Assembly: GCA_964106915.2 (NCBI GenBank)
Contig: OZ066914.1
Length of the DNA: 64,000 bases
Reading direction: 5' to 3' (one strand)
Origin: Podarcis gaigeae
Lineage: Eukaryota
Shown here: piece after piece, positions 1-64,000 of the stretch
How the letters are laid out: each line of letters begins with the position of its first letter
How positions within the stretch are numbered: position 1 is the first letter of the stretch
Notes under the pieces: model-generated
What the model saw: only the letters and a program-made list of their open reading frames with translations
The model's database searches: none
What the model was told of the DNA's origin: nothing
Made by a program: the position numbers and the translations under genes

Positions 1-130
1 TCAGATCAGTAGTCATTTTGTCTTGAATGTTTCCACATGGGACTTCTGAAAGATTATTCATCTGATTTAGTTACTGTTGTGCACCATATATGCATGCATT
101 ATTAATAAATCATTTTTGTTTTGTTTTTAG

Positions 131-3100
131 GAATGGTTTCAACTCTAGTCGTGGAGTTGAAACAGAGTTCAGTCATGCAGCGCTTGCTTACAGGTTGGAT
201 GCCAACAGCTATCAGGCTAGTATTTTGATGGCAAACAGAGCTCTTGAAGTCTCTACAATAGCCAGTGGCATAGTTGGAACAGGCTTGAATGAGCACTCTG
301 CCTGTTATTCATTGGAGGATATTTCTTTTCAGCAACCAAATGAGCTAACTAAAATCTATTGTACTTAGATTTTCAGCCAGGTCTAGAAGTGTAATTAATT
401 CTTGGAAGTGTAATGTGCTTTTTCTTAGGTGGCTCTCTTTTCTAAACAAGCATCTTAAGTTAATCTTGAAATTGTTCCTGTCGTCTCAGATCTGGACAAA
501 GCAAAAGGAATGAACATGTTTTGAGGGAATAAGAACCTGCAGAAGACAGTCAGCTTTTTCTTTTCCGTATGAAGGCCAGGGATGCTGTTGGATTCAGTAC
601 TTCAGCTACAATTGCATGTAGCAGAGGTGTTCCAAATCTGCCCATAGTCCAGTAGTTAGAAAGTGTGTACATTTGACTGTTTTTCACGGTTCCCTACTTT
701 TTAGTAAGAAGGTTGCATCCTTTTTATTTCCAGACATGATGGCTATTGTTCAGAGAGCCTGGGTGGCTAGTGTTAGGTTTGGAAGTAGGAAATTCTCTAC
801 TCAGCCAGGTGACTCAGCAGGTGGTCATCATTATCTCTTTGCCTAACCTATCATAGAGAAGAGTTGTGAAGAAATAATTCTGATACATTGAGGAAGTGTG
901 GAACGGAAATCTGACAAATTCATGCCCTCAAACTTTGGAGGCTAAATGGCTGCATTGTGACTGATGGTTGCTTGGAATATTTAGAAGAGCAAATGTTGTA
1001 ACTTTTATCTTGAAAGGGGTATGGTTTTATATGAAAAGGTAGTGCTTCACTACAGTATAAACCAGGAATGGGGAACCTAATCTGACTGGTAGGCCAGATT
1101 CTTATCTCCCCTATACCTCATGGCACATGTTTGACAAGGTGGGTGGTGGTATCCACCTCTCAATCATATGATGTCACCATGACATCAGGTGAAGATTTGG
1201 CACTTCTAACTTTTAAATTCTTGTAAATTGTCCTTTTTTGTTTGTTTATTATATATAAAATTTAGTTTAAATCTTTTCCAGAGGAGACCAAGGTCCTTCA
1301 GAGCTTCCTGTTAGCTTGTCTGTCCACTGTCGTGAGCATGATGCCCTCCTCTTTGCACTCTACCAGGATCATAAACTTCGAATGTGGTCTTACAAAGTGA
1401 GTGTGAAATGCTAATTTCTGATAGAATACTGTTGTCATTGCTGATGGTTGATTATTCATATGACTAATGATACTTTCCAAATGTTGGTTTTTGGCAACAT
1501 GTCCCTTTGAATATGCAAGCTATATTAATTACCTTTTCTGTGGTCTGCTGTGAACATGCACAACCTTCAGATCTGTATCCTTTACTGTAAAGGAACACAT
1601 GGGGAAGTATCTGTCTAGTATATCAAGCTGCTGTTTTGGCAGGTGTGTTTAAAGCATTTGTCCCATTTGCAGATTGTGTTACTTATCTGGCTTCTTATCT
1701 TGGCAGGATCAAATGTGCCTGATGGTGGCTGATATGTTGGAATTTGTGCCTGTAAGTAAGGACCTAAGACTTGCTGCTGGGACTGGACACAGATTACAGC
1801 TGTCTTATTCTGAGACCCTGGGGCTTTACATTGCTGTATACTTGCATGCACCCAAACAAGGACAGGTACTTGAATTGTCTTATATTCGTAGAATTTTAAT
1901 TTGCTGTTAAGTTGAGAGTCAGGGAACTACTAGTATGACCCATCAGTTTCAGAGTTTATGTGGATAAGAAAAGTTTTCTTCAATAATTTTAAACACGTTT
2001 TGTCCAGTCCTGGAAGTTTACAAAATGGCATAGCTTTTGATCCTGGATTAAAAGAGCTTGCTGACAATTTCAAATGTATTTTGCTTTAAAAACTGGGAAA
2101 TAATAGCTCCTTGATACTTGATAAGATGTATTTTGATGAAGTGCTTTCAGAAGGACTTATCAAATGTATTATTCCTGGGAAGAACAATTTCTCATTTCCT
2201 TCTGTGGCAGATAAATTCATTGGTGTAGTTTTTTTGGGGGGAAACGTGGAGACTATTTTCTGGAGATGCAGCATACAGGATTGGTGCATTTCCTGTCTTG
2301 AGTCCCAAACCCAATTTTCTGTATCACTTTTTTTAGATCTCCAAGCTTTGCAAACAAGAAAGTAAGGCGAAGAAGGCTAGAGAAAAAAGGAAATGGAAAG
2401 CACTATGTAGGTGTCTGCAGAGGACAAAATTACACTTTACATAAAGGAGTAGTACTATGTCTCCTATGCCTTGGGCATGGAGGCATTCCATTTCAAATGC
2501 ACCTGTGGTATCTCCATAGGGAACCTATTGCTCCTCCTCAGAAAGAGAAAGTCTGAAAAGTGAATTAATTGCTAAGGATGTCCTCTTCTCTACAAGTGCT
2601 AAAACAACCAACTTAAATAGCATCTGTTCAACTTGATTTTCACAGTCTAGTGCCATTACTACATCCTGAATGGTTACTGGGTATTATAATTAGAGAACTG
2701 GAATATAAGGATTGTCTAAAATAGTTTACAGTTTTATTTTCACTAATGACGGAATCATATTTTTTTTTTGCAGTTCTGTGTCTTCCAGTTGGTCAGCACA
2801 GAGAGTCAGCGCTATAGTCTTGATCACATATCATCATTGTTTACTTCTCAGGTGGGAATGAATAAGATTTACATTAAAATGAATGTGTCTGTCAAGAAAC
2901 ATCCACTCTGCACTGATAGGGGTCAGTAGAGTACTGTCTTCCATTCCATCTTCCATTCTATATGAGATCAAGCAACATGATGCGATGTTGGAGAGAAAGG
3001 GATGTGTGTACCTGCCTCCTGTATATCAGTTACTTCTGATCCATGGGATGTTCTGTGTGTAACTCCAGTATTTGTCTGCTAGTAATAAATTTAAAAAATA

Positions 3101-4604
3101 TTAGTTTTTATAGATTCAACAAAATATAAGTTCTCTCCCTTGTACTGTTGTTATTTAGTTTCATTCTCTTGAGTATATTTAGGTCTGAAAATCATATTCA
3201 TTGTTCTAAGCCATTTGTTGTGTATGTTTTTAACTTAGGAGACCCTTGTTGACTTTTCCTTAACTACTGCTGAGATCTGGGCACTCTGGCATGATGATGA
3301 AAATAGAACCACTGTGAAATACATCAATTTTGAGCAGTAAGTTTTGTCCACCCCTGGTGTAACCATGAGCAGTAAATTGGGTGAGGAAAAGGTTACTTTA
3401 AGCCCTGAATCCAAATTAAAAAGGAGATTCTCTCAACATTAAGAGATAGCAGAAAGATACTTCAAAGAAATTAACTATAACCTATGCTGGCACTTCTAAC
3501 AAGGATTTGATACCTATTGATGAATCATGGAGTTACCATATAGTTCTGCGTAAGGCGTTTCTGGATGGCTAAGGAGGTTGACAAAAGATCAGGGGAGCCA
3601 TGTTTATAATACTTAGGATGGGCTGTGAGCAGCATGCAGACTTGCTCAAGCAGTTAGTTTCATGCTTCACACCTGTTTAAGCTAAGAGGTGGCGACACAA
3701 GGTGAAAATTGGAAAGGAGATTTCTTTGTCTCCTGGTAGACTTGGCATGTCATAGGAGTTCTTAGACTATTTGTTGAAACAGCCAGCAATTATATGTGTC
3801 AGCCATCTTGGAGAAATGGGCAGAAGCTACATTGTCTGGGGATGTTGTGGTTTTGAAGGGTCATACACTGGACTGGCAGGGCCAGCATCACAGAAACAGG
3901 AAGACTTCCCTCCATTTTGTAGGTGGGAGGAAAATGACTGGTTTTGGAAAGCTGCAGAGCTGCTGAAATATAGTTCCTTAGATATCCCACTTGGCATTGA
4001 GGGGAGGGGACGATGATAGTCTCTGTGTGTGCATACACACTTGTCCATGTAGGGGAAACCCGCGTCAACAAACTTTCATTCATCTGTTTTTAGTTTATAA
4101 TTGTAGGTTTGTGGTGTCATGGGTCAAAAATATGGAAGATGTTGGTTATGTTTAATTGTTCATAGTTATATATATTTATTTATTCTACTTGGAAGTAATC
4201 TTTTTTGAACTATAAATGTAAAGTTGGCTAAAATGGTCTATACTTGTTTTAGCAATGTTGCAGGTCAGTGGAACCAAGTCTCTGTGCAGCCCCTGCCACC
4301 TGAAGAAGTGGATATTAGAGATGACCAGGACCCAAGGGTGAGTTCTTCAAATTAATTAATTATGAATTTGAATGGCAAAACACAGATGAGTAGCACTTGT
4401 ATGAATCCCTAAAAGTATGAACATTGCATATATATGGAAAAAACAAATCTGTGTGCTCAGTTGCTAAGAAGGAAGAAAATGATGGATCTTTGAAAGAAGG
4501 AATTATTTTTTTAAAAAAATTGTTAGATTAGTAGTGTCAAACATGCATTTTGTTTGGTCTGAAGTGCAAGACTTTTGGCTTTGACTAATTGATGTGTAAA
4601 TTTT

Positions 4605-4658
<54 letters not shown>

Positions 4659-7600
4659 TGTGTGATATTACTCTTGGTCTTCTTGTGTCCCAAAGTGTCT
4701 GAAAGCAAGATTCCTTTGGCCACCAGAAGCATGCCTTGTTTTGTTAAGTTCATTTTTGTTGTTGTTCAAAACTTTGTGTTTCAGAAATGAACAGTGCATC
4801 AATTTCTACACTTCGTTTTACTCTTAGTTTCAAGGTTGATTTATTTTTTTCAAGGTTTAGGCAGCATGTGTGGACCTGTAATGCATTAACAATTTCACAC
4901 AGTTAATATATAGTGCACATTGGAAATTGTCATTTAAACTGAAGTTGAGCAGTTGCCAGAACATAGTCATGGGACAATATTTGGACGTAGCTGTTAGTGG
5001 AAGGGAATAAAATGAATCACATGATCTGCTTGGGAAATAATTAATCATGCTGACTCTTACAGGAAACATTTACAGAGGCCATCTTCATGCCTGGACAGTT
5101 CACAAATGCGGCTTTGCTTAAAGCTTTACAGGTGAGGAAGAACATCATCATTTGTTGGGGAGTTTCTGGAAAACCATTACAACTTAAACTAACAAGTCAA
5201 TTGCACAAAATGGCAAGATTGGCATTTGAGGCAGAAGGGCAGAGCACTTCTCTGCTCTGCTCTGCCAGTTCACAGCTACAGTGGTCTACTGTCAGCAGTC
5301 ATCTACTTAGAACATTCTTTTTGACACTGCTTGGCATGCTGTTAGAATTCAAGTGTGAGATCTGGTAAGCCCTGGCACTATGTGCTTTTAGGTTTAATGG
5401 TGAGAAACATCTTTTAATTTTCCCTTAGATATTTTCTCAAAGAGCTGAGCACCTCACAGACCTGTCCTGGGATGAGCTGAAAAAAGAAATTACTATAGCT
5501 TTGGAAAATGAGGTAAGAGTTCTGTTTAGTCTTTGCCCCTCTTGGATTTGCCCTCTTTACCTTCATTCTTGGATTCTTATTTCATTGGTTCTTTGTAATA
5601 ATTGTGCTTATATTTATGTGTTCGTTTTAAGATAGGTCAAAAAATGCTCTACTGTTGTAATGCTAGTTTTTAGGGTGGTATCCAATGCAATGAAGTACTT
5701 CTGCTAGGGTTAGGTTTTCCATGTGTGTCTCCCTAGAACAAATTATGGGGGCACATGGGGAGAGGAAAGGGAGGAAATTACCTTTAGCAGCCAATATCCT
5801 TGATTTAGCAGAACTGTTCATTTGGATAGCTAACCTTCGGTCTGTGTTTTTGTTCTTGTTTTCCAGTTCCAAGGAAATGTGACTGAGTATGAATTCTCAC
5901 AAGAAGTATTTAGACAGCTGCAAATAGAATTTTGGTCAAAATTCTATGCTTACTGTGTTCAGTACCAAGAAGAACTCTCACGCCCACTTGCACTTCTCTT
6001 GAATCAATGCACTAGCATGGTGTGCCTGCTTAAAAAGGTGAGAATCAGGTTAGAAAGAGGCAAATTTCAGATATTTCTTTCATAGAGCAAAATGGGCCTG
6101 TCCAACTCTGGCAGGCAATGACCCTAATTATTATGGTCTTAAGTTTCAAGAGCTCTCAGTAGTGTGTAATTATAATTTTATGCAATAAATGTGGCAGATA
6201 TAAATTTATGTTTTACTTGTTTTACATGGGACTTTTTCCTGAGCAAATGTTGCTTAGAAATTCAGATGGTCCGTAGTTTCAATAAGGATCTGAAAATCAC
6301 AGAAGCTGCTAAAAGATAGCTAGTTTGAGCTTTTCCTAAATTACAGTACACTATTTTGCCATTGTATCTTTGAATATTTATGATGCTGAGAATGTAGACT
6401 ACTCTGACTATGGGCATTTTCCCCCTTCAGAATGTTGCTTTGAGCTTTCCATTGTAAGTAAATCATCTTTTTGTGGTGTTTGAAAACTAAATGATGAGTG
6501 TATCTTCTGCCCACACAGGGATACCTGTCTTTTCTTGTGCCCTGCTCCCTAATGGATCACCTTTACCTTTCACTTGATGAACAACTGGTGAATGAAGTTG
6601 AGAGCACTGGCTTAGATGGTAAGAGAGAGTGAGTGCACGAACCCACTATAAGATTTTGTCGCAGAGTAGAATTTAGAACATAGTCTTTACATTTTTTAAA
6701 AAAGTGTTTTATTTTTCTGATAAATAGCCAGGGTCCAGAAAGCCACTCACATCAGGTTTGCACTACTGCAGTGGAACTTCCAAGTTCTCAAAACAAAACT
6801 TTAGTTACATGGAAAATAAACTGCTTTGGTAACCCTCCTCTGTTTTAAAAGCAATTTACCATGTTAGCATGTGGAGCTTTTGCTCAAGAAGTGTAAGCAT
6901 AAAGGGTCTCTGGGCTCATAGATCTAATTTCTCACCTCTTTGGATTCCTGCCCATGTTGGTTATTTTCAGTTAGTTATATCCTAGCAGGTAACAATAACC
7001 TTGGTGCGTCTCTCTCCAAGAACTTTTAAGGAATCAGTTCATGATCACTTTCCTGGAAGCACTTGCCACATGTCAGCGGGGAAATGGATAAATTGAAAGG
7101 CTGCACTGAGAGTTTTAAATCTATTGATGTTTCAAAATCATGCTCTGTGGGAGAGTAACATAACTAAAGAGCAACATAACTAGGGAAGTTCATTCTTGGT
7201 GCTTCTTAGGTGTCCTGTTGACTTTAGTAAGCACTAATGAAGTGATTTTTTTTTGTGTTTTGCCCCTGGATAGAATGTGCAAACAATTATAAAGTATATT
7301 CTTAACTGGGTTTCTCCCTGCTTTTCCAGCATAGTTAGCTTTTTTATTGTGGGATATTATATATATTATATAATATATATATATTATTTATATACACACA
7401 CACGCACACACACACACACTCTGAAATAAGTTCTAAATACCACCTTTTTATTGTAGAATCTGAATTTTCTCATGATCTTGTGAGTCTCGTTCAGTGCCTT
7501 CGGTTAATTGGTGAATCAATTTCTGTGGAGATGGCACTAACAATGGAAATGGCTTGCTGCCGTTCCCAGCCGCCAGAGAGAGCTGCAGGACAGATCCTTC

Positions 7601-10600
7601 ATGACTTGATTGCTAATGACACGTAAGCATGCGCTATGAGCAAAGTAGGCCATTTATAAAAAATGATTTTCTCACTCCCTCTATAGCATTTAGCTGATTG
7701 GATAAGAGAGAGAGAGAGAGAGAGAGTGTTTTATTTTCTAGCCACAAAGTTCTAGTAGCCATAGTTCTCAGAAAATTGGGCTCACTATTCCTTCTCCTCA
7801 GAGGGCATAGGCAGCACAGTTGATAACCCTCCCTGTGAAGAAATGTCCTTCCAGATTATAGGCCCTGCCTTCTTCAAGAGAGCAGTCTTACACACCAACC
7901 CCCTAAGTTATTTTTCTGTCAGAGCTGAGAGATTCGGCCTTCAATTTCTTTTTTGGTTAAAAATGTCCTTAAACACACTATATCTCCAGCTGAGGCCCAA
8001 GACAGTTTGAACCAAGGTCACACTACAAGCAAAATCCCTAGGGTCCCTGTGCTAAAAAGCATCCATATAAATTCAAAAGTTGTACAGTGTTTTTGTTACT
8101 TCATTTTTCTATGAAGAGTTTTTATGTACTGCCTATTACAATCTGTCTCAAGGTAGTGTACAAATTACAGTCAGCTGATTGCAATAGTTTGTTCCAGATT
8201 ACTTGTATCTTACAATTTCATGTTTCTCAACCCGAGGGTGTCATAGCCCATGAGACAGTGTGTTGTAGGGTGCCACATATAATTCTTAATAGGGTGGATA
8301 GTGTGTCTTCTGTATCATGTTTACTCCCTCATAACTGAATAAATTTTCAGTATATTTTTATGAAGCCTAACACATTTTGCTGGTTTCCTTGAAGAGAGAA
8401 TCTAATAGAGGATATTCACAGTAAATTGCAAGAGATCAAAAACCCAATTGATGCTATTGGGGTGCTTATCCGGGAAATGGACTATGAGACAGATGCAGAA
8501 ATGGAAAGAGGACTCAATATTGGTGAGAGAACAGTGGCTCTCCTCTCCCTCCCCCTAACATTTTGATTAAGTGAAAGCTGCTTATGTCGGTAGATGCATA
8601 TATTTTTGCCTTTTCTCACCTTTCTTTCTACAGTTCAACCCCTAAATGTGCGCATGCATCTCGCACAGCTCTATGGTAGTAGCACAACAGTAAACATGGT
8701 GTGTCGGTGTGTGTATAAGATGTCCATGACTCGCTTTTTGCTTTGTCGGGACTTGTTGATTTTACAGCAGCTCTTGCTACGGCTTGGAGATACTGTGAGT
8801 ATATTGGAACAAAGTTGACTGTATGACCTCAAGGAGTACAATCCTTACATCATTAACTGAACAGCATACATTGAATAATAATGGAATGGTTATTATTATT
8901 CAGTGGTGTTGAATAATAATGGAATGGTTACAATGGTTGCTGAATGGACATTACCGCTTAGCTGTCAGGGTGCACTGTGTTGCTGGAGCTACTTTCTTGG
9001 CAGCCAGGAAAGAACTTGGGGGCCAAAACATATCTTGTCACAGAGCAGCACATCTGAATCCAAGCCATTATCCTTATTAACAAGAAGGAGCTTAAGTTGA
9101 TTCAGATCAGATAGTAATGTCATGTTTCCAACACCAGCTGCTTACTTCAGTTAGATAGCCTCTGGGTTGATTTTCCTTCAGTCCCATTCAACCCACTTAA
9201 AATAGCACTTCTGTCTTTGGCTATCTTGCTTTCAATATTTGTTGGCTTCATTCTTCTCCTTTCTAGCAACTGCTTAGGGACAGCCCTGAAGATATTGCTA
9301 TAGAAAAGTCAAAATGGGGTATAAATGTCTATATGGAGAAGGGGAGGATAATACCACAAGGATTTTTGCATCTTTTCTGAATAATGTGAAAATACTTGGC
9401 CATTGACAGCTATTGAACAACAACTAATACTTAGGTTGTGTTTTTAGGTATTGGGCGGAGGCCAGCTATACCACACTCAACAGAACTTGCTGCATCGCAC
9501 ATCTCATTTGATATTATCATATTACCTGATCAGGTGGGCAAGTCAACGCTTGGCATCAGATGTTCCAGTTGATGAACTGTAAGTTCTTTACCTATAGTTT
9601 GTAATTAATATGATGGATGAAGTAGGCGTGGCCATTCTCTTTTCCTTTAGCGAAAAATAGGCATTTTGTTTGATAATAGCAAGCAGCTAATTTAGGCAGG
9701 TTCTGCTCAGGACTTTTCTGTCTGATAAGCATTTTTTCTTGGTTTCTTTAGGGAATGTAACCTACAGCATCTTTCTGTATTAAAACTGACAGATTCTACA
9801 ACTATAACACCACTCAAGCTAGGTAAGAAATTAAAAGCTTTTTGTCTCTTTTTGGTTGTAAGTGTGTTCAGTTACTGTTTTTTAAAAGTGACAATACAAG
9901 GCTTTGCTAAAAGATTAATCATGTTTATAGACATCAGTTCTCCAGTGCTCAGATTAAAATACTTTAAAGCAAGATAGTGCTGAAATCGTTGCTCAGAGAA
10001 CCAAAACTACTATAGCTCAGGGGCTGTTTTTAACATTAACCCAGCCACCTTTACCTGCAGTCATTAGGCTAGATTTTTATTTTAAAATTGTTGGGATTTT
10101 CCAAATTTTAAGTATCCTACGTGCCATATTTCCTATGCCTAGATTTTTCAAACTTGAAAGTTATATAGATAGCTAGAAAATCTGGTCTTTACCTTTCAAA
10201 ACAGTTGGTGTTGTGTCTAAAAATGCAAAGTACATCTTAAGTAAGCAAAATCTAAAAATTGGCATTTAAGTTTACAGCCTTTCTTCCCTGCATCCCACCT
10301 GGATTTATTAGAAGTGGAATACAGAAGTTAGTATTAGGGAAACCATTAAATTGAAGAGTCATGTACGAAACATGTTTATGGCATTTTCTCATTGTTTAGA
10401 GATACTGATGCAGACAACATCTTTTAATCTGTTCTAGTGTCCAGCCCTCAAACTATCGTGGAGCTGTTCTTTCAGGAGGTAGCCCGAAAACACATAATAT
10501 CTCAACTGTTCCCACCTAACACAGCCTTGGATGAATCAAGTTTGAGTTGGCCTCAAATGTTTTCTGCAATTTCAAGTTATCTCCTGCAGTTCTTGTATCC

Positions 10601-13600
10601 TTCAGTTGCAGCTTCTGCTTGAAACGTTGGACAGGAGCTATGCTTTCTTCTGTCCCTCTAGTGCGGGGATTCTTAAACTTTCTACCCATGGGATAAAAAT
10701 TAACTGGGGCCCTCCAAACGCAATGTGCAGGGGCGGAATCAGCAGACAGAGGCACAGTTTGGCATAACCAGCTGACAATTATTGACATTTTGCGAATTTC
10801 TGAAATTCTTTGCTCCAGTGATTCCTCTATAGCAGGGAGTTACAGTTCAGTTTTATTCAAGCAAAATACAGACATTGGGTGAAATTCATCATTGTGCTCA
10901 TTCAGTTCTTCCTGTGCAAGCATTCCAGCTTGCCAAATATATCCTTCCTCCCTTCATGCTCTTCTGGGGGTTCTCTAGGACCCCCCAAACCAATTGTGAG
11001 GGTGCCTGTGGGGGGAGCCCGTTGGCAAGGCGTGAAGTCTTTGTGCAGGGCTTCCACTCATGGGGCTGGTTAGCCAAATCCTGCCCATAGCTGCAGAGGC
11101 ATGACTTGGCTTCTTCACTTTAGGCACACTTTTATCATCTAGAGCAGGGGTAGTCAACCTTTTTATACCTACCGCCCACTAATGCATCTTTCTTGATGGT
11201 AAAATTTTCTTACCGCCCACCAGTGCTCGATGGAAGGAGGATTCAGCTTGTGCCGTACAACCCCCTACCGCCCACCTAGAATCCTGAAACGCCCACTAGT
11301 GGGTGGTAGGGACCAGGTTGACAACCCCTGATCTAGAGGCTCCTCCTTGCTCTTTTTACATTCACTTTTCACTCCTCTGTGAGTTTCCCTCTTTTTCCCC
11401 ATTCCTTTCTTCCCAGTTTATTGGGTGTGTTGTTGTTTTTTAAAAAATGGTTCATCTTACTTGCTAATCCCCCTTCCCTCCCTTTCCTTTCAGAGGGTTG
11501 GCAGCAAGGAAAGAGGACTGAGGTATGAGACTGTGTGTGAGAGAAATGGAGGGACCAGAAGGCACAAAAGAAGCCCCAAGCACTTCTCCCTCTGTCTTCC
11601 TGTTCTTCCTCTTCCTTCCCTCACACTAAGCCTGCTGCACTGCCCATCTCTTCTCTATTTCCTCTTCTTCCTTTCTGTTCCTGCTCTCCAACTTTGCATG
11701 CTACTGCCTCGCTCTCCAACCAGTTCCTGCTCCCATGCATCCCTATGATTGTACATGTGAGGAGCTGCTGTATTGATTCATTCAAAAGACTACAACACAG
11801 TCAAGGGACAACCAAAATGATCAAGGGGGTGGAGTGACTCCCCTAGGAAGAAAGATTGCGGTGTTTGGGACTTTTTGGTTAGAAGAGAAAAGGCGAGGAA
11901 AACGTGATATGATAGAAGTTCATAAAATTAAGCCATGGTCTTGTCATCCCATCCATTCAAGAACCTATATTCCTTATGCAGTCTTCAGGTGGCCAAGCAA
12001 TCCTAACTTCCTCTTTCCAGAATGTTTGATGGGGGCTTGTCAGTATGCTCAACTGCAGGTGAGATCTTTATTTGTGAAATCCTTTACATTAATATTTAAA
12101 GGATAGAAGGAAAATACTTAAGTAGATCAGGTAGGAGCCTGGTTGAAAGCCAGCCCTGGTTTTGTATGCAGGAAAGTATAGGGGCAGCTGATGGATCATT
12201 GGTACATATGGTGGGATGTTATCTAGAGATTAACTGAAAATAGGAGCAGCAACTGGGGTTCATCTTGGGCATGTCTTATAAGGAGAGTGGGAAGCTGGTT
12301 TTGGGAAATTGTATTAAATTGAACTAATTTGGCAAGATTTATAATAAATTTGAAAATCTATAAAAATAATTGGCAAAAAGAAAGCTAGCACTGGTTCAAA
12401 GCAATGGATTAAATGCGGGGAACGATGCTATGTGCATGCTGCCCAATAATAATAATAATAATATTCACTCAAAGGTAGCCCAGGTAAATCAGGCAAATGG
12501 ATCAAAACTGGATATTATGGAAGGGATTCTCAATCCAGTAGAGGCTCCCACTGGCTGAATTGGGGAGGCCATTTTTACCGACCCCCCCTCACCTACAGTT
12601 ACAGCACAAACTCCCATGCTTTTCTGTAGGGTCCCCCAAAGGTATGGAGCAGAGGTGTTTTGGGGGGCAGGGGTGTTTGAAAATGCCTCTCTTCTCTCCC
12701 CACTATACCACTGGGAGTATCCTGTGAACAGAGTTAATCTCACAGGAACAGAGGCTCCAAGCCTAAATGTCTAGATCGGAATCCAGCCTAGCTGCTTGCC
12801 TGTTCATGTTTTTTAATTGGTGTGCGTTAAACAATGTCTGTCTGAGTACAGTGGGAAGTAAGACATAACATTGATTTGTCTGATTAGTGGATGTTTGTAT
12901 ATTAGGAATATATTCGTTTTCTGGGACCTTGGTGCCATGTGAATATGGGGTCATGCTGTTTTATGATGGGACGCTGCTACCTTGTTATGGGAGAAGGGCA
13001 CAAGGTAAATTCTTATTTCTCTAAAACAGATAAACATTTTATTGTTTGAGTTGAGAAACAAAAGGAGAGAAGTTGGTTAGCAGTAGTCATAGCTAGGAGT
13101 GAGAGATTCTCAGCTACTTTTGAGGATTTTGATGTCTGCAGAGTGCTGTAGATTTGACAGCTTTGTTCTAAAAAGGAGCAAAATATAAAATAAGTGTCAA
13201 TTGTGTTACCAATCTAGGCTTTATTCAGATGAATCTGTCTACTGCTTTCCTAGAGTCAGATGTTTTGCTGTTCATTTCCGGCCTTAAGTGGCAGCTTCGG
13301 GTGGGGGTGGGTGTGTGTGTGCATGGACTGTTCCTAGTAATAGTTTTTAGTGGTATCCATGTTGAGTTATAATGTGTAGTGATTTGATAACCATAGCATG
13401 CACCTGCATGCCATTTTGTGACTGATGCTATTGACAGTTCCTCAGAATTCCAGATGTAACCACTGCCCTAAAAAGTTTGGCAACCTCTGACATACAGTAT
13501 GGAATTGATAACTGTAGCAAAACAATATGGAAGTGATCCCAGTTTATTCTGTGCTTCGGACTAACTTTGTCCCAAGCCTTGGTTTAAGTTCTTTTTTTCT

Positions 13601-16351
13601 TTCAGGCTCTGGACTGTTTCTGTGAAGCAGCCTCAGAAGTTGGAAAAGAGGAGTTTTTGGATAGACTAATTAGATCGGAGGATGTTGAAATGGCTTCAAC
13701 CCCACGGCTACAGTACTATGACAAGGTATTTTTGTTTCCAATCTTTTAACCTTTCTTGTAGAAGGTGTGGCATAACATGTACTTAACATTTTCACAAATA
13801 GTTCAGGTAAAAAATTCTTGGCTGAATATTCCCCTCCCTAGGTTCTGCGTCTTCTGGATACCATGGGTCTACCTGAACTGATCATTCAGTTGGCTACCTT
13901 AGCAATCACAGAAGCAGCTGATGATTGGAGAAGCCAAGTAAGGAATTAAGTTTTGCTGTTATGGGATGCGTGCCCTTCTCATCCAGCATTTGTTTGTGCC
14001 ACCACACAAATTTTCCAGCTGGTTATAGATGGCTTAACTGCCGTATTTGTATTGTAGGCTACCCTGAGGACATGCATTTTCAAACACCATTTGGATTTAG
14101 GACATAACAGTCAAGCATATGAAGCCATGACCCATAACCCAGATTCTAGCAGGTAATACTTCATATATTTTAGGCATTGATATACCTTATTTTTATGAAT
14201 CAAGTGCCAACTACAGGTGGTTGGGGTTGTTTTTGTTTTGTTTTTGGCTCTTTAAAAAACCCTGAAAATATTGCATAGGTTCTAAAGAGCTGTGTTTTTC
14301 TAATTTAAGACATTTATATACTGTTCAAATGTGTACACTGCTTTAAAATGTGAAAAACCAGTCCACAGAATTCACAGTCCATGATAGCAAAGAGTTACCT
14401 CTTTCTTTCTCCCTTCTAGGCAGCTGGATTGTTTACGGCAGTTGGTGGTAGTTCTCTGTGAACGCTCCCAGCTCCAGGATCTTGTGGAGTTCCCCTATGT
14501 GAATCTCCACAATGAGGTAAATGGTCTGCTTTTGTTAGCAGTAAGGTAGTGGTATAAGGAAATCTTCAGCTATGTCTAACTGTTGTTTGTATTATAGGTT
14601 GTGGGAATAATTGAATACCGTGCTCGGGCAGTAGATCTGATGACACATAATTACTATGAGCTGCTATATGCTTTCCACGTTTATCGCCATAATTACCGGA
14701 AAGGTATGACAGATTATATAAAAGAGAAAATTGCCCCACCTGTTAAAATGTCAATTCTTGTGGCATTGAATCAGATGATGATTTGTTTCCCATTAATGAG
14801 CAGTCTGTGCATGTGGTGAAAGAGTGCAGCCATGATAGCTAATCTGTGCTAGAGCAGGGGTTGGCAACCTGAGGCCCATGGGCCACAAGCGGCCCACGGG
14901 GGTTGTTTAACTGGCCCACAAGCCGCCCCCGAACCGAGCTGCCTGCTCGGCAAGACCCCGTGCACTGCGCTAAACCAGTGTGGCGCGGGGACTCACTTCT
15001 GCGACGCTGGAAATTGTGTCTGCACATGCGCAGATACCAGAAATTGTGGGCACGCACACACAATCCGGCCCACAGTGAGATCTCCACTGGAGTGAACTGG
15101 CCCAGGCGAGGTAAACCTTGCAAACCCCTGTGCTAGAGGATTAGAAAAGCCAAGTCCTAAACCCCATGTTTCTGTGATAAACACTAATGAGAGGGCCATG
15201 AAGGGGGGAGTATTTGCAGGGGAGAATGGTATGTGAGAGGATGCTCAACACTTTTGCTGCCCACTAATTCTCTACTGCATATATGCTCCAGGTGTATGAT
15301 TGGAACTATATATTTACTGAATATGTTCTTAGTTGAATGGAAAAAGTATATAATAGAAAAGTGTCGGGTGTTTTTGAAAGCTGAACACCACGGTGTAGGC
15401 TATATACGCATCCACGCTAAACAGCAAAACCCAGATTACTTTGAGGGAAGGCAGGGCAGTTAAACTAATATAAAGCTGCTGTACCCTGACTTCATCCATT
15501 TATTTCCTCAATACTGACAACCTTTAAAATTAGGAATATCTCCTGTTTTAGTGTCCAGCTCTGAAGTTTTACAAATTTTAATTTCTCTTTTGGTTAGTTT
15601 TTCCTCCTCTCCACTAGATCATAGGTGATTTTCAAGTTGTTTCTACTTTAAGTTCCTACTACAGCCTGTTCTAACCTGAAGCTGTTATATTTCAGTTGGG
15701 GAAGAGGTGACTGTTGTATTGTCTTATTTCTTTCCTCAGCCGGAACAGTCATGTTTGAATATGGAATGCGCCTTGGCAGAGAAGTCCGTACCCGCTCTGG
15801 ACTGCAGAAGCAAGCAAACTGTTACCTTGCAGCTCTTAATTGTTTGCGGCTCATTCGCCCTGAATATGCATGGATAGTTCAGCCAGCTTCTGGTGCAGTG
15901 GTATGAAACATCCCCTTTTTCAAGATTTGATCTCACTTTGATTATTAGCAGTCTCTTTTTCATGAAGACCTTGGCTGCTGTTTGCAAGTATGTTTAAGAT
16001 GGCAGCAACCTCTGTCACACTGCCTGGTTCACAGATCACATTAAATCATGTTTAACTCTAGTTTGACACAGATTTGCAATGTCCTCATACAGAAGTACTC
16101 AGAAATTCCTGCTTTGCTTCTCCCACACTCCTAGTCATTGTGCCCTGGGAGCAACAAAGTGAAAACTTTGACTTGTCATGTCATCCAAACCCAGGCCCAT
16201 GATCTGATTCTCCCAAAACCAGCCTTTCTCAGCCTTTGATTCCCAGATGATGTTGAACTACAACTCCTATCATCTCTGACGAGCTAGCTAGGGATGTGAG
16301 TTGTGGACCCACAATTGAGAAAGGCGGCTCTAAACAAACCACAAGCAGTAG

Positions 16352-16395
<44 letters not shown>

Positions 16396-19300
16396 TTTCT
16401 TTGCTTTTTTGCTCCCACCCAGTCTGGTGGGGGAGGAGCGGTGGCGATTTTAAAGCGGTGTTCACTACAATGCAGCTTATTCACATTAAACAGTTATTAA
16501 ACATAAATTGGTTTAACATAATGTGCAAACACAGCCAGTATGTCTACTGCTAATTCTTGTGCTGGCGTCCCAATAACAAATAATTAGAAATAAAGTAGCT
16601 TGTCTTGTACAGTGGAACCTTGGAAGCCGAACGCCTGTAAACTCGAATGTTTGGCTCCCGAACAATCGAAAACCAGAAGTGATTGTTCTGGTTTTTGAAT
16701 GATTTTGGAAATTGAACGTCCGGCACGGCTTCTGCAGCTTCTGATTGGCTGCAGGACACTCCTGCACCCAATCAGAAGCCACGCCTTGGAAGTTGAACAT
16801 TCTGGAAGTTGAACAGACTTCCGGAACAAGAATTAGCAGTAGACATACTGGCTGTGTTTGCACATTATGTTAAACCAATTTAAGTTTAATAACTGTTTAA
16901 TGTGAATAAGCTGCATACATAGAATATAACCCTATGAATATTTATAATAGCTGTGTAACCACTTGTTCTTGTGCTGGAGTCCCAATAACAGCTATTATAA
17001 ATATTCATAGGGTTATATTCTATGTAGCATGCAACAAAATGTTCCATCAGCTCAAGGATTTCTCCTTGTGCAACTGAACTTAATCCCCCCATCGCCCTCC
17101 TCCACATGCCCCCTAGATCTGTTCTGAGGTTTCCCCAAACCTTCTAGAGCAGATATGGGGTCATGAAGAGAGGGGAATCACATTGCACTAGCACTAACCT
17201 TTGCACTAGCACAACTATTCTGCCCATAGTAATGTTCACTGAATAAAAATATGCAGAATAAGTAGATATGCAAGTTTGCTTCCTTTGCTTAATTGATTCC
17301 GGCTACAGAATTTGCCATTTTCTTGCAAGTCAAACTGAGGATGTCACTTTGCATGTTTCTGCACTGAAATCTTGGGAAACATAGACAGAATCCTGGTGGT
17401 GCTTAAACACTAGTGAAGATGTTGTTGTAGAGACTGAAGATTTGTATATCCAGTTGTTTAGAGTGCTTATCCTATCTCACACTAGTATGAACGTCCAGGA
17501 GCATCCCCCAAGAGAAGTCATGATGGAGAGTGTGCTGCTGCCCCAAGTGAGTCTTCTGCTGTTCCACTTTCTCAAATGCAGATAATTCCAAATGTCTACC
17601 CTTAAATTCCGATCAACCAGCTTAATTTTTCTGACTTACTCGCTTTCCAGCTTATGTTTGGGTAGTTTTGATTCATGTTTGCAGGGCATTTGCCTTTAGT
17701 CTTGTCCTTCCTGTCCTCCCATATCTCCCATACCCTCCCATATCTTGTCTACATATTTTTATCTGTGTTATGCTAGTTATCTGGGATGTCTCCTTGAGAT
17801 GTGAGAGTCAGGTGCACTGGTTTCTTACCCACATAGCTCAGTATTTTGAATTGATCGCAGTAACTGTGCAGTAGACAGTGTTGTCTGAGCTGTTGTTGGG
17901 GGCAGAATAGGTATGAGCTATGAAAATACAACCACTATTCTGGAGGGCCAAAAGGGCACAGGATTGGCAAGTTAAGAAGACTTCTGTATTTTCATTAGTG
18001 CTGAGGGGAACATTTTTCTCATCACTGCAGCACTACAGGAAGAAAGGATATGGGAACTTTACAGCCTATGATCTTAATGGCATTTCTTAACACAGGAAGG
18101 CAGGGAAACATATGATAGTCTTTTGGGTCAGCCATGTGACCCTAGATTCCTCCTTCAGTTCGTTCCCTGTTTTCACCCTGGACTTAACCTTTTTCTTCCA
18201 GCTCCCTTCAGCCTCCTCCGGATGTACAGTGGTGCCTCGCAAGACGAAAAGAATCCTTTCCGCGATTCTCTTCGTCTAGCGGTTTTTTCGTCTTGCGAAG
18301 CAAGCCCATTGACAGCTTAGCGGATTAGCGTTTTAGCGGCTTAGCGGATAAGCAGCTTAGCGGCTTAGAAAAAGGGGAGGGGGGAACCCCGCAGGAACTC
18401 GCAAGACATTTTCGTCTTGCGAAGCAAGCCCATAGGAAATTCGTTTTGCGAAGCACCTCCAAAACGGAAAACTCTTTCGTCTAGCGAGTTTTCCGTCTTG
18501 CGGGGCACCACTGTAACTCTTAACTTTGGATCTGTGTGCATTATTCTTCAATTTCACAGCTGCCATTGGTGTTAGTTTTGGAATGCCTTCAGCATCTGTC
18601 TTATACTTTCATCTAACATAATTAAAGGAAGAGCCTTGGGTCACATGGCTGGCCCAAAGGACTATCATATGTTTCATTGCCTACTAGGGTTATTGGTGGA
18701 TATAATCCAGCATATTTGATGTCTTGCCCTAGTTAGAACATTCATGGTAAGGGCCCAACATTCCTATTTATGATAATACCAAAGAAAATTCTGTTGTCCT
18801 TGTTCAAATAGGAAATCAGGATAAATATAAATATTAATTTGCAGATGACTTCAATACATCCAGCTAATCAGCTGCCCCCTTATAAAGTTAATGATTAGTG
18901 GGAAACCTTTTATGTGTAAAAAGTTGGGGTTGACTAAAAGAAAGCTAGTATAGTAGCTGTTCATCACTCAAGAGCAGAATTTTGCCTTTTTATTGCCTGG
19001 TTTAACTTTGAATTCTCAATAGTAGACTCTTGAAGTTGCCACATTGTAAATAAATGATTATTTTGGTACAGCGGGAAGCCGGATTGAAATCTTGGAGCTG
19101 CAGGATTTGGAAAAGGAATGTGTGCTGGCTCGCATACGGCTAACTTTAGCACAACATGATTCAACAACAACTGCTATTACAGGTAAGCTCAGGAATTACG
19201 TTCATACTACTTGGCTTAATAACTGTACAGAGGGTGAGCAATTTAATCTCTGTGTGGGAGATCAGTAACCCACAAGAAATGTATTTCCACATCCTCCTGT

Positions 19301-22300
19301 TGCTGTTTGTGAGATGTGGAATCCAATCTTAATTTGTGAAACACTCACTACCGTTACTATGCTGCTGCTACATTTGCAGCAAGAGGAGATTCTGCTAAAT
19401 AGTGTTCTGTGATCTCATATCCACAGTAGGCATGGTCTACTCAATTATGAGAGAGAGGGTGTGTGGCTTTGCATCTATAAGAACTGAATGCTGCAATTAC
19501 TCTGTATACAATCGTGGCAGATAGAGAGAGTTGTATTAAATAGAGCGCTAATGTTAAAGTTCCATAAGTGCCCCTTAATCTGTTCTGTGGGTTCACTCAG
19601 CACCCCAGAGCGGATTTGGGGGTGGCAGCACACACGTGGGGGAGGAGAAGGGGAAATCCCCTTGTACTTGTGCTAATCCTTGTGCTAGTACAAAAAGTTA
19701 TTTGAATATCGCCAACTTATATACATATGTGTGCGGTTGAGATGATGTAATTCTGTTATGTTATCTACCCAGGAAACTCATCCCCCAAGGAGCTGGTAAC
19801 CCTGTTGGTGCAGGCTGGTCGTTTTGACACTGCCATTTCTCTCTGCCAGACCTACAACTTTCCCTTAACACCTGTGTTTGAGGGACTTACTTTCAAGTAT
19901 GTAACATATTATTGGACTTAAGTACATAATGTGAGTAGTGAAATATCTGTTGATGTTTTGGAAAAAGTATATTCGGATTTGAAAGTACGTACTTTTTAAG
20001 TGTACTCTTGCTTTAAAACTATGTCTAAGCCCGAGTAATATGAGAATGTGATATGAAGTGGGAGTGATTATGGCAGCATTGAGTCTAGAGCATTTGATGT
20101 ATTCTTGCTCATAAGCTTACATTTTGCCTTGGCCAACTCTCATTTGAGAGTCTCAAATATCCTTGGAACAAATTGCTGGGTAATCAAGCCCTGAAACTAT
20201 CACCAATACACGTTTTCACTTTCACTTAAACTTCTGTGGTTGGTTTGTACAACCTCTCAATCATTTCCTGTTCTGTTGATGTTACCATTTTCATAGGTAC
20301 CAGTCTGATTTCAACTACCTTGGTAGCAACTAAACCAGTGACACTTGTGCTGGCGGCTAAAATTGTGGCAGGATGTTTTAAAGATGGGTGACAGTCACTG
20401 ATACAGTCCTGAATAAGCAAAGATGTTCCATGAATAGTAGAAGCATTCAGTAAGCTCACTGATCTCCTTATCAAGCACAGCCAGGTGCATATGTAGGGTT
20501 CTAGAGCACAGCCATTACTTCAGCATCTGTAACTGAAGCAAAGAGCAATTGTATGATGGAATGTTTGGAAAAGTTCAATTTCCTGCTCAGGTGAACTTGA
20601 TTGTTTCTCAGCCAGAGAATCTAATAAAGTTGTTAGAACAAAGCAGGGATAACTCCATATGGGGTGGGTGGGAAGAATTCAACCAGTTTTTTAAAAAAAT
20701 AAATAAAAAGGGTTAGAATTACTATTGTACATACAGTATCTGAGTGTACCTGGTTATTTGTATTCCAGATGTATTAAACTCCAGTTTGGAGGGGAAACAG
20801 CATTAACAGAAGCATGGGATTGGCTAGCTGCAAATCAGTTGTCATCAGTCATCACAACCAAGGAGACCAGGTACTGTGATATATTTTGCAGGAAAAGAAA
20901 GCAAGTACTTTGTGGTCCAAGAAATCTGCATGGAAATAAATATTTCTTGCTAATAAAATACCAGAAATTGCACTTCAGGATTGTGGTTGTCCTGCTTCAT
21001 TTAGTCCTCAACAAACCATCTTGAGGCAGCAGTCGTAAAGTGTTCATTCATGCTTTCTTTTTTGCTTTGTATATTTTGAAGGATGGTTTAAGTGCAAATG
21101 TTAAGGACATCCTGTAGTGGCTCTTGTACTTCAGATAAAACCACATGGCAACACTTTCTAGGGGTCCACAAACTTTGGCTTAACTGAATTAAGAACAGAA
21201 GAAAACAAGTTCACATATAAAAAGTTGAGCAAGAGATTGTGGAAAGGGGATGTGTAGACTCCCCTGTGAACCATCAAAAGATTCAGGAATGGAGATTTTC
21301 ACTGGTAGCCAGAAACATGCATGTATCCATCCATCTGTTAATGGTATTCCAATTGTGTTGCAGTGCAACAGATGAAGCATGGCGTCTTTTGTCCTCCTAC
21401 CTGGACAGATATAAGTCTCAGAACTGTTCATACCATCGCTGTGTAATCAACAAGTTGCTGTCTCATGGAGTGCCCTTGCCTAACTGGCTTATCAACAGTT
21501 ACAAAGTAAATACCTGATCTGTGCACAATTAAGCTGGTGTTCAGTGGAGGATAAATGTACAATGCTGGCTCATTACTTCCCTGTTGACTGCTTTAAAAGT
21601 GTGATAAATGAGTTTCAGTGACACTTGTTTGTAGCTTGAGTAATTGTCAAATAATAGTAATTCAGGAGCTAAAATCTGCACTGTGGTGAGTAAATTGCAT
21701 GTTCTTAATGTTGTAAATGGACGCGGGTGGAGCTGTGGTCTAAACCACTGAGCCTGGGCTTGCCGATCAGAACGTTGGCGGTTCAAACCCCGCGACAGGG
21801 TGAGCTCCTGTTGCTAAGCCCCAGCTCCTGCCAACCTAGCAGTTCAAAAGCACACCAAAAAGTGCAAGTAGATAAATAGGTACCGCTCCAGCGGGAAGAT
21901 AAACAGCATTTCCGTGCTCTGGCTCTGGTTTTGGTGTTCCGTTGCGCCAGAAGTGGCTTAGTCATGCTGGCCACATGACCTGGAAAAACTCTGCAGACAA
22001 ATGCTGGCTCCCTTGGCCTGTAAAGCGAGATGAGCGCTGCAACCCTAGAGTCGTCTGCGACTGGACTTAACTGTCAGGGGTCCTTTATCTTTACTTTTTT
22101 AATGTTGTAAATGAAATGGGAACTTTGATGTTACAACTTGTGACTTTTGCATTTTACCTTATTTTTATTTTATAGCATTGTACACTGCTTTGATGCCCAC
22201 AGGCTGTGAAGTAGTTTATGAATTTGTATAATAACATAAATATCAACCAAACATTTCAGATGATAACAAAAGCCTCTGAGAGATCTGGCAGAATCAACAG

Positions 22301-24337
22301 CAACACACCCTGTCTGGTGTAGGTCATCCACCATGGTACCCAAAGTCATTTCAACCCCAGTAAACAATTTGGATTTTTCATTTTAAGCCTTTGTTAAATA
22401 AAGGAAATAATTTGCAAATGTTTAAGGGGGTAGAAATTGGAAGCAACACAGGGATCTGAAAGACAGGGAAGCAAGCTAGCCATGGCCTTGAGTGCAAGAA
22501 ATAAAAGAGTTGGGCTTCACCAGAACAAATCAGTCCAGAATTTTACAAGAGTCTCTGCAATGGGTTATTTTTCAGGATGCTTTGTGTGTCTTGTGTTGGG
22601 TTCTTATAAATCTCACCAGTAATGAGGGCTATCCACTAAGCTTCTTAAATATAAAAAGACTTTCCAGTAAGTGTCTGCTCAGTTTCATTTGTTTCTCTAC
22701 AGATGGTAGATGCTGCTGAACTTCTCCGCCTCTATTTGAATTATGACCTCTTGGAAGAAGCTGTGGATTTGGTGCTGGAATATGTGGATGCCTTACTTGG
22801 GAAAGGACCTCATTACTTTGGCATTGAGGTACAATTGGGTACTCAGTTCATTCCACCATATATAGTTTTTACAAATGAGAAAAAGTGATGGAATGCACCT
22901 AGCTTGAAGAATTATGGAAAAACTAAGAAAAAAAACAGGTTCACAGACAAGGAGTACTCCTGGATGACCATGTTGCAGCCTAGAGACCTGGCCAAAGTGA
23001 CTCATGCCCTAGTTACTCCAGACTGGAGTACCACTGTATGCTGTATCCAGCTTCCCCACCTCTCCCATGTACAATGGTTTACATTCTTTGCACTTGGGAT
23101 GTTTCTCATTCAGCTAATGTCTCATTCAGCTATATTAAAGGTTTTATTTTCTTTTTAGTTCCCATTATCAGCTACAACTCCAATGGTTTGGCTTCCATAT
23201 TCTGCAATTGACCAGCTTCTTCAAGTGCTAGGAGAAAATGCAACCAATCACCATAACACAGTGGTAAGTATGTCTGAAGGAAAATAGAAATCAATGTGTC
23301 CAGTGCTGTGGATTGTCATATCTTACTGTATCACTTTGAATGTATGTAACCTGGTGATGTGCACAAGGTGCTTTCAGCTCTGTGCTTGACCATATGCCTT
23401 TTGATCCTTGGCTTATTAAATATAACCTAGGGGGGTTGGGCTGACAGATTAGGTCCAGGGTGTGACTTCATGGTGTAATGGATGGTCCCTGCCATCATGA
23501 AAATGCTGTGGTGTGGATACTTCTCAAGAAACCAGGCCTGGACCCATTGCTTTGACTAGCTACCAAGCAGCTGCAAATGCACTCTTCTTAGAAAACGTGG
23601 TGGATAAGGTTAAAGTGGGGCAACTACAAGCTTTCTTGATACTGAATGTGTTTGATATTAATATATAGGATATGATTACAAATATTGTGCTTTGGTCAAG
23701 AGGCATATGAAGATTATTGTTGAACCAGAATGTGGTAAAATGTTTTCATATATAAATCAATTATATCTGTCTCCATGCCGTTTTGATTATTGATTATTAC
23801 AACAGTTTGTACACTCAGTCTCCTGAAAAAGGTATAAGAACCAGCATAGAGAAATGTCTATCCTCCAGCAAATTAAGTTTCACTTGGGAAAATGCAAAAT
23901 ACTATAATAAAACTTACCTGCCGCAGGTCCTCCCCCCCCCCCCCCAGTTTCATGACTAAGGGAGTTTATAAAGCTTATGTGTATATCATGAGCTGGACCT
24001 CAGTTCCATCTGCTGCCCTAATGCTTTCTGAAGGGAAGAGGTTGAAACCTGAACTCTGTAATCAACTCAGGAAATACTGCAGGAATCTTTCGCATTTTCT
24101 GTTGAAATTAAATTGTTATCAACTCTTTGGGAGTCAGTACAGGCTGCAAAATTTGGTATAAGGCAATAAAGGGCAGTTGTATCTCTTGTATCCTCAATCC
24201 CTCAACTATACCTATTAACAGAAAATGATTGTACTTCTGTTCCTTTCCAGCTATATCAGAAGGTGCATGACAAATTAGAGGTCTACCAAAACCAGGTTGA
24301 TAAGGCAACTCGGGATCTTCTGTATCGTCGGAACTAG
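131..24337 (+). CDS. NUP160: Nucleoporin NUP160 (Y-complex), 5'-partial; 32 coding exons
   Basis: Hand-spliced exons with consistent phases: 131-215, 1282-1396, 1707-1865, 2774-2851, 3239-3336, 4253-4337, 5063-5131, 5429-5512, 5867-6037, 6519-6618, 7457-7622, 8395-8522, 8634-8794, 9448-9578, 9752-9822, 10438-10594, 11989-12058, 12906-13004, 13606-13725, 13842-13937, 14058-14152, 14420-14516, 14598-14703, 15740-15900, 17486-17546, 19072-19182, 19773-19896, 20769-20870, 21364-21505, 22703-22828, 23159-23263, 24251-24337 (TAG). Peptides recognisable as NUP160: VELKQSSVMQRLLTGWMPTAIRG, QDHKLRMWSYK, RARAVDLMTHNYYELLYAFH, HGVPLPNWLINSYK, VDKATRDLLYRRN*. Confidence 0.97.
216..1281 (+). other. NUP160: GC-AG intron of NUP160
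   Basis: Reading frame requires ATC AG|GCTAGT ... TTTTCCAG|A GGA GAC (I-R-G-D); no GT is available at the conserved junction. Confidence 0.8.
4606..4663. repeat. Compound (TC)n(TG)n microsatellite
   Basis: Direct reading. Confidence 0.95.
7360..7419. repeat. (TA)n/(CA)n microsatellite
   Basis: Direct reading. Confidence 0.85.
7704..7726. repeat. (GA)n microsatellite
   Basis: Direct reading. Confidence 0.9.
11145..11330. mobile_element. hAT-Charlie-type MITE inside the U12 intron
   Basis: TIRs CAGGGGTAGTCAACC / GGTTGACAACCCCTG; perfect 8-bp TSD ATCTAGAG (11137-11144, 11331-11338). Confidence 0.9.
11800..11930 (+). mobile_element. CR1 LINE ORF2 3' fragment
   Basis: AAGGGACAACCAAAATGATCAAGGGG...AGAAGAGAAAAGGCG...GATATGATAGAAGT resembles the CR1 ORF2 C-terminus. 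Confidence 0.6.
14855..15130. mobile_element. hAT-Charlie-type MITE
   Basis: TIRs CAGGGGTTGGCAA / TTGCAAACCCCTG; 8-bp TSD TGCTAGAG; CpG-rich, so probably young. Confidence 0.9.
16220..16328. mobile_element. Degenerate short hAT (URR1-like) MITE
   Basis: CAGCCTTTCTCA ... TGAGAAAGGCGG termini with internal GAACTACAACTCC motif. Confidence 0.55.
16357..16388. repeat. (TA)n microsatellite
   Basis: Direct reading. Confidence 0.9.
16470..16916. repeat. 91-bp inverted repeat (16470-16560 / 16826-16916), one mismatch
   Basis: ATGCAGCTTATTCACATTAAAC...CTAATTCTTGT is the reverse complement of ACAAGAATTAG...GTGAATAAGCTGCAT. Confidence 0.95.
16610..16825 (+). mobile_element. Truncated Tc1/mariner (pogo/Tigger-like) MITE lacking its right TIR
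   Basis: TA|CAGTGGAACCTTGG left end; body resembles the intact copy at 51597-51838 and stops at TTGAACAGACTTCCGGAA. Confidence 0.75.
16916..17026. repeat. Perfect 39-bp inverted repeat (16916-16954 / 16988-17026)
   Basis: TACATAGAATATAACCCTATGAATATTTATAATAGCTGT and its exact reverse complement. Confidence 0.95.
18227..18513. mobile_element. Tc1/mariner (pogo/Tigger-like) MITE
   Basis: TA TSD; TIRs CAGTGGTGCCTCGCAAGACG / CGTCTTGCGGGGCACCACTG; internal TTAGCGG repeats. Confidence 0.92.
21720..22098 (+). mobile_element. Full-length Sauria SINE
   Basis: tRNA-like head GGACGCGGGTGGAGCTGTGG with B-box GGTTCAAACCC, core AAGTGCAAGTAGATAAATAGGTACC, tail CAGGGGTCCTTTATCTTTAC; 15-bp TSD TTAATGTTGTAAATG. 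Confidence 0.92.
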
Positions 24338-24784
24338 CAGATGGACCTGGATTGTGTGACTTTACTTAATCACCTTGTGCCTGGTGGCCCTTCAGACAAA
24401 GCTACAAAGAAAGACTGTGCTAATGTGCATAACTGGCATGAAGTATGTGTGAAGCATTTGCTTTGCATGGATTGGCTGGAGTCATAGGGAACCCTGTGCG
24501 CTGCTGGTGGTGCTATTATTACAAATTCTATTTTTTCACAATGAACCAAACATTCCCTACCAGGGAATGATAGACTTTTTAAAATAAGTATGTTGGGGAC
24601 GCTGAATTAAATTTAAGCTTTTAAGCCTGTGCCGAACTGGGTGCTAAATCATTTCCAGCAATGAAAAACCCTTGTTGTACATTGCATGTTCCTACCATCT
24701 TTCTACTGAATTATTCCTTATACTGTACTATATATGGGAGCTAATGTTGGTCTTATTTATTGTGACAGTTTTTGAATTATCTTT

Positions 24785-24790
24785 AATAAA
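24785..24790 (+). terminator. NUP160 polyadenylation signal AATAAA
   Basis: AATAAA about 450 nt after the stop codon, preceded by TGTA motifs and followed by U-rich sequence. Confidence 0.65.
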
Positions 24791-25654
24791 ATGAAAACTT
24801 TGTTTAAAAATCCAGAGTCGTTTTTCACAAAAGCTTATTGCAGTGCATCTTTCCAAAGGGAAAGATGTATTTTGAAGGAGACAAATAAAAAGTGTGATCT
24901 GATCTTTCCATTGAAGGAGGAAATGGGAACAGATAATGATCAGTTATTTACTAGTTCTCATTGGTAGTTTCTATTCCAGACTGTACTGACAATTTTGTTC
25001 CAGTGGAAAATTTACTGAAGTAATGTCAATGCTTCATACTTGTGCAATATTTCTTTTGCAACTTTGAGTGTAAATGATATCATCAACAACACAAAAACTA
25101 GGTGCTAGCATTATCTGAGTCTCAAATGTTAAGATGTCATTTTGTTGATGGTTGGTATGGGTTATGACCACATTCTCTCAAGTGACATTGAGGCCAGTGT
25201 CCTGATCTGCAGGCCCAAAGGAGTGCCTGTGCGAGTGGCTTGATGAAGAGATACCAAAGGAGGATGTAAAAAATGTGAAAATGGCCACTTCCAGTGCTTT
25301 ATTAAAGAAAAGTGATCTTGCATCACAGCCAGCAGAGCCCTGCTGCTTTTACAGACTGAATGGACACCAAGCAGTTGTCATGACTTGTTTGCAAAGCACT
25401 AATATGTTAAGAATTACATATACACATACTTTTGGGAGAGGCGAACCATTGCTGGAACTCCCTTGTCAATATGCTTGTCCAGCTCAGAAAGCAGTTAGAC
25501 TCCTGCGCAACTGAGATAGTGTTTGAGCATAGATGTGGGCCTAGTTTTCTAGCTGGTTTCTTACCAGTAAAAACTAGACTGGAATACAAAGTGTATAAGA
25601 TGAAGAACTGTTTTCAGACCAAGGGCTACATTACCCTGGGGCAAAGCTGTAGAG

Positions 25655-25750
25655 CAGGGGTGGATTACCTGTGCTCAGCTACACCTCCCATCAGCCCTAG
25701 CCAGTATACCACTTCCGCAACATCTGGAGGGCACAATGTTAACCACCCTG
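25655..25750. mobile_element. Short degenerate hAT MITE
   Basis: CAGGGGTGGATTAC / GTTAACCACCCTG ends; TSD-like CTGTAGAG / CTATAGAA. Confidence 0.6.
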
Positions 25751-26567
25751 CTATAGAATGCCATGCTGCAGTAGTGGGCGAGGCTTGACACAATAATACA
25801 TCCTTATCACAGAGCTTTTTTCCATGGAAATAAAATATGTGTATTTAGGTCAGTCACTCGGAAGTATCACCTTCCATTTTCTCCAAACGCTTTTTTAAAA
25901 AGTTTGCTACTTAAATAAAGTTTTCCCTTCCTTTATCTGTTCTGTTAATTGTATAGCAATCCCAGCAAAATAATGCATATGTCAATGCATAGTCTCAAAC
26001 ATCTAAATGCAATTGTATTTTAACCTGAAAAGTAGCTAATTTTTACAAATGCAAACAGACAATGGCAATGTTGCTGAGCGCTGTAGAGGCTTAAGAGAGT
26101 TGGGCTGTGTTGCCTAGGTTCAACCCTCACCTCTCTCAAAAAAACCATGAGGCTCATTGGGTGACCTGGGGCAGTCACTACTTCAATGAGAGGACAAAAT
26201 GAGAGTGGTGGCATCCTCTATTCCTTCCTATGCTACTTGGAGAAAAGGAAGTATATAAATCAGAGCGGGAAGGAACCTGTAGGCATCCAAACGTTGGGTT
26301 CCTCCTCCCATCAGTCTCACCCTGTGTAAGTGACAGCCCCAGTAATAATAGCCCAACATCTCCAGGTCCCATCACTGACACGTATATATATTTTAAAGGG
26401 GTGATTCTTGTCCTGTTTTGAATCGCCATTGCCCATACCGTCTTCTTGTGCACTCAATTTCGCTCAAGCTTGCATGTGATGAACCCTGAAAATGAAGTTC
26501 TAACACTTTTTGACTGTTAAGCAATGTCCGGGGCTGTAATTGTGGCCCTTCGCTAAGTCACATTATG

Positions 26568-26937
26568 TTTTGTTGTTGTTTTTTGCTTCATTAACAATCT
26601 CTTATATGACACATTTCATATAGCATATCTTTTATAACATATACATATACATATATATTGTACATCTTCTTGAGTAAACATATATATAATCCGTGTAAGC
26701 AAAAACCATATACAAGTATTTTGTTTACTTACATAAATTAAATTGATTTGTATTTTTACTATCTTTTGTTGTCATATCTATTTATTAACATGAATTAAAG
26801 AAAGAAAAAAATCAGAAAAAAAGAAAAAGGTGTAGTTGGACCTCCTATCATAGCCATATTCTATAATGAATATATCTATCATTATTGAGTTATTCTTTAT
26901 ATTCCTTCTACATTCTTAGAACAGTTGGTACCTTTTG
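26568..26937 (-). mobile_element. AT-rich retroposed 3' fragment (L1/Tx1-like) with 18-bp TSD
   Basis: Direct repeat TCGCTAAGTCACATTATG at 26550-26567 and 26938-26955; insert begins with a T-rich tract (antisense A-rich tail). Confidence 0.7.
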
Positions 26938-27392
26938 TCGCTAAGTCACATTATGAGTCCCATGAGGAGAGGGTGCATCCGGGGCTGCCTTGCAAGTTGC
27001 TGCTTGGGCGATCACTCGTAGCCAAGTAAGGTTGTCTTCCATAAACACAGTTTTAACAATGAGTCCGTAAGTGACTGTGGAGGCCAATTCTGGACCCACA
27101 CATCCTTCCACAGTGGGGACATTGGTTTCCGGGCGGGAGTTGATCACGGTGTGGATTTGCCAAGCGTGCCTTCCTCTTAGCACGTTTCTCCCTTGTGTCC
27201 TGAGTTCGAGTATCTTCAAAGCTCCTGACACCTTTGGTAAAGGCTGTTCTTCAATTGGAGCGCCCGCAGGCAAGTGTTTCCCAATTGTTGGTGTTTATAC
27301 TACATTGTAAAATATTTCTCTTATGACAGCCTTTAAACCTCTTTTGTTGACCACCAGCATTACGCTTTCCATTTTTAAGTTCGGATTAGAGT

Positions 27393-27571
27393 CATAGCTG
27401 TCAACCTTTCCTTTTTTTTGCGGGAAATTCCCTTATTTCAGAGCCGTTTCCCGCTGCTATCCCGGATTGTTAGATATCCCGCAGACTGTCCCCGGGACAG
27501 GTGAGGCTGCCGATCCCTTATTTTCGAGGCTGTTGATCCCTTATTTTCAAATCTGAACGTTGACAGCTATG
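27393..27571. mobile_element. hAT (Tip100-like) MITE abutting the FNBP4 CpG island
   Basis: TIRs CATAGCTGTCAAC / GTTGACAGCTATG; perfect 8-bp TSD ATTAGAGT (27385-27392, 27572-27579). Confidence 0.92.
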
Positions 27572-27579
27572 ATTAGAGT

Positions 27580-28270
27580 AGTTGCTTTGGAAGAAGGATG
27601 CGCTAAGAAATGTCTCAGCGGCGAGCGCCGTCCGCGCGTTCGCGCGCCTGCCCTCGCTCCGGGCCCTTGTCAGGGAAACCGGCGCAGGCCCCGCCCCGGC
27701 ATCCCGACACCCTTTGCGCCCCGCCCCACCCTCGGCGGACAGGCAGGCCCAGGCGCCGCTCGCTTGTCTCCGCCTCGTCCGGCCTCTTCCCTCTGCCTTC
27801 TCCGGCGGCGTCTCCTTCGCGCGGGCGGAGTGAGGCTCGGAGCAGCTCCCATGGGGAAGAAGTCGCGGGCGGCGCCAGCGGGGCGCAGGCCTATCCTCCA
27901 GCTGTCGCCGCCTGGGCCTCGCGGAGGCCGGGAAGAAGCGGCACCGGGCGAGGGGGACTCGGCGTCGGAAGCGGGTGAGGGCGCAGGCAGGCAGGCCGCG
28001 CGGCCTAGGCGCTTGGCGGGGGGCTTCGTGTCCCTTCGGGGCTTCCGCTGAAAGAGATACCTGGTCTTGTGACGCTCAATGGGGCGCTTCCCCACCGCGA
28101 GAGCACAGGGGTTTTTTGTGGGGGGCGTTTAAGGGTTTGTTTATAAGGCCGCCTCTCAGCCCCCCTCCCACCTCCGGCGCCTTCGCCGCAGTAGTTTGGT
28201 CCCTGTGGTTGATCGTGTCACCCGGGTGTGTCCGGCTTCTGGCCCCGTTCCTTGCACTGGCGCATCGTTT
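27580..28270 (+). promoter_or_regulatory. CpG island promoter / first exon of FNBP4
   Basis: Sharp GC/CpG enrichment, GC boxes (CCCCGCCCC), spans the ATG at 27851. Confidence 0.88.
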
Positions 28271-31200
28271 CCACTATGTCAACACCATTATCCTAGTCCT
28301 CGTTGTTATCTTACGAGGTTCCCAAGGGCTCTTTCAAATTCATAATCTCGGTCGCCCTTCCCACTACTGGATGACCTGGGCCGTTGCTTTTGCCCATTTT
28401 GCAGACGGGAAGCCTGAGGCTGGGAGATCCTAACTTCTTCCAGGCCTCCTAGTCAGTTTGCCTGGGTTTGTTGGTACTCGCTGTGCTTCCTCACAGCCCG
28501 CCCCCCTTTCCCGGACTCTTGTTCTTCGATATGTTTAGCTTAATTCTATTGTCCCTTTAATCTAGTTAGCAAAAGCAGTGTAAAGAAATAAAGCTGAAAT
28601 CCTGTGCGGGCTTACTTGGGAGTTAGCATCATTGAGCACAATGGAATTAAATTTCCAGGTAAATTCCAATAGGATTGTGCTGCCTTTCTAGTCATGACCC
28701 TCTCATTCTCCAAGGTGGTGATTGCTCTATTCTGTACACAAAATAGACGTATAGATGCTTCCTTTTTTTCTCTTGATCCAACCTGTGCCTGTGGGATTAG
28801 CCTACCGAACAGGAGACACAATGTTTCTGAGTTCCTGTTCAGTCTCTTGTTCTACCTAGACTACTTGGTTCCTGTGCAACTTTAGCTTGGGCTGATGCTG
28901 CCATTTCAATAGGGATTAGTGTAGTGCTCTTGTGCATATTCGTATAGCAGGTATATTGTGAGGAGTATTGGTGTATGATGGAGGAGGATGCTGACTCCAT
29001 GTTACTCTACGACATTAGTGGGGAATCTTTGTTCCACAGGCTCAGTTAGGCCCACCAGATCCTTTCAGCCAAGCCACCCACCTGCCCTACATCTGCTGTC
29101 TATTACAGACAAGAGCTTGGATTAAAGGAGCTTTTTCTATGATATTCCTTGCAGAGGGCTGCCCAAGCACTGGCTATCAATGGATTGTCAGAGCTTGGGA
29201 AATTCTGTGCACAGGTTGTATACAATCAGCTGTCACGCATAGTGCTCCACAAGACTCAGTGATCAGCTAATCATCACTAAACCATGTAGGCAAAAATGGG
29301 TCATCTGATGTAATTGTGATGCCTGGTGATTGATAGGTAGACAGCCCCACCCACCTGTCAAACTTGGCCTGTGGGGTGGGTAGGAGAGAGAATGATCTGG
29401 ACAGGTGACTGGATGCATTTTCTATTTGTGCTCTCCAGCAATCCTAGTACCAGTACTGTGTAGTATAGTATAGTTCATATTATGTACATCCCCTTATTCT
29501 TGGGTGTTCTCATTTTTATTTATGTAATATATATTGTATTTATATCTTGCCAGCTTCCCAGGTGGCATTCCAGCCAAGCACTAACCAGACCCAGATGTGC
29601 TTTAGTATGTTCCCTGTAGCTTCAGAATATGGATGTTGTAGGCATGTATAGAAACATCAGTGTATAATTAAATCTGCATCTTTTAGCTTATTTATTTATT
29701 TGTTAAAATTTCCATTGTTATGCACCCCATTGTTATTTAGACTGCAAGCTCTATTTGTTTCTGTTGGGGGTGTTGTTTTGTAAAGCACAATGTACACTGA
29801 TTTGTGCGTGCATGTACACATTTATAAGTTTTCTTACCAACCCGTCACTAGAAACACCCATGGGTGGTTACAACAATATAATCATATAGTTATTAATACC
29901 AAGTAAAATGTTTATGGTTATAAAACATAGAACAGGAAACCCAACCAAAACAGTTTAGATTCACCATAAGAGGAGAGTGCCGCAAAACAATATACCTTTA
30001 CTGTCAAAGCCTAGGTCACTGCCTCTCATTGGTTTTCCTGAGGTGGGAATTCCAAATGATTGTGTTGAGCTGAAAAGGCCTTGTAAATTCTTGCTGATTT
30101 ATTTGCGGTAGCCTTTCTCTGATACTGATTTATTTATCAATCTGTAAGGGTATTGCCAGCCTAGCAGTTCGAAAGCATGTCAAAGTGCAAGTAGATAAAT
30201 AGGTACTGCTCCGGCGGGAAGGTAAACGGTGTTTCCGTGTGCTGCCCTGGTTCGCCAGAAGTGGCTTGGTCATACTAGCACATGACCCGGAAGCTGTACG
30301 CCGGCTCCCTCAGCCAATAAAGCGAGATGAGCACCGCAACCCCAGAGTCGGTCACGACTGGACCTAATGGTCAGGGGTCCCTTTACTTTACCTTTTTTTA
30401 AGGGTATTTATAAACTAGTAACTCATAAGAAAAATGTCAAGTTGATTGTGTTACAGGCTATTCCCAGCTAATGGGGTCCAAGAGGAAGGACGTGCTGTTT
30501 TGTAGGGTGATGGTAAAGAGATGGATTAGAGATGAATAGAATCAGATGAGTGATTTTGTGCTGTAGTAGCACATTTAAGGTCAGGCACAATAATTAAAAC
30601 ACTGTGTGGAATTTGTCTCTTCTCACTTGCAACAGCACAGGAATTACCCAGGTGGAAGGTCTTAACACTCAGGCAACCACATTCTACATAGCGTTCAGTA
30701 ACAATGATTACTCTAACTGAGGGCAAAGATTGTGCTTTCCCACAACAAAGTGTTATGACGCAAGTGCTATGAAAATCAGAGAAGGTGACTAGATGTCATG
30801 CAGCTGTTTATATATTGCACAGTAAAATGAATCTTCTGGCAAGATGCTAAGAAATTATTAGAATGGTGTAAAGAGGCCTTTACCAAAAATGATGTTATGA
30901 TTGTAATTGGCCAAAACTGAAGATATAGTTAGTTTTGCTTTTTCTAGCAGCACGCTGCTGTCTCTAAAACTGATTAAAAACAATAAAAAGCTAATTAGCA
31001 TAGGGGCTTGTGTCCTAAATAAAGAGTTTCCCTATATCTATATCTCATTCCAGTGTGTCTTAAGTATTTTTTCCCCTATCCCCTGGGATTGCTAGTTAAA
31101 TATGTATGCTAATTAAATTATATAACGTTTTACTCTCTTTAAATGTTGCTTTTGTTCTTGTTATGGTAGAAGTTTTGCTATTTCCTCAAATTATGGCAAA

Positions 31201-34200
31201 TTCTAATGATGTATTTATGTCATATGTTTCTGCTGTAGAACTGAATTTCTGAACTTGTGTTACCTTTGTTTTAGTTTATGTAATTTTGTATTTGATGCTT
31301 ATTTTATCAATTTAATGCTGTTAGCCACTTTTAGGGGTTTGTTTTGAATTGAAAAATACAAGTGGAGACCCACAGCAACTAGTGTAATGCTTTATTCAGT
31401 TCAATAAACAAATTGCTGGTTTAAAGCTTTGTTGGGGGGAACTTTAATTGCTGGACCTGTGAGTTAAAAGTAGGTGTTCATTTTTGGAGCTTTTTTAATT
31501 CACAAATGTTATAGTAATAGAAAATTAAAAATAAAGTGTTAAGGATGGCCTTTCTAAGAATGGTTGTATTCAGGTGATCATATCTTAATTTAGTGAGCTG
31601 AGATATGAAGAGAGCTTTTGCCTACTCATGTGACCCTTTTTCTCCTCTCTTCATGGTATGAGCAAACCAAGAGGGCATCAACTATAGTTTCCAGTTTCAT
31701 CTGTTTCTTTGCATTTGATTTTTCCAGACGAATTTGAAGTGACTGAAGAGGCTCCAAGGACAGCCCCAAACCCGCCTCAAGCTAGCATGCCTCTTGGGCC
31801 TGTAGCTGTCAAACCAACAGGTACCACCTTTCTCAATTTCCCTTTTAGTACTAACTTAATCTGCAGTTGCAAACGTCAAGTTATTGGTATACAGTGGATA
31901 TGTACCAATCTTAAGAACAATGTGAAAGCAACAAACAAATCCTTGTGAGAGAAGGATGCTGTCATGGACTGGCTGGATGCAGAGGAGTAGTCAGAGGCAC
32001 CAGCTGGGGAACCCCCAAGGGAAGAAGGCCCAGAGCCTTCTTGGTGGTGGGACGATGATGAGTGGTCCGAGTGAGAAGAGGGAGCAGACTGAGAGGAGGA
32101 GGTGTCAGAAGATGAAGAGGCAGCAGGGTTTAGTGAGCAAGAAGAGGCTGTGGCAGAGCGCAGTTCAGACTCAGATAGAAGAGGAGGGGGACCAGGAGAT
32201 AGAGATGAGGCAGGCTGCTGAAGAATGCAGGCAGTTTCCCCCACCTGCTGTAAGTAGCTCCCTTGCCCCTTGGTCTCCCAGAACATGCAGAGAAATTAAG
32301 AGAGCAGAGCAACGAGAGACAAGATGATGAAGCTTTAGGCTGCTGGGGAAGGAAGGGTGGGGGAAACCTTAGAGAGCGGTGGGAAGACAGATCCTCAATC
32401 CTTGGAACTGCTTCATTGGGGCAAGACCTACTGGGAAGGATAGCTGTGGCCACCAGGACTGAATTGTTTTGTTTCTTTGAATAGAGTTGACTTCACTGAC
32501 ATCATTTGCTATATTCACTCACATCATTTGCTGTATTGTTTTATTGTTGACCTCTGCCTGACTCCAGCTCCTGACAGATGCCTTTAGTGTTGTTTATTAA
32601 CAGACGTTTTGTCTTGTGTTTTACCGTAGAAATATCAGGGGTACTTTACTGTGGCTTGTTGCTCATTTTTAGAGGGGGCTGATTGGATTTAGAGATTATA
32701 GAAGGTTGTAAACATTAAGAATTTTGGTCTTAATGTCATCTTTAATATGAAAAAAAAACACCTCAGTCTATTTATGTTTGACTGAACTCGTCATTTCAGG
32801 ACTATGGGACTACTGCCTACTTTTTCAGATTTTTCCATGCAACCATTCCTTGAAAATTAGGGCAGATGAGCTGTTTATTCTTACAGGAAAAACCTGGAAA
32901 GCATCTTTCCAGTGTTTATTTCACATACTAGTGATAAAGCAAAGACAACAGGACTGTCTTTTGTGGATAAAAAAAGAATTTTGACATTAGTGCAAGGCAC
33001 TCTGATGTCGCTGACATAATTTATTCTGTGCAGTGAGGTGAGGCTTGGGAAAGCAACATTAGTGCCAGTGTCTGGAAGACTGGTTGTATCCAACGTTGCT
33101 GTTTCAGTAGCACAGCTGACTTCCACTTGCACAATGAAACTTTCTCCTCCTATCCCCTGCACCCCCCTGGACATCCTCAAAAACTGGAGGACTCTCTGGA
33201 GCAAATTTTCAGGGCTTCTTGGCCTTTTGGCTAAGATCAAGTGTAGCTTATCTCAGTTATGGTCAACATTGACTTTCTGTTCTAGGTGGCTTATGTTTAC
33301 TTGGCGCTTATGAAGACAGTGATGAAGAAGACAGTGAGATGTCTGAGAAACCAGTGCAGTCTACAGATGCAAATGGCAATAATTCAACAGACATTGACAG
33401 TACCCTTGCCAACTTCCTAGCGGTTAGTAGGAATTGTGTTTTGGTTCATTAAATAATTAATCCTGTTGCTTCAACTTGGGTAGAACATACAGATATTCAC
33501 AGCAATACATAACAGTTTCTATGAAAAGGTGTACAACCTTAGACTGATGGATAGATGTTTTAAATCTTTGATGTATGGGTTGAGCAATTTCTCTTTCTTC
33601 GTTATTACCAAATATTTAAATGCTCTTAATCTTTTGAGTCAAATGATGTCCTGTTTTATCTTACTTGTATTTTTAAAGGAAATAGATGCAATTACAGCAC
33701 CTTCACAGCCTGCTGAGAACACTGTTCCCTCCACTGCTCCACCTCCAACTCCTCCACGCCCAGAACCCAAGGAGTCTGCTTCCAGTCTAGTTTTGGCAAC
33801 TGCAAATGGAACAGACCAGGTGGCTGAGTGGCAATATGACACTCAGTGCTCCCTGTCAGGAGGTGAGCTCCATGTAATAGCTTGTGCTACTACACAAGCT
33901 TGTATACTAGAGGCATTGCAAGGGTTGATAACCCATGAATTACCATGTCTTTTCTAACTGAAAGCAATTTGGTTGTGGTGTGAAGATGAAAGTTGGGAGC
34001 CTTTTTTGGCTAATCTGCCGAGGTCTGTGACTTCAAAGGATTATTAAAGGCAGCTGATGAATGTTGGGTGGAATAACAATTGAGAATGATGAGAGAGGAT
34101 ATAATTGCAATCTTCTCTAGGTATATAGAGCAAATCTGAGGATACTCAGATTGGAGAGGATGCTCACTGAAGTCTTGCTTTCTTCCTATAGTTGGAGTGG

Positions 34201-37200
34201 AGATGGGGGACTGGCAAGAAGTTTGGGATGAAAACACAGGCTGCTATTATTACTGGAATACTCAGACTAATGAGGTTACCTGGGAGCTGCCCCAATACCT
34301 TGCAACACAAGTTCAGGGCATCCAGCATTACCAGCCCAGGTAAGAATGGCACAGAAGAGGAGAGTGAATTGGTACTTTTTTAGTTTCCCTTGCTGAATTT
34401 GCTTTTCTCTTAGTTCTGTGACAGATGCTGAAGAAAACTGCCAAGTGGTTGCAGACCTAAGCTCCCAGGGAAAAGGTGGTGGTGCTACAGCTGCCAGCAG
34501 TGCTGGACGTAGGGCAACTCTTGTGAAGCGAGAATTGAAGAAGGTTAGTATTTGCCTGACTGGCTTAAAATAGTTGTTTTTTAATGGAAATTTAAGAGAA
34601 GAAAAAACAGCAACCCCACTTTTCTCTATTATATTTGTTTTGCACTGTGTAGGCATCTGATTTATTTTTCCAGATGGCAAGAATGAACTGCATGCACTTT
34701 AGAGCAAGAACTCCCGTGCAGAGCATGTTCACCGCATAAGTCATATTATCAGGGTTTTATAAATAAATTATAGACATATCTGTCTTGTTGCATATGGATA
34801 ATTCAAGAGAGTCATAAAAGGATGGGAGGGATTGGATAGCTCAGTGGAAGAGCACAGCGTTTACATGTATAAGTTCCTCGATTAGTTTCTGGCATTTCTG
34901 TTTAAAAGGATTTCAATTACTAAGTCTGGAAAATAGGACTTTTATGCTCTGAGCAATTTTCATCATTTTGTTGGAAGCCCTGATTCCAGGGCCTTTGTTA
35001 AATGCTGGGCGCACACACTAGCAAACTTTGCAGAATGAGAACTAGAAACTTGTTTTTCTTTAAGTAGGTTATTCATGTTCTCTGTGACTGATTGCAGGAA
35101 GCTAATGATTTGGTGCAAAATCATATTGCCTTCACAGGAAGTGAATGAAGGTATTCAGGCCCTTTCAAGTAATGAAGAAGAGAAAAAGGGAGTGGCTGCA
35201 TCACTGCTGGCTCCACTACTTCCTGAGGTGGTGAAGGAGGAAGAGGAGCGCTGGAGGCGGAAGGTTATCTGTAAGGAGGAGGTGGATCCATTGGTGGAAG
35301 ATGATGTGGCACCAGAGCAAGTAGCAACTGTTGCTGATCAGCAGCTGGAAGGCAGCCGAGATATTGGGGAAGACCCTTCTCAGGAGGACCTGTGTAGTGT
35401 GGTGCAATCAGGGGAGAGTGCAGAGGAGGAAGAGGAGCAGGATACTCTTGAGCTAGAGATGGTATTGGAGAGGAAGAAGGTAAGTCATTTGCAGTGAAGT
35501 TGTGGGAACTTTTCTATGAGCCATTTGTCTCTCTCTGCTGTCTATTTGATAAATGGTCCACCACTGAAACTTCACTGAGGGTTATGCATGATTTTTTTAA
35601 ACAAATCACTGAATTGATGCAGAAATTTTGAGAACAGCAGAGGGCAAGTCAAGTTGTTTCCTTCATTCCTCGTTATGTTGCAAACAACAGTCATTAGCTG
35701 TCTCAAGGGGGTGTTGCTTTTTCTAGTCACAAAGTACTGTACTGTGGTTTGAGTAGTGTAACTCTTTGAGAAGACTTTTTTAAATATTGTGTCCCTTCCC
35801 CCCTTTCCAAGGTTGTGGCTGGCCTGCCATTGGTCTTTAATTTTGATTGATCAATTTCAGTTATATACCACCTTTCTGCCAAAGTATTCAAAGAGGTTTA
35901 TAGCTTTAAAATACTTAAACAAATGAATTATATAAAATGTAAAGTTGGTCCTGTTGTGGAGAGTGCACAGCTCAACTTGAGTAGGCCCTGATCCTATCTT
36001 TGCTTGCCTGCCTCCTCAACTTGATTCTTCCTTTTCAATATATGACGGTTTAAGAAGGGTGCACAAGTAGCAATCCTGCATCTGAAACCTCTTAAAACTA
36101 TACAAGCAGCCTGAGTTTGTCTCTAATCAGGTGCAGGCGGAACCTTCGCATTTAACAGGATAACTTCATGGAAAAGATAAATGTCTTATTTTTCTGCAGT
36201 GTTGAAGCCTACTGCCTCTGAAGTAATCTCTGTCCAGAGAAGCTGTACTAGGGGAGAATGGACATGTAGACAAATGTAGAGGAATAGGAAGAGAAACAAA
36301 TAAGTTGTTCCCCAGCACTGAAGTAATGTTTTGCCTTATAGGCAGAGCTACGTGCTTTAGAAGAAGGTGATGGGAGTATTTCGGGTTCCAGTCCACTTTC
36401 TGATGGAAGTCAGTCAGAGTTAGCACGACGGTTGCTACCCAAGCAAGGAAAATGGAAGCTCTTTGGGGTTGCCAGCCCAGAATCCACCAGCCGAGGGTCT
36501 AGCAAGACAGGTCAAGAGAGTCCTGAACCTGGACAAGCAGGTAAGAGTCTCCTGCTTAGGATCCTTTTTGGTTCTTCAGTTATATCTAGTGCTACTAAGG
36601 AGGGAAACTATTGGTGGAATTTAGCATTGCACTATTATGAACATTCTGTCTGTGCAACCATTTCAGCATATCAGATGGAACAATCCCTCCTCTCCTCCCC
36701 CTGTGTGCTGTTTGGCACGTTCTCCAGACCTCCACCCCTGAGCCAATTTGAAAGGACAGGGGACGGGGGGAAACTTCTGCTGATGGGCTCCTTAGGTGAA
36801 TCTCACCCTTAAGTTTTTAAAGTGGGTATTAGGTGTGTCTCCCCAAGATTGAGGTAGGAAGATACTGGTCACGCCAATAATTCCAATCCAGTGTCTGAAA
36901 TGGTCTCTTGTGTTAAAGAAAAACATAATACAACATAGTAGGTTGAAAAGGCAGGATTCTCCTCCCCACCCTTCCCCTAGTAAGTTGCCTATCATTCTTC
37001 TTACCTATGCCAGTCCATTGTAAAAGGGAAGATATACTGGGCACTAAATGGGGAATGACTTACAAACACTCCCCACCCCCTCTTGTTTTCTGTTCAGCGG
37101 TGAAAGAAGAACCAGAAGTGGCTGAGCAGAACTCGGACAATGAGCCAGACACAGAGGAATTGCAAGACAAAGTGAAAACACAAGGGACTTTCAAAGCAGA

Positions 37201-40200
37201 AGATGAGGAGCAGGACTTAAAGGTATGCGGGTTTATGGTTCTGCTGCGAAACCTAAGCAATATTACTTGAGGCAGTTCACACATTTCCAAATGTCTTCAA
37301 ATTGAGTTGGCTTTTTTCTCCTTTCTACTTTCTTTTCTTCAGTCAGTTGAAATTGCCACACAGGTATCAGTCCTTTTCATGGCATGATTAGGTGCTGCTA
37401 TACTGATTGGAGATACCTAAAGTATGCAATTGATTATTGACTGTCTGGAATCTGAGCACACAATGAATGTGTACACATGAAGTTTGTAGTTCAACTCAGT
37501 TTGAAACTGCCACCCTTCTTGTGGGTTATATTGGCCTTTAGATCCCTATCAGTACTTAACCTTGGCTAGGAGACTTCAAAGCTGTGTAGCTTTATTGTGC
37601 AGAGTAGTTTTGAAATTCTTCTAGGTTATTATTCTGTAGGGGTGCTTCTGATACTGCTTTTTAGTGACGTGTGTCAGGTATTAGTAGCAAATAATGTATT
37701 TCTTGATGGGAATTAGGAAGGTGTGGCACTTAAATGCAGTTGTTAATGTCTGTCAGAAATACTTAATTGGAAATAACATTCAGCCATTATGTTCTTTGTG
37801 TGTTCCCTATACCTATTATCCCTGTATTAAGTGTTGCTGTTTAGAAGATGTTGGCACTGGGAAATGGGACAGTCTCTTCTTGTGTGAGAATAAATTGAAA
37901 ATAGTTGCATTAGCCATATGGATTATCCATGTGTAACACTCGAGTTAAAAGTAGAGAAAATATTAGATAGCCTCAACGTATTCCTGCGAAATGGCTGCTA
38001 ATGCTGTGGGCAGAGCATACTTTCAGAATTTGGCACAATTTTTTGCCAATTGTAAGTTACTGGTCAGATCACACCTCTTTTTGTTAAAACAGATGGTGTC
38101 TTGTACACTTCAGCATTGCAATTGCCTTGTGCATTGTGACTAGCACAAAATTATTGACCCCTTGCTTGCTTTACTTCTGGCAGTTTCAGATTGGAGAGCT
38201 GGCCAACATGTTGATAAGCAAGCTGGAGTTCTTGGGCATCAGTAGACAATCCATCTCTAACTTCCACATGCTACTGTTGCAGACTGAGGTAACGAAAGTT
38301 TACCTTTTATTGAAAATTAACCATAGGGAGCCAAACAACTGGCAGCATTGCAGTGTGATAGGAATCTAGGAAGTTTTAAGTATTATGGCATGGATAACAG
38401 GCTTCCTCTCCCTCGTTCCTTCTCGCTCCCTCCCACTTGGCCCTCAAGCAGAATGCTTTAGTCCAGTAACGTATCTGAGGTTTTCTTGATCTATATGTAG
38501 TTCTCATCATGTTCTCTGTCATTAGTGCTGACTCTTGTATTAGTGCTACTAACATTGGGTGAGATTCATCTAACCAGTCTGATTTTTCCTTGTGCAACTG
38601 GGCTTCCCAGCCCTCTCCCTTGCATGCCCCCTGTGCCCTCCAAAATTGGCACAGGGGGGTCAGTAGAACCCACAGAACAGCATACATTGGGATAGGAGAG
38701 GAAGAGATGGTTCTGTCTGGCAAGCTGTCATGTGTGTGCAAACACAACAACTGACGTTGAATTCCACCCACTGTGTAGAACTGCAAAGTTAAGTGGAAAA
38801 TGATGTACATGAGACCAATTGTCTCTACAGGTTTTTCATTATTTTTCCTTGCCTGCTTGGTATAGACCCGTATTGCAGACTGGCGGGAAGGAGCTCTCCA
38901 AGGAAACTACCTCAAACGCAAATTGCAAGATGCAGCTGAACAGCTAAAACAGTATGAAATAAACGCCGCCCCTAAAGGCTGGTCCTGCCACTGGGACAGG
39001 TACGCACTCTTCTCCCCTTTTCACCTTTCACCTTTGACATCTCAGACATGATTTGTGACCATCACCACCTGCCGACGTGCCGTCATCTGTCTGGAGACTG
39101 AGAGCAGCTGCACTTAGCGGTGCTGAGCGGGCAGAGAGCCTCTGGCACATACAGAGTTTCAGCCAGCCACAAAAATTGGAGAAATATAAAGTCTGTGTTA
39201 AGTGTGTTGAAATGGATTTGATTCCGCGATTGGACAGAGCTGGTGTTTACTCTTGAGTGTAAATGCGCTAAGGAGGGCGGGCTTGGGGGGTCGCGCATGC
39301 GAGAGCTCTGTGCACATTGCAGGATCTCAGGAACTCCGCTCCCAAGTAACGCCTGTGTCCTTATGGAAAGCTCCCTCACTGAGGATCTCAACGAAGAACA
39401 AGATAACTGTCTCCTGCCAGCAGGTCAGACCAAACTATTTCTTCTTATATTTGCCTTTCTTGATTCTTTTTGTTTATTTGAAATCTTTGCTCTTTTGTTT
39501 TTCAGCTCCCAGATCCTCTCCCTCTCAGTAGCAATTCACTATGTCTGACACCAAGAGTATCATAAATGTGACTGCAGCAGTCCATGGGGGAGCAGCCATC
39601 TTTCATAAATTGGGCTGTTTCTCTTTTTGCTATTCTGGAAGGAAATGAATCCTGAGACTACCTAAAAAGTCTATTTCCTAATGCATCCTTGAACCTTTAA
39701 TTGCACACCAGCCACAAGCTGCTTCTATAACCCTCTACTTTTAGAGTGGAGGGTCAGGGCTGTGATCACAGAGCCAGCAGCGCAAACAGTTTGGAGTAAG
39801 CCCATCTTGCAAATCCTTCCTCAAAGCTGTTTGTTGCCTTTGTGAACAGCAGTCCTACTGTAAGAGGTTCTTCCTGTGAGAGCACTCCGCTGTCGCGGGA
39901 GAGGACTATATCATTGTGTCAGTGCAGGGGCGAGAGCATAAAACCTTGTTTTCTTTCTTGTGATTTAGGGATCATAGACGCTATTTCTATGTTAACGAAC
40001 AATCAGGCGAATCCCAATGGGAGTTCCCAGATGGGGAGGAGGAAGAGGAGGGGCAAATCGTAGAGAATAAAATGGAAGCTCTTCCTAAACAAGGACTAAA
40101 GGAGAAAATGGAGTCTGGTGCAGAATCGTCTGATAATACTACAGGTACTGGACCTTGAGGGTTTGCTAAAAGAAAGTTAACCCAGTTTGGAATAATGTTT

Positions 40201-43200
40201 TTAAGAAGGTAGGCTCCTTGTTATTACTTCTTGTAAGTATATTCAATGACCAAAGGCAGTTGCTCAGAAATCCTTTTTTGTATTGCAGTATTCAGCCAGG
40301 TGGAGATGAATTGAAATTAGTGCATTACTTGCAAAACAGTTTTCTGTACTAGGATGGGGAACCTGCTGGCCTCCAGGTGTTGAGTGCCCATCAGCCACAG
40401 CTAACAAGCCCTGTGGTCCTGTGTTAGGGCCTGTGGTCCTGTGTTTAGCAATATCCATAGTGCCACAATTTCCTCACTCTCATCTTTACCCACCTTTAGA
40501 GATATCACTGCCAATTGTTATGCATGTGGTTCATATAGCATACCCGCTATGCCATATTGACATGGGAAGTATAATTTCTTTCTGCTTGTATTGTTTTTCC
40601 AATTTGGTTTTTAAAATTGGGGGCTGGTTAGTGGGATCATTATAATACTTTCCCAATGAAGTTTTTCTTCTCTGAAAAGAAGCAGCATAACAGTGGAAGG
40701 AAAGTTGTAAGATGGGTGGATAGTTCTTGCAGGTATGGGGTAATTTAAAAAACCTACATGATGTTCTTTCATTTTTTTTCATTTTTAGGGTCTCTTCTTA
40801 AAGAGCCTCTTTCTAGTCAAAATGCAGCTACCTCTCTTGTGCCTCTCAGTCCATTTTGGACTGTGCTCCAGCCCTCTGTCCCTGTACTTCAGCCCCCTTT
40901 ACCTTTGGAAATGCCACCACCGCCACCACCCCCTCCAGAGTCACCCCCTCCCCCACCCCCACCGCCGCCCCCACCCCCACCAGGGGAAGATGGGGAAATA
41001 CAGGAAGTAGAGATGGAGGATGATGGAGATGAGGAACCACCAGCACCAGGAACAGAGGAAGATGCTGTACTGAAACCTCTTCTCCGACCAGCAGTTGCCA
41101 ACAGCCAAGTAAGTTAGTGCATATGGACCCTCTAGCCGTTCTATAAAAGCTAGTATCAGGCGTGGATTGACCTGTGAATGTGGCCACAGCTTTGACCTGT
41201 GAATCTTCTGCATTCTTGCATTTTATATTGTAAAACCGTCTTGCCCTCTTTGCCGCCTGTAGCATAAACTTTCTACTACAATCTTCTATAGCAGTCAGTA
41301 AATGAAAAGTAGTTTGTTTCTGCCATTCAAGTTTTGTGCCTTGTAAAACGTGTGTCAGAAAACGGATTTGTGTGACCCATATACAATATGGAAATACATG
41401 CTGTGATAGTGATGTTGCAAAGTGAGAAGCCAACAGAATGATTTCAGATAGAGTAAATGAATGTTGCTTTTTCACAAGAACTAAAATTGCCCATCAGATA
41501 ATCTGCAGTGATTTGATTTTTTAGTGTAAAAACTCCTACACATCCAAGACAATTTCCCTGAAACAACATGGAATTTTATAAGACATGCATGTTCCAAAAA
41601 TGTACAGAGACCATTTAAAAGAACCAAACTAATTGACATCTGTCTGCTTCCAGGCCAACTCTGAGGCCAACGTATCTGCACCTCTCTCCACTAAATCTCT
41701 TAAGAGAAAAGCTTCTGAAATCAGTGCTGGACTGGTGCAACGAGCAGCAACCATTGGAAGCTGTCCAGTGCTTTACGGGCAGTCAGTCATAGGTGTTGGT
41801 GAGTAACATCCACATCCTTCTGCTTAGCTGCTTGATATCCCTGGAAAAGTTTGGAAATAATTCTCATTTCCCCCACTTTGTGTATACAGGCCCTCAGACC
41901 CCAGGGGTGAGTTTGCAACAGAGTTTCCTTGGAGTAACGCAGCCGGCACTCATGAACTATTCTGAGTGTAGTGTGCCTGTTGGTCTTTCTGCCAGCACCA
42001 CACAGCCAGTTCCTACACAAGGAGCCGCTCCTGCCACTAGCACTACAGAACAGCTGTCGCCGCCTCCACCACCTCCTCCACTGTCCCCACCGCCACCCAA
42101 AACACTACCTCCAGAGAAGTCAAAGAAGCTTAGGAGAGCTGGCAAGGTGAGTACTTAAATTTGTACTTCCTGTCGTTGTACATGCCAGAAATTGGACAAG
42201 CTTCATATAGGTTGAAATGTGTATTATTTTACTCTGCTAGACTTTAGAACTGATACATCTTGTATGACAGTAGGTCCGGAATGAGCAACTTGGCAGCTTC
42301 AAAACTGGAAGCTGTTGGGATTTTAGAAACACATTACAGAAGGAGGTGCTCTTTTTAGGTCTTTGAGTCCACCAACTCCCCTGAGGCCTAATCACCTTAG
42401 AGATACCAAGCTGGTTCTGTTTGTTTTCTTGTTTGGGGGCCATTGTGGCTTTTGTGCTGGGATGTGTGCTCTGCTAGCCAGAACACTTTTTATGATCTAC
42501 TCTAATGTGAGATTAAGCAAAAAGAATGGGTAAAATCATTGTTTTCCTTCCTGTCTTGCCTACCTTATCCCTAATGAGAGTGAGAATGAAGAGTTCACGG
42601 AGGCCTAATTCTACTCATCAGGGTAACATGCTAAATATTTCCCCGCAGAGAAAAAAAACCAAGACGAAGATGCCCTCTCTTGTAAAGAAGTGGCAGAGCA
42701 TTCAGCGGGAACTGGATGAGGAAGAAAACTCCAGCTCAAGTGATGAGGATCGGGACGTGATCTCACAGAAGAGAATTGAGGAATGGAAACAGCAGCAGTT
42801 AATCAGGTATGAGAGAGACAGCAAGATACGGTCTGATAGCACCCCTCTCCTTGCATCGCCCAGTGTGATTTGCTTTAGGTAAATTAGTGCAGTGTGAACT
42901 GTCAGCCCATGGTTGCTGGTTTAAGTGACTTGTGCCACTGCAGGATTTAGGTTGGTCTAATTGTAGCTGTTCTTTTTTTAAAGGAAGATTGGAGAGTCTT
43001 GTCATGTTTTCAGGGGCATTGGAAAAAATTGAAGATGGGGAATGTAATACATGCAGAACAGAAGTGGATATGGGAGTTTCAGTAGACAAGCTTGTAGGCC
43101 TAATTTCCAGAAGTCACAGCACAACCTTGGGGGAAACCTTGTATGTGAGGCAGAAGAGAAAGAAATGTTATGTACTTGCAGCATTCGTTTAAAGAGTTAG

Positions 43201-43765
43201 TTTCCTCTTGCATATGAAGTGATTTATTAATTCTGTGACATTCCTTATATACAGAATGGATTTAATGTGCTATATCATACTATGTATTGATATAATAGTG
43301 AATGTGGGTGGTACGTAACACATCCCATCATTGCAAGGATTTATGTTTGCACAACAGAACTCCCCTCTTCCTCCCCCCCTGTGCGTGCTAAATCTGTTCT
43401 ATGGTTCACTTCACCCTCCAGAAAGATTTGGGGAGGACAGGAACAGGGGAGGAGAGTAGGAAACATTTCCATTGTACAAGCATAAATCTTTGCACTGGCA
43501 GGACACGCTAGTTGGATACATGCTTTGTAAGTAGGTATTGTGTAAACATGAAAGCAGGTTCTTTGGGGGATCGGTTGCCTTCACAAATGGGCACAGTCTG
43601 GAAAATATCAGAAATCTTGATTTCTTTAGTTCTCCCATTGCTGACTGACAATCCTAATGTTTTGTTCTTCACAGTGGTATGGCAGAGAGAAATGCAAATT
43701 TTGAGGCTTTGCCTGATGACTGGCGATCTCGACTCAAGAGGCGGAAAGCTACTTCAAGCACATGA
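27851..43765 (+). CDS. FNBP4: Formin-binding protein 4 (FBP30; two WW domains, proline-rich), complete, 17 exons, about 955 aa
   Basis: Exons 27851-27974, 31728-31820, 33286-33422, 33679-33862, 34192-34339, 34414-34543, 35138-35479, 36342-36540, 37098-37222, 38184-38288, 38866-38999, 39969-40144, 40789-41108, 41654-41798, 41890-42146, 42649-42806, 43675-43765 (TGA); total 2868 nt. N-term MGKKSRAAPAGRRPILQLSPPGPRG; GGLCLLGAYEDSD; WW1 GDWQEVWDENTGCYYYWNTQTNEVTWELP; WW2 PKGWSCHWD|RDHRRYFYVNEQSGESQWEFP; C-term KMPSLVKKWQ...AERNANFEALPDDWRSRLKRRK. Confidence 0.97.
30155..30398 (+). mobile_element. 5'-truncated Sauria SINE
   Basis: Same core and tail as 21720; TSD TAAGGGTATT (30145-30154, 30399-30408). 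Confidence 0.9.
31960..32576 (+). mobile_element. Solo LTR (probably Gypsy-type) in FNBP4 intron 2
   Basis: Ends TGTCA...TGACA with 5-bp TSD GATGC (31955-31959, 32577-32581); 617 bp, purine-rich. Confidence 0.85.
34824..34930 (+). mobile_element. Degenerate tRNA-derived SINE head
   Basis: ATAGCTCAGTGGAAGAGCAC A-box followed by a decayed B-box; no intact cloverleaf. Confidence 0.5.
39000..39968 (+). promoter_or_regulatory. FNBP4 intron 11: CpG-rich, structured putative splicing-regulatory (retention / poison-exon) element
   Basis: About 20 CpGs in 969 nt, no recognisable TE, several long helices, decoy acceptor at 39045, in-frame TGA at 39049-39051. Confidence 0.6.
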
Positions 43766-45001
43766 GTCAACTTTGTTGTTATTTTGTTTTTTAACCACAC
43801 ATGTACAGTTCAGAAACTTTTACTGTTGGATAAATGTAACTTTTTGAGGATACATATTTTTCAGTTGAACGACCTGACAGAGAAATTGCGTGGACTTGTG
43901 AATCCTTTTAGAGGTGTATTTGGCAAATAGGCTTATGAAATAATGAATAGGCTTGACCACTCCTGTCTTAAACTCCTCCTAATCCCAGTTCACACAAAGG
44001 TGGAATACCATTATGTCCAGTTCCTGGGTAGAGCTGGTACCAGAATTTATTAATGCACTTTGTGGAGTTGGAAATGGAACCTGCCGTTTTGACTCTTCCT
44101 TGCTAAGCCCAAAAGTGTTCTTCCACTTCCTGGAAATATTTCTACAAGATGATGACCATTTGCAATTGGGTGTTACAGAACATGCAAATTAAAGATGCAC
44201 ATTCTTTTCACAACAGACACAGTTCTGCATGATTTGAACCCCTTGTTCCATTCCTAATGTTTGCCAGCACCTTGGTTTTGGTAGCATTGCTCTTCTTGCT
44301 AGATTTCATAGAATCAGTTCTTGTTTCTGTCCTAGAACCTGTATCAGACTAGCTATTTTTCCTGTAATGTTACCCTAGAATATACTTTTGGTGCTGTAAC
44401 ATGCTAATAGTTTCATTGGTGTGGCTATAGTGAGGTGGGACAGAAAGCAATTTTCAGCCTCCTCCACTGAGCACTTGAGCACTGACTGGTGGGTTGTTCC
44501 TAATGCCTTCATTGGTGGGCAAAGAGAGGTAGGGGTAGCTGGCTCAGCACTTAAGTCAGCACGAGCCAGTTAGCAGCTGTGTGCCTGCACATTGCTGTAT
44601 CAGCTGCTCCTGTCTCTGAATGCTCACTGGTGAAAGCATGGGGTGGATATGTTCTCCCTTGCTCACTATCCAGCACTGTTCCCCATCTCAGTAGCTGCTG
44701 CTTGGTGGGTGTGTACTAGAAGCCATTAGCAGTGAGGAGAGGGAAAATTAGCATTTCTCTGTTACTCAGTTCTGAGCCCCACTTGTCAGGTTCCAGCAAA
44801 ATTAGGGTCTTTGTCTACATTTAAAGCCAGGCTGAATATTTATCCAACCTGTCAATGTATTGCGTCTTTTCCCTTGTTTACTTTTTAAAAAATGGAATCA
44901 AGTGGTATTGATTTTCTGTAAATGAAAGAAAAGGCAGTTTATGGTTGAACGCTGTTTGTATTTCTCCAGTTTCTGGCTTTGTAAATTTGTACATATACAT
45001 T

Positions 45002-45007
45002 AATAAA
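45002..45007 (+). terminator. FNBP4 polyadenylation signal AATAAA with adjacent Pumilio-like TGTACATA (44988-44995)
   Basis: AATAAA after a 1.24-kb 3' UTR; several TGTA motifs upstream and U-rich sequence downstream. Confidence 0.7.
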
Positions 45008-46289
45008 ATCACTTTTTATACTTCAGAACCTTCCTTATTTTTCTTTGACTCTATTGGCAGTATTAATTGTAAAGTTCAATGACTTATGCTTGGGAATGTG
45101 ATGTTTTATACCACAGAGGTAGTTGGGGAGTAGTTGATACCAAAAACATGCTACTGCTCTGCTCAGTAAAACCATAGAATTATAGAAATTATATTCCCTG
45201 CTTCCAATAATATTTTTGAAAGGGAGGGCAGTAGTAAACAGAAGCTATACAGAGGGATTTAAAGTTATCTGATGGAAGACTTTTTGGAGGCTTGTTTTGG
45301 TTACTTTTATCCTTAAATAGTGCCTCTCATCACTGACTGAAGAAAAAGAAATCTGATCTTATTGGTTTCCTAGAAAAACATGCTTCCTGAAAATCTAGCT
45401 AAACAATACTTAGTTTTTACATATGCCTAAACTTAGTATAGTCTAAACTTACAGACAGTCCTGTAAGGTAGATTAATGTTAACCCCATTTTTCAGATTGA
45501 GAGCTGAGGCTGAAAGAGAGTGGCTTGTCTAAGGTCCATCATTTCTAGAGCTTCCACTAGCTTTTGTTGGCAGGAAAGTAGGAACTGGAGGACAGTGGCA
45601 TACCAAGTAACTGACTCCCCATTCCCTGGATCCCATCTCTTCCTATTTTTCCACTTAAAACTGTAGTTATGATAGCATGGTGCTTAACTGTTGTGATTTT
45701 AATCACTTAAAGTATTTTCCTCTTTTAACGAAAAGCATAGTGTACAAGTATACAAAGAAATTGATTTAAAATTTCTACTACTATTGTCATCTAACAACTA
45801 ATTTCTTACAAGTTCATTTTTTAAAGGAAGGAAATAAACTTTTCCCTAGATGCTAACCCATAGGAAGAAAGAACTACCAAGGTTTTGTCAAAAAGTCCTA
45901 ACTTTTTCGTTCATGCTGTCCGAATGCTCTTTTCTGTAATACAGCAGTTCAAACCTGGATGATTCTGTCTCATGGGAAGGTAGTCTTTTTACAATTAGAA
46001 ATACAATCTAACCATAATTACTGCTCCTCACTTTAATCTACACTCTGCTGGAAGTTTCCATAATTGCAGGGTAATTACAAGTGAAATGTAAATAAACAGC
46101 ACTCAGAATAAAATTACAGTGTTTAAATATTTCCTGCATCTATTTTTAAATGATTCTCTGCAAATTTCCTTTTTATGTAGCTTAGTAATTGCCTTTATTT
46201 TGCTCAGTGCATGGGTGTATCCAAGTGTGGACAGGGAAGCAGTCCCTCCCCCCCCCCCCACAATCAGTAAAAAAACCAGCTTCTCTCCC

Positions 46290-46372
46290 GTGGGTGTTTT
46301 TGTTGAGATTCCTGCATTGCAGGGGGTTGAACTAGATGACCGTCTAGGTCCATTCCAAATCTGCAGTTCTAG
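46290..46372 (+). mobile_element. CR1 3' terminus fragment
   Basis: GAGATTCCTGCATTGCAGGGGGTTGAACTAGATGACC...GGTCCATTCCAA motif. Confidence 0.6.
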
Positions 46373-46899
46373 TGTTTCTATCCGGAGTGGAGTCTTCAAG
46401 GCAGTAGTATGGTGCCTTGTACACCTTGCAACCAAACATATTGATCTACTTTCCACTGGACTACAGCAGCGAAGTCTTGTCGTCTGGGCAGACCAGGACC
46501 TCCATACACACTGCCCAGGCTTCCTTCCCCCGGGGGGAAAGTCACTTCGGTGCTGCTAAGGCTTTGATTCTCTAACGGTATGACTTCATCCCCAGCAATG
46601 CACACCATTGCATTGGAGCCAGCTCCTAGGGGCTGAGGGTCCCTTCAGGCCCCGCAATAAAATATTTGAGGGGGCCAGCTCCCCCCACAAAAAAGTTGAT
46701 GGGCATTGCCATTCAAATGGTGTGTGTGTGCTATTGTGATTGATTATGTGGAGCGGGGCTTAACTATCCCCCCATATATTATTATAATTAAATAAATTAA
46801 ATTAAATTAATATACTGCTCTATATCCGGAGGTCTCAGGTATTCAAGTTGACACACCTGCTCCATTGTGTCTCGAGACAAACAGATGCCCCCCACCCTC

Positions 46900-47520
46900 C
46901 AAAATGGCCCCAGCCTACCCCGGACTGAGACATAAGACTGTGAAACGACAATGTTCGGACAGAAGCAAGAGGTCCCTCCCCACCTGCACGAAAAAAGCCC
47001 CAAACCCCACCAGGCGAGAAGCTATCCTAGTTCAAGCAATGGCTTGTACCGCTGCCACTCGCACTGACGGACCAATGAACGGCTAGTCCCACCCCCATCC
47101 TGTCTAGTTCTGGCGTGGCTGGTAACTAGGATACTCTGCCCCCCACTCCTCTGAGTAGTGGTAGCTAAGAGGGGAAGAAGGCGGCCGGGGCGGGGGGAGC
47201 GCTCCTGAGAGCACTGAGGGGCGGGCAGGGGGCGGGCACGAGAGTCACATATCTGGTCCTGCCACTCCCTGCCCCCCGTCCCGAGATTGGGCGAATGTTA
47301 TTGGCTCAGCCCGCGTGCGAGCGAGCGGCCTCCAGTCGACGGTTATGAAAAGCAGGCGCGCGCGCCGGTCCCGTGTGCGTCTGCGGGCGTTTTGTTGTGA
47401 GTGACCAAAGCAGTGTCGCCATAGAAGCCTTTCAGCTTCGTATGGGTCGGCGGAAAGGGTTGCCAGGCGCTTGAGGTAGAATAACTTTCTTTTGGCCTGA
47501 GTCAGAGGAAGCGCAGGTCA
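46900..47520 (+). promoter_or_regulatory. CpG island promoter and non-coding first exon of AGBL2 (GC boxes, CCAAT boxes, RFX X-box at 47122-47134)
   Basis: CpG cluster, GGGGCGGGG boxes, CCAAT/ATTGG motifs, GTAACTAGGATAC X-box; probable donor GAG|GTAGAA near 47475. Confidence 0.75.
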
Positions 47521-47797
47521 CCTTTTTAAAAGCCTGCTTTGAAGCCTCTTCTTCCGTATCTTTCATTTATCCATAATATCCCCGTCCCTTTGTCACAATT
47601 AACCTTCTCTCTCACACACACACAACGCCACACCGACTTCGCGGGGAATCTCATGGGTGGAGACTGGCAGAATAATCAGCCTTTGCTGTTCTTGCCAAGT
47701 GGAAGACGAGGCTACTTCATATAGGCTTTCTTTTCTTATTAACGCCTTTTCTCCGCTTCTCTGCAGGAGGCATCATCAGATAGTTGTGCTGAATGAC

Positions 47798-50700
47798 ATG
47801 TGTCCGGCAGATCCAGCATCTGAGGTCAGTACAAAAGTCAGTCCAAAAATGTACGGGGCTAGATGGGGTCAGTCACCTCCTGGTTCTCAACTGGTTTTAA
47901 GTACTGGTGGGATGCTAGAAAATCTTTCAGATCTCTTCAGCGGAGATTAGAATGATACGCTTTGATTGTGTTTGGTTCGTTTTGAGATACTGCGCACTCA
48001 GAGAATTTATTCTTTATCTCAGCATTGTAACTTACAGGGTAGCTTAGTGGTTAGAGAGTGTCGGACTAGGACCTGTGAGATCAGGGTTCGAATCCCAACT
48101 CAGCCATGCAACTTGCTGAGTGAGCTTGGGCCAGGCACTTTCTCAGCCTAAACCTCAAAGGTTGTGAGGATAAAATGGGAGAGGTGAGAACCATGTGTGC
48201 TGCCTCGAGCTCCTTGGAGGAAAGGTGGGATGTAAATGTAGTAAATAAATAGCAATGGATGCCGTGGTTTTGGTAAATGAGGCTCATTGTGCTCATTCCT
48301 CATTTTCCCTTCCTTAGCAGTTTAGAGAGCCATATGAAAGGTTCATACATCAGCATCTTCAATACTATGGCTATTTCAAAGGTAAGAATCTGATCCCAAT
48401 CTGGGATTGGGTCCCATACAGATCGGTTTGTTTTATTTTATCTACCATTATCAGGCTCTGTAACTGATTGCTATAAAACATTTTCAGACATTTCTAAATG
48501 TTTTTAATTGTTTTGCTGTTTGCTGCCCTGGACTCCTTTGAGAGGAAGTGTAGCATAGAAATGTAATAAATGAATAGTCCTTAAGGTGCCAAAAGACCCC
48601 TCATTGTAATTTCCCCCTTATACCCAAGTTATAACTAGCAATACTTGTTGACTTTAGTGGAATTTACTTCAGAATATGTGTATGCAATATCTTACTTTAT
48701 TTGTCTACCTAATATCTGTTATGTTAGATCTCTGTAAGGCTTCAGTGAATTCAGTGAGACCTATTTCTGAGTAGACATATATAGGATTGCACTGTAGATT
48801 GACATAGTCCCTCCTTATTATTTGGATGACACTGATAGCTATGCATACAAGCTATGCTACTGGCATATAAAAAGTAGCCCTAGTACTATAATGTTAGTTT
48901 TAAATTTTTAATCAGTGGGTTTTTCATGCCAGTATAGTAGCTCACTACAATAACGATAAGCTCAGAAATAAATTGATTTTGCCTATATTAGTTTGGGCTA
49001 GTTTTTCACATTAATAGTAGCATTTCCCCCCCCCCCCCCAGATGAAAATGTTCCTCAGAGCCCCAGTTTGCCTCTTGAAAGTTGGAAGAGTTCTTGTCCT
49101 GTGTCGAAGCCGGGTAACTTCCACAAGAAAAGTAGAGCAGAAAATAATTCAAGCAAGAACACATTCTGTAAGTAAGATGTAAGCCTGATATGAGAAATAT
49201 ATTGATTGAGTTGCTGTGAATGAACTGTATGATTGTGGTCTCATATCTGCAAGGCTCCTGGGTATCTGTAAATAAATTTCTTTTGTATTATTTCTTTTCC
49301 CTTTTCAGGTTCACTTATGATGGAGACTGCACTTCTTAAAAGCAACCAACTTACGTTTGACCATCCAGAGGGGCCTGGTATTCCACGCTTGAGAGAACCT
49401 CGGAATCTTTTTTCTGTTCCCAATGATTCACTGTTGGCTCCACTCTGGCCAGTAGAATGTGAAGTGATCAAGGATTATATCCACCACATTGGTAATTTCT
49501 TGGATTGAAATCAATGTTTTACATGGTTGATAATGTTTTGCTTTAAAGCTTTATGGCTATACAAGGACTGTGACTGAATACTTTTTCATTTGCACAAATC
49601 CAGATAAACAACTCAAAAATGAACAATGTAAGTTTAAGATTCTCTTGGGCCGTTTTAAAATATGTGAATATATAATACCCAATCACTTTTCATAGTGCTT
49701 CCATACTAAAAGAAACAAACCATTATTTCAGTTGGCTCTATGGAGATGAGATTCCCAATTTTGTTATAAATGTATTGTGGATTAAATAACCATTATGGTG
49801 GCAGGATTTAATTAAGACCATTTCTCACATTCCCTTGTTATAGCAAAGAAATCAATACTTTGGTTAGGAAAATATGTAAAATATAATGTGTGAATAGTGG
49901 TATCAGTGTATTTGAGAAGCCAAATGCATTGCCATTTCAGTGTTTGTCACCAGATGGACAAGTGTAAGTTTAATATTGACTGTCACTCACTTTTTATTTA
50001 ATAAGATCAGTTAATGAGGTCATAAAATTAATATTGTGGGGGGAAATCTATGTGTTAGCTGTGACTCATAACTTGGCATTATCAGGAAATTTATCATTAC
50101 TATGGTCTCTAATGAAAATGTTTCTAAAATAAGCCCCAAGAGTCCGATCTCTTAGAACCTTCATTGATTTGGCTTTTATTTTGTGTGCTTTCCTTTCTCC
50201 GGAGTTCCAGGGCTGGAGAACTTGATCCAGCTGGTGGGCCAAATCCTGACATCTCCCATGGCTACTTTAATAGGTGGGCAGGGCCACCCATCTGTTAACC
50301 CCATGACTTACCATGGCATCAGGTGACAGACCACACAGACCAAATTAGGACCACTGCTGGACCTAATTTGGCTTGTAGGCCAAAGTTTTCCTATCACTAC
50401 TCTAATTCATGTTACAGCACATATAGTTTTCAGTTTAAGTAATTTTATTTGTATTCCATTCTTCCTACTTATTTGTTTTCCTTGTCATACAACTAGAGAT
50501 TGAGGGGAAATACTTCAATTCTTATTTAATGTCTAATTTTTTTCCTTCTAAAAGTACAAATAAGGCCACAATAGAAATAAATGTCTTTATGTATTTTGTT
50601 AGAGTGGGTTCCTCCTGAACCTGAACCTTTCTATCAGCCAACAGAAAATGAAATGGCTCCAGAAGTAATGGGAGAGGATCATGGAACTGTTGTCTATGTC

Positions 50701-53700
50701 ATAGATCCAGGTATTTGCGTACATACACTGACAATAAACTGTAATAAAAGATATAGTACATATAGTGACCATTCCAGTAAACAAGATTGTAGGCATGAAA
50801 AATGTAAACTCGGAAGTCTGATTTTTTTAAACAGCCTGAAATTATTATAAATATTGAACAATTTAATCCTAAAAATAGTAGCTGCCTCAAATTTGTAAAG
50901 TTTCTAACAGCTCCATTGGTAGCCATTATGGGGGAAAGCACCTGTGAAACTACAGCATCTTTAGTTCTTTGCCCTGTTCTTAGAATATAGTAATAGAAGC
51001 CAAATTGAAGTCATATTTTTATTTGCAGCCAGTTTTCAGTGCTATTTGTTCATGGTTGCTCAGGACTGAGTAATTGGTTTTGCAGAATTGGCACACATAG
51101 CTGCTAATTAAGACAAAACTGCAATGCTAAGTCAGTGATAGCCATGCTTCCTCTTCTGTAGCAACCAAGGGTACCTGTTTCACTGGTTCCCGAGTTGGAG
51201 GGTCGAAAGAGCCCATCAAATCAGCTGCAGTCAGCTTAAAAGATCCAGAAGACACCACGCTGTTGTTTGAATCACGCTTTGAGAGTGGGAATCTCCAGAA
51301 AGCCGTCAGGGTGTGAGTAAGAGGAACTATCTGGAACTAAAAGAGGGAAAAACTTTTTAATATTATGGTTATAATGGGTGTGGAACCTCAAACCTGGAGC
51401 CACATACAGCCCTCCATACCTCTAACTGGCCCTGGCACTCTTCCTCGGCCCACCCCTCACTGGTCCTGCACTGCTTCCTCCTCAAGTGCTTTTGTTTGAA
51501 CTGTGTCCTTGGACTTTGATTATTTGTCTTGCTTGCTTGGCTGGAGAGAGATGGGGAGGGGGTGTAGAAACGTTTCCACAGGTGGAATGTAGCATACAGA
51601 GATACCTTGGTTCTTGAATGGTTTAGTTGCCAAACAAATCGGCTCCCAAACCCCGCAAACCCAGAAGTAAGTGTTCTGGTTTGCGAACGTTTTGTGGAAG
51701 CTGAACATCCTATGCAGCTTCCACTTGAGTGCAGGAAGCTCCTGCAGCCAATCAGAAGCCGTGCCTTAGTTTTTGAACTGTTTCAGGAGTTGAACGGACT
51801 TCCGGAATGGATTAAGTTTGAGAACCAAGGTATCACTGTATTGTACAAAGGTAAGAGTCACATTTTTTGTTTTGCCTATTTTTGCCTCTAGACTTGCCTA
51901 CTCTTAGGCTGAAAAGATTCCCCACCCTGGGTCTGGGTCATCACTTTTTGAGACTTTCTTTAAGTACTAGCATGCCCATCATACATGCCTAGATCTTCAA
52001 GTGCTGCTTATCCATCTGATGCAATCCTAAACAGGTCAAACAGTTTTTGATATTGAGTATCTTATGACCAGAAATTTATTGAATATATTATAGGTAAAAA
52101 TAAAGGGACCCCTGACCATTAGGTCCAGTTGTGACCGACTCTGGGGTTGTGGCGCTCATCTAACTTTATTGGCCGAGGGAGCTGGCGTACAGCTTCTGGG
52201 TCATGTGGCCAGCATGACTAAGCCACTTCTGGCGAATCAGAGCAGCGCACGGAAATGCCGTTTACCTTCCCGCCGGAGCGGTACCTATTTATCTACTTGT
52301 ACGTGCTTTTGAACTGCTAGGTTGGCAGATATTATGGGTAGCTTGCATTTATTATGTTAAATTATTCCAAATACCTTTAATTATTGCAATTCTGTGGACA
52401 TATGTGGGCAACCTGACCAGCTCCCTCAATACTCCCTAAAAAGTCTTATGGTACCTTAAAGACTAACAGATTTTTTGTGGCATATAATTTCTGGTAGTCT
52501 TTAAGTTGCCACAATAAATTCTTGTATAATTCTGTTACAGCAAAGTCTCCTCTGAAATGGCCTTTGTGAATTTGGCATTTTATCTTATGCTCAACATCAC
52601 TAAAGTATGAATACTAGTTTGCTGAGGTTTCCAGTGCTTTGAAAATGTGTGTGTATGAAAATGTCTACATGAAACCCTAGAACAGAGATTTTCAAACTGT
52701 GTGTCCTGACACATTAGTGTGTCGGCTGCTGTGTGTAGATGTCTTGCACTCCTCCCAGGGCTGGGAAGGGGTTAGTTTAACCTCTGGTTTGCTAGTAAAA
52801 CTGTGTCACGAAATGATGCATGTCTAAAAAGTGTGGCACCAACATGGAAAGCTTGGGAAGCTCTGCCCTAGAGAGCCACTTCAAGCAAATAAAGACATTG
52901 CTGAACAAGATGGACCAATGGTGTGACTCAGTATAAGGCAGCATCTTATGTTCCAAATAATCAATAAAATAAATGTTGAAGCTGAATAAGAAACATATTG
53001 CGCATGCTGTGTTCTGAGGATATTTAATATTAACAGAATTTGCTAAACAGCACCAAATTATTAGGTAAGCATTTCCTCACCAGTGAGCTTGTGTGAGTGC
53101 ATTGAAATAATATTTAAAATATATACTGCACTTAGCTTATCAGTTCTTTGTAGTTTTGGTAGAGCAGCCACTTTCCCAACTGCATGCAATTTTTCTGTTG
53201 AGCTTTCAGTTCAGCAGTTTTCACACCAACTCTAAACCGATTTAAGCTCAAAGTGTGGGGTTCTATTCCAATCTTGTCCATTAATGGTTATTAGCTAATG
53301 CCCAATTCATTGTCAAAGCAATCAGCTCATGAAGTTAAGGCAATTATTAATATGTGTACACACAATGGCTTGGGCTTAAATCCATGCCTTAGTCCCTACC
53401 TGACCCTTGAACACTAGTAGCTATTTAATTTTTTTTGAAAAACTATATGCCAAAATTCATGTCTAATTTAGATCTGAATTGGGGCTTCAACATCAAGCCA
53501 AGTGTTTTTCTTCTCTCTCTCTCTCTACTTCCATTTTGCTTAACTTCCATTAAGCCTGATGAAGCTTCTGTAGAACTCAAAAGTTCCTCATTATTTTGTT
53601 GGTTCTAAGGAAGCTAATGTGCATTTTGGAATTCTTCTCATAGATCAACAGGGCTTCTTTGCTTTCTGTATCTCCTATCAACCAACTATTCAGGGTTATT

Positions 53701-56700
53701 AGCAAGCAATCATCACTTCATTTCCCTAAGGAATTGTTGGCCAATAGCTATAACCACACCAACCCAGTTGATTTGATTCAATTAAATTAAGTGAAGTAAG
53801 GGGACTTTCAGATGCTCTATTTATTGAGCAGTCATCCCAATCTGTTTGCAGGGAGGCTAGATGCTGTTGGCTATTTAGTGAGCATTCATCCTGATTTGAT
53901 TGTTATACAATTTTTGATTGAGGTTATATAATATTGCATCAAGGAAGTGTTATCTCATGTTTTCCAGTGTATTTTCCTGTCACTTTCCTTATTACAAAAA
54001 GTCCAGTCATGAGGAAGTGGGTTTGTTGCTCAAGACCACCCAATCAATTGTAATTGTGCAACCTGAATTTTTTTTGTATGTTATTGAATCCCACCTGAAA
54101 ATAGTGATAGTCTGGAATCACCCTTAGTCTGTAGAATTTTGATGATATGTAACATTTCCCTCCATGGACTGGAAAGTTTCTGATGGCTTCTTATGCATTT
54201 TTTCTTGATTACTGCATTTCAGAGGCAAGTATGAATATGAACTCACATTGCGGACAGATCTTTATACCAGCAAGTACACGCAATGGTACTATTTCAGAGT
54301 ACAAAATACTAGAAAGGATGTCACCTATCGCTTCACTATTGTTAATCTGATGAAAGCTAAGAGTCTCTACAGTGTAGGGATGAAGCCTCTCCTGTACTCT
54401 GAAAAGGATGCCGAGTCTCATGGTATTGGCTGGAGGAGAGAGGGCAGTAACATTAAATATTATAAATACAACACAGAAGATGGTCAGACCCTATATTGCC
54501 TCACCTGGACATTTCATTTTCCACATAGCCATGATACATGTTATTTTGCTCACTTCTATCCTTACACCTATACAGATCTGCAGCACTACCTCATGACTTT
54601 AGTAAATAATCCACTCTGTTCTCAGTATTGCAAACTTCGCCCTCTATGCCGCAGTCTAGCTGGGAACACAGTCTACCTCCTCACTATTACCAATCCATCC
54701 AAAAGTGCCATTGCTGCTGCTGCAAAGAAAGCTATTGTACTAAGTGCCAGAGTTCATCCTGGGGAAACAAACAGTTCGTGGGTGATGAGAGGCTTCCTTG
54801 ATTTCATCTTAAGTGATTCCCCTGATGCTCGACTCCTTCGAGATCTCTTCATATTCAAGGTTGTGCCCATGCTAAACCCAGATGGAGTAATTGTTGGAAA
54901 TTACCGCTGCTCACTGGCAGGAAGGGACTTGAACAGGAACTACAGAACAGTACTGAAGGAATCCTTTCCTTGCATTTGGCACACTCGAGCCATGATCAAA
55001 AGGTGCGTGACAAACCATTTTATGAACTGGATCTGAATACCTGGGAGCAGAGTGGGTGAAATTCAGAACCACACAAAGGAAACCATTATAGAGCCTTTGT
55101 GACTGTGCATTTTTAGTAATCTATATATATTTTTCAAATTGAAAATATTATGTACATTGGTTTAAGAGTCTGCACTGGAATTGTGTTTTAATCTGTTTTT
55201 ATTGTTTTATCATGGTTTGTTGCTCTTGATTTGGGAATGTTTGCAAATGCAGATCAGGAAGGAAAAGAAATAGTTCTTGAGACAACTTTAAAAATTGAAT
55301 ACTTGTCTTTCCTGGGAAACATAAAAAGATAGTTACTGTGAACATGAGGGGGAATGCTGTGCATGAACAGAGATCTGTCCATAGACAATTTCCATGGCAG
55401 TTTTGTGTAGTGTATGCAACTATAGTCGCAACAGAGCATTCCTATACTTCCATTATAACTAAGGAGAGCAATAATCAGATTGAAGCACATGGTCTCTAAA
55501 CCTGCACAGTAGTGTTCATGCTTCAGTCCCTTCTCCCTGAACATGGGAGAGAGGTGGAGACTGCAGTAACTGTGATTATATTTACCCCTTTTCTCTTGGG
55601 GGGTCCCATGGGAGCTCTGTGGATGCAGTGGCTGATCTTCCTTGTGTATCTGTGATCCTCATGAGTGTTTGGCCAACAGTGGCAATGGCTGCAATGCAGT
55701 GCCTGGCCTTTGCCAAAAGAGAGTTTACCTGTGTATGGGGCTGAGTACCTCCTGTGTGTAGGACACAGCTTTCTGCTGTTGGAGGAGGAAAGAATGTCAT
55801 AGCACATACAGTATGCACAAGAGGATGTAATATTCACATATGGAAAGATGGGTGGGGAAATGAAGGGAAATGATGTTATTTTGCCATTTGTGCCAGTACC
55901 ACATGCTGTTTGGTGCTTTTCATGCATGGCTAATGTGTGAATGGCACTGGTGGGCAACATTGTGACTGATGAATGGTGATAGAGTTACCCAGAAAGCTGT
56001 GGGAATGTCTGCCAGTGTTGCTGTGGTTTCTTTTGTTCCTACAGCTGTTACTGTGCTTTCTGCTTAGTTGTTGCAACTCCATGGTATTGCAACTACATTA
56101 ATACAGCATTAACTGGGAACATAGGATCAGGTTGCCTTTTTACCTTAAATAATGAAGCATCGAATAGAGGCCTAGCTTAAGGGATTTCATTCATTCAGGA
56201 ATGCTTCTAGAACTTGTTCCAACTACTTAATTCTTCCACATCGGTGGGAAAGAAATAGAACAGTATGGTTATTAGTGTGCAGCCAGCTAGCCATTTATAT
56301 GTTTAATTGGGTTTGATTTATTTGCAAGGGTCCTTGAGGATCGTGAAGTTCTGTTGTACTGTGACTTCCATGGACACAGCCGGAAGAATAATATATTCAT
56401 GTATGGCTGTAATAACAAATATGCACAAGAGCGATTATTCCATGAACGAATCTTTCCTCTTATGTTAAGCAAGAATATTCCTGACAAGGTGAGGTATAGT
56501 TTATAGGAAGATCTTAGTTCATTATCAATTATGTGTTGGAAATTACCTTTTGTTGCAATGTGTTTTCCTGTTTCAGTTTCTTCACTCAGTTCTGAGTAAA
56601 GCATGTCTCCACATTTCCTTATCTCCTGGGTTTTTTAATGAGAGTGTCTATAAATTACCTTAAAGCTGGCTATTATATCTGGCCTACTACTCTTATCATG

Positions 56701-59700
56701 ATAGGAAGATACTTTTATCTTCCTAACAATTTACATTATAATGCCCAGATTTTTCATCACTTAGCTGAAGTAAACATTCTGGCTTATATTTTTTAGATTC
56801 AGTCATTCCACACTTGAAGTGATATGACAGCAGATGATGCATATTGAATCTAGGTTGTTTTTTCCTGCTCTGAGCTAAAATATAATTTCAAACAAACTCT
56901 TCATTTGGTTCCAATATGAGATTAGTAAAACATTGGGTGATGTCCAGCTAAGTCATACTCGGAATAGACTCACTAAAATCAATGGGCTAAAGTCCATTGA
57001 TGTTAGTTTGTCTGTTCAATGACTAACATTAGATGTCCAGATTAGTTAATGTATACATAAAATGGTCTTGGGTGATGATAATTTAGGAATTGACTGAGAA
57101 ATAATATATGTTGAATATACAGGAATTTTTAAAATACTAAGAATGGTTCTATATAGTAATGTAAATAGAGAAGATGTTCTAGTATTTCAAGAGGTGTCTG
57201 CTTGGCCACTGCGGGTTAGATGGACCCTTGGTTGATCCACCAGGGCTTGTCTTCTGTTCTAAAGAGAGATAATAAATTAGTTTTTAAAATACAATCTAAT
57301 TTTACCAATCTGGATGTTTAGTTTTCTTTCAACAGCTGTAAGTTTCAAGTCCAAAAGTGCAAAGAAGGAACAGGACGGGTTGTGATGTGGCGAATGGGGA
57401 TAGTGAATAGCTATACTATGGAATCTACATTCAGTGGGACAACTCTGGGTAAGTGTACATTTTTGTCCAAGACCAAAGCAGACATTATCTGTCAATGAAA
57501 AGCTGGTGGTATACCGCAGTACAGTAGTGGGATGTAGCAAAGGACTGACTGACTTGGGGGGGGGGGCGACATTCACTTTTGGCCAGCCTTCCAGGGATCA
57601 CATAGCAGCTGTGAGTGTAGCTGCCCCACATTATTGCAACCACAGGACACATACATGCACATGCATGCAGAATACACACAGAGGCACGCAGAGCCTTTCC
57701 CCTCAGCTGATCCATTATCACCTCCATCACATCTATTTTTCCATTATCATGCTCTGTAATTTCTGGCTTGTCATAACACTGGATAGAAAGGTAGGAAGAA
57801 AGAAAAGAAAGAGGTTAAGTTATAACCTCTGTTTCAATCATCAATGTATTTAATAGTTTTAAAAGACATTCAGCATATAATTTTTCCATGCTGGATGTTG
57901 TGTACTGGAGTGTAATTTGCTAAAGACTGAAGAACTACTTGTCTGTTTGTCTTTCTCAGGCAATAATAATAACTCTCATTTTACCTATGAGGATCTCAAA
58001 TCTCTGGGCTACCATGTCTGTGACACCTTATTGGACTTTTGTGACCCTGACCGTTCTAAGGTAAGAGTTTCCTGTTACTGCTAAGCAGGGTCAAAGGACA
58101 ATGATGGACCAGCCAGTGTCTTTAACTATTTCCTGTTTTTCTGAGACCAGCCTCTGATACTGCCTTTTTTACTTTTCACATTTTGAAAAGGTGTCTATTG
58201 AAAGCCAGAGATATTTGGATTTGTAATGGAAGCATGGTCGGATACAAATCTGAGACATGCATTTAGCAAAGCTCCTAGTTTCCTCTCGGCTGCTCATATA
58301 TCTGAGATGTGCAAAAATCTTCAAGTAGTTATTATTTATTTCATAAATTTATATACTGCTTGATTGTAAGAAAACCCCCCGAAAGTGGTTTAAAAAAACC
58401 TTGAAATGGTTAGCAAATCTATTCTACCCTGAGTGCTTCAATTCTGCTCAGATGAGATATTTGCTAACCAAAAAACTGCATTATGTAAGTTTTTAATCGG
58501 CAGTTCGTCCATGCTTTCTACCCTTTCTCTTAGTTTCAGCAATGCCTATCTGAACTTAAGGAACTACTGAAGCAAAAAATCCAGAGAAAGCTCTCAGAGC
58601 TGGGCCATGTACAAAACATAGATGGTACTTGGAGTGACATCTCTCTATCAGATGTTGAATCCAGGTAACTCAAGTCTGCAAGCTTTTACTGACTCGAACC
58701 TTAGAGAAATGACAAGAAAATAGTGCTGACAACAGGTGACGTTCCAGGCTTTATTGACAAATTAAAACCTGACATATCACCCAGTCCAAATGGCATCTAC
58801 TAAAAAGTTCTTAAAGAACTTAAATGTGAAATTGCTAATCTTCTTAAAAAATATGTAATTTGTCCCTAAGATCAGTCCCCATACCCAGGGATCAGATGTA
58901 ATACCAGTTTTTTTTTAAAGGATCAGAGATGATTTGGGATATTACAGACCAGTTAGCTTACCATCTGTTCCAGTACTGATAATTGATTCCTACTCTCTGC
59001 TTCCTGTTTCTTAACTAATTACTGACTCATAAGAGGATCTCTCCTCTTATTCCATGCCTGCTAAGTTTACCCAGGAAACATTGGTCTAGAATTTTATGAA
59101 AAGCTTTTTCAAATTCTAAGTACAGTGGTGCCCCGCAAGACGAATGCCTCGCAAAACGCGCAAGACGAAAGGGTTTTTCGGTTTTTGCGTCGCTTCGCTA
59201 GACGATTTTCCCATGGGCTTGATTCGCAAGATGAAACGTCTTGCGAGTTCTTGCGAGTTTGTTTCCTTTTTCTTAAAGCCGCTAAGCCGTTAATAGCTGC
59301 TAAGCCGCTAATAGCCGTGCTTTGCAAGACGAAAAAACCGCAAGACAAAGAGACTTGCGGAACGGATTAATTTCGTCTTGCGAGGCACCACTGTACACAA
59401 TGTCAACTGGATCATCTCTGTTTCACATATATTGCACAGGAGGCAGAATAGCAGTTGCTGGAAACCACAGGAGTAAAAAGTGCTCTTGTGCTTGAATCCT
59501 GCTTGCATGTTTTCCAGCCACTGTTCAGCCACTGTGAAAACAAGATATTGGACTAGATGAGCCATTGGCCTAATCCTGGGGGTCCTTATGTTCTTATGTT
59601 GCCCTGCATCACACCAATGGTTTCCTTTTCCTTTAATTAGCACAAGTGGCTCAGACAGTTCCCAGTCAGATGGCCCCCCTGCACATTTGCTCAACATGGA

Positions 59701-61785
59701 TGAGAAGGTGAGAGTTATTCATTTTTTGGTGAACAAATCTACCTGGAAAAATATAAAAACTTCAATATCCTGGTCCCTTGTAATGGAATGGGGACACTAA
59801 CCTTACTGCAGATTGGGTTGCTATTGATGTTAGTGGCTCAGAAAGAGACAATTACAGGAGATGTGCATTCTGTTACGGGGGGAAAAATGCACATATTTCA
59901 AAGGATTTAATGAAAAGTGGAAAAAATTAATTGATGAGGCTTTTTTATTTTGTTGCTGTATCTGTTTTCTATAGTTTATTTTCTTCATGCTTTTTGTACT
60001 AATTTATTGTCAATGAAAAGTATGCTAGTGGTATTGTAATCTATGCAAAGATGTTTTTTTTCAATACTAAGCTTGTTTTGATACTAGCAATTGAAATTCT
60101 ACATTGTATACTCACACTGGCTGTTTTTGGAAAACTCATTTCAGCAAGTTCTTTTAAACATGCCTTAAAAGGCTAGGCATTTCTGCAAGAGAAGGAGGAG
60201 CTTTCCATTTGCCTTTTTCTGTTTAAAGGACACAATTAATATCCTAGTTCTTCAGTGAAATAGCAAGGAGTGCTCAGTCTCTAAATATTTGAAAAATCTA
60301 CACACACCCCATAGTTGAGTTGATTTTGTCAGTTGTTTTCTGTGAGATGCCTTTGAGACCTGTTTCCACATAGCAGTTGCTAGAGTAAAACATGCATGAA
60401 CTGGAAGGAGAATTGCATTTTCCTGCCAATAATGTAGTGTGGTTTTAGTGCTGGGAAAATGCAGCCACAAAATTTATATTTTGAATGAAGATAACTGGAC
60501 TGCCTGCAACAAATAAGTAAAGCAGGCACTTCTGTCTTTCGGAAGATGACAATTTGTACAAGTCCTAAGAAAACTATGCTACTGGTTGCTATTGGAGCCT
60601 GGATAGGTAACTTATTAGGACTGTGCTGTGGAAAAGAACAAGAATTATACTGTGGGTGGGACTTAAGAACTGAGCAGAAAAGTACTACAAACACTGGGAG
60701 ATAAGCTGTATTTCCTATGCTTGTTGACTCAGAAGTAAATACAACTGTGTTCAACAGAACTTACTCAAATGTAAGTGTGCACAAGATTACAGCCTAAATG
60801 CCACAGAGCAATCTCAATAATTTCTAAATTATTATTTATTTGGAATCTAGGAATACTTTGGTTGCTGAAGGAAATAGAAATGGACTTTAAGGCCTGGTTT
60901 GCATGTCACACTAAACCATACCATAGTTTAGCATGAACATGCAGGTGTACAAGCTGTTTGAGGGGAAACCATGGCTACTTTGCTGCTCCCTGGTCATTCT
61001 GCTGCTGTGCTAAGCTACGGTTTGGTTTAGCATGCTGTCTGAACCCAGGCTCATGCCTTAGCTCTCTCAGACAAGCCATAAGACAATCAGTTGCAGCTTG
61101 TGATTAGCAGACTCTCCAAGTGTCCCTATTTTCCAGGGACGTCCCTGATTTAGAGAAACCATCCTGGGTTCTGATTTGATCCCGGAATGTCCCACTTTTC
61201 CTTAGGATGTCCCTATTTTCAGTGGAGAAATGTTGGAGGGTATGGAGTTATCTGATCCCCCAGCCATCTGAAGGCAATCCTGTATAGGGAAGGTTGTTTA
61301 ATGTTTAATGTTTACTATGTTTTTATATATGTTGGAAGCAGCCCAGAGAGGCTGGGGCAACCCAGTAAGATGTGTGAGGTATAAATAGTAAAATTATCAT
61401 TATGGAATGGGATGCCCTTATTTTCACTGGAGAAAACTAAACCACAAGCCTGGATTTGGCAAAATGTTATGCCAAGCCACGGCTTAGCTCAGGATTGCAG
61501 ATCACAGAATGACTAGGGTGAAGCAAGGTTGCTGAAATCTCCTCTCGGAATCTTTATGCTTGTTTAGTTTAGTTTAGCATGCAAACAAAACCAGTGTTTG
61601 ACTGCATTTAGGTGGTAACTGGGAACACTTTCACAATTGTGTTGTTATGTTTTTATTCTCTGAAGGATTTTAATGAGAAGAAGAAAAAGAAGAAAAAGAA
61701 ACAACTCAGAACAAGGAAGGAAAGGAATGAGTTGCATCAGAAACTTACTCTGAGTCAAACACCAAAACATAAGAAAGATATCCTG
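47798..61785 (+). CDS. AGBL2: Cytosolic carboxypeptidase 2 (CCP2, M14 family tubulin deglutamylase), 3'-partial
   Basis: Exons 47798-47824, 48318-48381, 49042-49167, 49309-49491, 50603-50710, 51162-51312, 54223-55002, 56329-56488, 57322-57448, 57960-58060, 58534-58664, 59641-59707, 61666-61785, phases consistent. Motifs: [32 protein letters not shown] (Zn-binding HxxE), [20 protein letters not shown] (catalytic Glu). Synteny with NUP160-FNBP4 favours AGBL2 over AGBL3. Confidence 0.93.
48037..48251 (+). mobile_element. tRNA-derived squamate SINE (Squam/CORE-like)
   Basis: A-box TAGCTTAGTGG, B-box GGTTCGAATCC, 3' end GGGATGTAAATGTAGTAAATAAATA. Confidence 0.75.
51597..51838. mobile_element. Tc1/mariner (pogo/Tigger-like) MITE
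   Basis: TA TSD; TIRs CAGAGATACCTTGGTTCT / AGAACCAAGGTATCACTG. Confidence 0.85.
52092..52328 (-). mobile_element. 5'-truncated Sauria SINE, minus strand
   Basis: Reverse complement of the core (GGTACCTATTTATCTACTTG) and tail (AAAGGGACCCCTGACC); candidate TSD ATATTAT. Confidence 0.88.
52440..52512. mobile_element. Penelope-like element terminal fragment
   Basis: TGGTACCTTAAAGACTAAC ... GTAGTCTTTAAGTTGCCACA inverted motif. Confidence 0.45.
52683..52865. mobile_element. hAT-type MITE
   Basis: TIRs CAGAGATTTTCAAACT / AGCTTGGGAAGCTCTG; TSD CCCTAGAA / CCCTAGAG. Confidence 0.75.
54223..55002 (+). CDS. AGBL2: AGBL2 large 780-nt catalytic-domain exon
   Basis: Matches ORF 54248..55036; acceptor TTTCAG|, donor AAG|GTGCGT; contains HPGE and NPDG. 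Confidence 0.95.
58690..58975 (+). mobile_element. Decayed CR1 LINE reverse-transcriptase fragment
   Basis: Degenerate translation resembles [24 protein letters not shown] ... GNYRPVSLTSVP of CR1 ORF2. Confidence 0.7.
59123..59393. mobile_element. Tc1/mariner MITE, same family as 18227-18513, opposite orientation
   Basis: TA TSD; TIRs CAGTGGTGCCCCGCAAGACG / CGTCTTGCGAGGCACCACTG; internal CCGCTAA repeats. Confidence 0.92.
61108..61435. mobile_element. hAT-like non-autonomous element fragment with TGTCCCTATTTT subterminal repeats
   Basis: Repeated GTGTCCCTATTTT / GATGTCCCTATTTT motifs resembling the 27393 MITE family; ends not clearly defined. Confidence 0.5.
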
Positions 61786-63469
61786 GTAAGAGGCAAATTA
61801 AAACAGACCAGATAAGTGCCTTTGCTGGAGGAGGACAGCCAGCTAGAAATGTTTCCCAATGGAATGCAGTTCAACTGTTTGGATATTTCACTAGTTTTCT
61901 GTCTAGTGAGTGTTGCTTTTTTTTTTTTTAATTCCTGTATTGTTGAAGTGGTCTAGGTTATTCTCATGACTGACACTTTTATGGGGCTGAATGAGACACT
62001 TGCCTGAAGCCTCAGGCCATGGGTGACAGATCAGTCCCTTTTCTCCCCCCTCACAGTCCCACCCCATCCCCACAAGTGATTACTCTTACCTCCCCAGTTT
62101 TGCTCACATCATCCTCATTTTTTGTTTATTGTCCTACACAGTAAATTGATGGTGCGCTGCCTCCATATGTCTTTTAAGTTTGGTGCAACTCCTCCTACTC
62201 CTCTGTTACTGGCCATAGCCAGGCCTCTACTGACTGACTGGTCACTTACCACACTACTGTCCTGCAGCAAGCCTGATCAGTGCTGCTATTTCTTGAGAAA
62301 TCTAGGTGGGTCACTCATTGTCTCATGGAAAGGTCTGGCTTTCTTGGGCTGTCAGGTGGCAACAGGGGTTGCCAGTGCTTGTTGGGTTGGCTGTCTGATA
62401 CTGTCTACTGACATAATGTAGTAGAGCTTCATTGTTAGAAAGACAAGCAGAAGCTTCTCATCTTCCTCAGTCCTTCATCATTGACATGACTGCACTAACT
62501 AGCCTGGGCAAGACATGTAGTGGTTTAGGAGGTGCACTTTTTAGAGTGGAAGATTTTTGAGGTCCTACATGTCCCCAAATCTGGCTGTTCAGCCAGCTAC
62601 CTCACTCTGTCACTTTTTGGCTCTGCAGCCAGCTTGCTTCCTGCTTTGAACATTAAGTCTCCACACTCCTTTCCCACTTTCTGCTGGCTGGGAGGGAGTG
62701 CCAGTGAGAAAAAAGTGGAGGTGCTGGCAGCATCCTGCCTCTTTCTGTGCCTTTGGTTTTCCTGCAATTCACTCCTCCAGGTAGAGAGTGCTAGTTCAAC
62801 TGAGCAGCAGAAGGGAGAGTGAATGAGCAGGTTTATTGCTGTGTTTTGTGCAAGTCCATAGCAGCAGTGGAGGGAAGTGTGTGTTCCCATGCCTATATAC
62901 CTACCTACCCCAGTCTGACCTAGTGGCAGAAGGAGACTGAGAGAGAACGCTTCTTTCTTATTCCTTACACCTTTTCTTCTTTCCTACCTGTACTCCTTCT
63001 CTTCTTGAAGCCATTGACCTTGCAACATTGTCCAAATAAGAAAACTTCTGACATGTGAAAGGGAAGAAGGGAAAAAGAGAGGACGAGTGTGTGCCAGAAT
63101 CCAGACAATGATGTTTCATAGCTGTGCTATCCCAATAGCAGACTATATATAATCACACACTCAGCCAGTTCCTACAGACCAGCTTCAATCTTGTTGTGCA
63201 CCAGAGTAGAGCTTTCATAGATCATAGTCAACTTCATCAGATGCAGTCTTGAAGGTGCCACAAGACTCCCCCTCTGGAAAATTTAGTGTATGAGGAATAA
63301 TAGAGAGCAAGAGTGAGAGAGCTGCTGTTGTCAAACAATACCATGAAGAACTTTGGCAGTGGTAAACATAAGTCAGTGAGTGTGGGTATGACAATGAATA
63401 TGCCATGCTCTATGTCTTTCACATTGTATCTGTCAACAATGGGGCATGCATAACCCAGCTGTAGAGGGG

Positions 63470-63828
63470 TACCACTGAGCCTCTTGGGCTTGCTGATTAG
63501 GAGGTCAGCTGTTTGAATCCTCATCACAGGGTGAGCTCCTGTTGCTCAGTTCCAGCTCCTGCCAACCTAGCAGTTTGAAAGCATGCCAGTGCAAGTAGAT
63601 AAATAAGTACCACTGTGGCAGAAAGGAAAACGGTGTTTCTGTGCACTCTGGTTTCCATCATGGTGTTCCATTGTGCTAGAAGCAGTTTAGTCATGCTGGC
63701 CACATGACCTGGAAAGCTGTCTGTGGACAAATGCCAGCTCCCTCGACTGGAAAGCGAGATGAGCGCCGCAACCCCATAGTTGCCTTTGACTGGACTTAAC
63801 CGTCCAGGGTTCCTTTATCTTTTTTTTT
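63470..63828 (+). mobile_element. Sauria SINE, near full length
   Basis: ACCACTGAGCC..., core GTGCAAGTAGATAAATAAGTACC, tail CAGGGTTCCTTTATCTTTT. Confidence 0.88.
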
Positions 63829-64000
63829 GTTAACCTTCTAGTGTTTGCGGGAGAATATGGGGGCAGGACACTAGATTATGTTGGAAATTAAGCAGTGTGT
63901 AGGAGTGATGGCTAATCTCTCTCTGTTTATGAATGAGAGGTGTGTGAGAGCATCCTGAATGTGGCAGAGGCACCATTTACTGCTCTGCCTCAGGTAGCAA

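What the first reader, a model, noticed from the sequence alone, without database searches (positions are those of the whole stretch)
39234..39363. Two crossing helices (pseudoknot or bistable switch) in the 5' half of FNBP4 intron 11
Seen: helix A = ACAGAGCU (39234-41) / AGCUCUGU (39304-11), closing a multiloop with GUGUUUAC/GUAAAUGC and UCGC-GCAU-GCGA hairpins. Helix B pairs the multiloop strand UAAGGA-G-GGCG-G-GCUUGGGGG (39269-39289) with CUCCCAAGU-AA-CGCC-UGUG-UCCUUA (39339-39363), about 19 bp in three segments. A and B cross, so they form either a pseudoknot or alternative conformations. Helix B encloses the candidate cryptic acceptors UUGCAG|(39322) and CUCAG|(39330). An extra hairpin CUUAGC-GGU-GCUGAG lies at 39113-39127. 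Inference: a conformational switch that exposes or hides a cryptic exon.
Basis: inference. Interest (0 to 1): 0.7.

Follow-up and report, generated by a model that had tools for sequence, protein, structure and literature searches.

The report
Sequential RNA helices in FNBP4 intron
An intron of the FNBP4 gene, whose mouse counterpart often stays unspliced, holds two unusually strong crossing RNA helices that are predicted to form one after the other as the RNA is made, and they likely help decide between a working and a dead-end transcript, though neither their conservation nor this role has been tested.

Summary
Both helices are in the sequence, and helix A is longer than reported: up to 26 bp (39214-41/39304-37), as stable as the 20-bp helix B. 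The 8-bp version is chance-level (19 of 500 shuffles). The extended crossing pair is not: 0 of 3500 local shuffles, best site in the 64 kb, 0 of 17 whole-window shuffles on its fitted grid but 5 of 17 off-grid, with a statistic chosen after the fact. A is predicted to form first on the nascent RNA; B replaces it and wins by 5-7 kcal/mol. A lasting pseudoknot is unlikely. The helices lie in a stop-containing extension of exon 11, upstream of an internal donor (39424) and a nested 82-89-nt intron. Published mouse data show the same layout (548-nt exon, 87-nt intron, 91% retained), and the intron length is nearly the same in three species (969, about 974, about 975). No orthologous helix sequence or reads could be examined, so covariation and expression are untested. 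The scan holds no earlier FNBP4 finding. Verdict: a plausible, unproven co-transcriptional switch in a known detained intron.

The parts
38866..38999 (+). FNBP4 exon 11 (134 nt); productive donor at 39000
   Evidence: ORF-preserving 17-exon model, 955 aa; human FNBP4 primer matches 16 of 20 at 38884-38903
39000..39968 (+). Intron 11, 969 nt; splits the second WW domain
   Evidence: exon 12 matches Pfam WW positions 13-31 of 31; mouse about 974 nt and human about 975 nt from published coordinates
39000..39423 (+). Exon 11 extension (exon 11L = 558 nt) with in-frame stop ending at 39051
   Evidence: the mouse counterpart is a 548-nt exon; use in this organism inferred
39113..39127 (+).
   Evidence: pair probability 0.01-0.06
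39214..39241 (+).
39243..39266 (+). 8-bp hairpin between the A and B 5' strands
   Evidence: in the minimum-energy fold; replaced by alternatives in other contexts
39269..39290 (+). Helix B, 5' strand; G-rich run
   Evidence: G4Hunter-type score 2.0, quadruplex predicted only in an isolated 41-nt fragment
39291..39302 (+). 4-bp hairpin inside the B loop
   Evidence: probability 0.93 in 6 of 6 contexts
39304..39337 (+).
   Evidence: acceptor scores -5.5 and -0.2 bits
39339..39363 (+). Helix B, 3' strand; holds the second-best donor motif of the intron (GT at 39346)
   Evidence: 6.0 bits, rank 2 of 49; unpaired 0.61 in state A, 0.22 in state B; use not shown
39381..39406 (+). Purine-rich run, candidate exonic enhancer (motif class recalled)
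   Evidence: best site in the window for the mouse exon-side primer, 19 of 26, but 41 of 200 shuffled primers do as well
39421..39429 (+). Internal 5' splice site (GT at 39424)
   Evidence: best of 49 GTs in the intron, 7.8 bits; position fits the end of the mouse 548-nt exon
39424..39512 (+). Nested small intron, 82 nt (acceptor 39505) or 89 nt (acceptor 39512)
   Evidence: best two of 73 AGs, 12.0 and 9.2 bits; mouse 87-nt intron; a mouse intron primer matches 22 consecutive bases here (by eye)
39969..40144 (+). FNBP4 exon 12
   Evidence: mouse and human primers match 21 of 24 and 17 of 20, 0 of 200 shuffles each

Best explanation
Helices A and B lie in a stop-codon-bearing extension of FNBP4 exon 11 and likely act as a co-transcriptional switch: A is predicted to fold first, B is predicted to replace it once its 3' strand emerges, and the timing would bias the choice between the productive donor at 39000 and the dead-end donor at 39424. 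Shown here: the pairings, their strength against shuffles, the gene model, the stop codon and the splice-site motifs. Shown in mouse by others: an internal donor, a nested 87-nt intron and strong, stimulus-sensitive retention. Inferred: that this organism uses the same sites; that the internal donor and the strong internal acceptor tie up splicing factors as decoys and detain the transcript; that state A leaves the G-run (39269-90) and the spare donor motif at 39346 more open to proteins such as hnRNP H/F or U1 (binding preferences recalled), while state B buries both; and that A and B exclude each other by topology, since both exceed one helical turn and share no bases.
For: The crossing pair is beyond local chance and robust to settings, the best site in the window, and stronger on the sense strand. 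Predicted A-to-B handover: the 8-bp core of A has probability 0.96-0.99 at 3' ends 39326-39340 from three start points, and the B core 0.81-0.98 from 39353 on. The G-run is unpaired 0.34 in A and 0.05 in B; the donor motif at 39346 is 0.61 and 0.22. There are 9 CpGs in 39214-39363 against 0.97 expected from the 14 other gene-body introns (P 9e-7; at most 4 in any 150 nt of the 12 long enough), an indirect sign of constraint. The sequence is single-copy in the genome. Mouse layout and retention: 548-nt exon; 87-nt intron with PIR 0.91 falling to 0.54 with bicuculline; 560-nt intron with PIR 0.72 (PMC9627664 supplement rows). Precedent for elongation-dependent structures: PMC12519161 and PMC7797038 (abstracts).
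Against: There is no orthologous sequence for either helix, so no covariation, and no reads, so neither retention nor any junction is shown in this organism. The statistic was built after seeing the feature, and the window-wide control is borderline (5 of 17 at the off-grid value). With 150 more upstream bases the 17-bp form of A reaches only 0.02-0.44. Transient helices are common in any growing RNA, and I ran no shuffle control for the handover itself. Neither state changes access to the internal donor (0.26 against 0.25), so the effect must be indirect. Overall folding z-scores are near zero. A second mouse primer that must lie in the extension has no significant match here (147 of 200 shuffles as good), so parts of the extension have diverged. 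CpG retention could also reflect low methylation or protein-binding sites.
Confidence: 0.35

Rival explanations
1. The regulatory element is the set of nested splice sites and protein-binding motifs. Helix B may form as a passive fold of a G-rich stretch, and helix A is a lineage-specific coincidence.
For: The only features with support from other species are splice-site positions and intron length, all outside the helices. Folding z-scores are weak. A has probability at most 0.03 at full length. The window-wide control is borderline. Decoy splice sites promote retention in SF3B1 and OGT reporters (PMC6097662 passages).
Against: 0 of 3500 shuffles give two such crossing bands; the signal is sense-strand biased; the CpG excess peaks over the helices.
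Confidence: 0.33
2. Helix B is the functional, static element that masks the G-run and the donor motif at 39346; A is at most a folding intermediate with no regulatory role.
For: B probability is 0.78-0.99 in all contexts; 1 of 87 GC-matched windows folds as well as the B domain; B covers the second-best donor motif.
Against: It does not explain why a band as strong as B crosses it; the B-domain z is only -1.3 to -2.5.
Confidence: 0.14
3. The core of A and helix B coexist as a lasting H-type pseudoknot with hairpins in its loops.
For: The strands are disjoint and ordered A5-B5-A3-B3. With the DP09 penalties of PMC5886407 (passages) and no dangles, A8 or A10 with B20 is 2.6-5.7 kcal/mol better than the nested fold in the shorter context.
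Against: 6 of the 8 combinations disfavour it (+1.4 to +10.8); in the longer context A10 with B20 is +0.8 to +20.2 and A17 with the 9-bp B core is +9 to +28. The favourable A17 or A26 with B20 cases need two stems longer than one turn, which would knot the chain (established topology argument, not computed). These are hand-added energies from mixed parameter sets.
Confidence: 0.1
4. One reading: the switch gates a cassette poison exon that starts at 39322 or 39330 and ends at 39423.
For: Either exon introduces a premature stop. The two states expose the two AGs oppositely (0.50/0.10 in A, 0.18/0.56 in B). Human RT-PCR found an extra exon in this intron (PMC2467489 section 6 and primers).
Against: Both acceptors lack a pyrimidine tract (ranks 44 and 21 of 73). 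The two mouse events listed start from a 548-nt extended exon 11, not a cassette.
Confidence: 0.08

Closest known systems
Mouse Fnbp4 intron 11, nuclear intron retention (PMC9627664: passages, section 9, supplement rows; PMC1800850: table passage)
   Same: Same gene and intron; extended exon 11 (548 against 558 nt), nested small intron (87 against 82 or 89 nt), donor-to-exon-12 distance (560 against 545 nt). Mouse Fnbp4 RNA is 19-38-fold nuclear-enriched.
   Different: The passages and rows I saw describe no RNA structure or mechanism. Retention in this organism is not shown.
Decoy-exon intron retention: SF3B1 intron 4, OGT, ARGLU1 (PMC6097662, passages)
   Same: Internal non-productive splice sites in a retained intron; products carry premature stops.
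   Different: The supported internal sites here are ordered donor then acceptor (a nested intron), not acceptor then donor (a cassette); the intron is under 1 kb; FNBP4 is not named in that paper's main text (0 occurrences).
'RNA kinetic switches' in NISCH, GAK, MEGF8 (PMC12519161, abstract)
   Same: Nascent-RNA duplexes whose effect on splicing would depend on elongation rate.
   Different: Those duplexes were crosslinked and sequester splice sites that are used; here the helices are predicted only and do not cover the supported sites.
ATE1 competing pairings R1R3 and R3R4 (PMC7797038, abstract); BRD2/BRD3 poison-exon structures (PMC10789245, search listing only)
   Same: Alternative intronic helices linked to splicing outcome.
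   Different: In ATE1 two strands compete for one shared partner, with conservation and compensatory mutants shown. Here A and B share no bases and would exclude each other by crossing; conservation is untested.

Membership tests
H-type pseudoknot | Two stems on disjoint strands in the order S1-S2-S1'-S2' | tested here: met
   39214-41, 39269-89, 39304-37, 39339-63
H-type pseudoknot | Both stems formed at once, more stable than the nested fold | tested here: inconclusive
   -5.7 to +10.8 kcal/mol and +0.8 to +28 for the unknotted forms, depending on parameters
H-type pseudoknot | Covariation in both stems | not testable with these tools
   No orthologous intron sequence obtained; the metagenome scan gave 0 matches
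Bistable RNA switch | Two folds of near-equal free energy at full length | tested here: not met
   B-locked ensemble is better by 4.6-7.1 kcal/mol in 4 of 4 contexts, although the two bands alone are equal
Co-transcriptional (kinetic) RNA switch | An early fold that is displaced by a later one as the chain grows | tested here: inconclusive
   Predicted from starts 39150, 39200 and 39224; weak from start 39062; equilibrium folding of prefixes only, no shuffle control
Co-transcriptional (kinetic) RNA switch | Splicing outcome depends on the helix and on elongation rate | not testable with these tools
   Needs minigenes or antisense oligonucleotides with polymerase rate mutants
Decoy-type detained intron | Internal splice-site motifs at conserved positions | tested here: met
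   Best donor and best acceptors of the intron fall where the mouse events place them
Decoy-type detained intron | High retention of the intron in this organism | not tested
   No reads could be laid; retention is known from mouse only
Decoy-type detained intron | Retention falls when the internal sites are mutated | not testable with these tools
   Bench test
   -5.5 and -0.2 bits against -0.7 to 12.5 for the gene's 16 acceptors (matrix from this gene only)
Known Rfam RNA family | Covariance-model match | tested here: not met
   0 at gathering score in the window; 0 at E <= 5 in 39062-39469

The most novel reading that the evidence does not exclude
A topological timer: two long helices of equal strength that share no bases but cannot both complete without knotting the RNA. 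The first holds until polymerase delivers the partner of the second, and elongation speed or a helicase thereby sets how much FNBP4 RNA is spliced productively or parked in the nucleus, in an intron whose length has barely changed between mammals and this lineage.
Probability: 0.2. Interest if true: 0.8.

Novelty: new variant of a known kind. Interest (0 to 1): 0.5.

Why it matters
Mouse Fnbp4 is among six transcripts listed as more than 10-fold nuclear-enriched in two cell types, and its intron 11 responds to neuronal stimulation within a transcription block, yet I found no mechanism in print. A compact 150-nt element with two defined, separately mutable helices would make the kinetic-coupling model of intron detention directly testable. 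A side point: the mouse 'spliced' amplicon starts upstream of the internal donor (primers), so by analogy with this gene model it likely carries a premature stop and would not encode full-length FNBP4.

Tried and rejected
Reads: none could be laid, so expression, junctions, editing and variation are open. Orthologues: metagenome scan 0 matches; the protein search with a 45-residue piece gave 1 unnamed hit of no use here; the genome has no relatives in the collection. Rfam: nothing. Repeat origin: one match in the own genome (the tool warns that this does not prove rarity). G-quadruplex: only a two-tier form in an isolated fragment. METTL16/U6-like ACAGAG boxes at 39152 and 39234 (motif recalled): incomplete motif and not in a hairpin loop, so rejected. 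That the CpGs sit in helices is uninformative, because helices cover most of the stretch. The 30 kcal/mol A-to-B barrier ignores pseudoknotted intermediates and is only an upper bound. and the first-hairpin column used wrong registers and were discarded (redone); searches failed, and the exon table was off by one (fixed). Literature: FNBP4 + intron + RNA structure 0 papers; FNBP4 + intron + poison exon 0; FNBP4 + intron 58, 40 listed; + splicing + retained intron 6; + spliceosome 23, 20 listed; + nonsense-mediated 7; + alternative splicing + chr11 4. One search was swamped by structure papers (0 of 40 listed name FNBP4). No FNBP4 in the supplements searched for PMC2467489 (3 files) or PMC8168582 (one file not searched); files 14-18 of PMC12534703 were not seen. 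The 100-nt human FNBP4 exon in PMC3951401 (passage) appears to lie outside this intron by a recalled assembly offset and was not used. PMC6097652, PMC11079029 and PMC12705057 (passages) add nothing on this intron.

Full report
Setting. The window lies in a 1.5-Gb vertebrate genome, unnamed, and 39001-39500 has one match in it. Splice-site snapping gives a 17-exon, 955-residue reading frame from 27851 to 43765 (one of six equivalent boundary paths, which differ only upstream of exon 9). Exon 5 and exon 12 match the Pfam WW domain, exon 12 only its second half. Published FNBP4 primers land on exons 11 and 12: human 16 of 20 and 17 of 20, mouse 21 of 24, reached by 3, 0 and 0 of 200 shuffled primers. 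So the gene is FNBP4 and the finding lies in intron 11, 39000-39968, 969 nt.

The observation. Helix B has 20 pairs, and its inner 13 have mean probability 0.78-0.99 in six contexts. The 8-bp helix A has probability at most 0.001 in those six and at most 0.03 in sliding windows. In that form it is ordinary: 19 of 500 shuffles and 35 of 491 real windows. Overall folding is also ordinary (z -0.83, -0.52), and there is no Rfam match.

Folding growing prefixes showed that A extends outward. With B's strands blocked, A is a 26-pair band, 39214-41 with 39304-37, at -32.6 kcal/mol, against -32.9 for B; the two share no base. Scoring each sequence by the weaker of two crossing bands, 0 of 3500 shuffles reach this value (best -30.6). 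It ranks first of 1596 real windows, the next being -28.3, and first and second of 3192 on two other grids. The antisense strand gives -12 to -24. Against this, I defined the statistic after seeing the feature, and in 17 block-shuffled copies of the window (GC-rich windows only) none reached -31.6 but 5 reached -26.1, the value seen on the worst-placed grid. I read this as beyond local chance and borderline at the scale of the scan.

Pseudoknot or switch. Locking A or B gives ensembles that favour B by 4.6-7.1 kcal/mol in four contexts, so this is not an equilibrium bistable pair. Hand-added pseudoknot energies with the two penalty sets tabulated in PMC5886407 (passages) favour coexistence of the A core and B in 2 of 8 combinations and in none of the 12 unknotted combinations of the longer context. 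Coexistence of the long forms scores well in 4 of 8 combinations but would need two stems of more than one turn, which knots the chain (established argument, not computed). In time, the A core has probability 0.96-0.99 at 3' ends 39326-39340 from three start points, and the B core takes over by 39353. With the start moved to 39062 the 17-bp form of A reaches only 0.44, so the early state depends on upstream context. No shuffle control was run for this handover.

Which splice sites matter. PMC9627664 (passages, section 9, supplement rows) lists two mouse events between exons 11 and 12, both from a 548-nt exon: an 87-nt intron (retention 0.91, 0.54 after bicuculline, 0.79 after BDNF) and a 560-nt intron (0.72). 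The matching lengths here are 558, 82 or 89, and 545 nt. One of its intron primers matches 22 consecutive bases upstream of the 39505 acceptor (by eye). Its exon-side primer has its best site at 39381-39406 but is not significant alone, and three other mouse primers have no significant match. If mouse exon 11 is 134 nt as here, the mouse intron is 974 nt; the human junction into exon 12 spans about 975 nt and is differentially spliced (PMC12534703, passages and one supplement passage). A human RT-PCR found an extra exon in this intron without giving its ends (PMC2467489, section 6 and primers). Mouse Fnbp4 RNA is 19-38-fold nuclear-enriched (PMC1800850, table passage). Reading into the extension stops at 39051, codon 591, and every route through donor 39424 that I tried has a premature stop (15 of 15).

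Mechanism. I infer a detained intron with nested decoy sites, like but not identical to the decoy-exon model (PMC6097662, passages). The helices sit 60-210 nt upstream of the internal donor and do not change its accessibility (0.26 against 0.25). What they change is the G-run (0.34 unpaired in A, 0.05 in B), a spare donor motif at 39346 (0.61 against 0.22), and the two weak AGs in opposite directions. The most likely function, if there is one, is a window of time in which these signals are open before B closes them, which would couple polymerase speed to donor choice, as for the kinetic switches of PMC12519161 and the ATE1 structures of PMC7797038 (abstracts). Nine CpGs in the 150 nt, against 0.97 expected, suggest constraint on this stretch but do not say on what.

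Limits. No orthologous helix sequence was obtained (no relatives held), and no reads could be laid, so covariation, retention and junction use in this organism are open. Two searches for FNBP4 with RNA structure or poison exon found no paper; the library lacks most subscription journals. The scan holds no earlier FNBP4 finding.

Verdict. The setting, a conserved detained intron with nested splice sites, is likely (about 0.85) and known from mouse. The sequential switch is my best single mechanism at 0.35, barely ahead of incidental helices at 0.33. Interest 0.5.

Noticed in passing
window 33211-33246 (+): A 5' fragment of U2 snRNA (Rfam RF00004, 36.5 bits, E 3.4e-6, below the gathering score of 46) in FNBP4 intron 2, in sense orientation, ending about 40 nt upstream of the exon 3 acceptor. 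Probably a truncated retrocopy; its place near the branch-point region is curious.
   Followed up: partly
window 16927-17023: The most stable hairpin region of the window for its composition (residual -30 kcal/mol): an AT-rich inverted repeat of about 45 bp, possibly a transposon remnant.
   Followed up: no
window 16700-16830 and 51700-51820: Two related stretches with an internal inverted repeat, by eye copies of one interspersed repeat.
   Followed up: no
window 62214-62373: Second-best pair of crossing helices in the window (-35.5 and -28.3 kcal/mol); not recovered on the two other grids.
   Followed up: no
window 39131-39159 and 39234-39240: Three CAGAG repeats, each complementary to the CUCUG at 39306-10 and to another near 39140; they could offer alternative partners for helix A's 3' strand.
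   Followed up: no
window 39009-39045: A long pyrimidine tract, branch-point-like motif (A at 39037) and AG only 45 nt after the productive donor; too close to serve as this donor's acceptor, possibly another decoy.
   Followed up: no
window 39641, 39744, 39927: Further good acceptor motifs (6.9-8.6 bits) in the 3' half of intron 11.
   Followed up: no
window 47100-52000 (+): A second GC-rich promoter-like stretch and coding exons of a downstream gene; a carboxypeptidase-like motif suggests AGBL2, the mammalian neighbour (name and synteny recalled, no call).
   Followed up: no

What the first reader, a model, noticed from the sequence alone, without database searches (positions are those of the whole stretch)
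39000..39968. FNBP4 intron 11 looks like a self-contained RNA regulatory module that controls whether WW2 is made
Seen: the intron falls inside WW2 (W-S-C-H-W-D|R-D-H-R-R-Y-F-Y). It has no recognisable TE and keeps about 20 CpGs in 969 nt (about 16 in the first 400 nt) while neighbouring introns are CpG-depleted, which usually indicates purifying selection. It has a weak donor (AG|GTACGC) and many long helices. Retention reads R-YALFSPFHLSPLTSQT-stop (TGA 39049-39051), giving a product of about 590 aa with WW1 only and no proline-rich C-terminus, or an NMD / nuclear-detained transcript. Established: splicing-associated factors (SR proteins, CLK1/4, DDX5, SF3B1) often regulate themselves through conserved detained introns and poison exons, and FNBP4 is a nuclear WW protein linked to the spliceosome. 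Inference: this intron is an RNA-structure-based feedback switch for FNBP4.
Basis: partly seen in the sequence, partly recalled or inferred. Interest (0 to 1): 0.85.

Follow-up and report, generated by a model that had tools for sequence, protein, structure and literature searches.

The report
Conserved decoy-exon intron in FNBP4
One intron in the FNBP4 gene has been kept from cartilaginous fish to mammals, most likely because it works as a brake on splicing: it hides a small stop-creating exon and a row of RNA hairpins and is often left in the message, a known type of control that has been listed for this gene but, as far as I found, never studied.

Summary
The intron (39000-39968) is real and under strong selection. 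It is the only FNBP4 intron that aligns end to end to turtle, tinamou and kangaroo rat (74-78%), and it stays 956-980 nt in six of seven vertebrates while intron 10 varies 100-fold. RNA contigs from other species show whole-intron retention, 3'-half retention and 5'-half retention, so both cassette splice sites are used. Conserved structure is confined to the 3' half: four hairpins, one covering the exon 12 polypyrimidine tract. The CpG-rich 5' half shows no excess folding, and the donor is not weak. Papers already list the human cassette as a candidate decoy exon and report regulated retention in mouse neurons and altered splicing in human muscle. Best reading: a detained intron with a decoy/poison exon (SF3B1, OGT, ARGLU1 class). 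FNBP4 autoregulation and a WW1-only protein are untested. The scan index held no earlier FNBP4 note.

The parts
38865..38999 (+). FNBP4 exon 11 (ends inside WW2, phase 2)
   Evidence: tblastn with turtle and kiwi FNBP4
39000..39968 (+). Intron 11, conserved retained intron, 969 nt
   Evidence: end-to-end alignment 74-78% to turtle, tinamou, kangaroo rat; length 956-980 nt in 6 of 7 species
39000..39061 (+). Most conserved block: donor plus pyrimidine-rich tract with a cryptic AG at 39044-45 and the read-through stop at 39049-51; alignable to sawfish
   Evidence: 88-96% identity in the 39021-39070 bin; sawfish match extends to 39060.
39062..39322 (+). CpG-rich conserved motif region upstream of exon 11a (G-runs, a GCAUG motif, weak atypical acceptor); no excess folding
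   Evidence: 88-96% identity in 39271-39320; 5 of the intron's 21 CpGs are invariant in four amniotes, all in the 5' half; z +1.5
39323..39423 (+). Exon 11a, 101-nt cassette (poison/decoy exon); frameshift here, in-exon stop in mammals, frog and teleost
   Evidence: acceptor and donor conserved; 47 database proteins include it; each junction seen in an RNA contig; human 103-nt cassette in a decoy list
39430..39530 (+). U-rich tract after the 11a donor, then a conserved strong cryptic acceptor (AG ends 39505) and pyrimidine block
   Evidence: about 60% U in tetrapods; 90-94% identity in 39471-39520; no use of this acceptor seen
39586..39624 (+). Hairpin H1, amniote-conserved
   Evidence: consensus z -4.9; alignment fold
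39730..39754 (+). Hairpin H2, sauropsids only
   Evidence: 5' arm not kept in kangaroo rat
39756..39856 (+). Hairpin H3, about 35-bp stem with variable loop
   Evidence: z -4.2 to -7.2 in 4 of 5 species, antisense -0.2; arms 81-88% vs loop 39-52% identical; covariation not significant
39866..39907 (+). Hairpin H4, tetrapod-conserved
   Evidence: formed in all six tetrapod single-sequence folds; two-sided changes
39924..39961 (+). Hairpin H5: purine-rich arm pairs with the exon 12 polypyrimidine tract; possible branch-point A in the loop
   Evidence: formed in all five amniote folds; H4+H5 covariation score 0.29 vs 0.215+-0.023 in shuffles; G-U rich, so less certain
39969..40144 (+). Exon 12 (rest of WW2); stop at 40061-40063 in the frame entered through 11a, 81 nt before the next junction

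Best explanation
FNBP4 intron 11 is an ancient detained intron built around a decoy/poison exon. The spliceosome can excise the whole intron (productive mRNA with intact WW2), or engage the internal 11a splice sites. Engagement leaves one or both halves unspliced, giving nuclear-held polyadenylated RNA, or completes 11a inclusion, giving a premature stop and an NMD target. Shown: conservation, use of both 11a sites, all three retention forms in other vertebrates, and a stop on every retention route and on 11a inclusion spliced to the normal exon 13 acceptor. Inferred: 11a causes the retention (decoy action); the U-rich tract and G-runs bind splicing regulators; the 3' hairpins, especially H5 over the exon 12 pyrimidine tract, slow 3'-half excision; the net effect is signal-responsive control of FNBP4 dose.
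For: Only intron aligning end to end across amniotes; fixed length while intron 10 spans about 160-16,000 nt. 11a length varies (98-114 nt) and its coding is not kept, but its splice sites are. RNA contigs with other introns spliced: L002 teleost, whole intron retained; L007 rodent, exon 11-11a spliced and 3' half retained; L008 mammal, 5' half retained and 11a-exon 12 spliced. Sixteen non-primate Logan ORFs of 407-657 aa on 2-5 kb contigs read into the intron. Human cassette listed among 2398 prospective decoys (PMC12017769). Same intron shifts by more than 0.1 PSI in human muscle (PMC12534703). Mouse Fnbp4 i11 is stably retained and spliced on neuronal stimulation (PMC9627664). Fnbp4 RNA is 19- and 38-fold nuclear-enriched (PMC1800850). 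Hairpins.
Against: No reads from this lizard or its relatives could be laid, so retention here is inferred from orthologues. Logan contigs are assembled paths and give no abundance. No minigene, UPF1 or fractionation test of 11a was found. Sawfish keeps the 11a donor but not the AG at the aligned acceptor. Covariation rests on 5-6 sequences and is not significant for H3. Hairpin boundaries were chosen after a scan. The nuclear enrichment figure is for the transcript, not this intron.
Confidence: 0.78

Rival explanations
1. Plain poison exon: 11a inclusion followed by NMD is the regulated step, and the retained forms are only slow intermediates of cassette splicing.
For: Inclusion gives a stop in lizard, mammals, frog and teleost. 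36 bird and turtle models join 11a to exon 12. U-rich tract after the donor and GCAUG before the acceptor are typical cassette regulators (known motifs, not tested).
Against: Conservation covers almost the whole intron, and its length is fixed. Retention is stable after transcription block in neurons. Whole-intron retention appears in otherwise spliced contigs.
Confidence: 0.12
2. Structure-first switch: the intron folds into a module that senses FNBP4 or another ligand and gates splicing, with 11a secondary.
For: Four conserved hairpins in the 3' half, sense-strand specific for H3, one covering the pyrimidine tract.
Against: The best-conserved blocks lie outside the hairpins and do not fold better than shuffles. 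No significant long-range helices: 23 seen vs 14.6+-5.1 in a conservation-preserving null. The hairpins were not recovered in teleost or sawfish, where retention or conservation persists. FNBP4 has no known RNA-binding domain (own knowledge).
Confidence: 0.06
3. DNA-level element: the CpG-rich 5' half is an internal promoter or enhancer (two CCAAT-like boxes, a GC box and an NRF1-like GCGCATGCG), and 11a can act as a first exon.
For: Motifs seen by eye at about 39175, 39230, 39275 and 39293, kept in tetrapods; the GCGCATGC core is also in sawfish. CpG o/e 0.43-0.78 in all seven species.
Against: Several CpGs have decayed to CpA/TpG in kangaroo rat, as expected for methylated DNA with site-specific selection. 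It would not explain conserved splice sites, the 3' hairpins or the fixed length. Exon 11-11a splicing is seen.
Confidence: 0.03
4. Protein-isoform switch: retention or 11a inclusion exists to make a WW1-only or WW2-less FNBP4 protein.
For: The 16-residue tail is identical in lizard, camel and bat. 31 models (birds) restore the frame with an acceptor 83 nt into exon 13. WW1 alone mediates FMN1 binding (PMC12159680).
Against: The tail changes frame or length in turtle, starling, a rodent, frogs and fish. Mammals stop inside 11a and this lizard stops in exon 12. The open shifted frame in birds is expected, because most exon 12 peptides in the set hold a single L/I/V/M codon, the only codons that can create a stop in that frame.
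Confidence: 0.04

Closest known systems
Decoy-exon retained introns: SF3B1 intron 4, OGT intron 4, ARGLU1, DDX39B, SNRNP70, FUS (Parra et al. 2018, PMC6097662)
   Same: Highly conserved retained intron holding a non-coding cassette whose junctions are detectable; nuclear regulatory gene.
   Different: About 1 kb, at the lower size edge of the class; fixed length; one main cassette; a hairpin row in the 3' half; decoy activity not tested.
FNBP4 entries in existing datasets: Govindan and Conrad 2025 Supplementary file 7 (PMC12017769), Mazille et al. 2022 (PMC9627664), PMC12534703, Hutchinson et al. 2007 (PMC1800850)
   Same: The same intron: a 975-nt human intron with a 103-nt cassette about 317 nt from its 5' end; mouse primers match the rodent contig L007 in 11a and the 3' half.
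   Different: List entries or validation examples only; none of the passages found discusses conservation, structure or mechanism. Mazille's forward primers lie inside 11a, so their 'spliced' product is the 11a-exon 12 junction, which carries a stop, not the productive mRNA.
Conserved poison exons of splicing factors (SRSF family; own knowledge) and SF3B3 stem-loop with concealed branch sites (PMC11162794)
   Same: Conserved stop-creating cassette; conserved intronic hairpin near a 3' splice site.
   Different: Autoregulation is shown for those genes, not for FNBP4. Here the hairpins lie downstream of the cassette and cover the next constitutive exon's pyrimidine tract.

Membership tests
Decoy-exon detained intron | Intron retained in otherwise spliced transcripts | tested here: met
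   L002, L007, L008, in other species; not testable in this lizard
Decoy-exon detained intron | Internal cassette with conserved 3' and 5' splice sites that can splice to flanking exons | tested here: met
Decoy-exon detained intron | Cassette is non-coding (stop or frameshift) | tested here: met
   exception: bird models with a frame-restoring exon 13 acceptor
Decoy-exon detained intron | Retained form is nuclear and stable | not testable with these tools
   literature only: PMC9627664, PMC1800850 (transcript level)
Decoy-exon detained intron | Cassette splice sites are required for retention | not testable with these tools
   needs a minigene or antisense test
Poison exon (AS-NMD) | Stop more than 50-55 nt upstream of a downstream junction | tested here: met
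   stop 40061-63, 81 nt before the exon 12 donor at 40145
Poison exon (AS-NMD) | Isoform rises on NMD inhibition | not testable with these tools
   no FNBP4-specific value found
Autoregulatory splicing-factor loop | Host protein level changes the splicing of its own intron | not testable with these tools
   no data found
Conserved structured RNA element | Folding better than shuffles in orthologues, with covariation | tested here: inconclusive
   3' hairpins fold well; covariation modest for H4+H5, not significant for H3; 5' half not met
Rfam ncRNA (snoRNA, miRNA, cis element) | Match at gathering score | tested here: not met

The most novel reading that the evidence does not exclude
The intron is a two-part switch: a sequence-coded decoy exon in the 5' half plus a conserved hairpin array in the 3' half that hides the exon 12 pyrimidine tract, with their spacing held near 970 nt since early jawed vertebrates. 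Signals such as neuronal activity would release only the 3' half, so 'splicing completion' sends the detained pool to NMD instead of to protein.
Probability: 0.2. Interest if true: 0.72.

Novelty: new member of a known kind. Interest (0 to 1): 0.46.

Why it matters
Few decoy exons are characterised (OGT, ARGLU1, SF3B1, per PMC12017769). This one is compact, conserved across jawed vertebrates, splits a WW domain, and already has published stimulus responses in neurons and muscle, so it is a ready minigene model for how decoy exons and intronic hairpins work together. It also suggests that a published example of activity-induced splicing yields a stop-containing RNA. The mechanism class itself is not new.

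Tried and rejected
They were used only in local scripts against loci already fetched. Two later look-ups used protein ids of other mammals (P0234, P0212), whose sequences cover the orthologous region. No human contig was fetched. Four Logan ORFs (P0205, P0214-P0216) were at least 99% identical to macaque in a sorting BLAST, may be human, and were dropped; human coordinates come from papers only. The spliced window protein was not searched as a joined model: exon 7 alone was searched by reference. Rfam: nothing. Whole-intron or long-range structure: rejected; a first null was too lenient and was replaced. Weak donor: rejected. Conserved read-through peptide and bird dual-frame isoform as the selected product: judged unlikely. 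Pri-miRNA reading of H3: unlikely, since the 5' arm differs at several positions among amniotes and there is no Rfam hit. Locus look-ups failed for P0003, P0157, P0028, P0220. Searches for FNBP4 with 'poison exon' gave no paper. The sigma-70 scan is irrelevant here.

Full report
Observation. The intron runs 39000-39968 (969 nt), is intron 11 of an FNBP4 gene starting at 27851, and splits WW2 in phase 2. It has 21 CpG, 16 of them in the first 400 nt. The excess is confined to the 5' half (o/e 0.57 vs 0.16 in neighbouring introns, P about 1e-5). The read-through stop is at 39049-51. Two descriptive claims fail. The donor is mid-range among the gene's donors. The intron as a whole folds no better than intron 9 (z -1.3 vs -2.1), and its CpG-rich half folds slightly worse than shuffles.

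Conservation. I fetched orthologous loci for tinamou (L001), snapping turtle (L004), kangaroo rat (L006), Hymenochirus (L005) and sawfish (L003), and three RNA-derived contigs (L002, L007, L008). Intron 11 is the only intron of the gene that aligns end to end to turtle (78%), tinamou (74%) and kangaroo rat (76%). Its first 460 nt align to frog and its first 60 nt to sawfish. Its length is 969, 974, 980, 966, 956 and 972 nt, and 750 nt in Hymenochirus, whereas intron 10 ranges from about 160 to 16,000 nt. Purifying selection is therefore shown, and a recent TE is excluded.

The intron holds a cassette exon, 11a, at 39323-39423. Its donor is kept in all seven species and its acceptor in six; sawfish lacks the AG at the aligned place. 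Its length varies from 98 to 114 nt and its coding is not conserved. Mammals, frog and teleost stop inside it. The lizard shifts frame and stops at 40061-63, 81 nt before the next junction. Forty-seven database proteins include it: 36 bird and turtle models join it to exon 12 and 9 mammalian ones end at the internal stop. A U-rich tract follows the donor, then a strongly conserved cryptic acceptor at 39505 with no sign of use.

Retention in RNA. Three contigs from sequencing runs have the other introns they cover spliced out. The teleost contig keeps the whole intron. The rodent contig splices exon 11 to 11a and keeps the 3' half. The other mammal contig keeps the 5' half and splices 11a to exon 12. 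Sixteen non-primate Logan ORFs of 407-657 aa, L002 and L008 among them, read from spliced upstream exons into the intron. These are assembled contigs and give presence, not level. The spliced window protein was never searched as a joined model; one exon was searched by reference. No human contig was fetched, and four primate-like ORFs were dropped.

Structure. Sliding consensus folding against a conservation-preserving null gives z of -3 to -9 only in windows from 39540 onward; coding-exon controls range from +1.5 to -2.5. H3 (39756-39856) is a stem of about 35 bp with z -4.2 to -7.2 in four of five species, sense-strand specific, with conserved arms and a divergent loop. Its covariation is not significant. 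H4 (39866-39907) forms in all six tetrapods folded alone. H5 (39924-39961) pairs a purine-rich arm with the exon 12 pyrimidine tract in all five amniote sequences. H4 and H5 together beat the pair-shuffle control (score 0.29 vs 0.215+-0.023), but with six related sequences and a structure derived from them this is only suggestive. Long-range helices are not in significant excess, and Rfam has no match.

Literature. Govindan and Conrad list a 103-nt cassette in the 975-nt human FNBP4 intron among 2398 prospective decoy exons taken from Parra et al. (PMC12017769); size and offset match 11a. The same intron changes by more than 0.1 PSI in human muscle after a lifestyle intervention (PMC12534703). 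Mouse Fnbp4 RNA is one of six transcripts more than 10-fold nuclear-enriched in two cell sources (PMC1800850). Mazille et al. validated Fnbp4 i11 as a stable retained intron spliced on neuronal stimulation (PMC9627664). Compared by eye with the rodent contig, their forward primers lie in 11a and their intron primers in the 3' half. The product they measured is thus the 11a-exon 12 junction, which carries a stop. I found no paper devoted to this intron.

Mechanism. The best-supported model is a detained intron with a decoy/poison exon. Shown: selection, use of both internal sites, three retained forms in other vertebrates, and stops on the non-productive routes. Inferred: that 11a causes retention, that the hairpins slow 3'-half removal, and that the purpose is FNBP4 dose control. 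Feedback by FNBP4 itself has no support either way; the papers found place it with nuclear FMN1 and actin, through WW1. A truncated-protein purpose is unlikely, because the read-through tail shifts frame among species. The full-length WW2-less bird models depend on a shifted frame that stays open for lack of L/I/V/M codons.

Verdict. A real, ancient regulatory intron of a known class, already present in catalogues but not characterised in the papers I could search. The additions here are the depth of conservation, the fixed length, the hairpin row and the reinterpretation of the neuronal result. Interest 0.46.

Noticed in passing
window 40789-40872 (exon 13): Alternative acceptor 83 nt into exon 13. 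In 31 models (birds) it restores the frame after 11a and gives a full-length protein with a broken WW2; the frame is also open in snapping turtle but closed in this lizard and in mammals.
   Followed up: partly
window 39175-39301: Two CCAAT-like boxes, a GC box and an NRF1-like motif upstream of 11a; could be RNA motifs (G-runs, GCAUG) or a DNA element.
   Followed up: partly
window 39424-39430 with 39543-39549: A 7-bp pairing could cover the 11a donor in four amniotes; not above the null.
   Followed up: partly
window 39231-39241 with 39304-39314: Inverted repeat that would cover the 11a acceptor tract; good in sauropsids, weak in kangaroo rat and frog.
   Followed up: partly
window 44926-45031: Conserved 3' UTR block (94% over 81 nt to turtle, 81% to kangaroo rat) with a poly(A)-signal hexamer near 45002.
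   Followed up: no
window 18001-18500, 59001-59500, 14501-15500, 30001-30500: Other CpG-rich patches (o/e 0.4-1.0) outside promoters; possibly young insertions.
   Followed up: no
window 27500-28500 and 47000-48000: CpG islands: the FNBP4 promoter and probably the promoter of the next gene.
   Followed up: no
L006 15271-20431; L004 4334-4550 and 9385-9601: Kangaroo rat exons 8 and 10 lie out of order, and turtle exon 8 appears twice; probably assembly faults, outside intron 11.
   Followed up: no
L003 about 28600-28724: Sawfish keeps the 11a donor and upstream motif but has TG instead of AG at the aligned acceptor; it may use the site as an alternative donor only.
   Followed up: no

Follow-up and report, generated by a model that had tools for sequence, protein, structure and literature searches.

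Conserved sense-strand RNA hairpins near the 3' end of FNBP4 intron 11, a candidate cis-acting module in an intron that is detained in mouse

Retained introns that are released by a signal are known, and the cis elements that cause the delay are known for very few genes. Elements of detained or retained introns and of poison exons include the silencer in OGT intron 4, the MAT2A hairpins with their retained intron, ARGLU1 and the poison exons of SR-protein genes. RNA structures close to splice sites are represented by the MAPT exon 10 stem-loop, SMN2 TSL2 and structures that compact the distance from branch point to acceptor. In mouse, the intron 'i11' of Fnbp4 is retained in stable nuclear transcripts and is spliced upon neuronal stimulation (Mazille et al. 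2022, PMC9627664). Moreover, Fnbp4 is among the most nuclear-enriched of the mouse polyadenylated RNAs (PMC1800850), with a nuclear enrichment of 19-38-fold (Hutchinson et al. 2007, PMC1800850). Neither of these papers (PMC9627664, PMC1800850) mentions conservation, secondary structure or the hairpins described below, and our search of the literature on FNBP4 found no description of them.

Here, we analyze three tandem hairpins (HP1, HP2 and HP3) in a 64-kb stretch of DNA from the lizard Podarcis gaigeae (the window). The hairpin module falls within the final 240 nt of FNBP4 intron 11, in a sub-intron, intron 11b, that is bounded upstream by a cassette exon (Table 1). The translation of the following WW2 exon is 98% identical to FNBP4 of Podarcis lilfordi; the protein searches took a single-exon open reading frame as query and thereafter database protein identifiers. 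The module is best read as neither a separate gene nor a DNA repeat, and it is probably a conserved secondary-structure module of the FNBP4 pre-mRNA that would act in cis in a regulated detained intron.

Table 1. Coordinates in the window of the hairpin module and of the FNBP4 features around it
Feature	Position	Strand	Description
HP1	39730-39754	+	11-bp hairpin, 3-nt loop
HP2	39756-39856	+	long imperfect hairpin, ~36 bp
HP2 basal helix	39756-61/39851-56	+	closes HP2
HP2 helix	39763-73/39838-48	+	lower stem, including 39763-65/39846-48
HP2 helix	39777-79/39835-37	+	
HP2 helix	39782-92/39824-34	+	
HP2 helix	39794-96/39820-22	+	
HP2 helix	39798-800/39816-18	+	
HP2 apical loop	39801-15	+	pyrimidine-rich, 15 nt
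HP2-HP3 hinge	39857-39865	+	unpaired in MFE and consensus structures
HP3	39866-39907	+	17 bp: 39866-79/39893-907 and 39881-83/39889-91; loop 5 nt
Candidate fourth helix	39925-35/39952-62	+	purine tract with polypyrimidine tract of the exon 12 acceptor; from RNAalifold
Predicted branch A	~39941	+	inside the fourth-helix loop; from a conserved U-R-A motif 27 nt from the AG
Intron 11	39001-39968	+	FNBP4
Intron 11b	39424-39968	+	sub-intron with the module; 5' splice site CAG/GTCAGA at 39423/39424, acceptor AG 39967-68
Cassette exon	39323-39423	+	101 nt, frameshifting, conserved
WW2 exon ('exon 12')	39969-40146	+	FNBP4; codes for the second half of the WW2 domain

The three hairpins had been proposed in a sequence-only reading of the window, and their letters and pairings are indeed present at the coordinates given there, with some changes to the drawing. 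The HP1 stem, drawn with 10 bp, has 11, and the lower HP2 stem runs on through 39763-65/39846-48, beyond the original drawing. Furthermore, the outer helix drawn for HP3 (39851-56/39902-07) was abandoned: it has a C-C break in turtle and birds and is without covariation support. Its 5' strand instead pairs with 39756-61 at the base of HP2, where G-U becomes G-C in turtle and birds, and its 3' strand pairs with 39866-71, where U-A becomes G-C in the same species. The hinge between HP2 and HP3 is poorly conserved in sequence.

Folding of the module is far more stable than its composition predicts, and on one strand only. The plus strand of 39730-39907 reaches -79.8 kcal/mol (z -5.64), whereas 200 dinucleotide shuffles average -54.7 +/- 4.5 and none of them attains the observed energy; the reverse complement reaches -54.0 kcal/mol (z -0.33) and hence shows no excess folding. 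Folded singly, HP1 (39730-39754) gives -15.6 kcal/mol (z -4.8; reverse complement z -3.0), HP2 (39756-39857) -40.4 kcal/mol (z -4.3; reverse complement z -0.5) and HP3 (39866-39907) -23.3 kcal/mol (z -3.5; reverse complement z +0.3). We also scanned both strands of the 64 kb in 3192 windows of 178 nt, regressing MFE on composition, and the plus-strand window of the module ranked 7, at -4.6 residual standard deviations. The sole locus above it is a DNA inverted-repeat element at 16470-17026 that folds equally on both strands, leaving the module as the top strand-asymmetric folding outlier in the 64 kb. The same behavior recurs in eight orthologues folded singly, with plus-strand z of -4.9, -6.0, -4.0, -4.0, -4.4, -2.3, -1.9 and -4.3 and minus-strand z between 0 and -1.7. 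Folding confined to the transcribed strand, as looked for in a cis-regulatory RNA structure, is therefore found in the lizard and in the eight orthologues.

Comparison across amniotes indicates that the pairing itself has been kept. The architecture of HP2 and HP3 recurs in single-species folds of turtle, kiwi, crow and rabbit, and the RNAalifold consensus contains both hairpins whether computed from the 10-amniote alignment of the module or from the whole-intron alignment. The HP2 helices are 90-100% paired over amniotes, with compensatory pairs at 39764-39847 (G-C/A-U) and 39800-39816 (G-C/A-U/U-A), the former being G-C in every squamate and A-U in all other amniotes. The HP2 arms are conserved, and the loop between them varies in sequence and in length (15-23 nt). 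In HP3, 97% of the cells are paired in the 10 amniotes, and pairing survives exchanges at 39868-39905 (U-A to G-C in turtle and birds), 39866-39907 (G-U/G-C) and 39876-39896 (G-C/G-U). HP1 has a narrower distribution: in squamates its pairing survives U-G/C-G, U-A/U-G and A-U/G-U exchanges, turtle and birds carry a hairpin of other sequence at its position (-16 to -20 kcal/mol), and no hairpin occurs at that spot in echidna or rabbit.

Counted over the alignments, 94-96% of cells are paired against 91-93% in shuffles (0/500), and 40-52% when partners are slid along. Substitutions on one side retained pairing in 39 of 63 cases (22.8 expected) and those on two sides in 8 of 11 (4.5 expected). 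Pairs changed on both sides number 6-10 against 2.4-4.6 in shuffles; the cells are phylogenetically non-independent, and most two-sided changes come from one or two branches. Covariation, which the sequence-only reading had offered as a check, thus shows pairing kept in amniotes, with moderate support from few events. Paired columns have a majority-base fraction of 0.92 and unpaired columns one of 0.67, and 24 of the 54 pairs are invariant and hence uninformative on covariation. The signal is weaker in mammals, where echidna folds at z -1.9 and one-sided changes kept pairing in 4 of 12 and 3 of 8 cases, near expectation. A covariance model of the module finds exactly one match per amniote locus, always at the orthologous site and with 127-165 bits; run with filters off on the sawfish and arowana introns, it finds none. 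The 3' part of the sawfish intron does fold well (z -3.7), but into hairpins that bear no relation to the module and are for the most part palindromic.

The stems of the module are sense-strand RNA structures, with HP2 and HP3 kept across amniotes and HP1 across sauropsids, and the structure of 150-180 nt has been kept for roughly 300 million years. Two suppositions of the sequence-only reading are borne out: that G-U-rich helices (11 of the 64 pairs in the module are G-U) reflect selection on RNA structure, which agrees with the sense-strand-only folding and the pairing-preserving substitutions, and that the module is not a DNA inverted duplication, since its minus strand stays at z -0.33 and the inverted-repeat element at 16470-17026 folds on both strands.

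The module is embedded in an intron that is conserved over its full length. Intron 11 can be aligned end to end with gecko, python, cordylid, turtle, kiwi, crow, echidna and rabbit, at 92-99.6% identity among squamates and 72-76% to turtle, kiwi, echidna and rabbit (later intron alignments begin at 39062, and the mammals are echidna and rabbit); none of the remaining FNBP4 introns is alignable across these species. Length of the intron is preserved even among fishes. The 5' splice site of intron 11b is unchanged across amniotes, and its core is matched in arowana as well. In no group is the length of the cassette exon divisible by 3: squamates and turtle share 101 nt, birds have 98 nt and mammals 103 nt. 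The turtle model XP_074854255.1 includes the exon, and exon 12 is then out of frame. A frameshifting cassette exon, an intron of preserved length and long-range helices together make up the unit around the module. Invariant motifs resembling CCAAT, GC-box and NRF1 sites also occur in intron 11, at 39228-39310.

Judged from the alignment, intron 11b corresponds to mouse Fnbp4 i11, because it aligns end to end, rabbit and echidna included, and both of these mammals show the letters of the published i11 primers (PMC9627664) in their alignment rows. Primer sites fall within the cassette exon, within the initial 85 nt of intron 11b and within the WW2 exon, on both sides of the 5' splice site of intron 11b. 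Retention and stimulus-induced splicing are reported for the mouse orthologue of the lizard intron; by analogy with mouse i11, reptiles would retain it as well.

The expectation that the module ends about 60 nt before the 3' splice site is confirmed: the distance is fixed at 61-62 nt within sauropsids and is 64-69 nt in mammals. The hairpins do not cover the predicted branch A (~39941), because HP3 ends ~34 nt upstream of it. In the modelled structures, the candidate for occluding the polypyrimidine tract is a fourth, weaker helix rather than the three hairpins. This helix is present in the single-sequence MFE of all seven species folded, at z -1.3 to +1.0, no better than shuffled sequence.

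Acting in cis, the module would affect the removal of intron 11b. One possible route is that it compacts the 3' part of the intron and stacks beside the weak purine/polypyrimidine helix, with the branch point held in the loop. Alternatively or additionally, the long duplex and the pyrimidine-rich loop may be presented to a binding protein. By either route, U2AF and U2 would engage more slowly as long as the structure has not been remodelled. A bolder and distinctly more tentative version of this model takes the triplet and the purine/polypyrimidine helix together as an FNBP4 'detention switch', in which a folded 3' domain would keep the fully transcribed and polyadenylated pre-mRNA splicing-incompetent and nuclear until a signal-dependent helicase or RNA-binding protein opens it. 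If true, FNBP4 would possess a message store encoded in RNA structure and conserved since the amniote ancestor. Moreover, the module turns the question of why the FNBP4 intron is detained into one that can be tested directly on named stems, and the cassette exon together with the structured intron is a candidate for an undescribed autoregulatory or signal-regulated circuit of a WW-domain protein.

Other readings of the hairpins were weighed against a cis-acting module. The strongest of them, though unlikely, holds that HP2 is a platform for a double-stranded RNA-binding protein (of the ADAR, ILF3/NF90, Staufen, DHX9 or NONO/SFPQ type) and serves mainly nuclear retention, stability or A-to-I editing of the transcript that still contains the intron, rather than acting directly on splice-site access. 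A duplex of ~36 bp with small bulges and a conserved shape would suit such a role, but it is interrupted every 3-11 bp, and uninterrupted runs of 3-11 bp are short for strong ADAR or Staufen substrates. Our search of the literature on FNBP4 and RNA editing found nothing relevant. The platform reading does accord with the high nuclear enrichment of mouse Fnbp4 RNA (PMC1800850) and with the stability of its intron-retaining form in the nucleus (PMC9627664).

It is improbable that HP2 is a Microprocessor substrate, be it an unannotated intronic miRNA precursor or a hairpin cleaved by Drosha to destroy the unspliced transcript. Its shape invites the idea, since a stem of ~35 bp with a loop of 15-23 nt, conserved arms and a variable loop suits a pri-miRNA, and HP2 of the lizard (~36 bp, 15-nt loop) falls within the usual shape limits (stem of ~35 bp, loop of at least 10 nt). 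However, Rfam 15 gives no miRNA match in lizard, rabbit or kiwi, the best scores being 14-18 bits against gathering thresholds of 60-100, and neither HP2 arm contains an invariant 22-nt stretch. Arm positions 39787, 39789, 39790, 39827 and 39829 are substituted among amniotes, changing in step with their partners, and candidate seed positions vary (C/U at 39827, G/C at 39829). In addition, if a broadly expressed host gene carried a miRNA throughout the amniotes, that miRNA would most likely have been annotated by now.

Still less plausible is a stable intron-derived RNA acting in trans, whether of snoRNA type or a stable intronic sequence RNA. In its favor are the strong conservation and hairpins that are compact, stable and set back to back; against it, the hinge has no conserved H box, no conserved ACA stands 3 nt from an end, there are neither C/D boxes nor an Rfam match, and the whole intron is conserved rather than the module alone. 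An H/ACA snoRNA in particular was rejected, as the hinge and the sequence that follows HP3 vary among species and keep neither ANANNA nor ACA, and HP3 is without an internal pocket. At the gathering threshold, Rfam 15 matches nothing in the 64-kb window, and at permissive E-values nothing overlapping 39730-39907; the rabbit and kiwi orthologues give chance matches of 12-18 bits only. The suggestion of an intron-encoded ncRNA in the sequence-only reading was consequently dropped, since the lizard, rabbit and kiwi sequences match no Rfam family and the hairpins show neither a conserved H/ACA box nor an invariant miRNA-like arm.

An equally remote reading, that intron 11 is conserved as a DNA-level enhancer or promoter with incidental hairpins or that the fold is a chance extreme of the 64-kb scan, could draw on the invariant promoter-like motifs and on the choice of the region after the whole window had been looked over, but it is opposed by the strand asymmetry repeated in eight further species, by G-U pairs that become C-A mismatches on the opposite strand, by compensatory changes and a turnover of HP1 sequence with the hairpin kept, for which there is no DNA-level explanation, and by the failure of all 200 shuffles to reach the observed energy. 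An interspersed repeat or hairpin transposon was rejected, given that each species has a single copy, always in the orthologous position, and that the minus strand lacks the fold; blastn of 39600-39968 found no second copy in the 64-kb window, and neither did the covariance model. A tRNA-derived SINE is unlikely, ARAGORN having found no tRNA.

Set beside known systems, the candidate cis-acting module of FNBP4 shares traits with several. Stem length, loop size and conserved arms around a variable loop link HP2 to animal pri-miRNAs, from which it differs in lacking an invariant mature arm or an Rfam miRNA match, its arms co-varying as a structural helix does. Like the MAPT and SMN2 structures, the FNBP4 hairpins are local, formed on the sense strand and placed beside a regulated splice site, and selection acts on their pairing. 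The splice site itself lies inside those structures, whereas the FNBP4 hairpins leave 61 nt to the acceptor and ~34 nt to the predicted branch point, and the polypyrimidine tract is reached only by the weak fourth helix. The METTL16 nonamer of the MAT2A hairpins does not occur in the module, HP2 carrying CACAGAGCC, base-paired in the stem. FNBP4 is a different gene from OGT, MAT2A, ARGLU1 and the SR-protein genes and bears no sequence relation to their units. As in those units, its own is deeply conserved, non-coding and situated in a gene with links to RNA processing, and it likewise joins a frameshifting cassette exon to a slowly spliced intron that is as conserved as exons are.

On the + strand, the 178 nt at 39730-39907 fold into three adjoining hairpins (HP1 to HP3, together the module) at -79.8 kcal/mol, directly upstream of the FNBP4 exon at 39969-40146 (exon 12), which encodes the second half of WW2. 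Against dinucleotide shuffles this corresponds to a z of -5.64 (mean -54.7 +/- 4.5; 0 of 200 as good); the reverse complement gives an unexceptional -54.0 (z -0.33). Taken singly, HP1, HP2 and HP3 stand out on the + strand only, with z-scores of -4.8, -4.3 and -3.5 there and -3.0, -0.5 and +0.3 on the reverse complement. The sequence-only reading had described three G-U-rich hairpins here, as selection on RNA structure rather than a DNA inverted duplication would produce; the analysis confirms and strengthens this description, with a + strand-specific fold in which 11 of 64 pairs are G-U. As the region had been picked from 64 kb by that reading, 3192 windows of 178 nt were scanned on both strands, with energy regressed on composition. 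The module ranked seventh, the sole stronger locus lying at 16.5-17.0 kb, and was the top strand-asymmetric outlier.

That stronger locus, the strongest folder in the window (16470-17026), is a DNA inverted-repeat element with 96-nt arms that are 97% complementary and 255 nt apart, plus a 39-nt perfect palindrome; both strands fold equally, and it is probably a transposon remnant. Additionally, 43330-43507 folds about 4.3-4.6 residual standard deviations beyond the composition prediction on both strands and contains no inverted repeat of at least 20 nt.

The Rfam 15 covariance models, a check proposed with the original description, yielded no family for the module, a tRNA search of the window found none, and blastn within the window detected no second copy.

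Orthologues were sought with one single-exon ORF as query and then through database protein identifiers, rather than with a joined spliced model, and the FNBP4 loci of Podarcis, Hemicordylus, Python, Eublepharis, Trachemys, Apteryx, Corvus, Tachyglossus, Oryctolagus, Pristis and Scleropages were compared (human was left out). Exon peptides of the window share 97-98% identity with FNBP4 of Podarcis lilfordi, so that the source is a lacertid-like lizard. Intron 11 (39001-39968, 968 nt) is alignable over its full length in the amniotes compared, with identities of 99.6% in Podarcis, 95.3% in Hemicordylus, 93.4% in Python and 92.0% in the gecko, and of 75.7% in turtle, 75.4% in kiwi, 72.1% in echidna and 72.4% in rabbit; one alignment (A4) begins at 39062, and another (A1) and the early blastn runs also took in 38969-39061. 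In the rest of FNBP4, exons alone align between the lizard and gecko, turtle or echidna, and no other intron does. Within squamates the intron (92-95%) even exceeds the adjacent coding exon 12 (87.6% at the nucleotide level). Amniote copies of the intron span 957-1004 nt, and this length is kept in sawfish (971 nt) and arowana (1010 nt), two fishes in which alignment is limited to short pieces. About 90% of the single-copy stretch 38860-40150 is also present in many small runs (39-148 million letters) of several close relatives, which fits sequence-capture data, and the locus may be a capture target of the ultraconserved-element type.

Conservation extends to the structure itself. HP2 and HP3 from eight orthologues folded singly gave + strand z-scores of -4.9, -6.0, -4.0, -4.0, -4.4, -2.3, -1.9 and -4.3, versus 0 to -1.7 on the - strand, and the two-hairpin architecture recurs in single folds of turtle, kiwi, crow and rabbit. 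Unguided RNAalifold on 10 amniotes recovered both hairpins, and did so again with the whole-intron alignment. Standard pairs occupy 94-96% of alignment cells, compared with 91-93% in column shuffles (0 of 500), dropping to 40-52% when partners are slid, and two-sided changes are seen at 6-10 pairs, versus 2.4-4.6 in shuffles. Relative to the window, pairing was kept in 39 of 63 one-sided changes, where the substitution spectrum of the intron itself predicts 22.8, and in 8 of 11 two-sided changes (4.5 expected), with a majority-base fraction of 0.92 in paired and 0.67 in unpaired columns, figures that are indicative only because cells are not independent. Clear compensatory changes, the kind of covariation proposed as a check, occur in the three pairs tabulated below. 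A covariance model of HP2 and HP3 matched each amniote locus once, in the orthologous position (127-165 bits), with no match elsewhere in the amniote loci searched and none in the sawfish or arowana intron with filters off. HP1 keeps its pairs within squamates; turtle and birds carry a hairpin of different sequence there (-16 to -20 kcal/mol), and echidna and rabbit lack HP1. From these folds, model matches and the HP1 distribution, HP2 and HP3 are amniote-wide and HP1 is sauropsid-wide. The apical loop of HP2 is pyrimidine-rich in every case, although neither its sequence nor its length (15-23 nt) is constant, and the gap between HP3 and exon 12 measures 61-62 nt in sauropsids, 64-69 nt in mammals. 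In sawfish, the 3' portion of the intron (29170-29412 of locus L009) also folds well (z -3.7), into partly palindromic hairpins unrelated to the amniote module and without homology.

Some pairings of the original description needed revision. Its outer HP3 helix (39851-56/39902-07) is broken by C-C in turtle and birds; alternatively, 39851-56 pairs with 39756-61 as the HP2 base and 39902-07 with 39866-71, both with compensation. Its lower HP2 helix, GCUGU/ACAGC, lies in a slippery region, where the best-supported register is 39763-65/39846-48, extending the next helix.

Features of intron 11 in window coordinates
Feature	Position	Remarks
HP1	39730-39754	
HP2	39756-39856	
HP3	39866-39907	
Compensatory pair	39764-39847	G-C in all squamates; A-U in all other amniotes
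Compensatory pair	39868-39905	U-A; G-C in turtle and birds
Compensatory pair	39800-39816	G-C, A-U, G-U, U-A
Cassette exon	39323-39423	3' splice site TTGCAG/GA and 5' splice site CAG/GTCAGA, invariant
Predicted long-range helix	39090-39106/39488-39513	RNAalifold; invariant, so no covariation test; would loop out cassette exon
Predicted long-range helix	39122-39131/39413-39421	RNAalifold; invariant; also flanks and would loop out cassette exon; covers cassette end beside 5' splice site
Predicted helix TGACAC/GTGTCA	39546-39551/39916-39921	RNAalifold; one-sided changes only; would close 370-nt domain holding HP1-HP3

The intron also holds a conserved cassette exon, which places the module within sub-intron 11b (39424-39968). 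Squamates and turtle have a 101-nt form of this exon, birds one of 98 nt and mammals one of 103 nt, none of these lengths being divisible by three. It is included in NCBI turtle isoform X5 (P0007), exon 12 then being read out of frame, and resembles a poison-type exon. In the first of the helices predicted to loop it out, the 3' arm (39488-39513) contains a perfect acceptor-like TTTTGTTTTTCAG at 39505. Furthermore, an amniote-invariant block at 39228-39310, with a CCAAT-like GATTGG, the GC-box GGGCGGG and an NRF1-like GCGCATGCG, is promoter-like if read as DNA and also has predicted helices, GGACAGAGCT with AGCTCTGTGC.

The sequence-only reading had proposed that the module gates branch-point and U2 access or is an intron-encoded ncRNA, an interpretation that is partly supported. 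The predicted branch A (~39941) belongs to a conserved U-R-A motif that is situated 27 nt from the AG and comes after the last upstream AG; HP3 thus ends ~34 nt upstream, and the hairpins leave it uncovered. On the 3' side of HP3 lies a conserved purine tract (39925-35) that can base-pair with the acceptor's polypyrimidine tract (39952-62), leaving the branch point in the loop between them. RNAalifold predicts this helix, as do the MFE folds of 7 of 7 species; its stability does not exceed that of shuffles (z -1.3 to +1.0), which is what any purine/pyrimidine tract pair would give. The most economical reading, a modified form of the gating idea that is plausible though unproven, has the 3' end of the intron folded into a domain that would tune U2AF/U2 access or offer a protein-binding duplex, thereby adding to slow, regulated removal of intron 11b.

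In mouse neurons, the Fnbp4 'i11' intron is retained in nuclear transcripts and spliced upon stimulation, as validated by Mazille et al. (PMC9627664), whose primers map to the cassette exon, the first 85 nt of 11b and the WW2 exon, their letters being present in the rabbit and echidna alignment rows. Moreover, Fnbp4 RNA, with a 19-38-fold nuclear enrichment, is listed among the polyadenylated RNAs most strongly enriched there, beside Neat1, Malat1 and Pabpn1 (Hutchinson et al., PMC1800850). The two papers are silent on the intron's conservation and structure, and the hairpins were not described in the FNBP4 literature searched. The hairpins form a deeply conserved structured module that had not been described before, and their host probably belongs to a known class of regulatory units, detained introns that carry a poison-type cassette exon.
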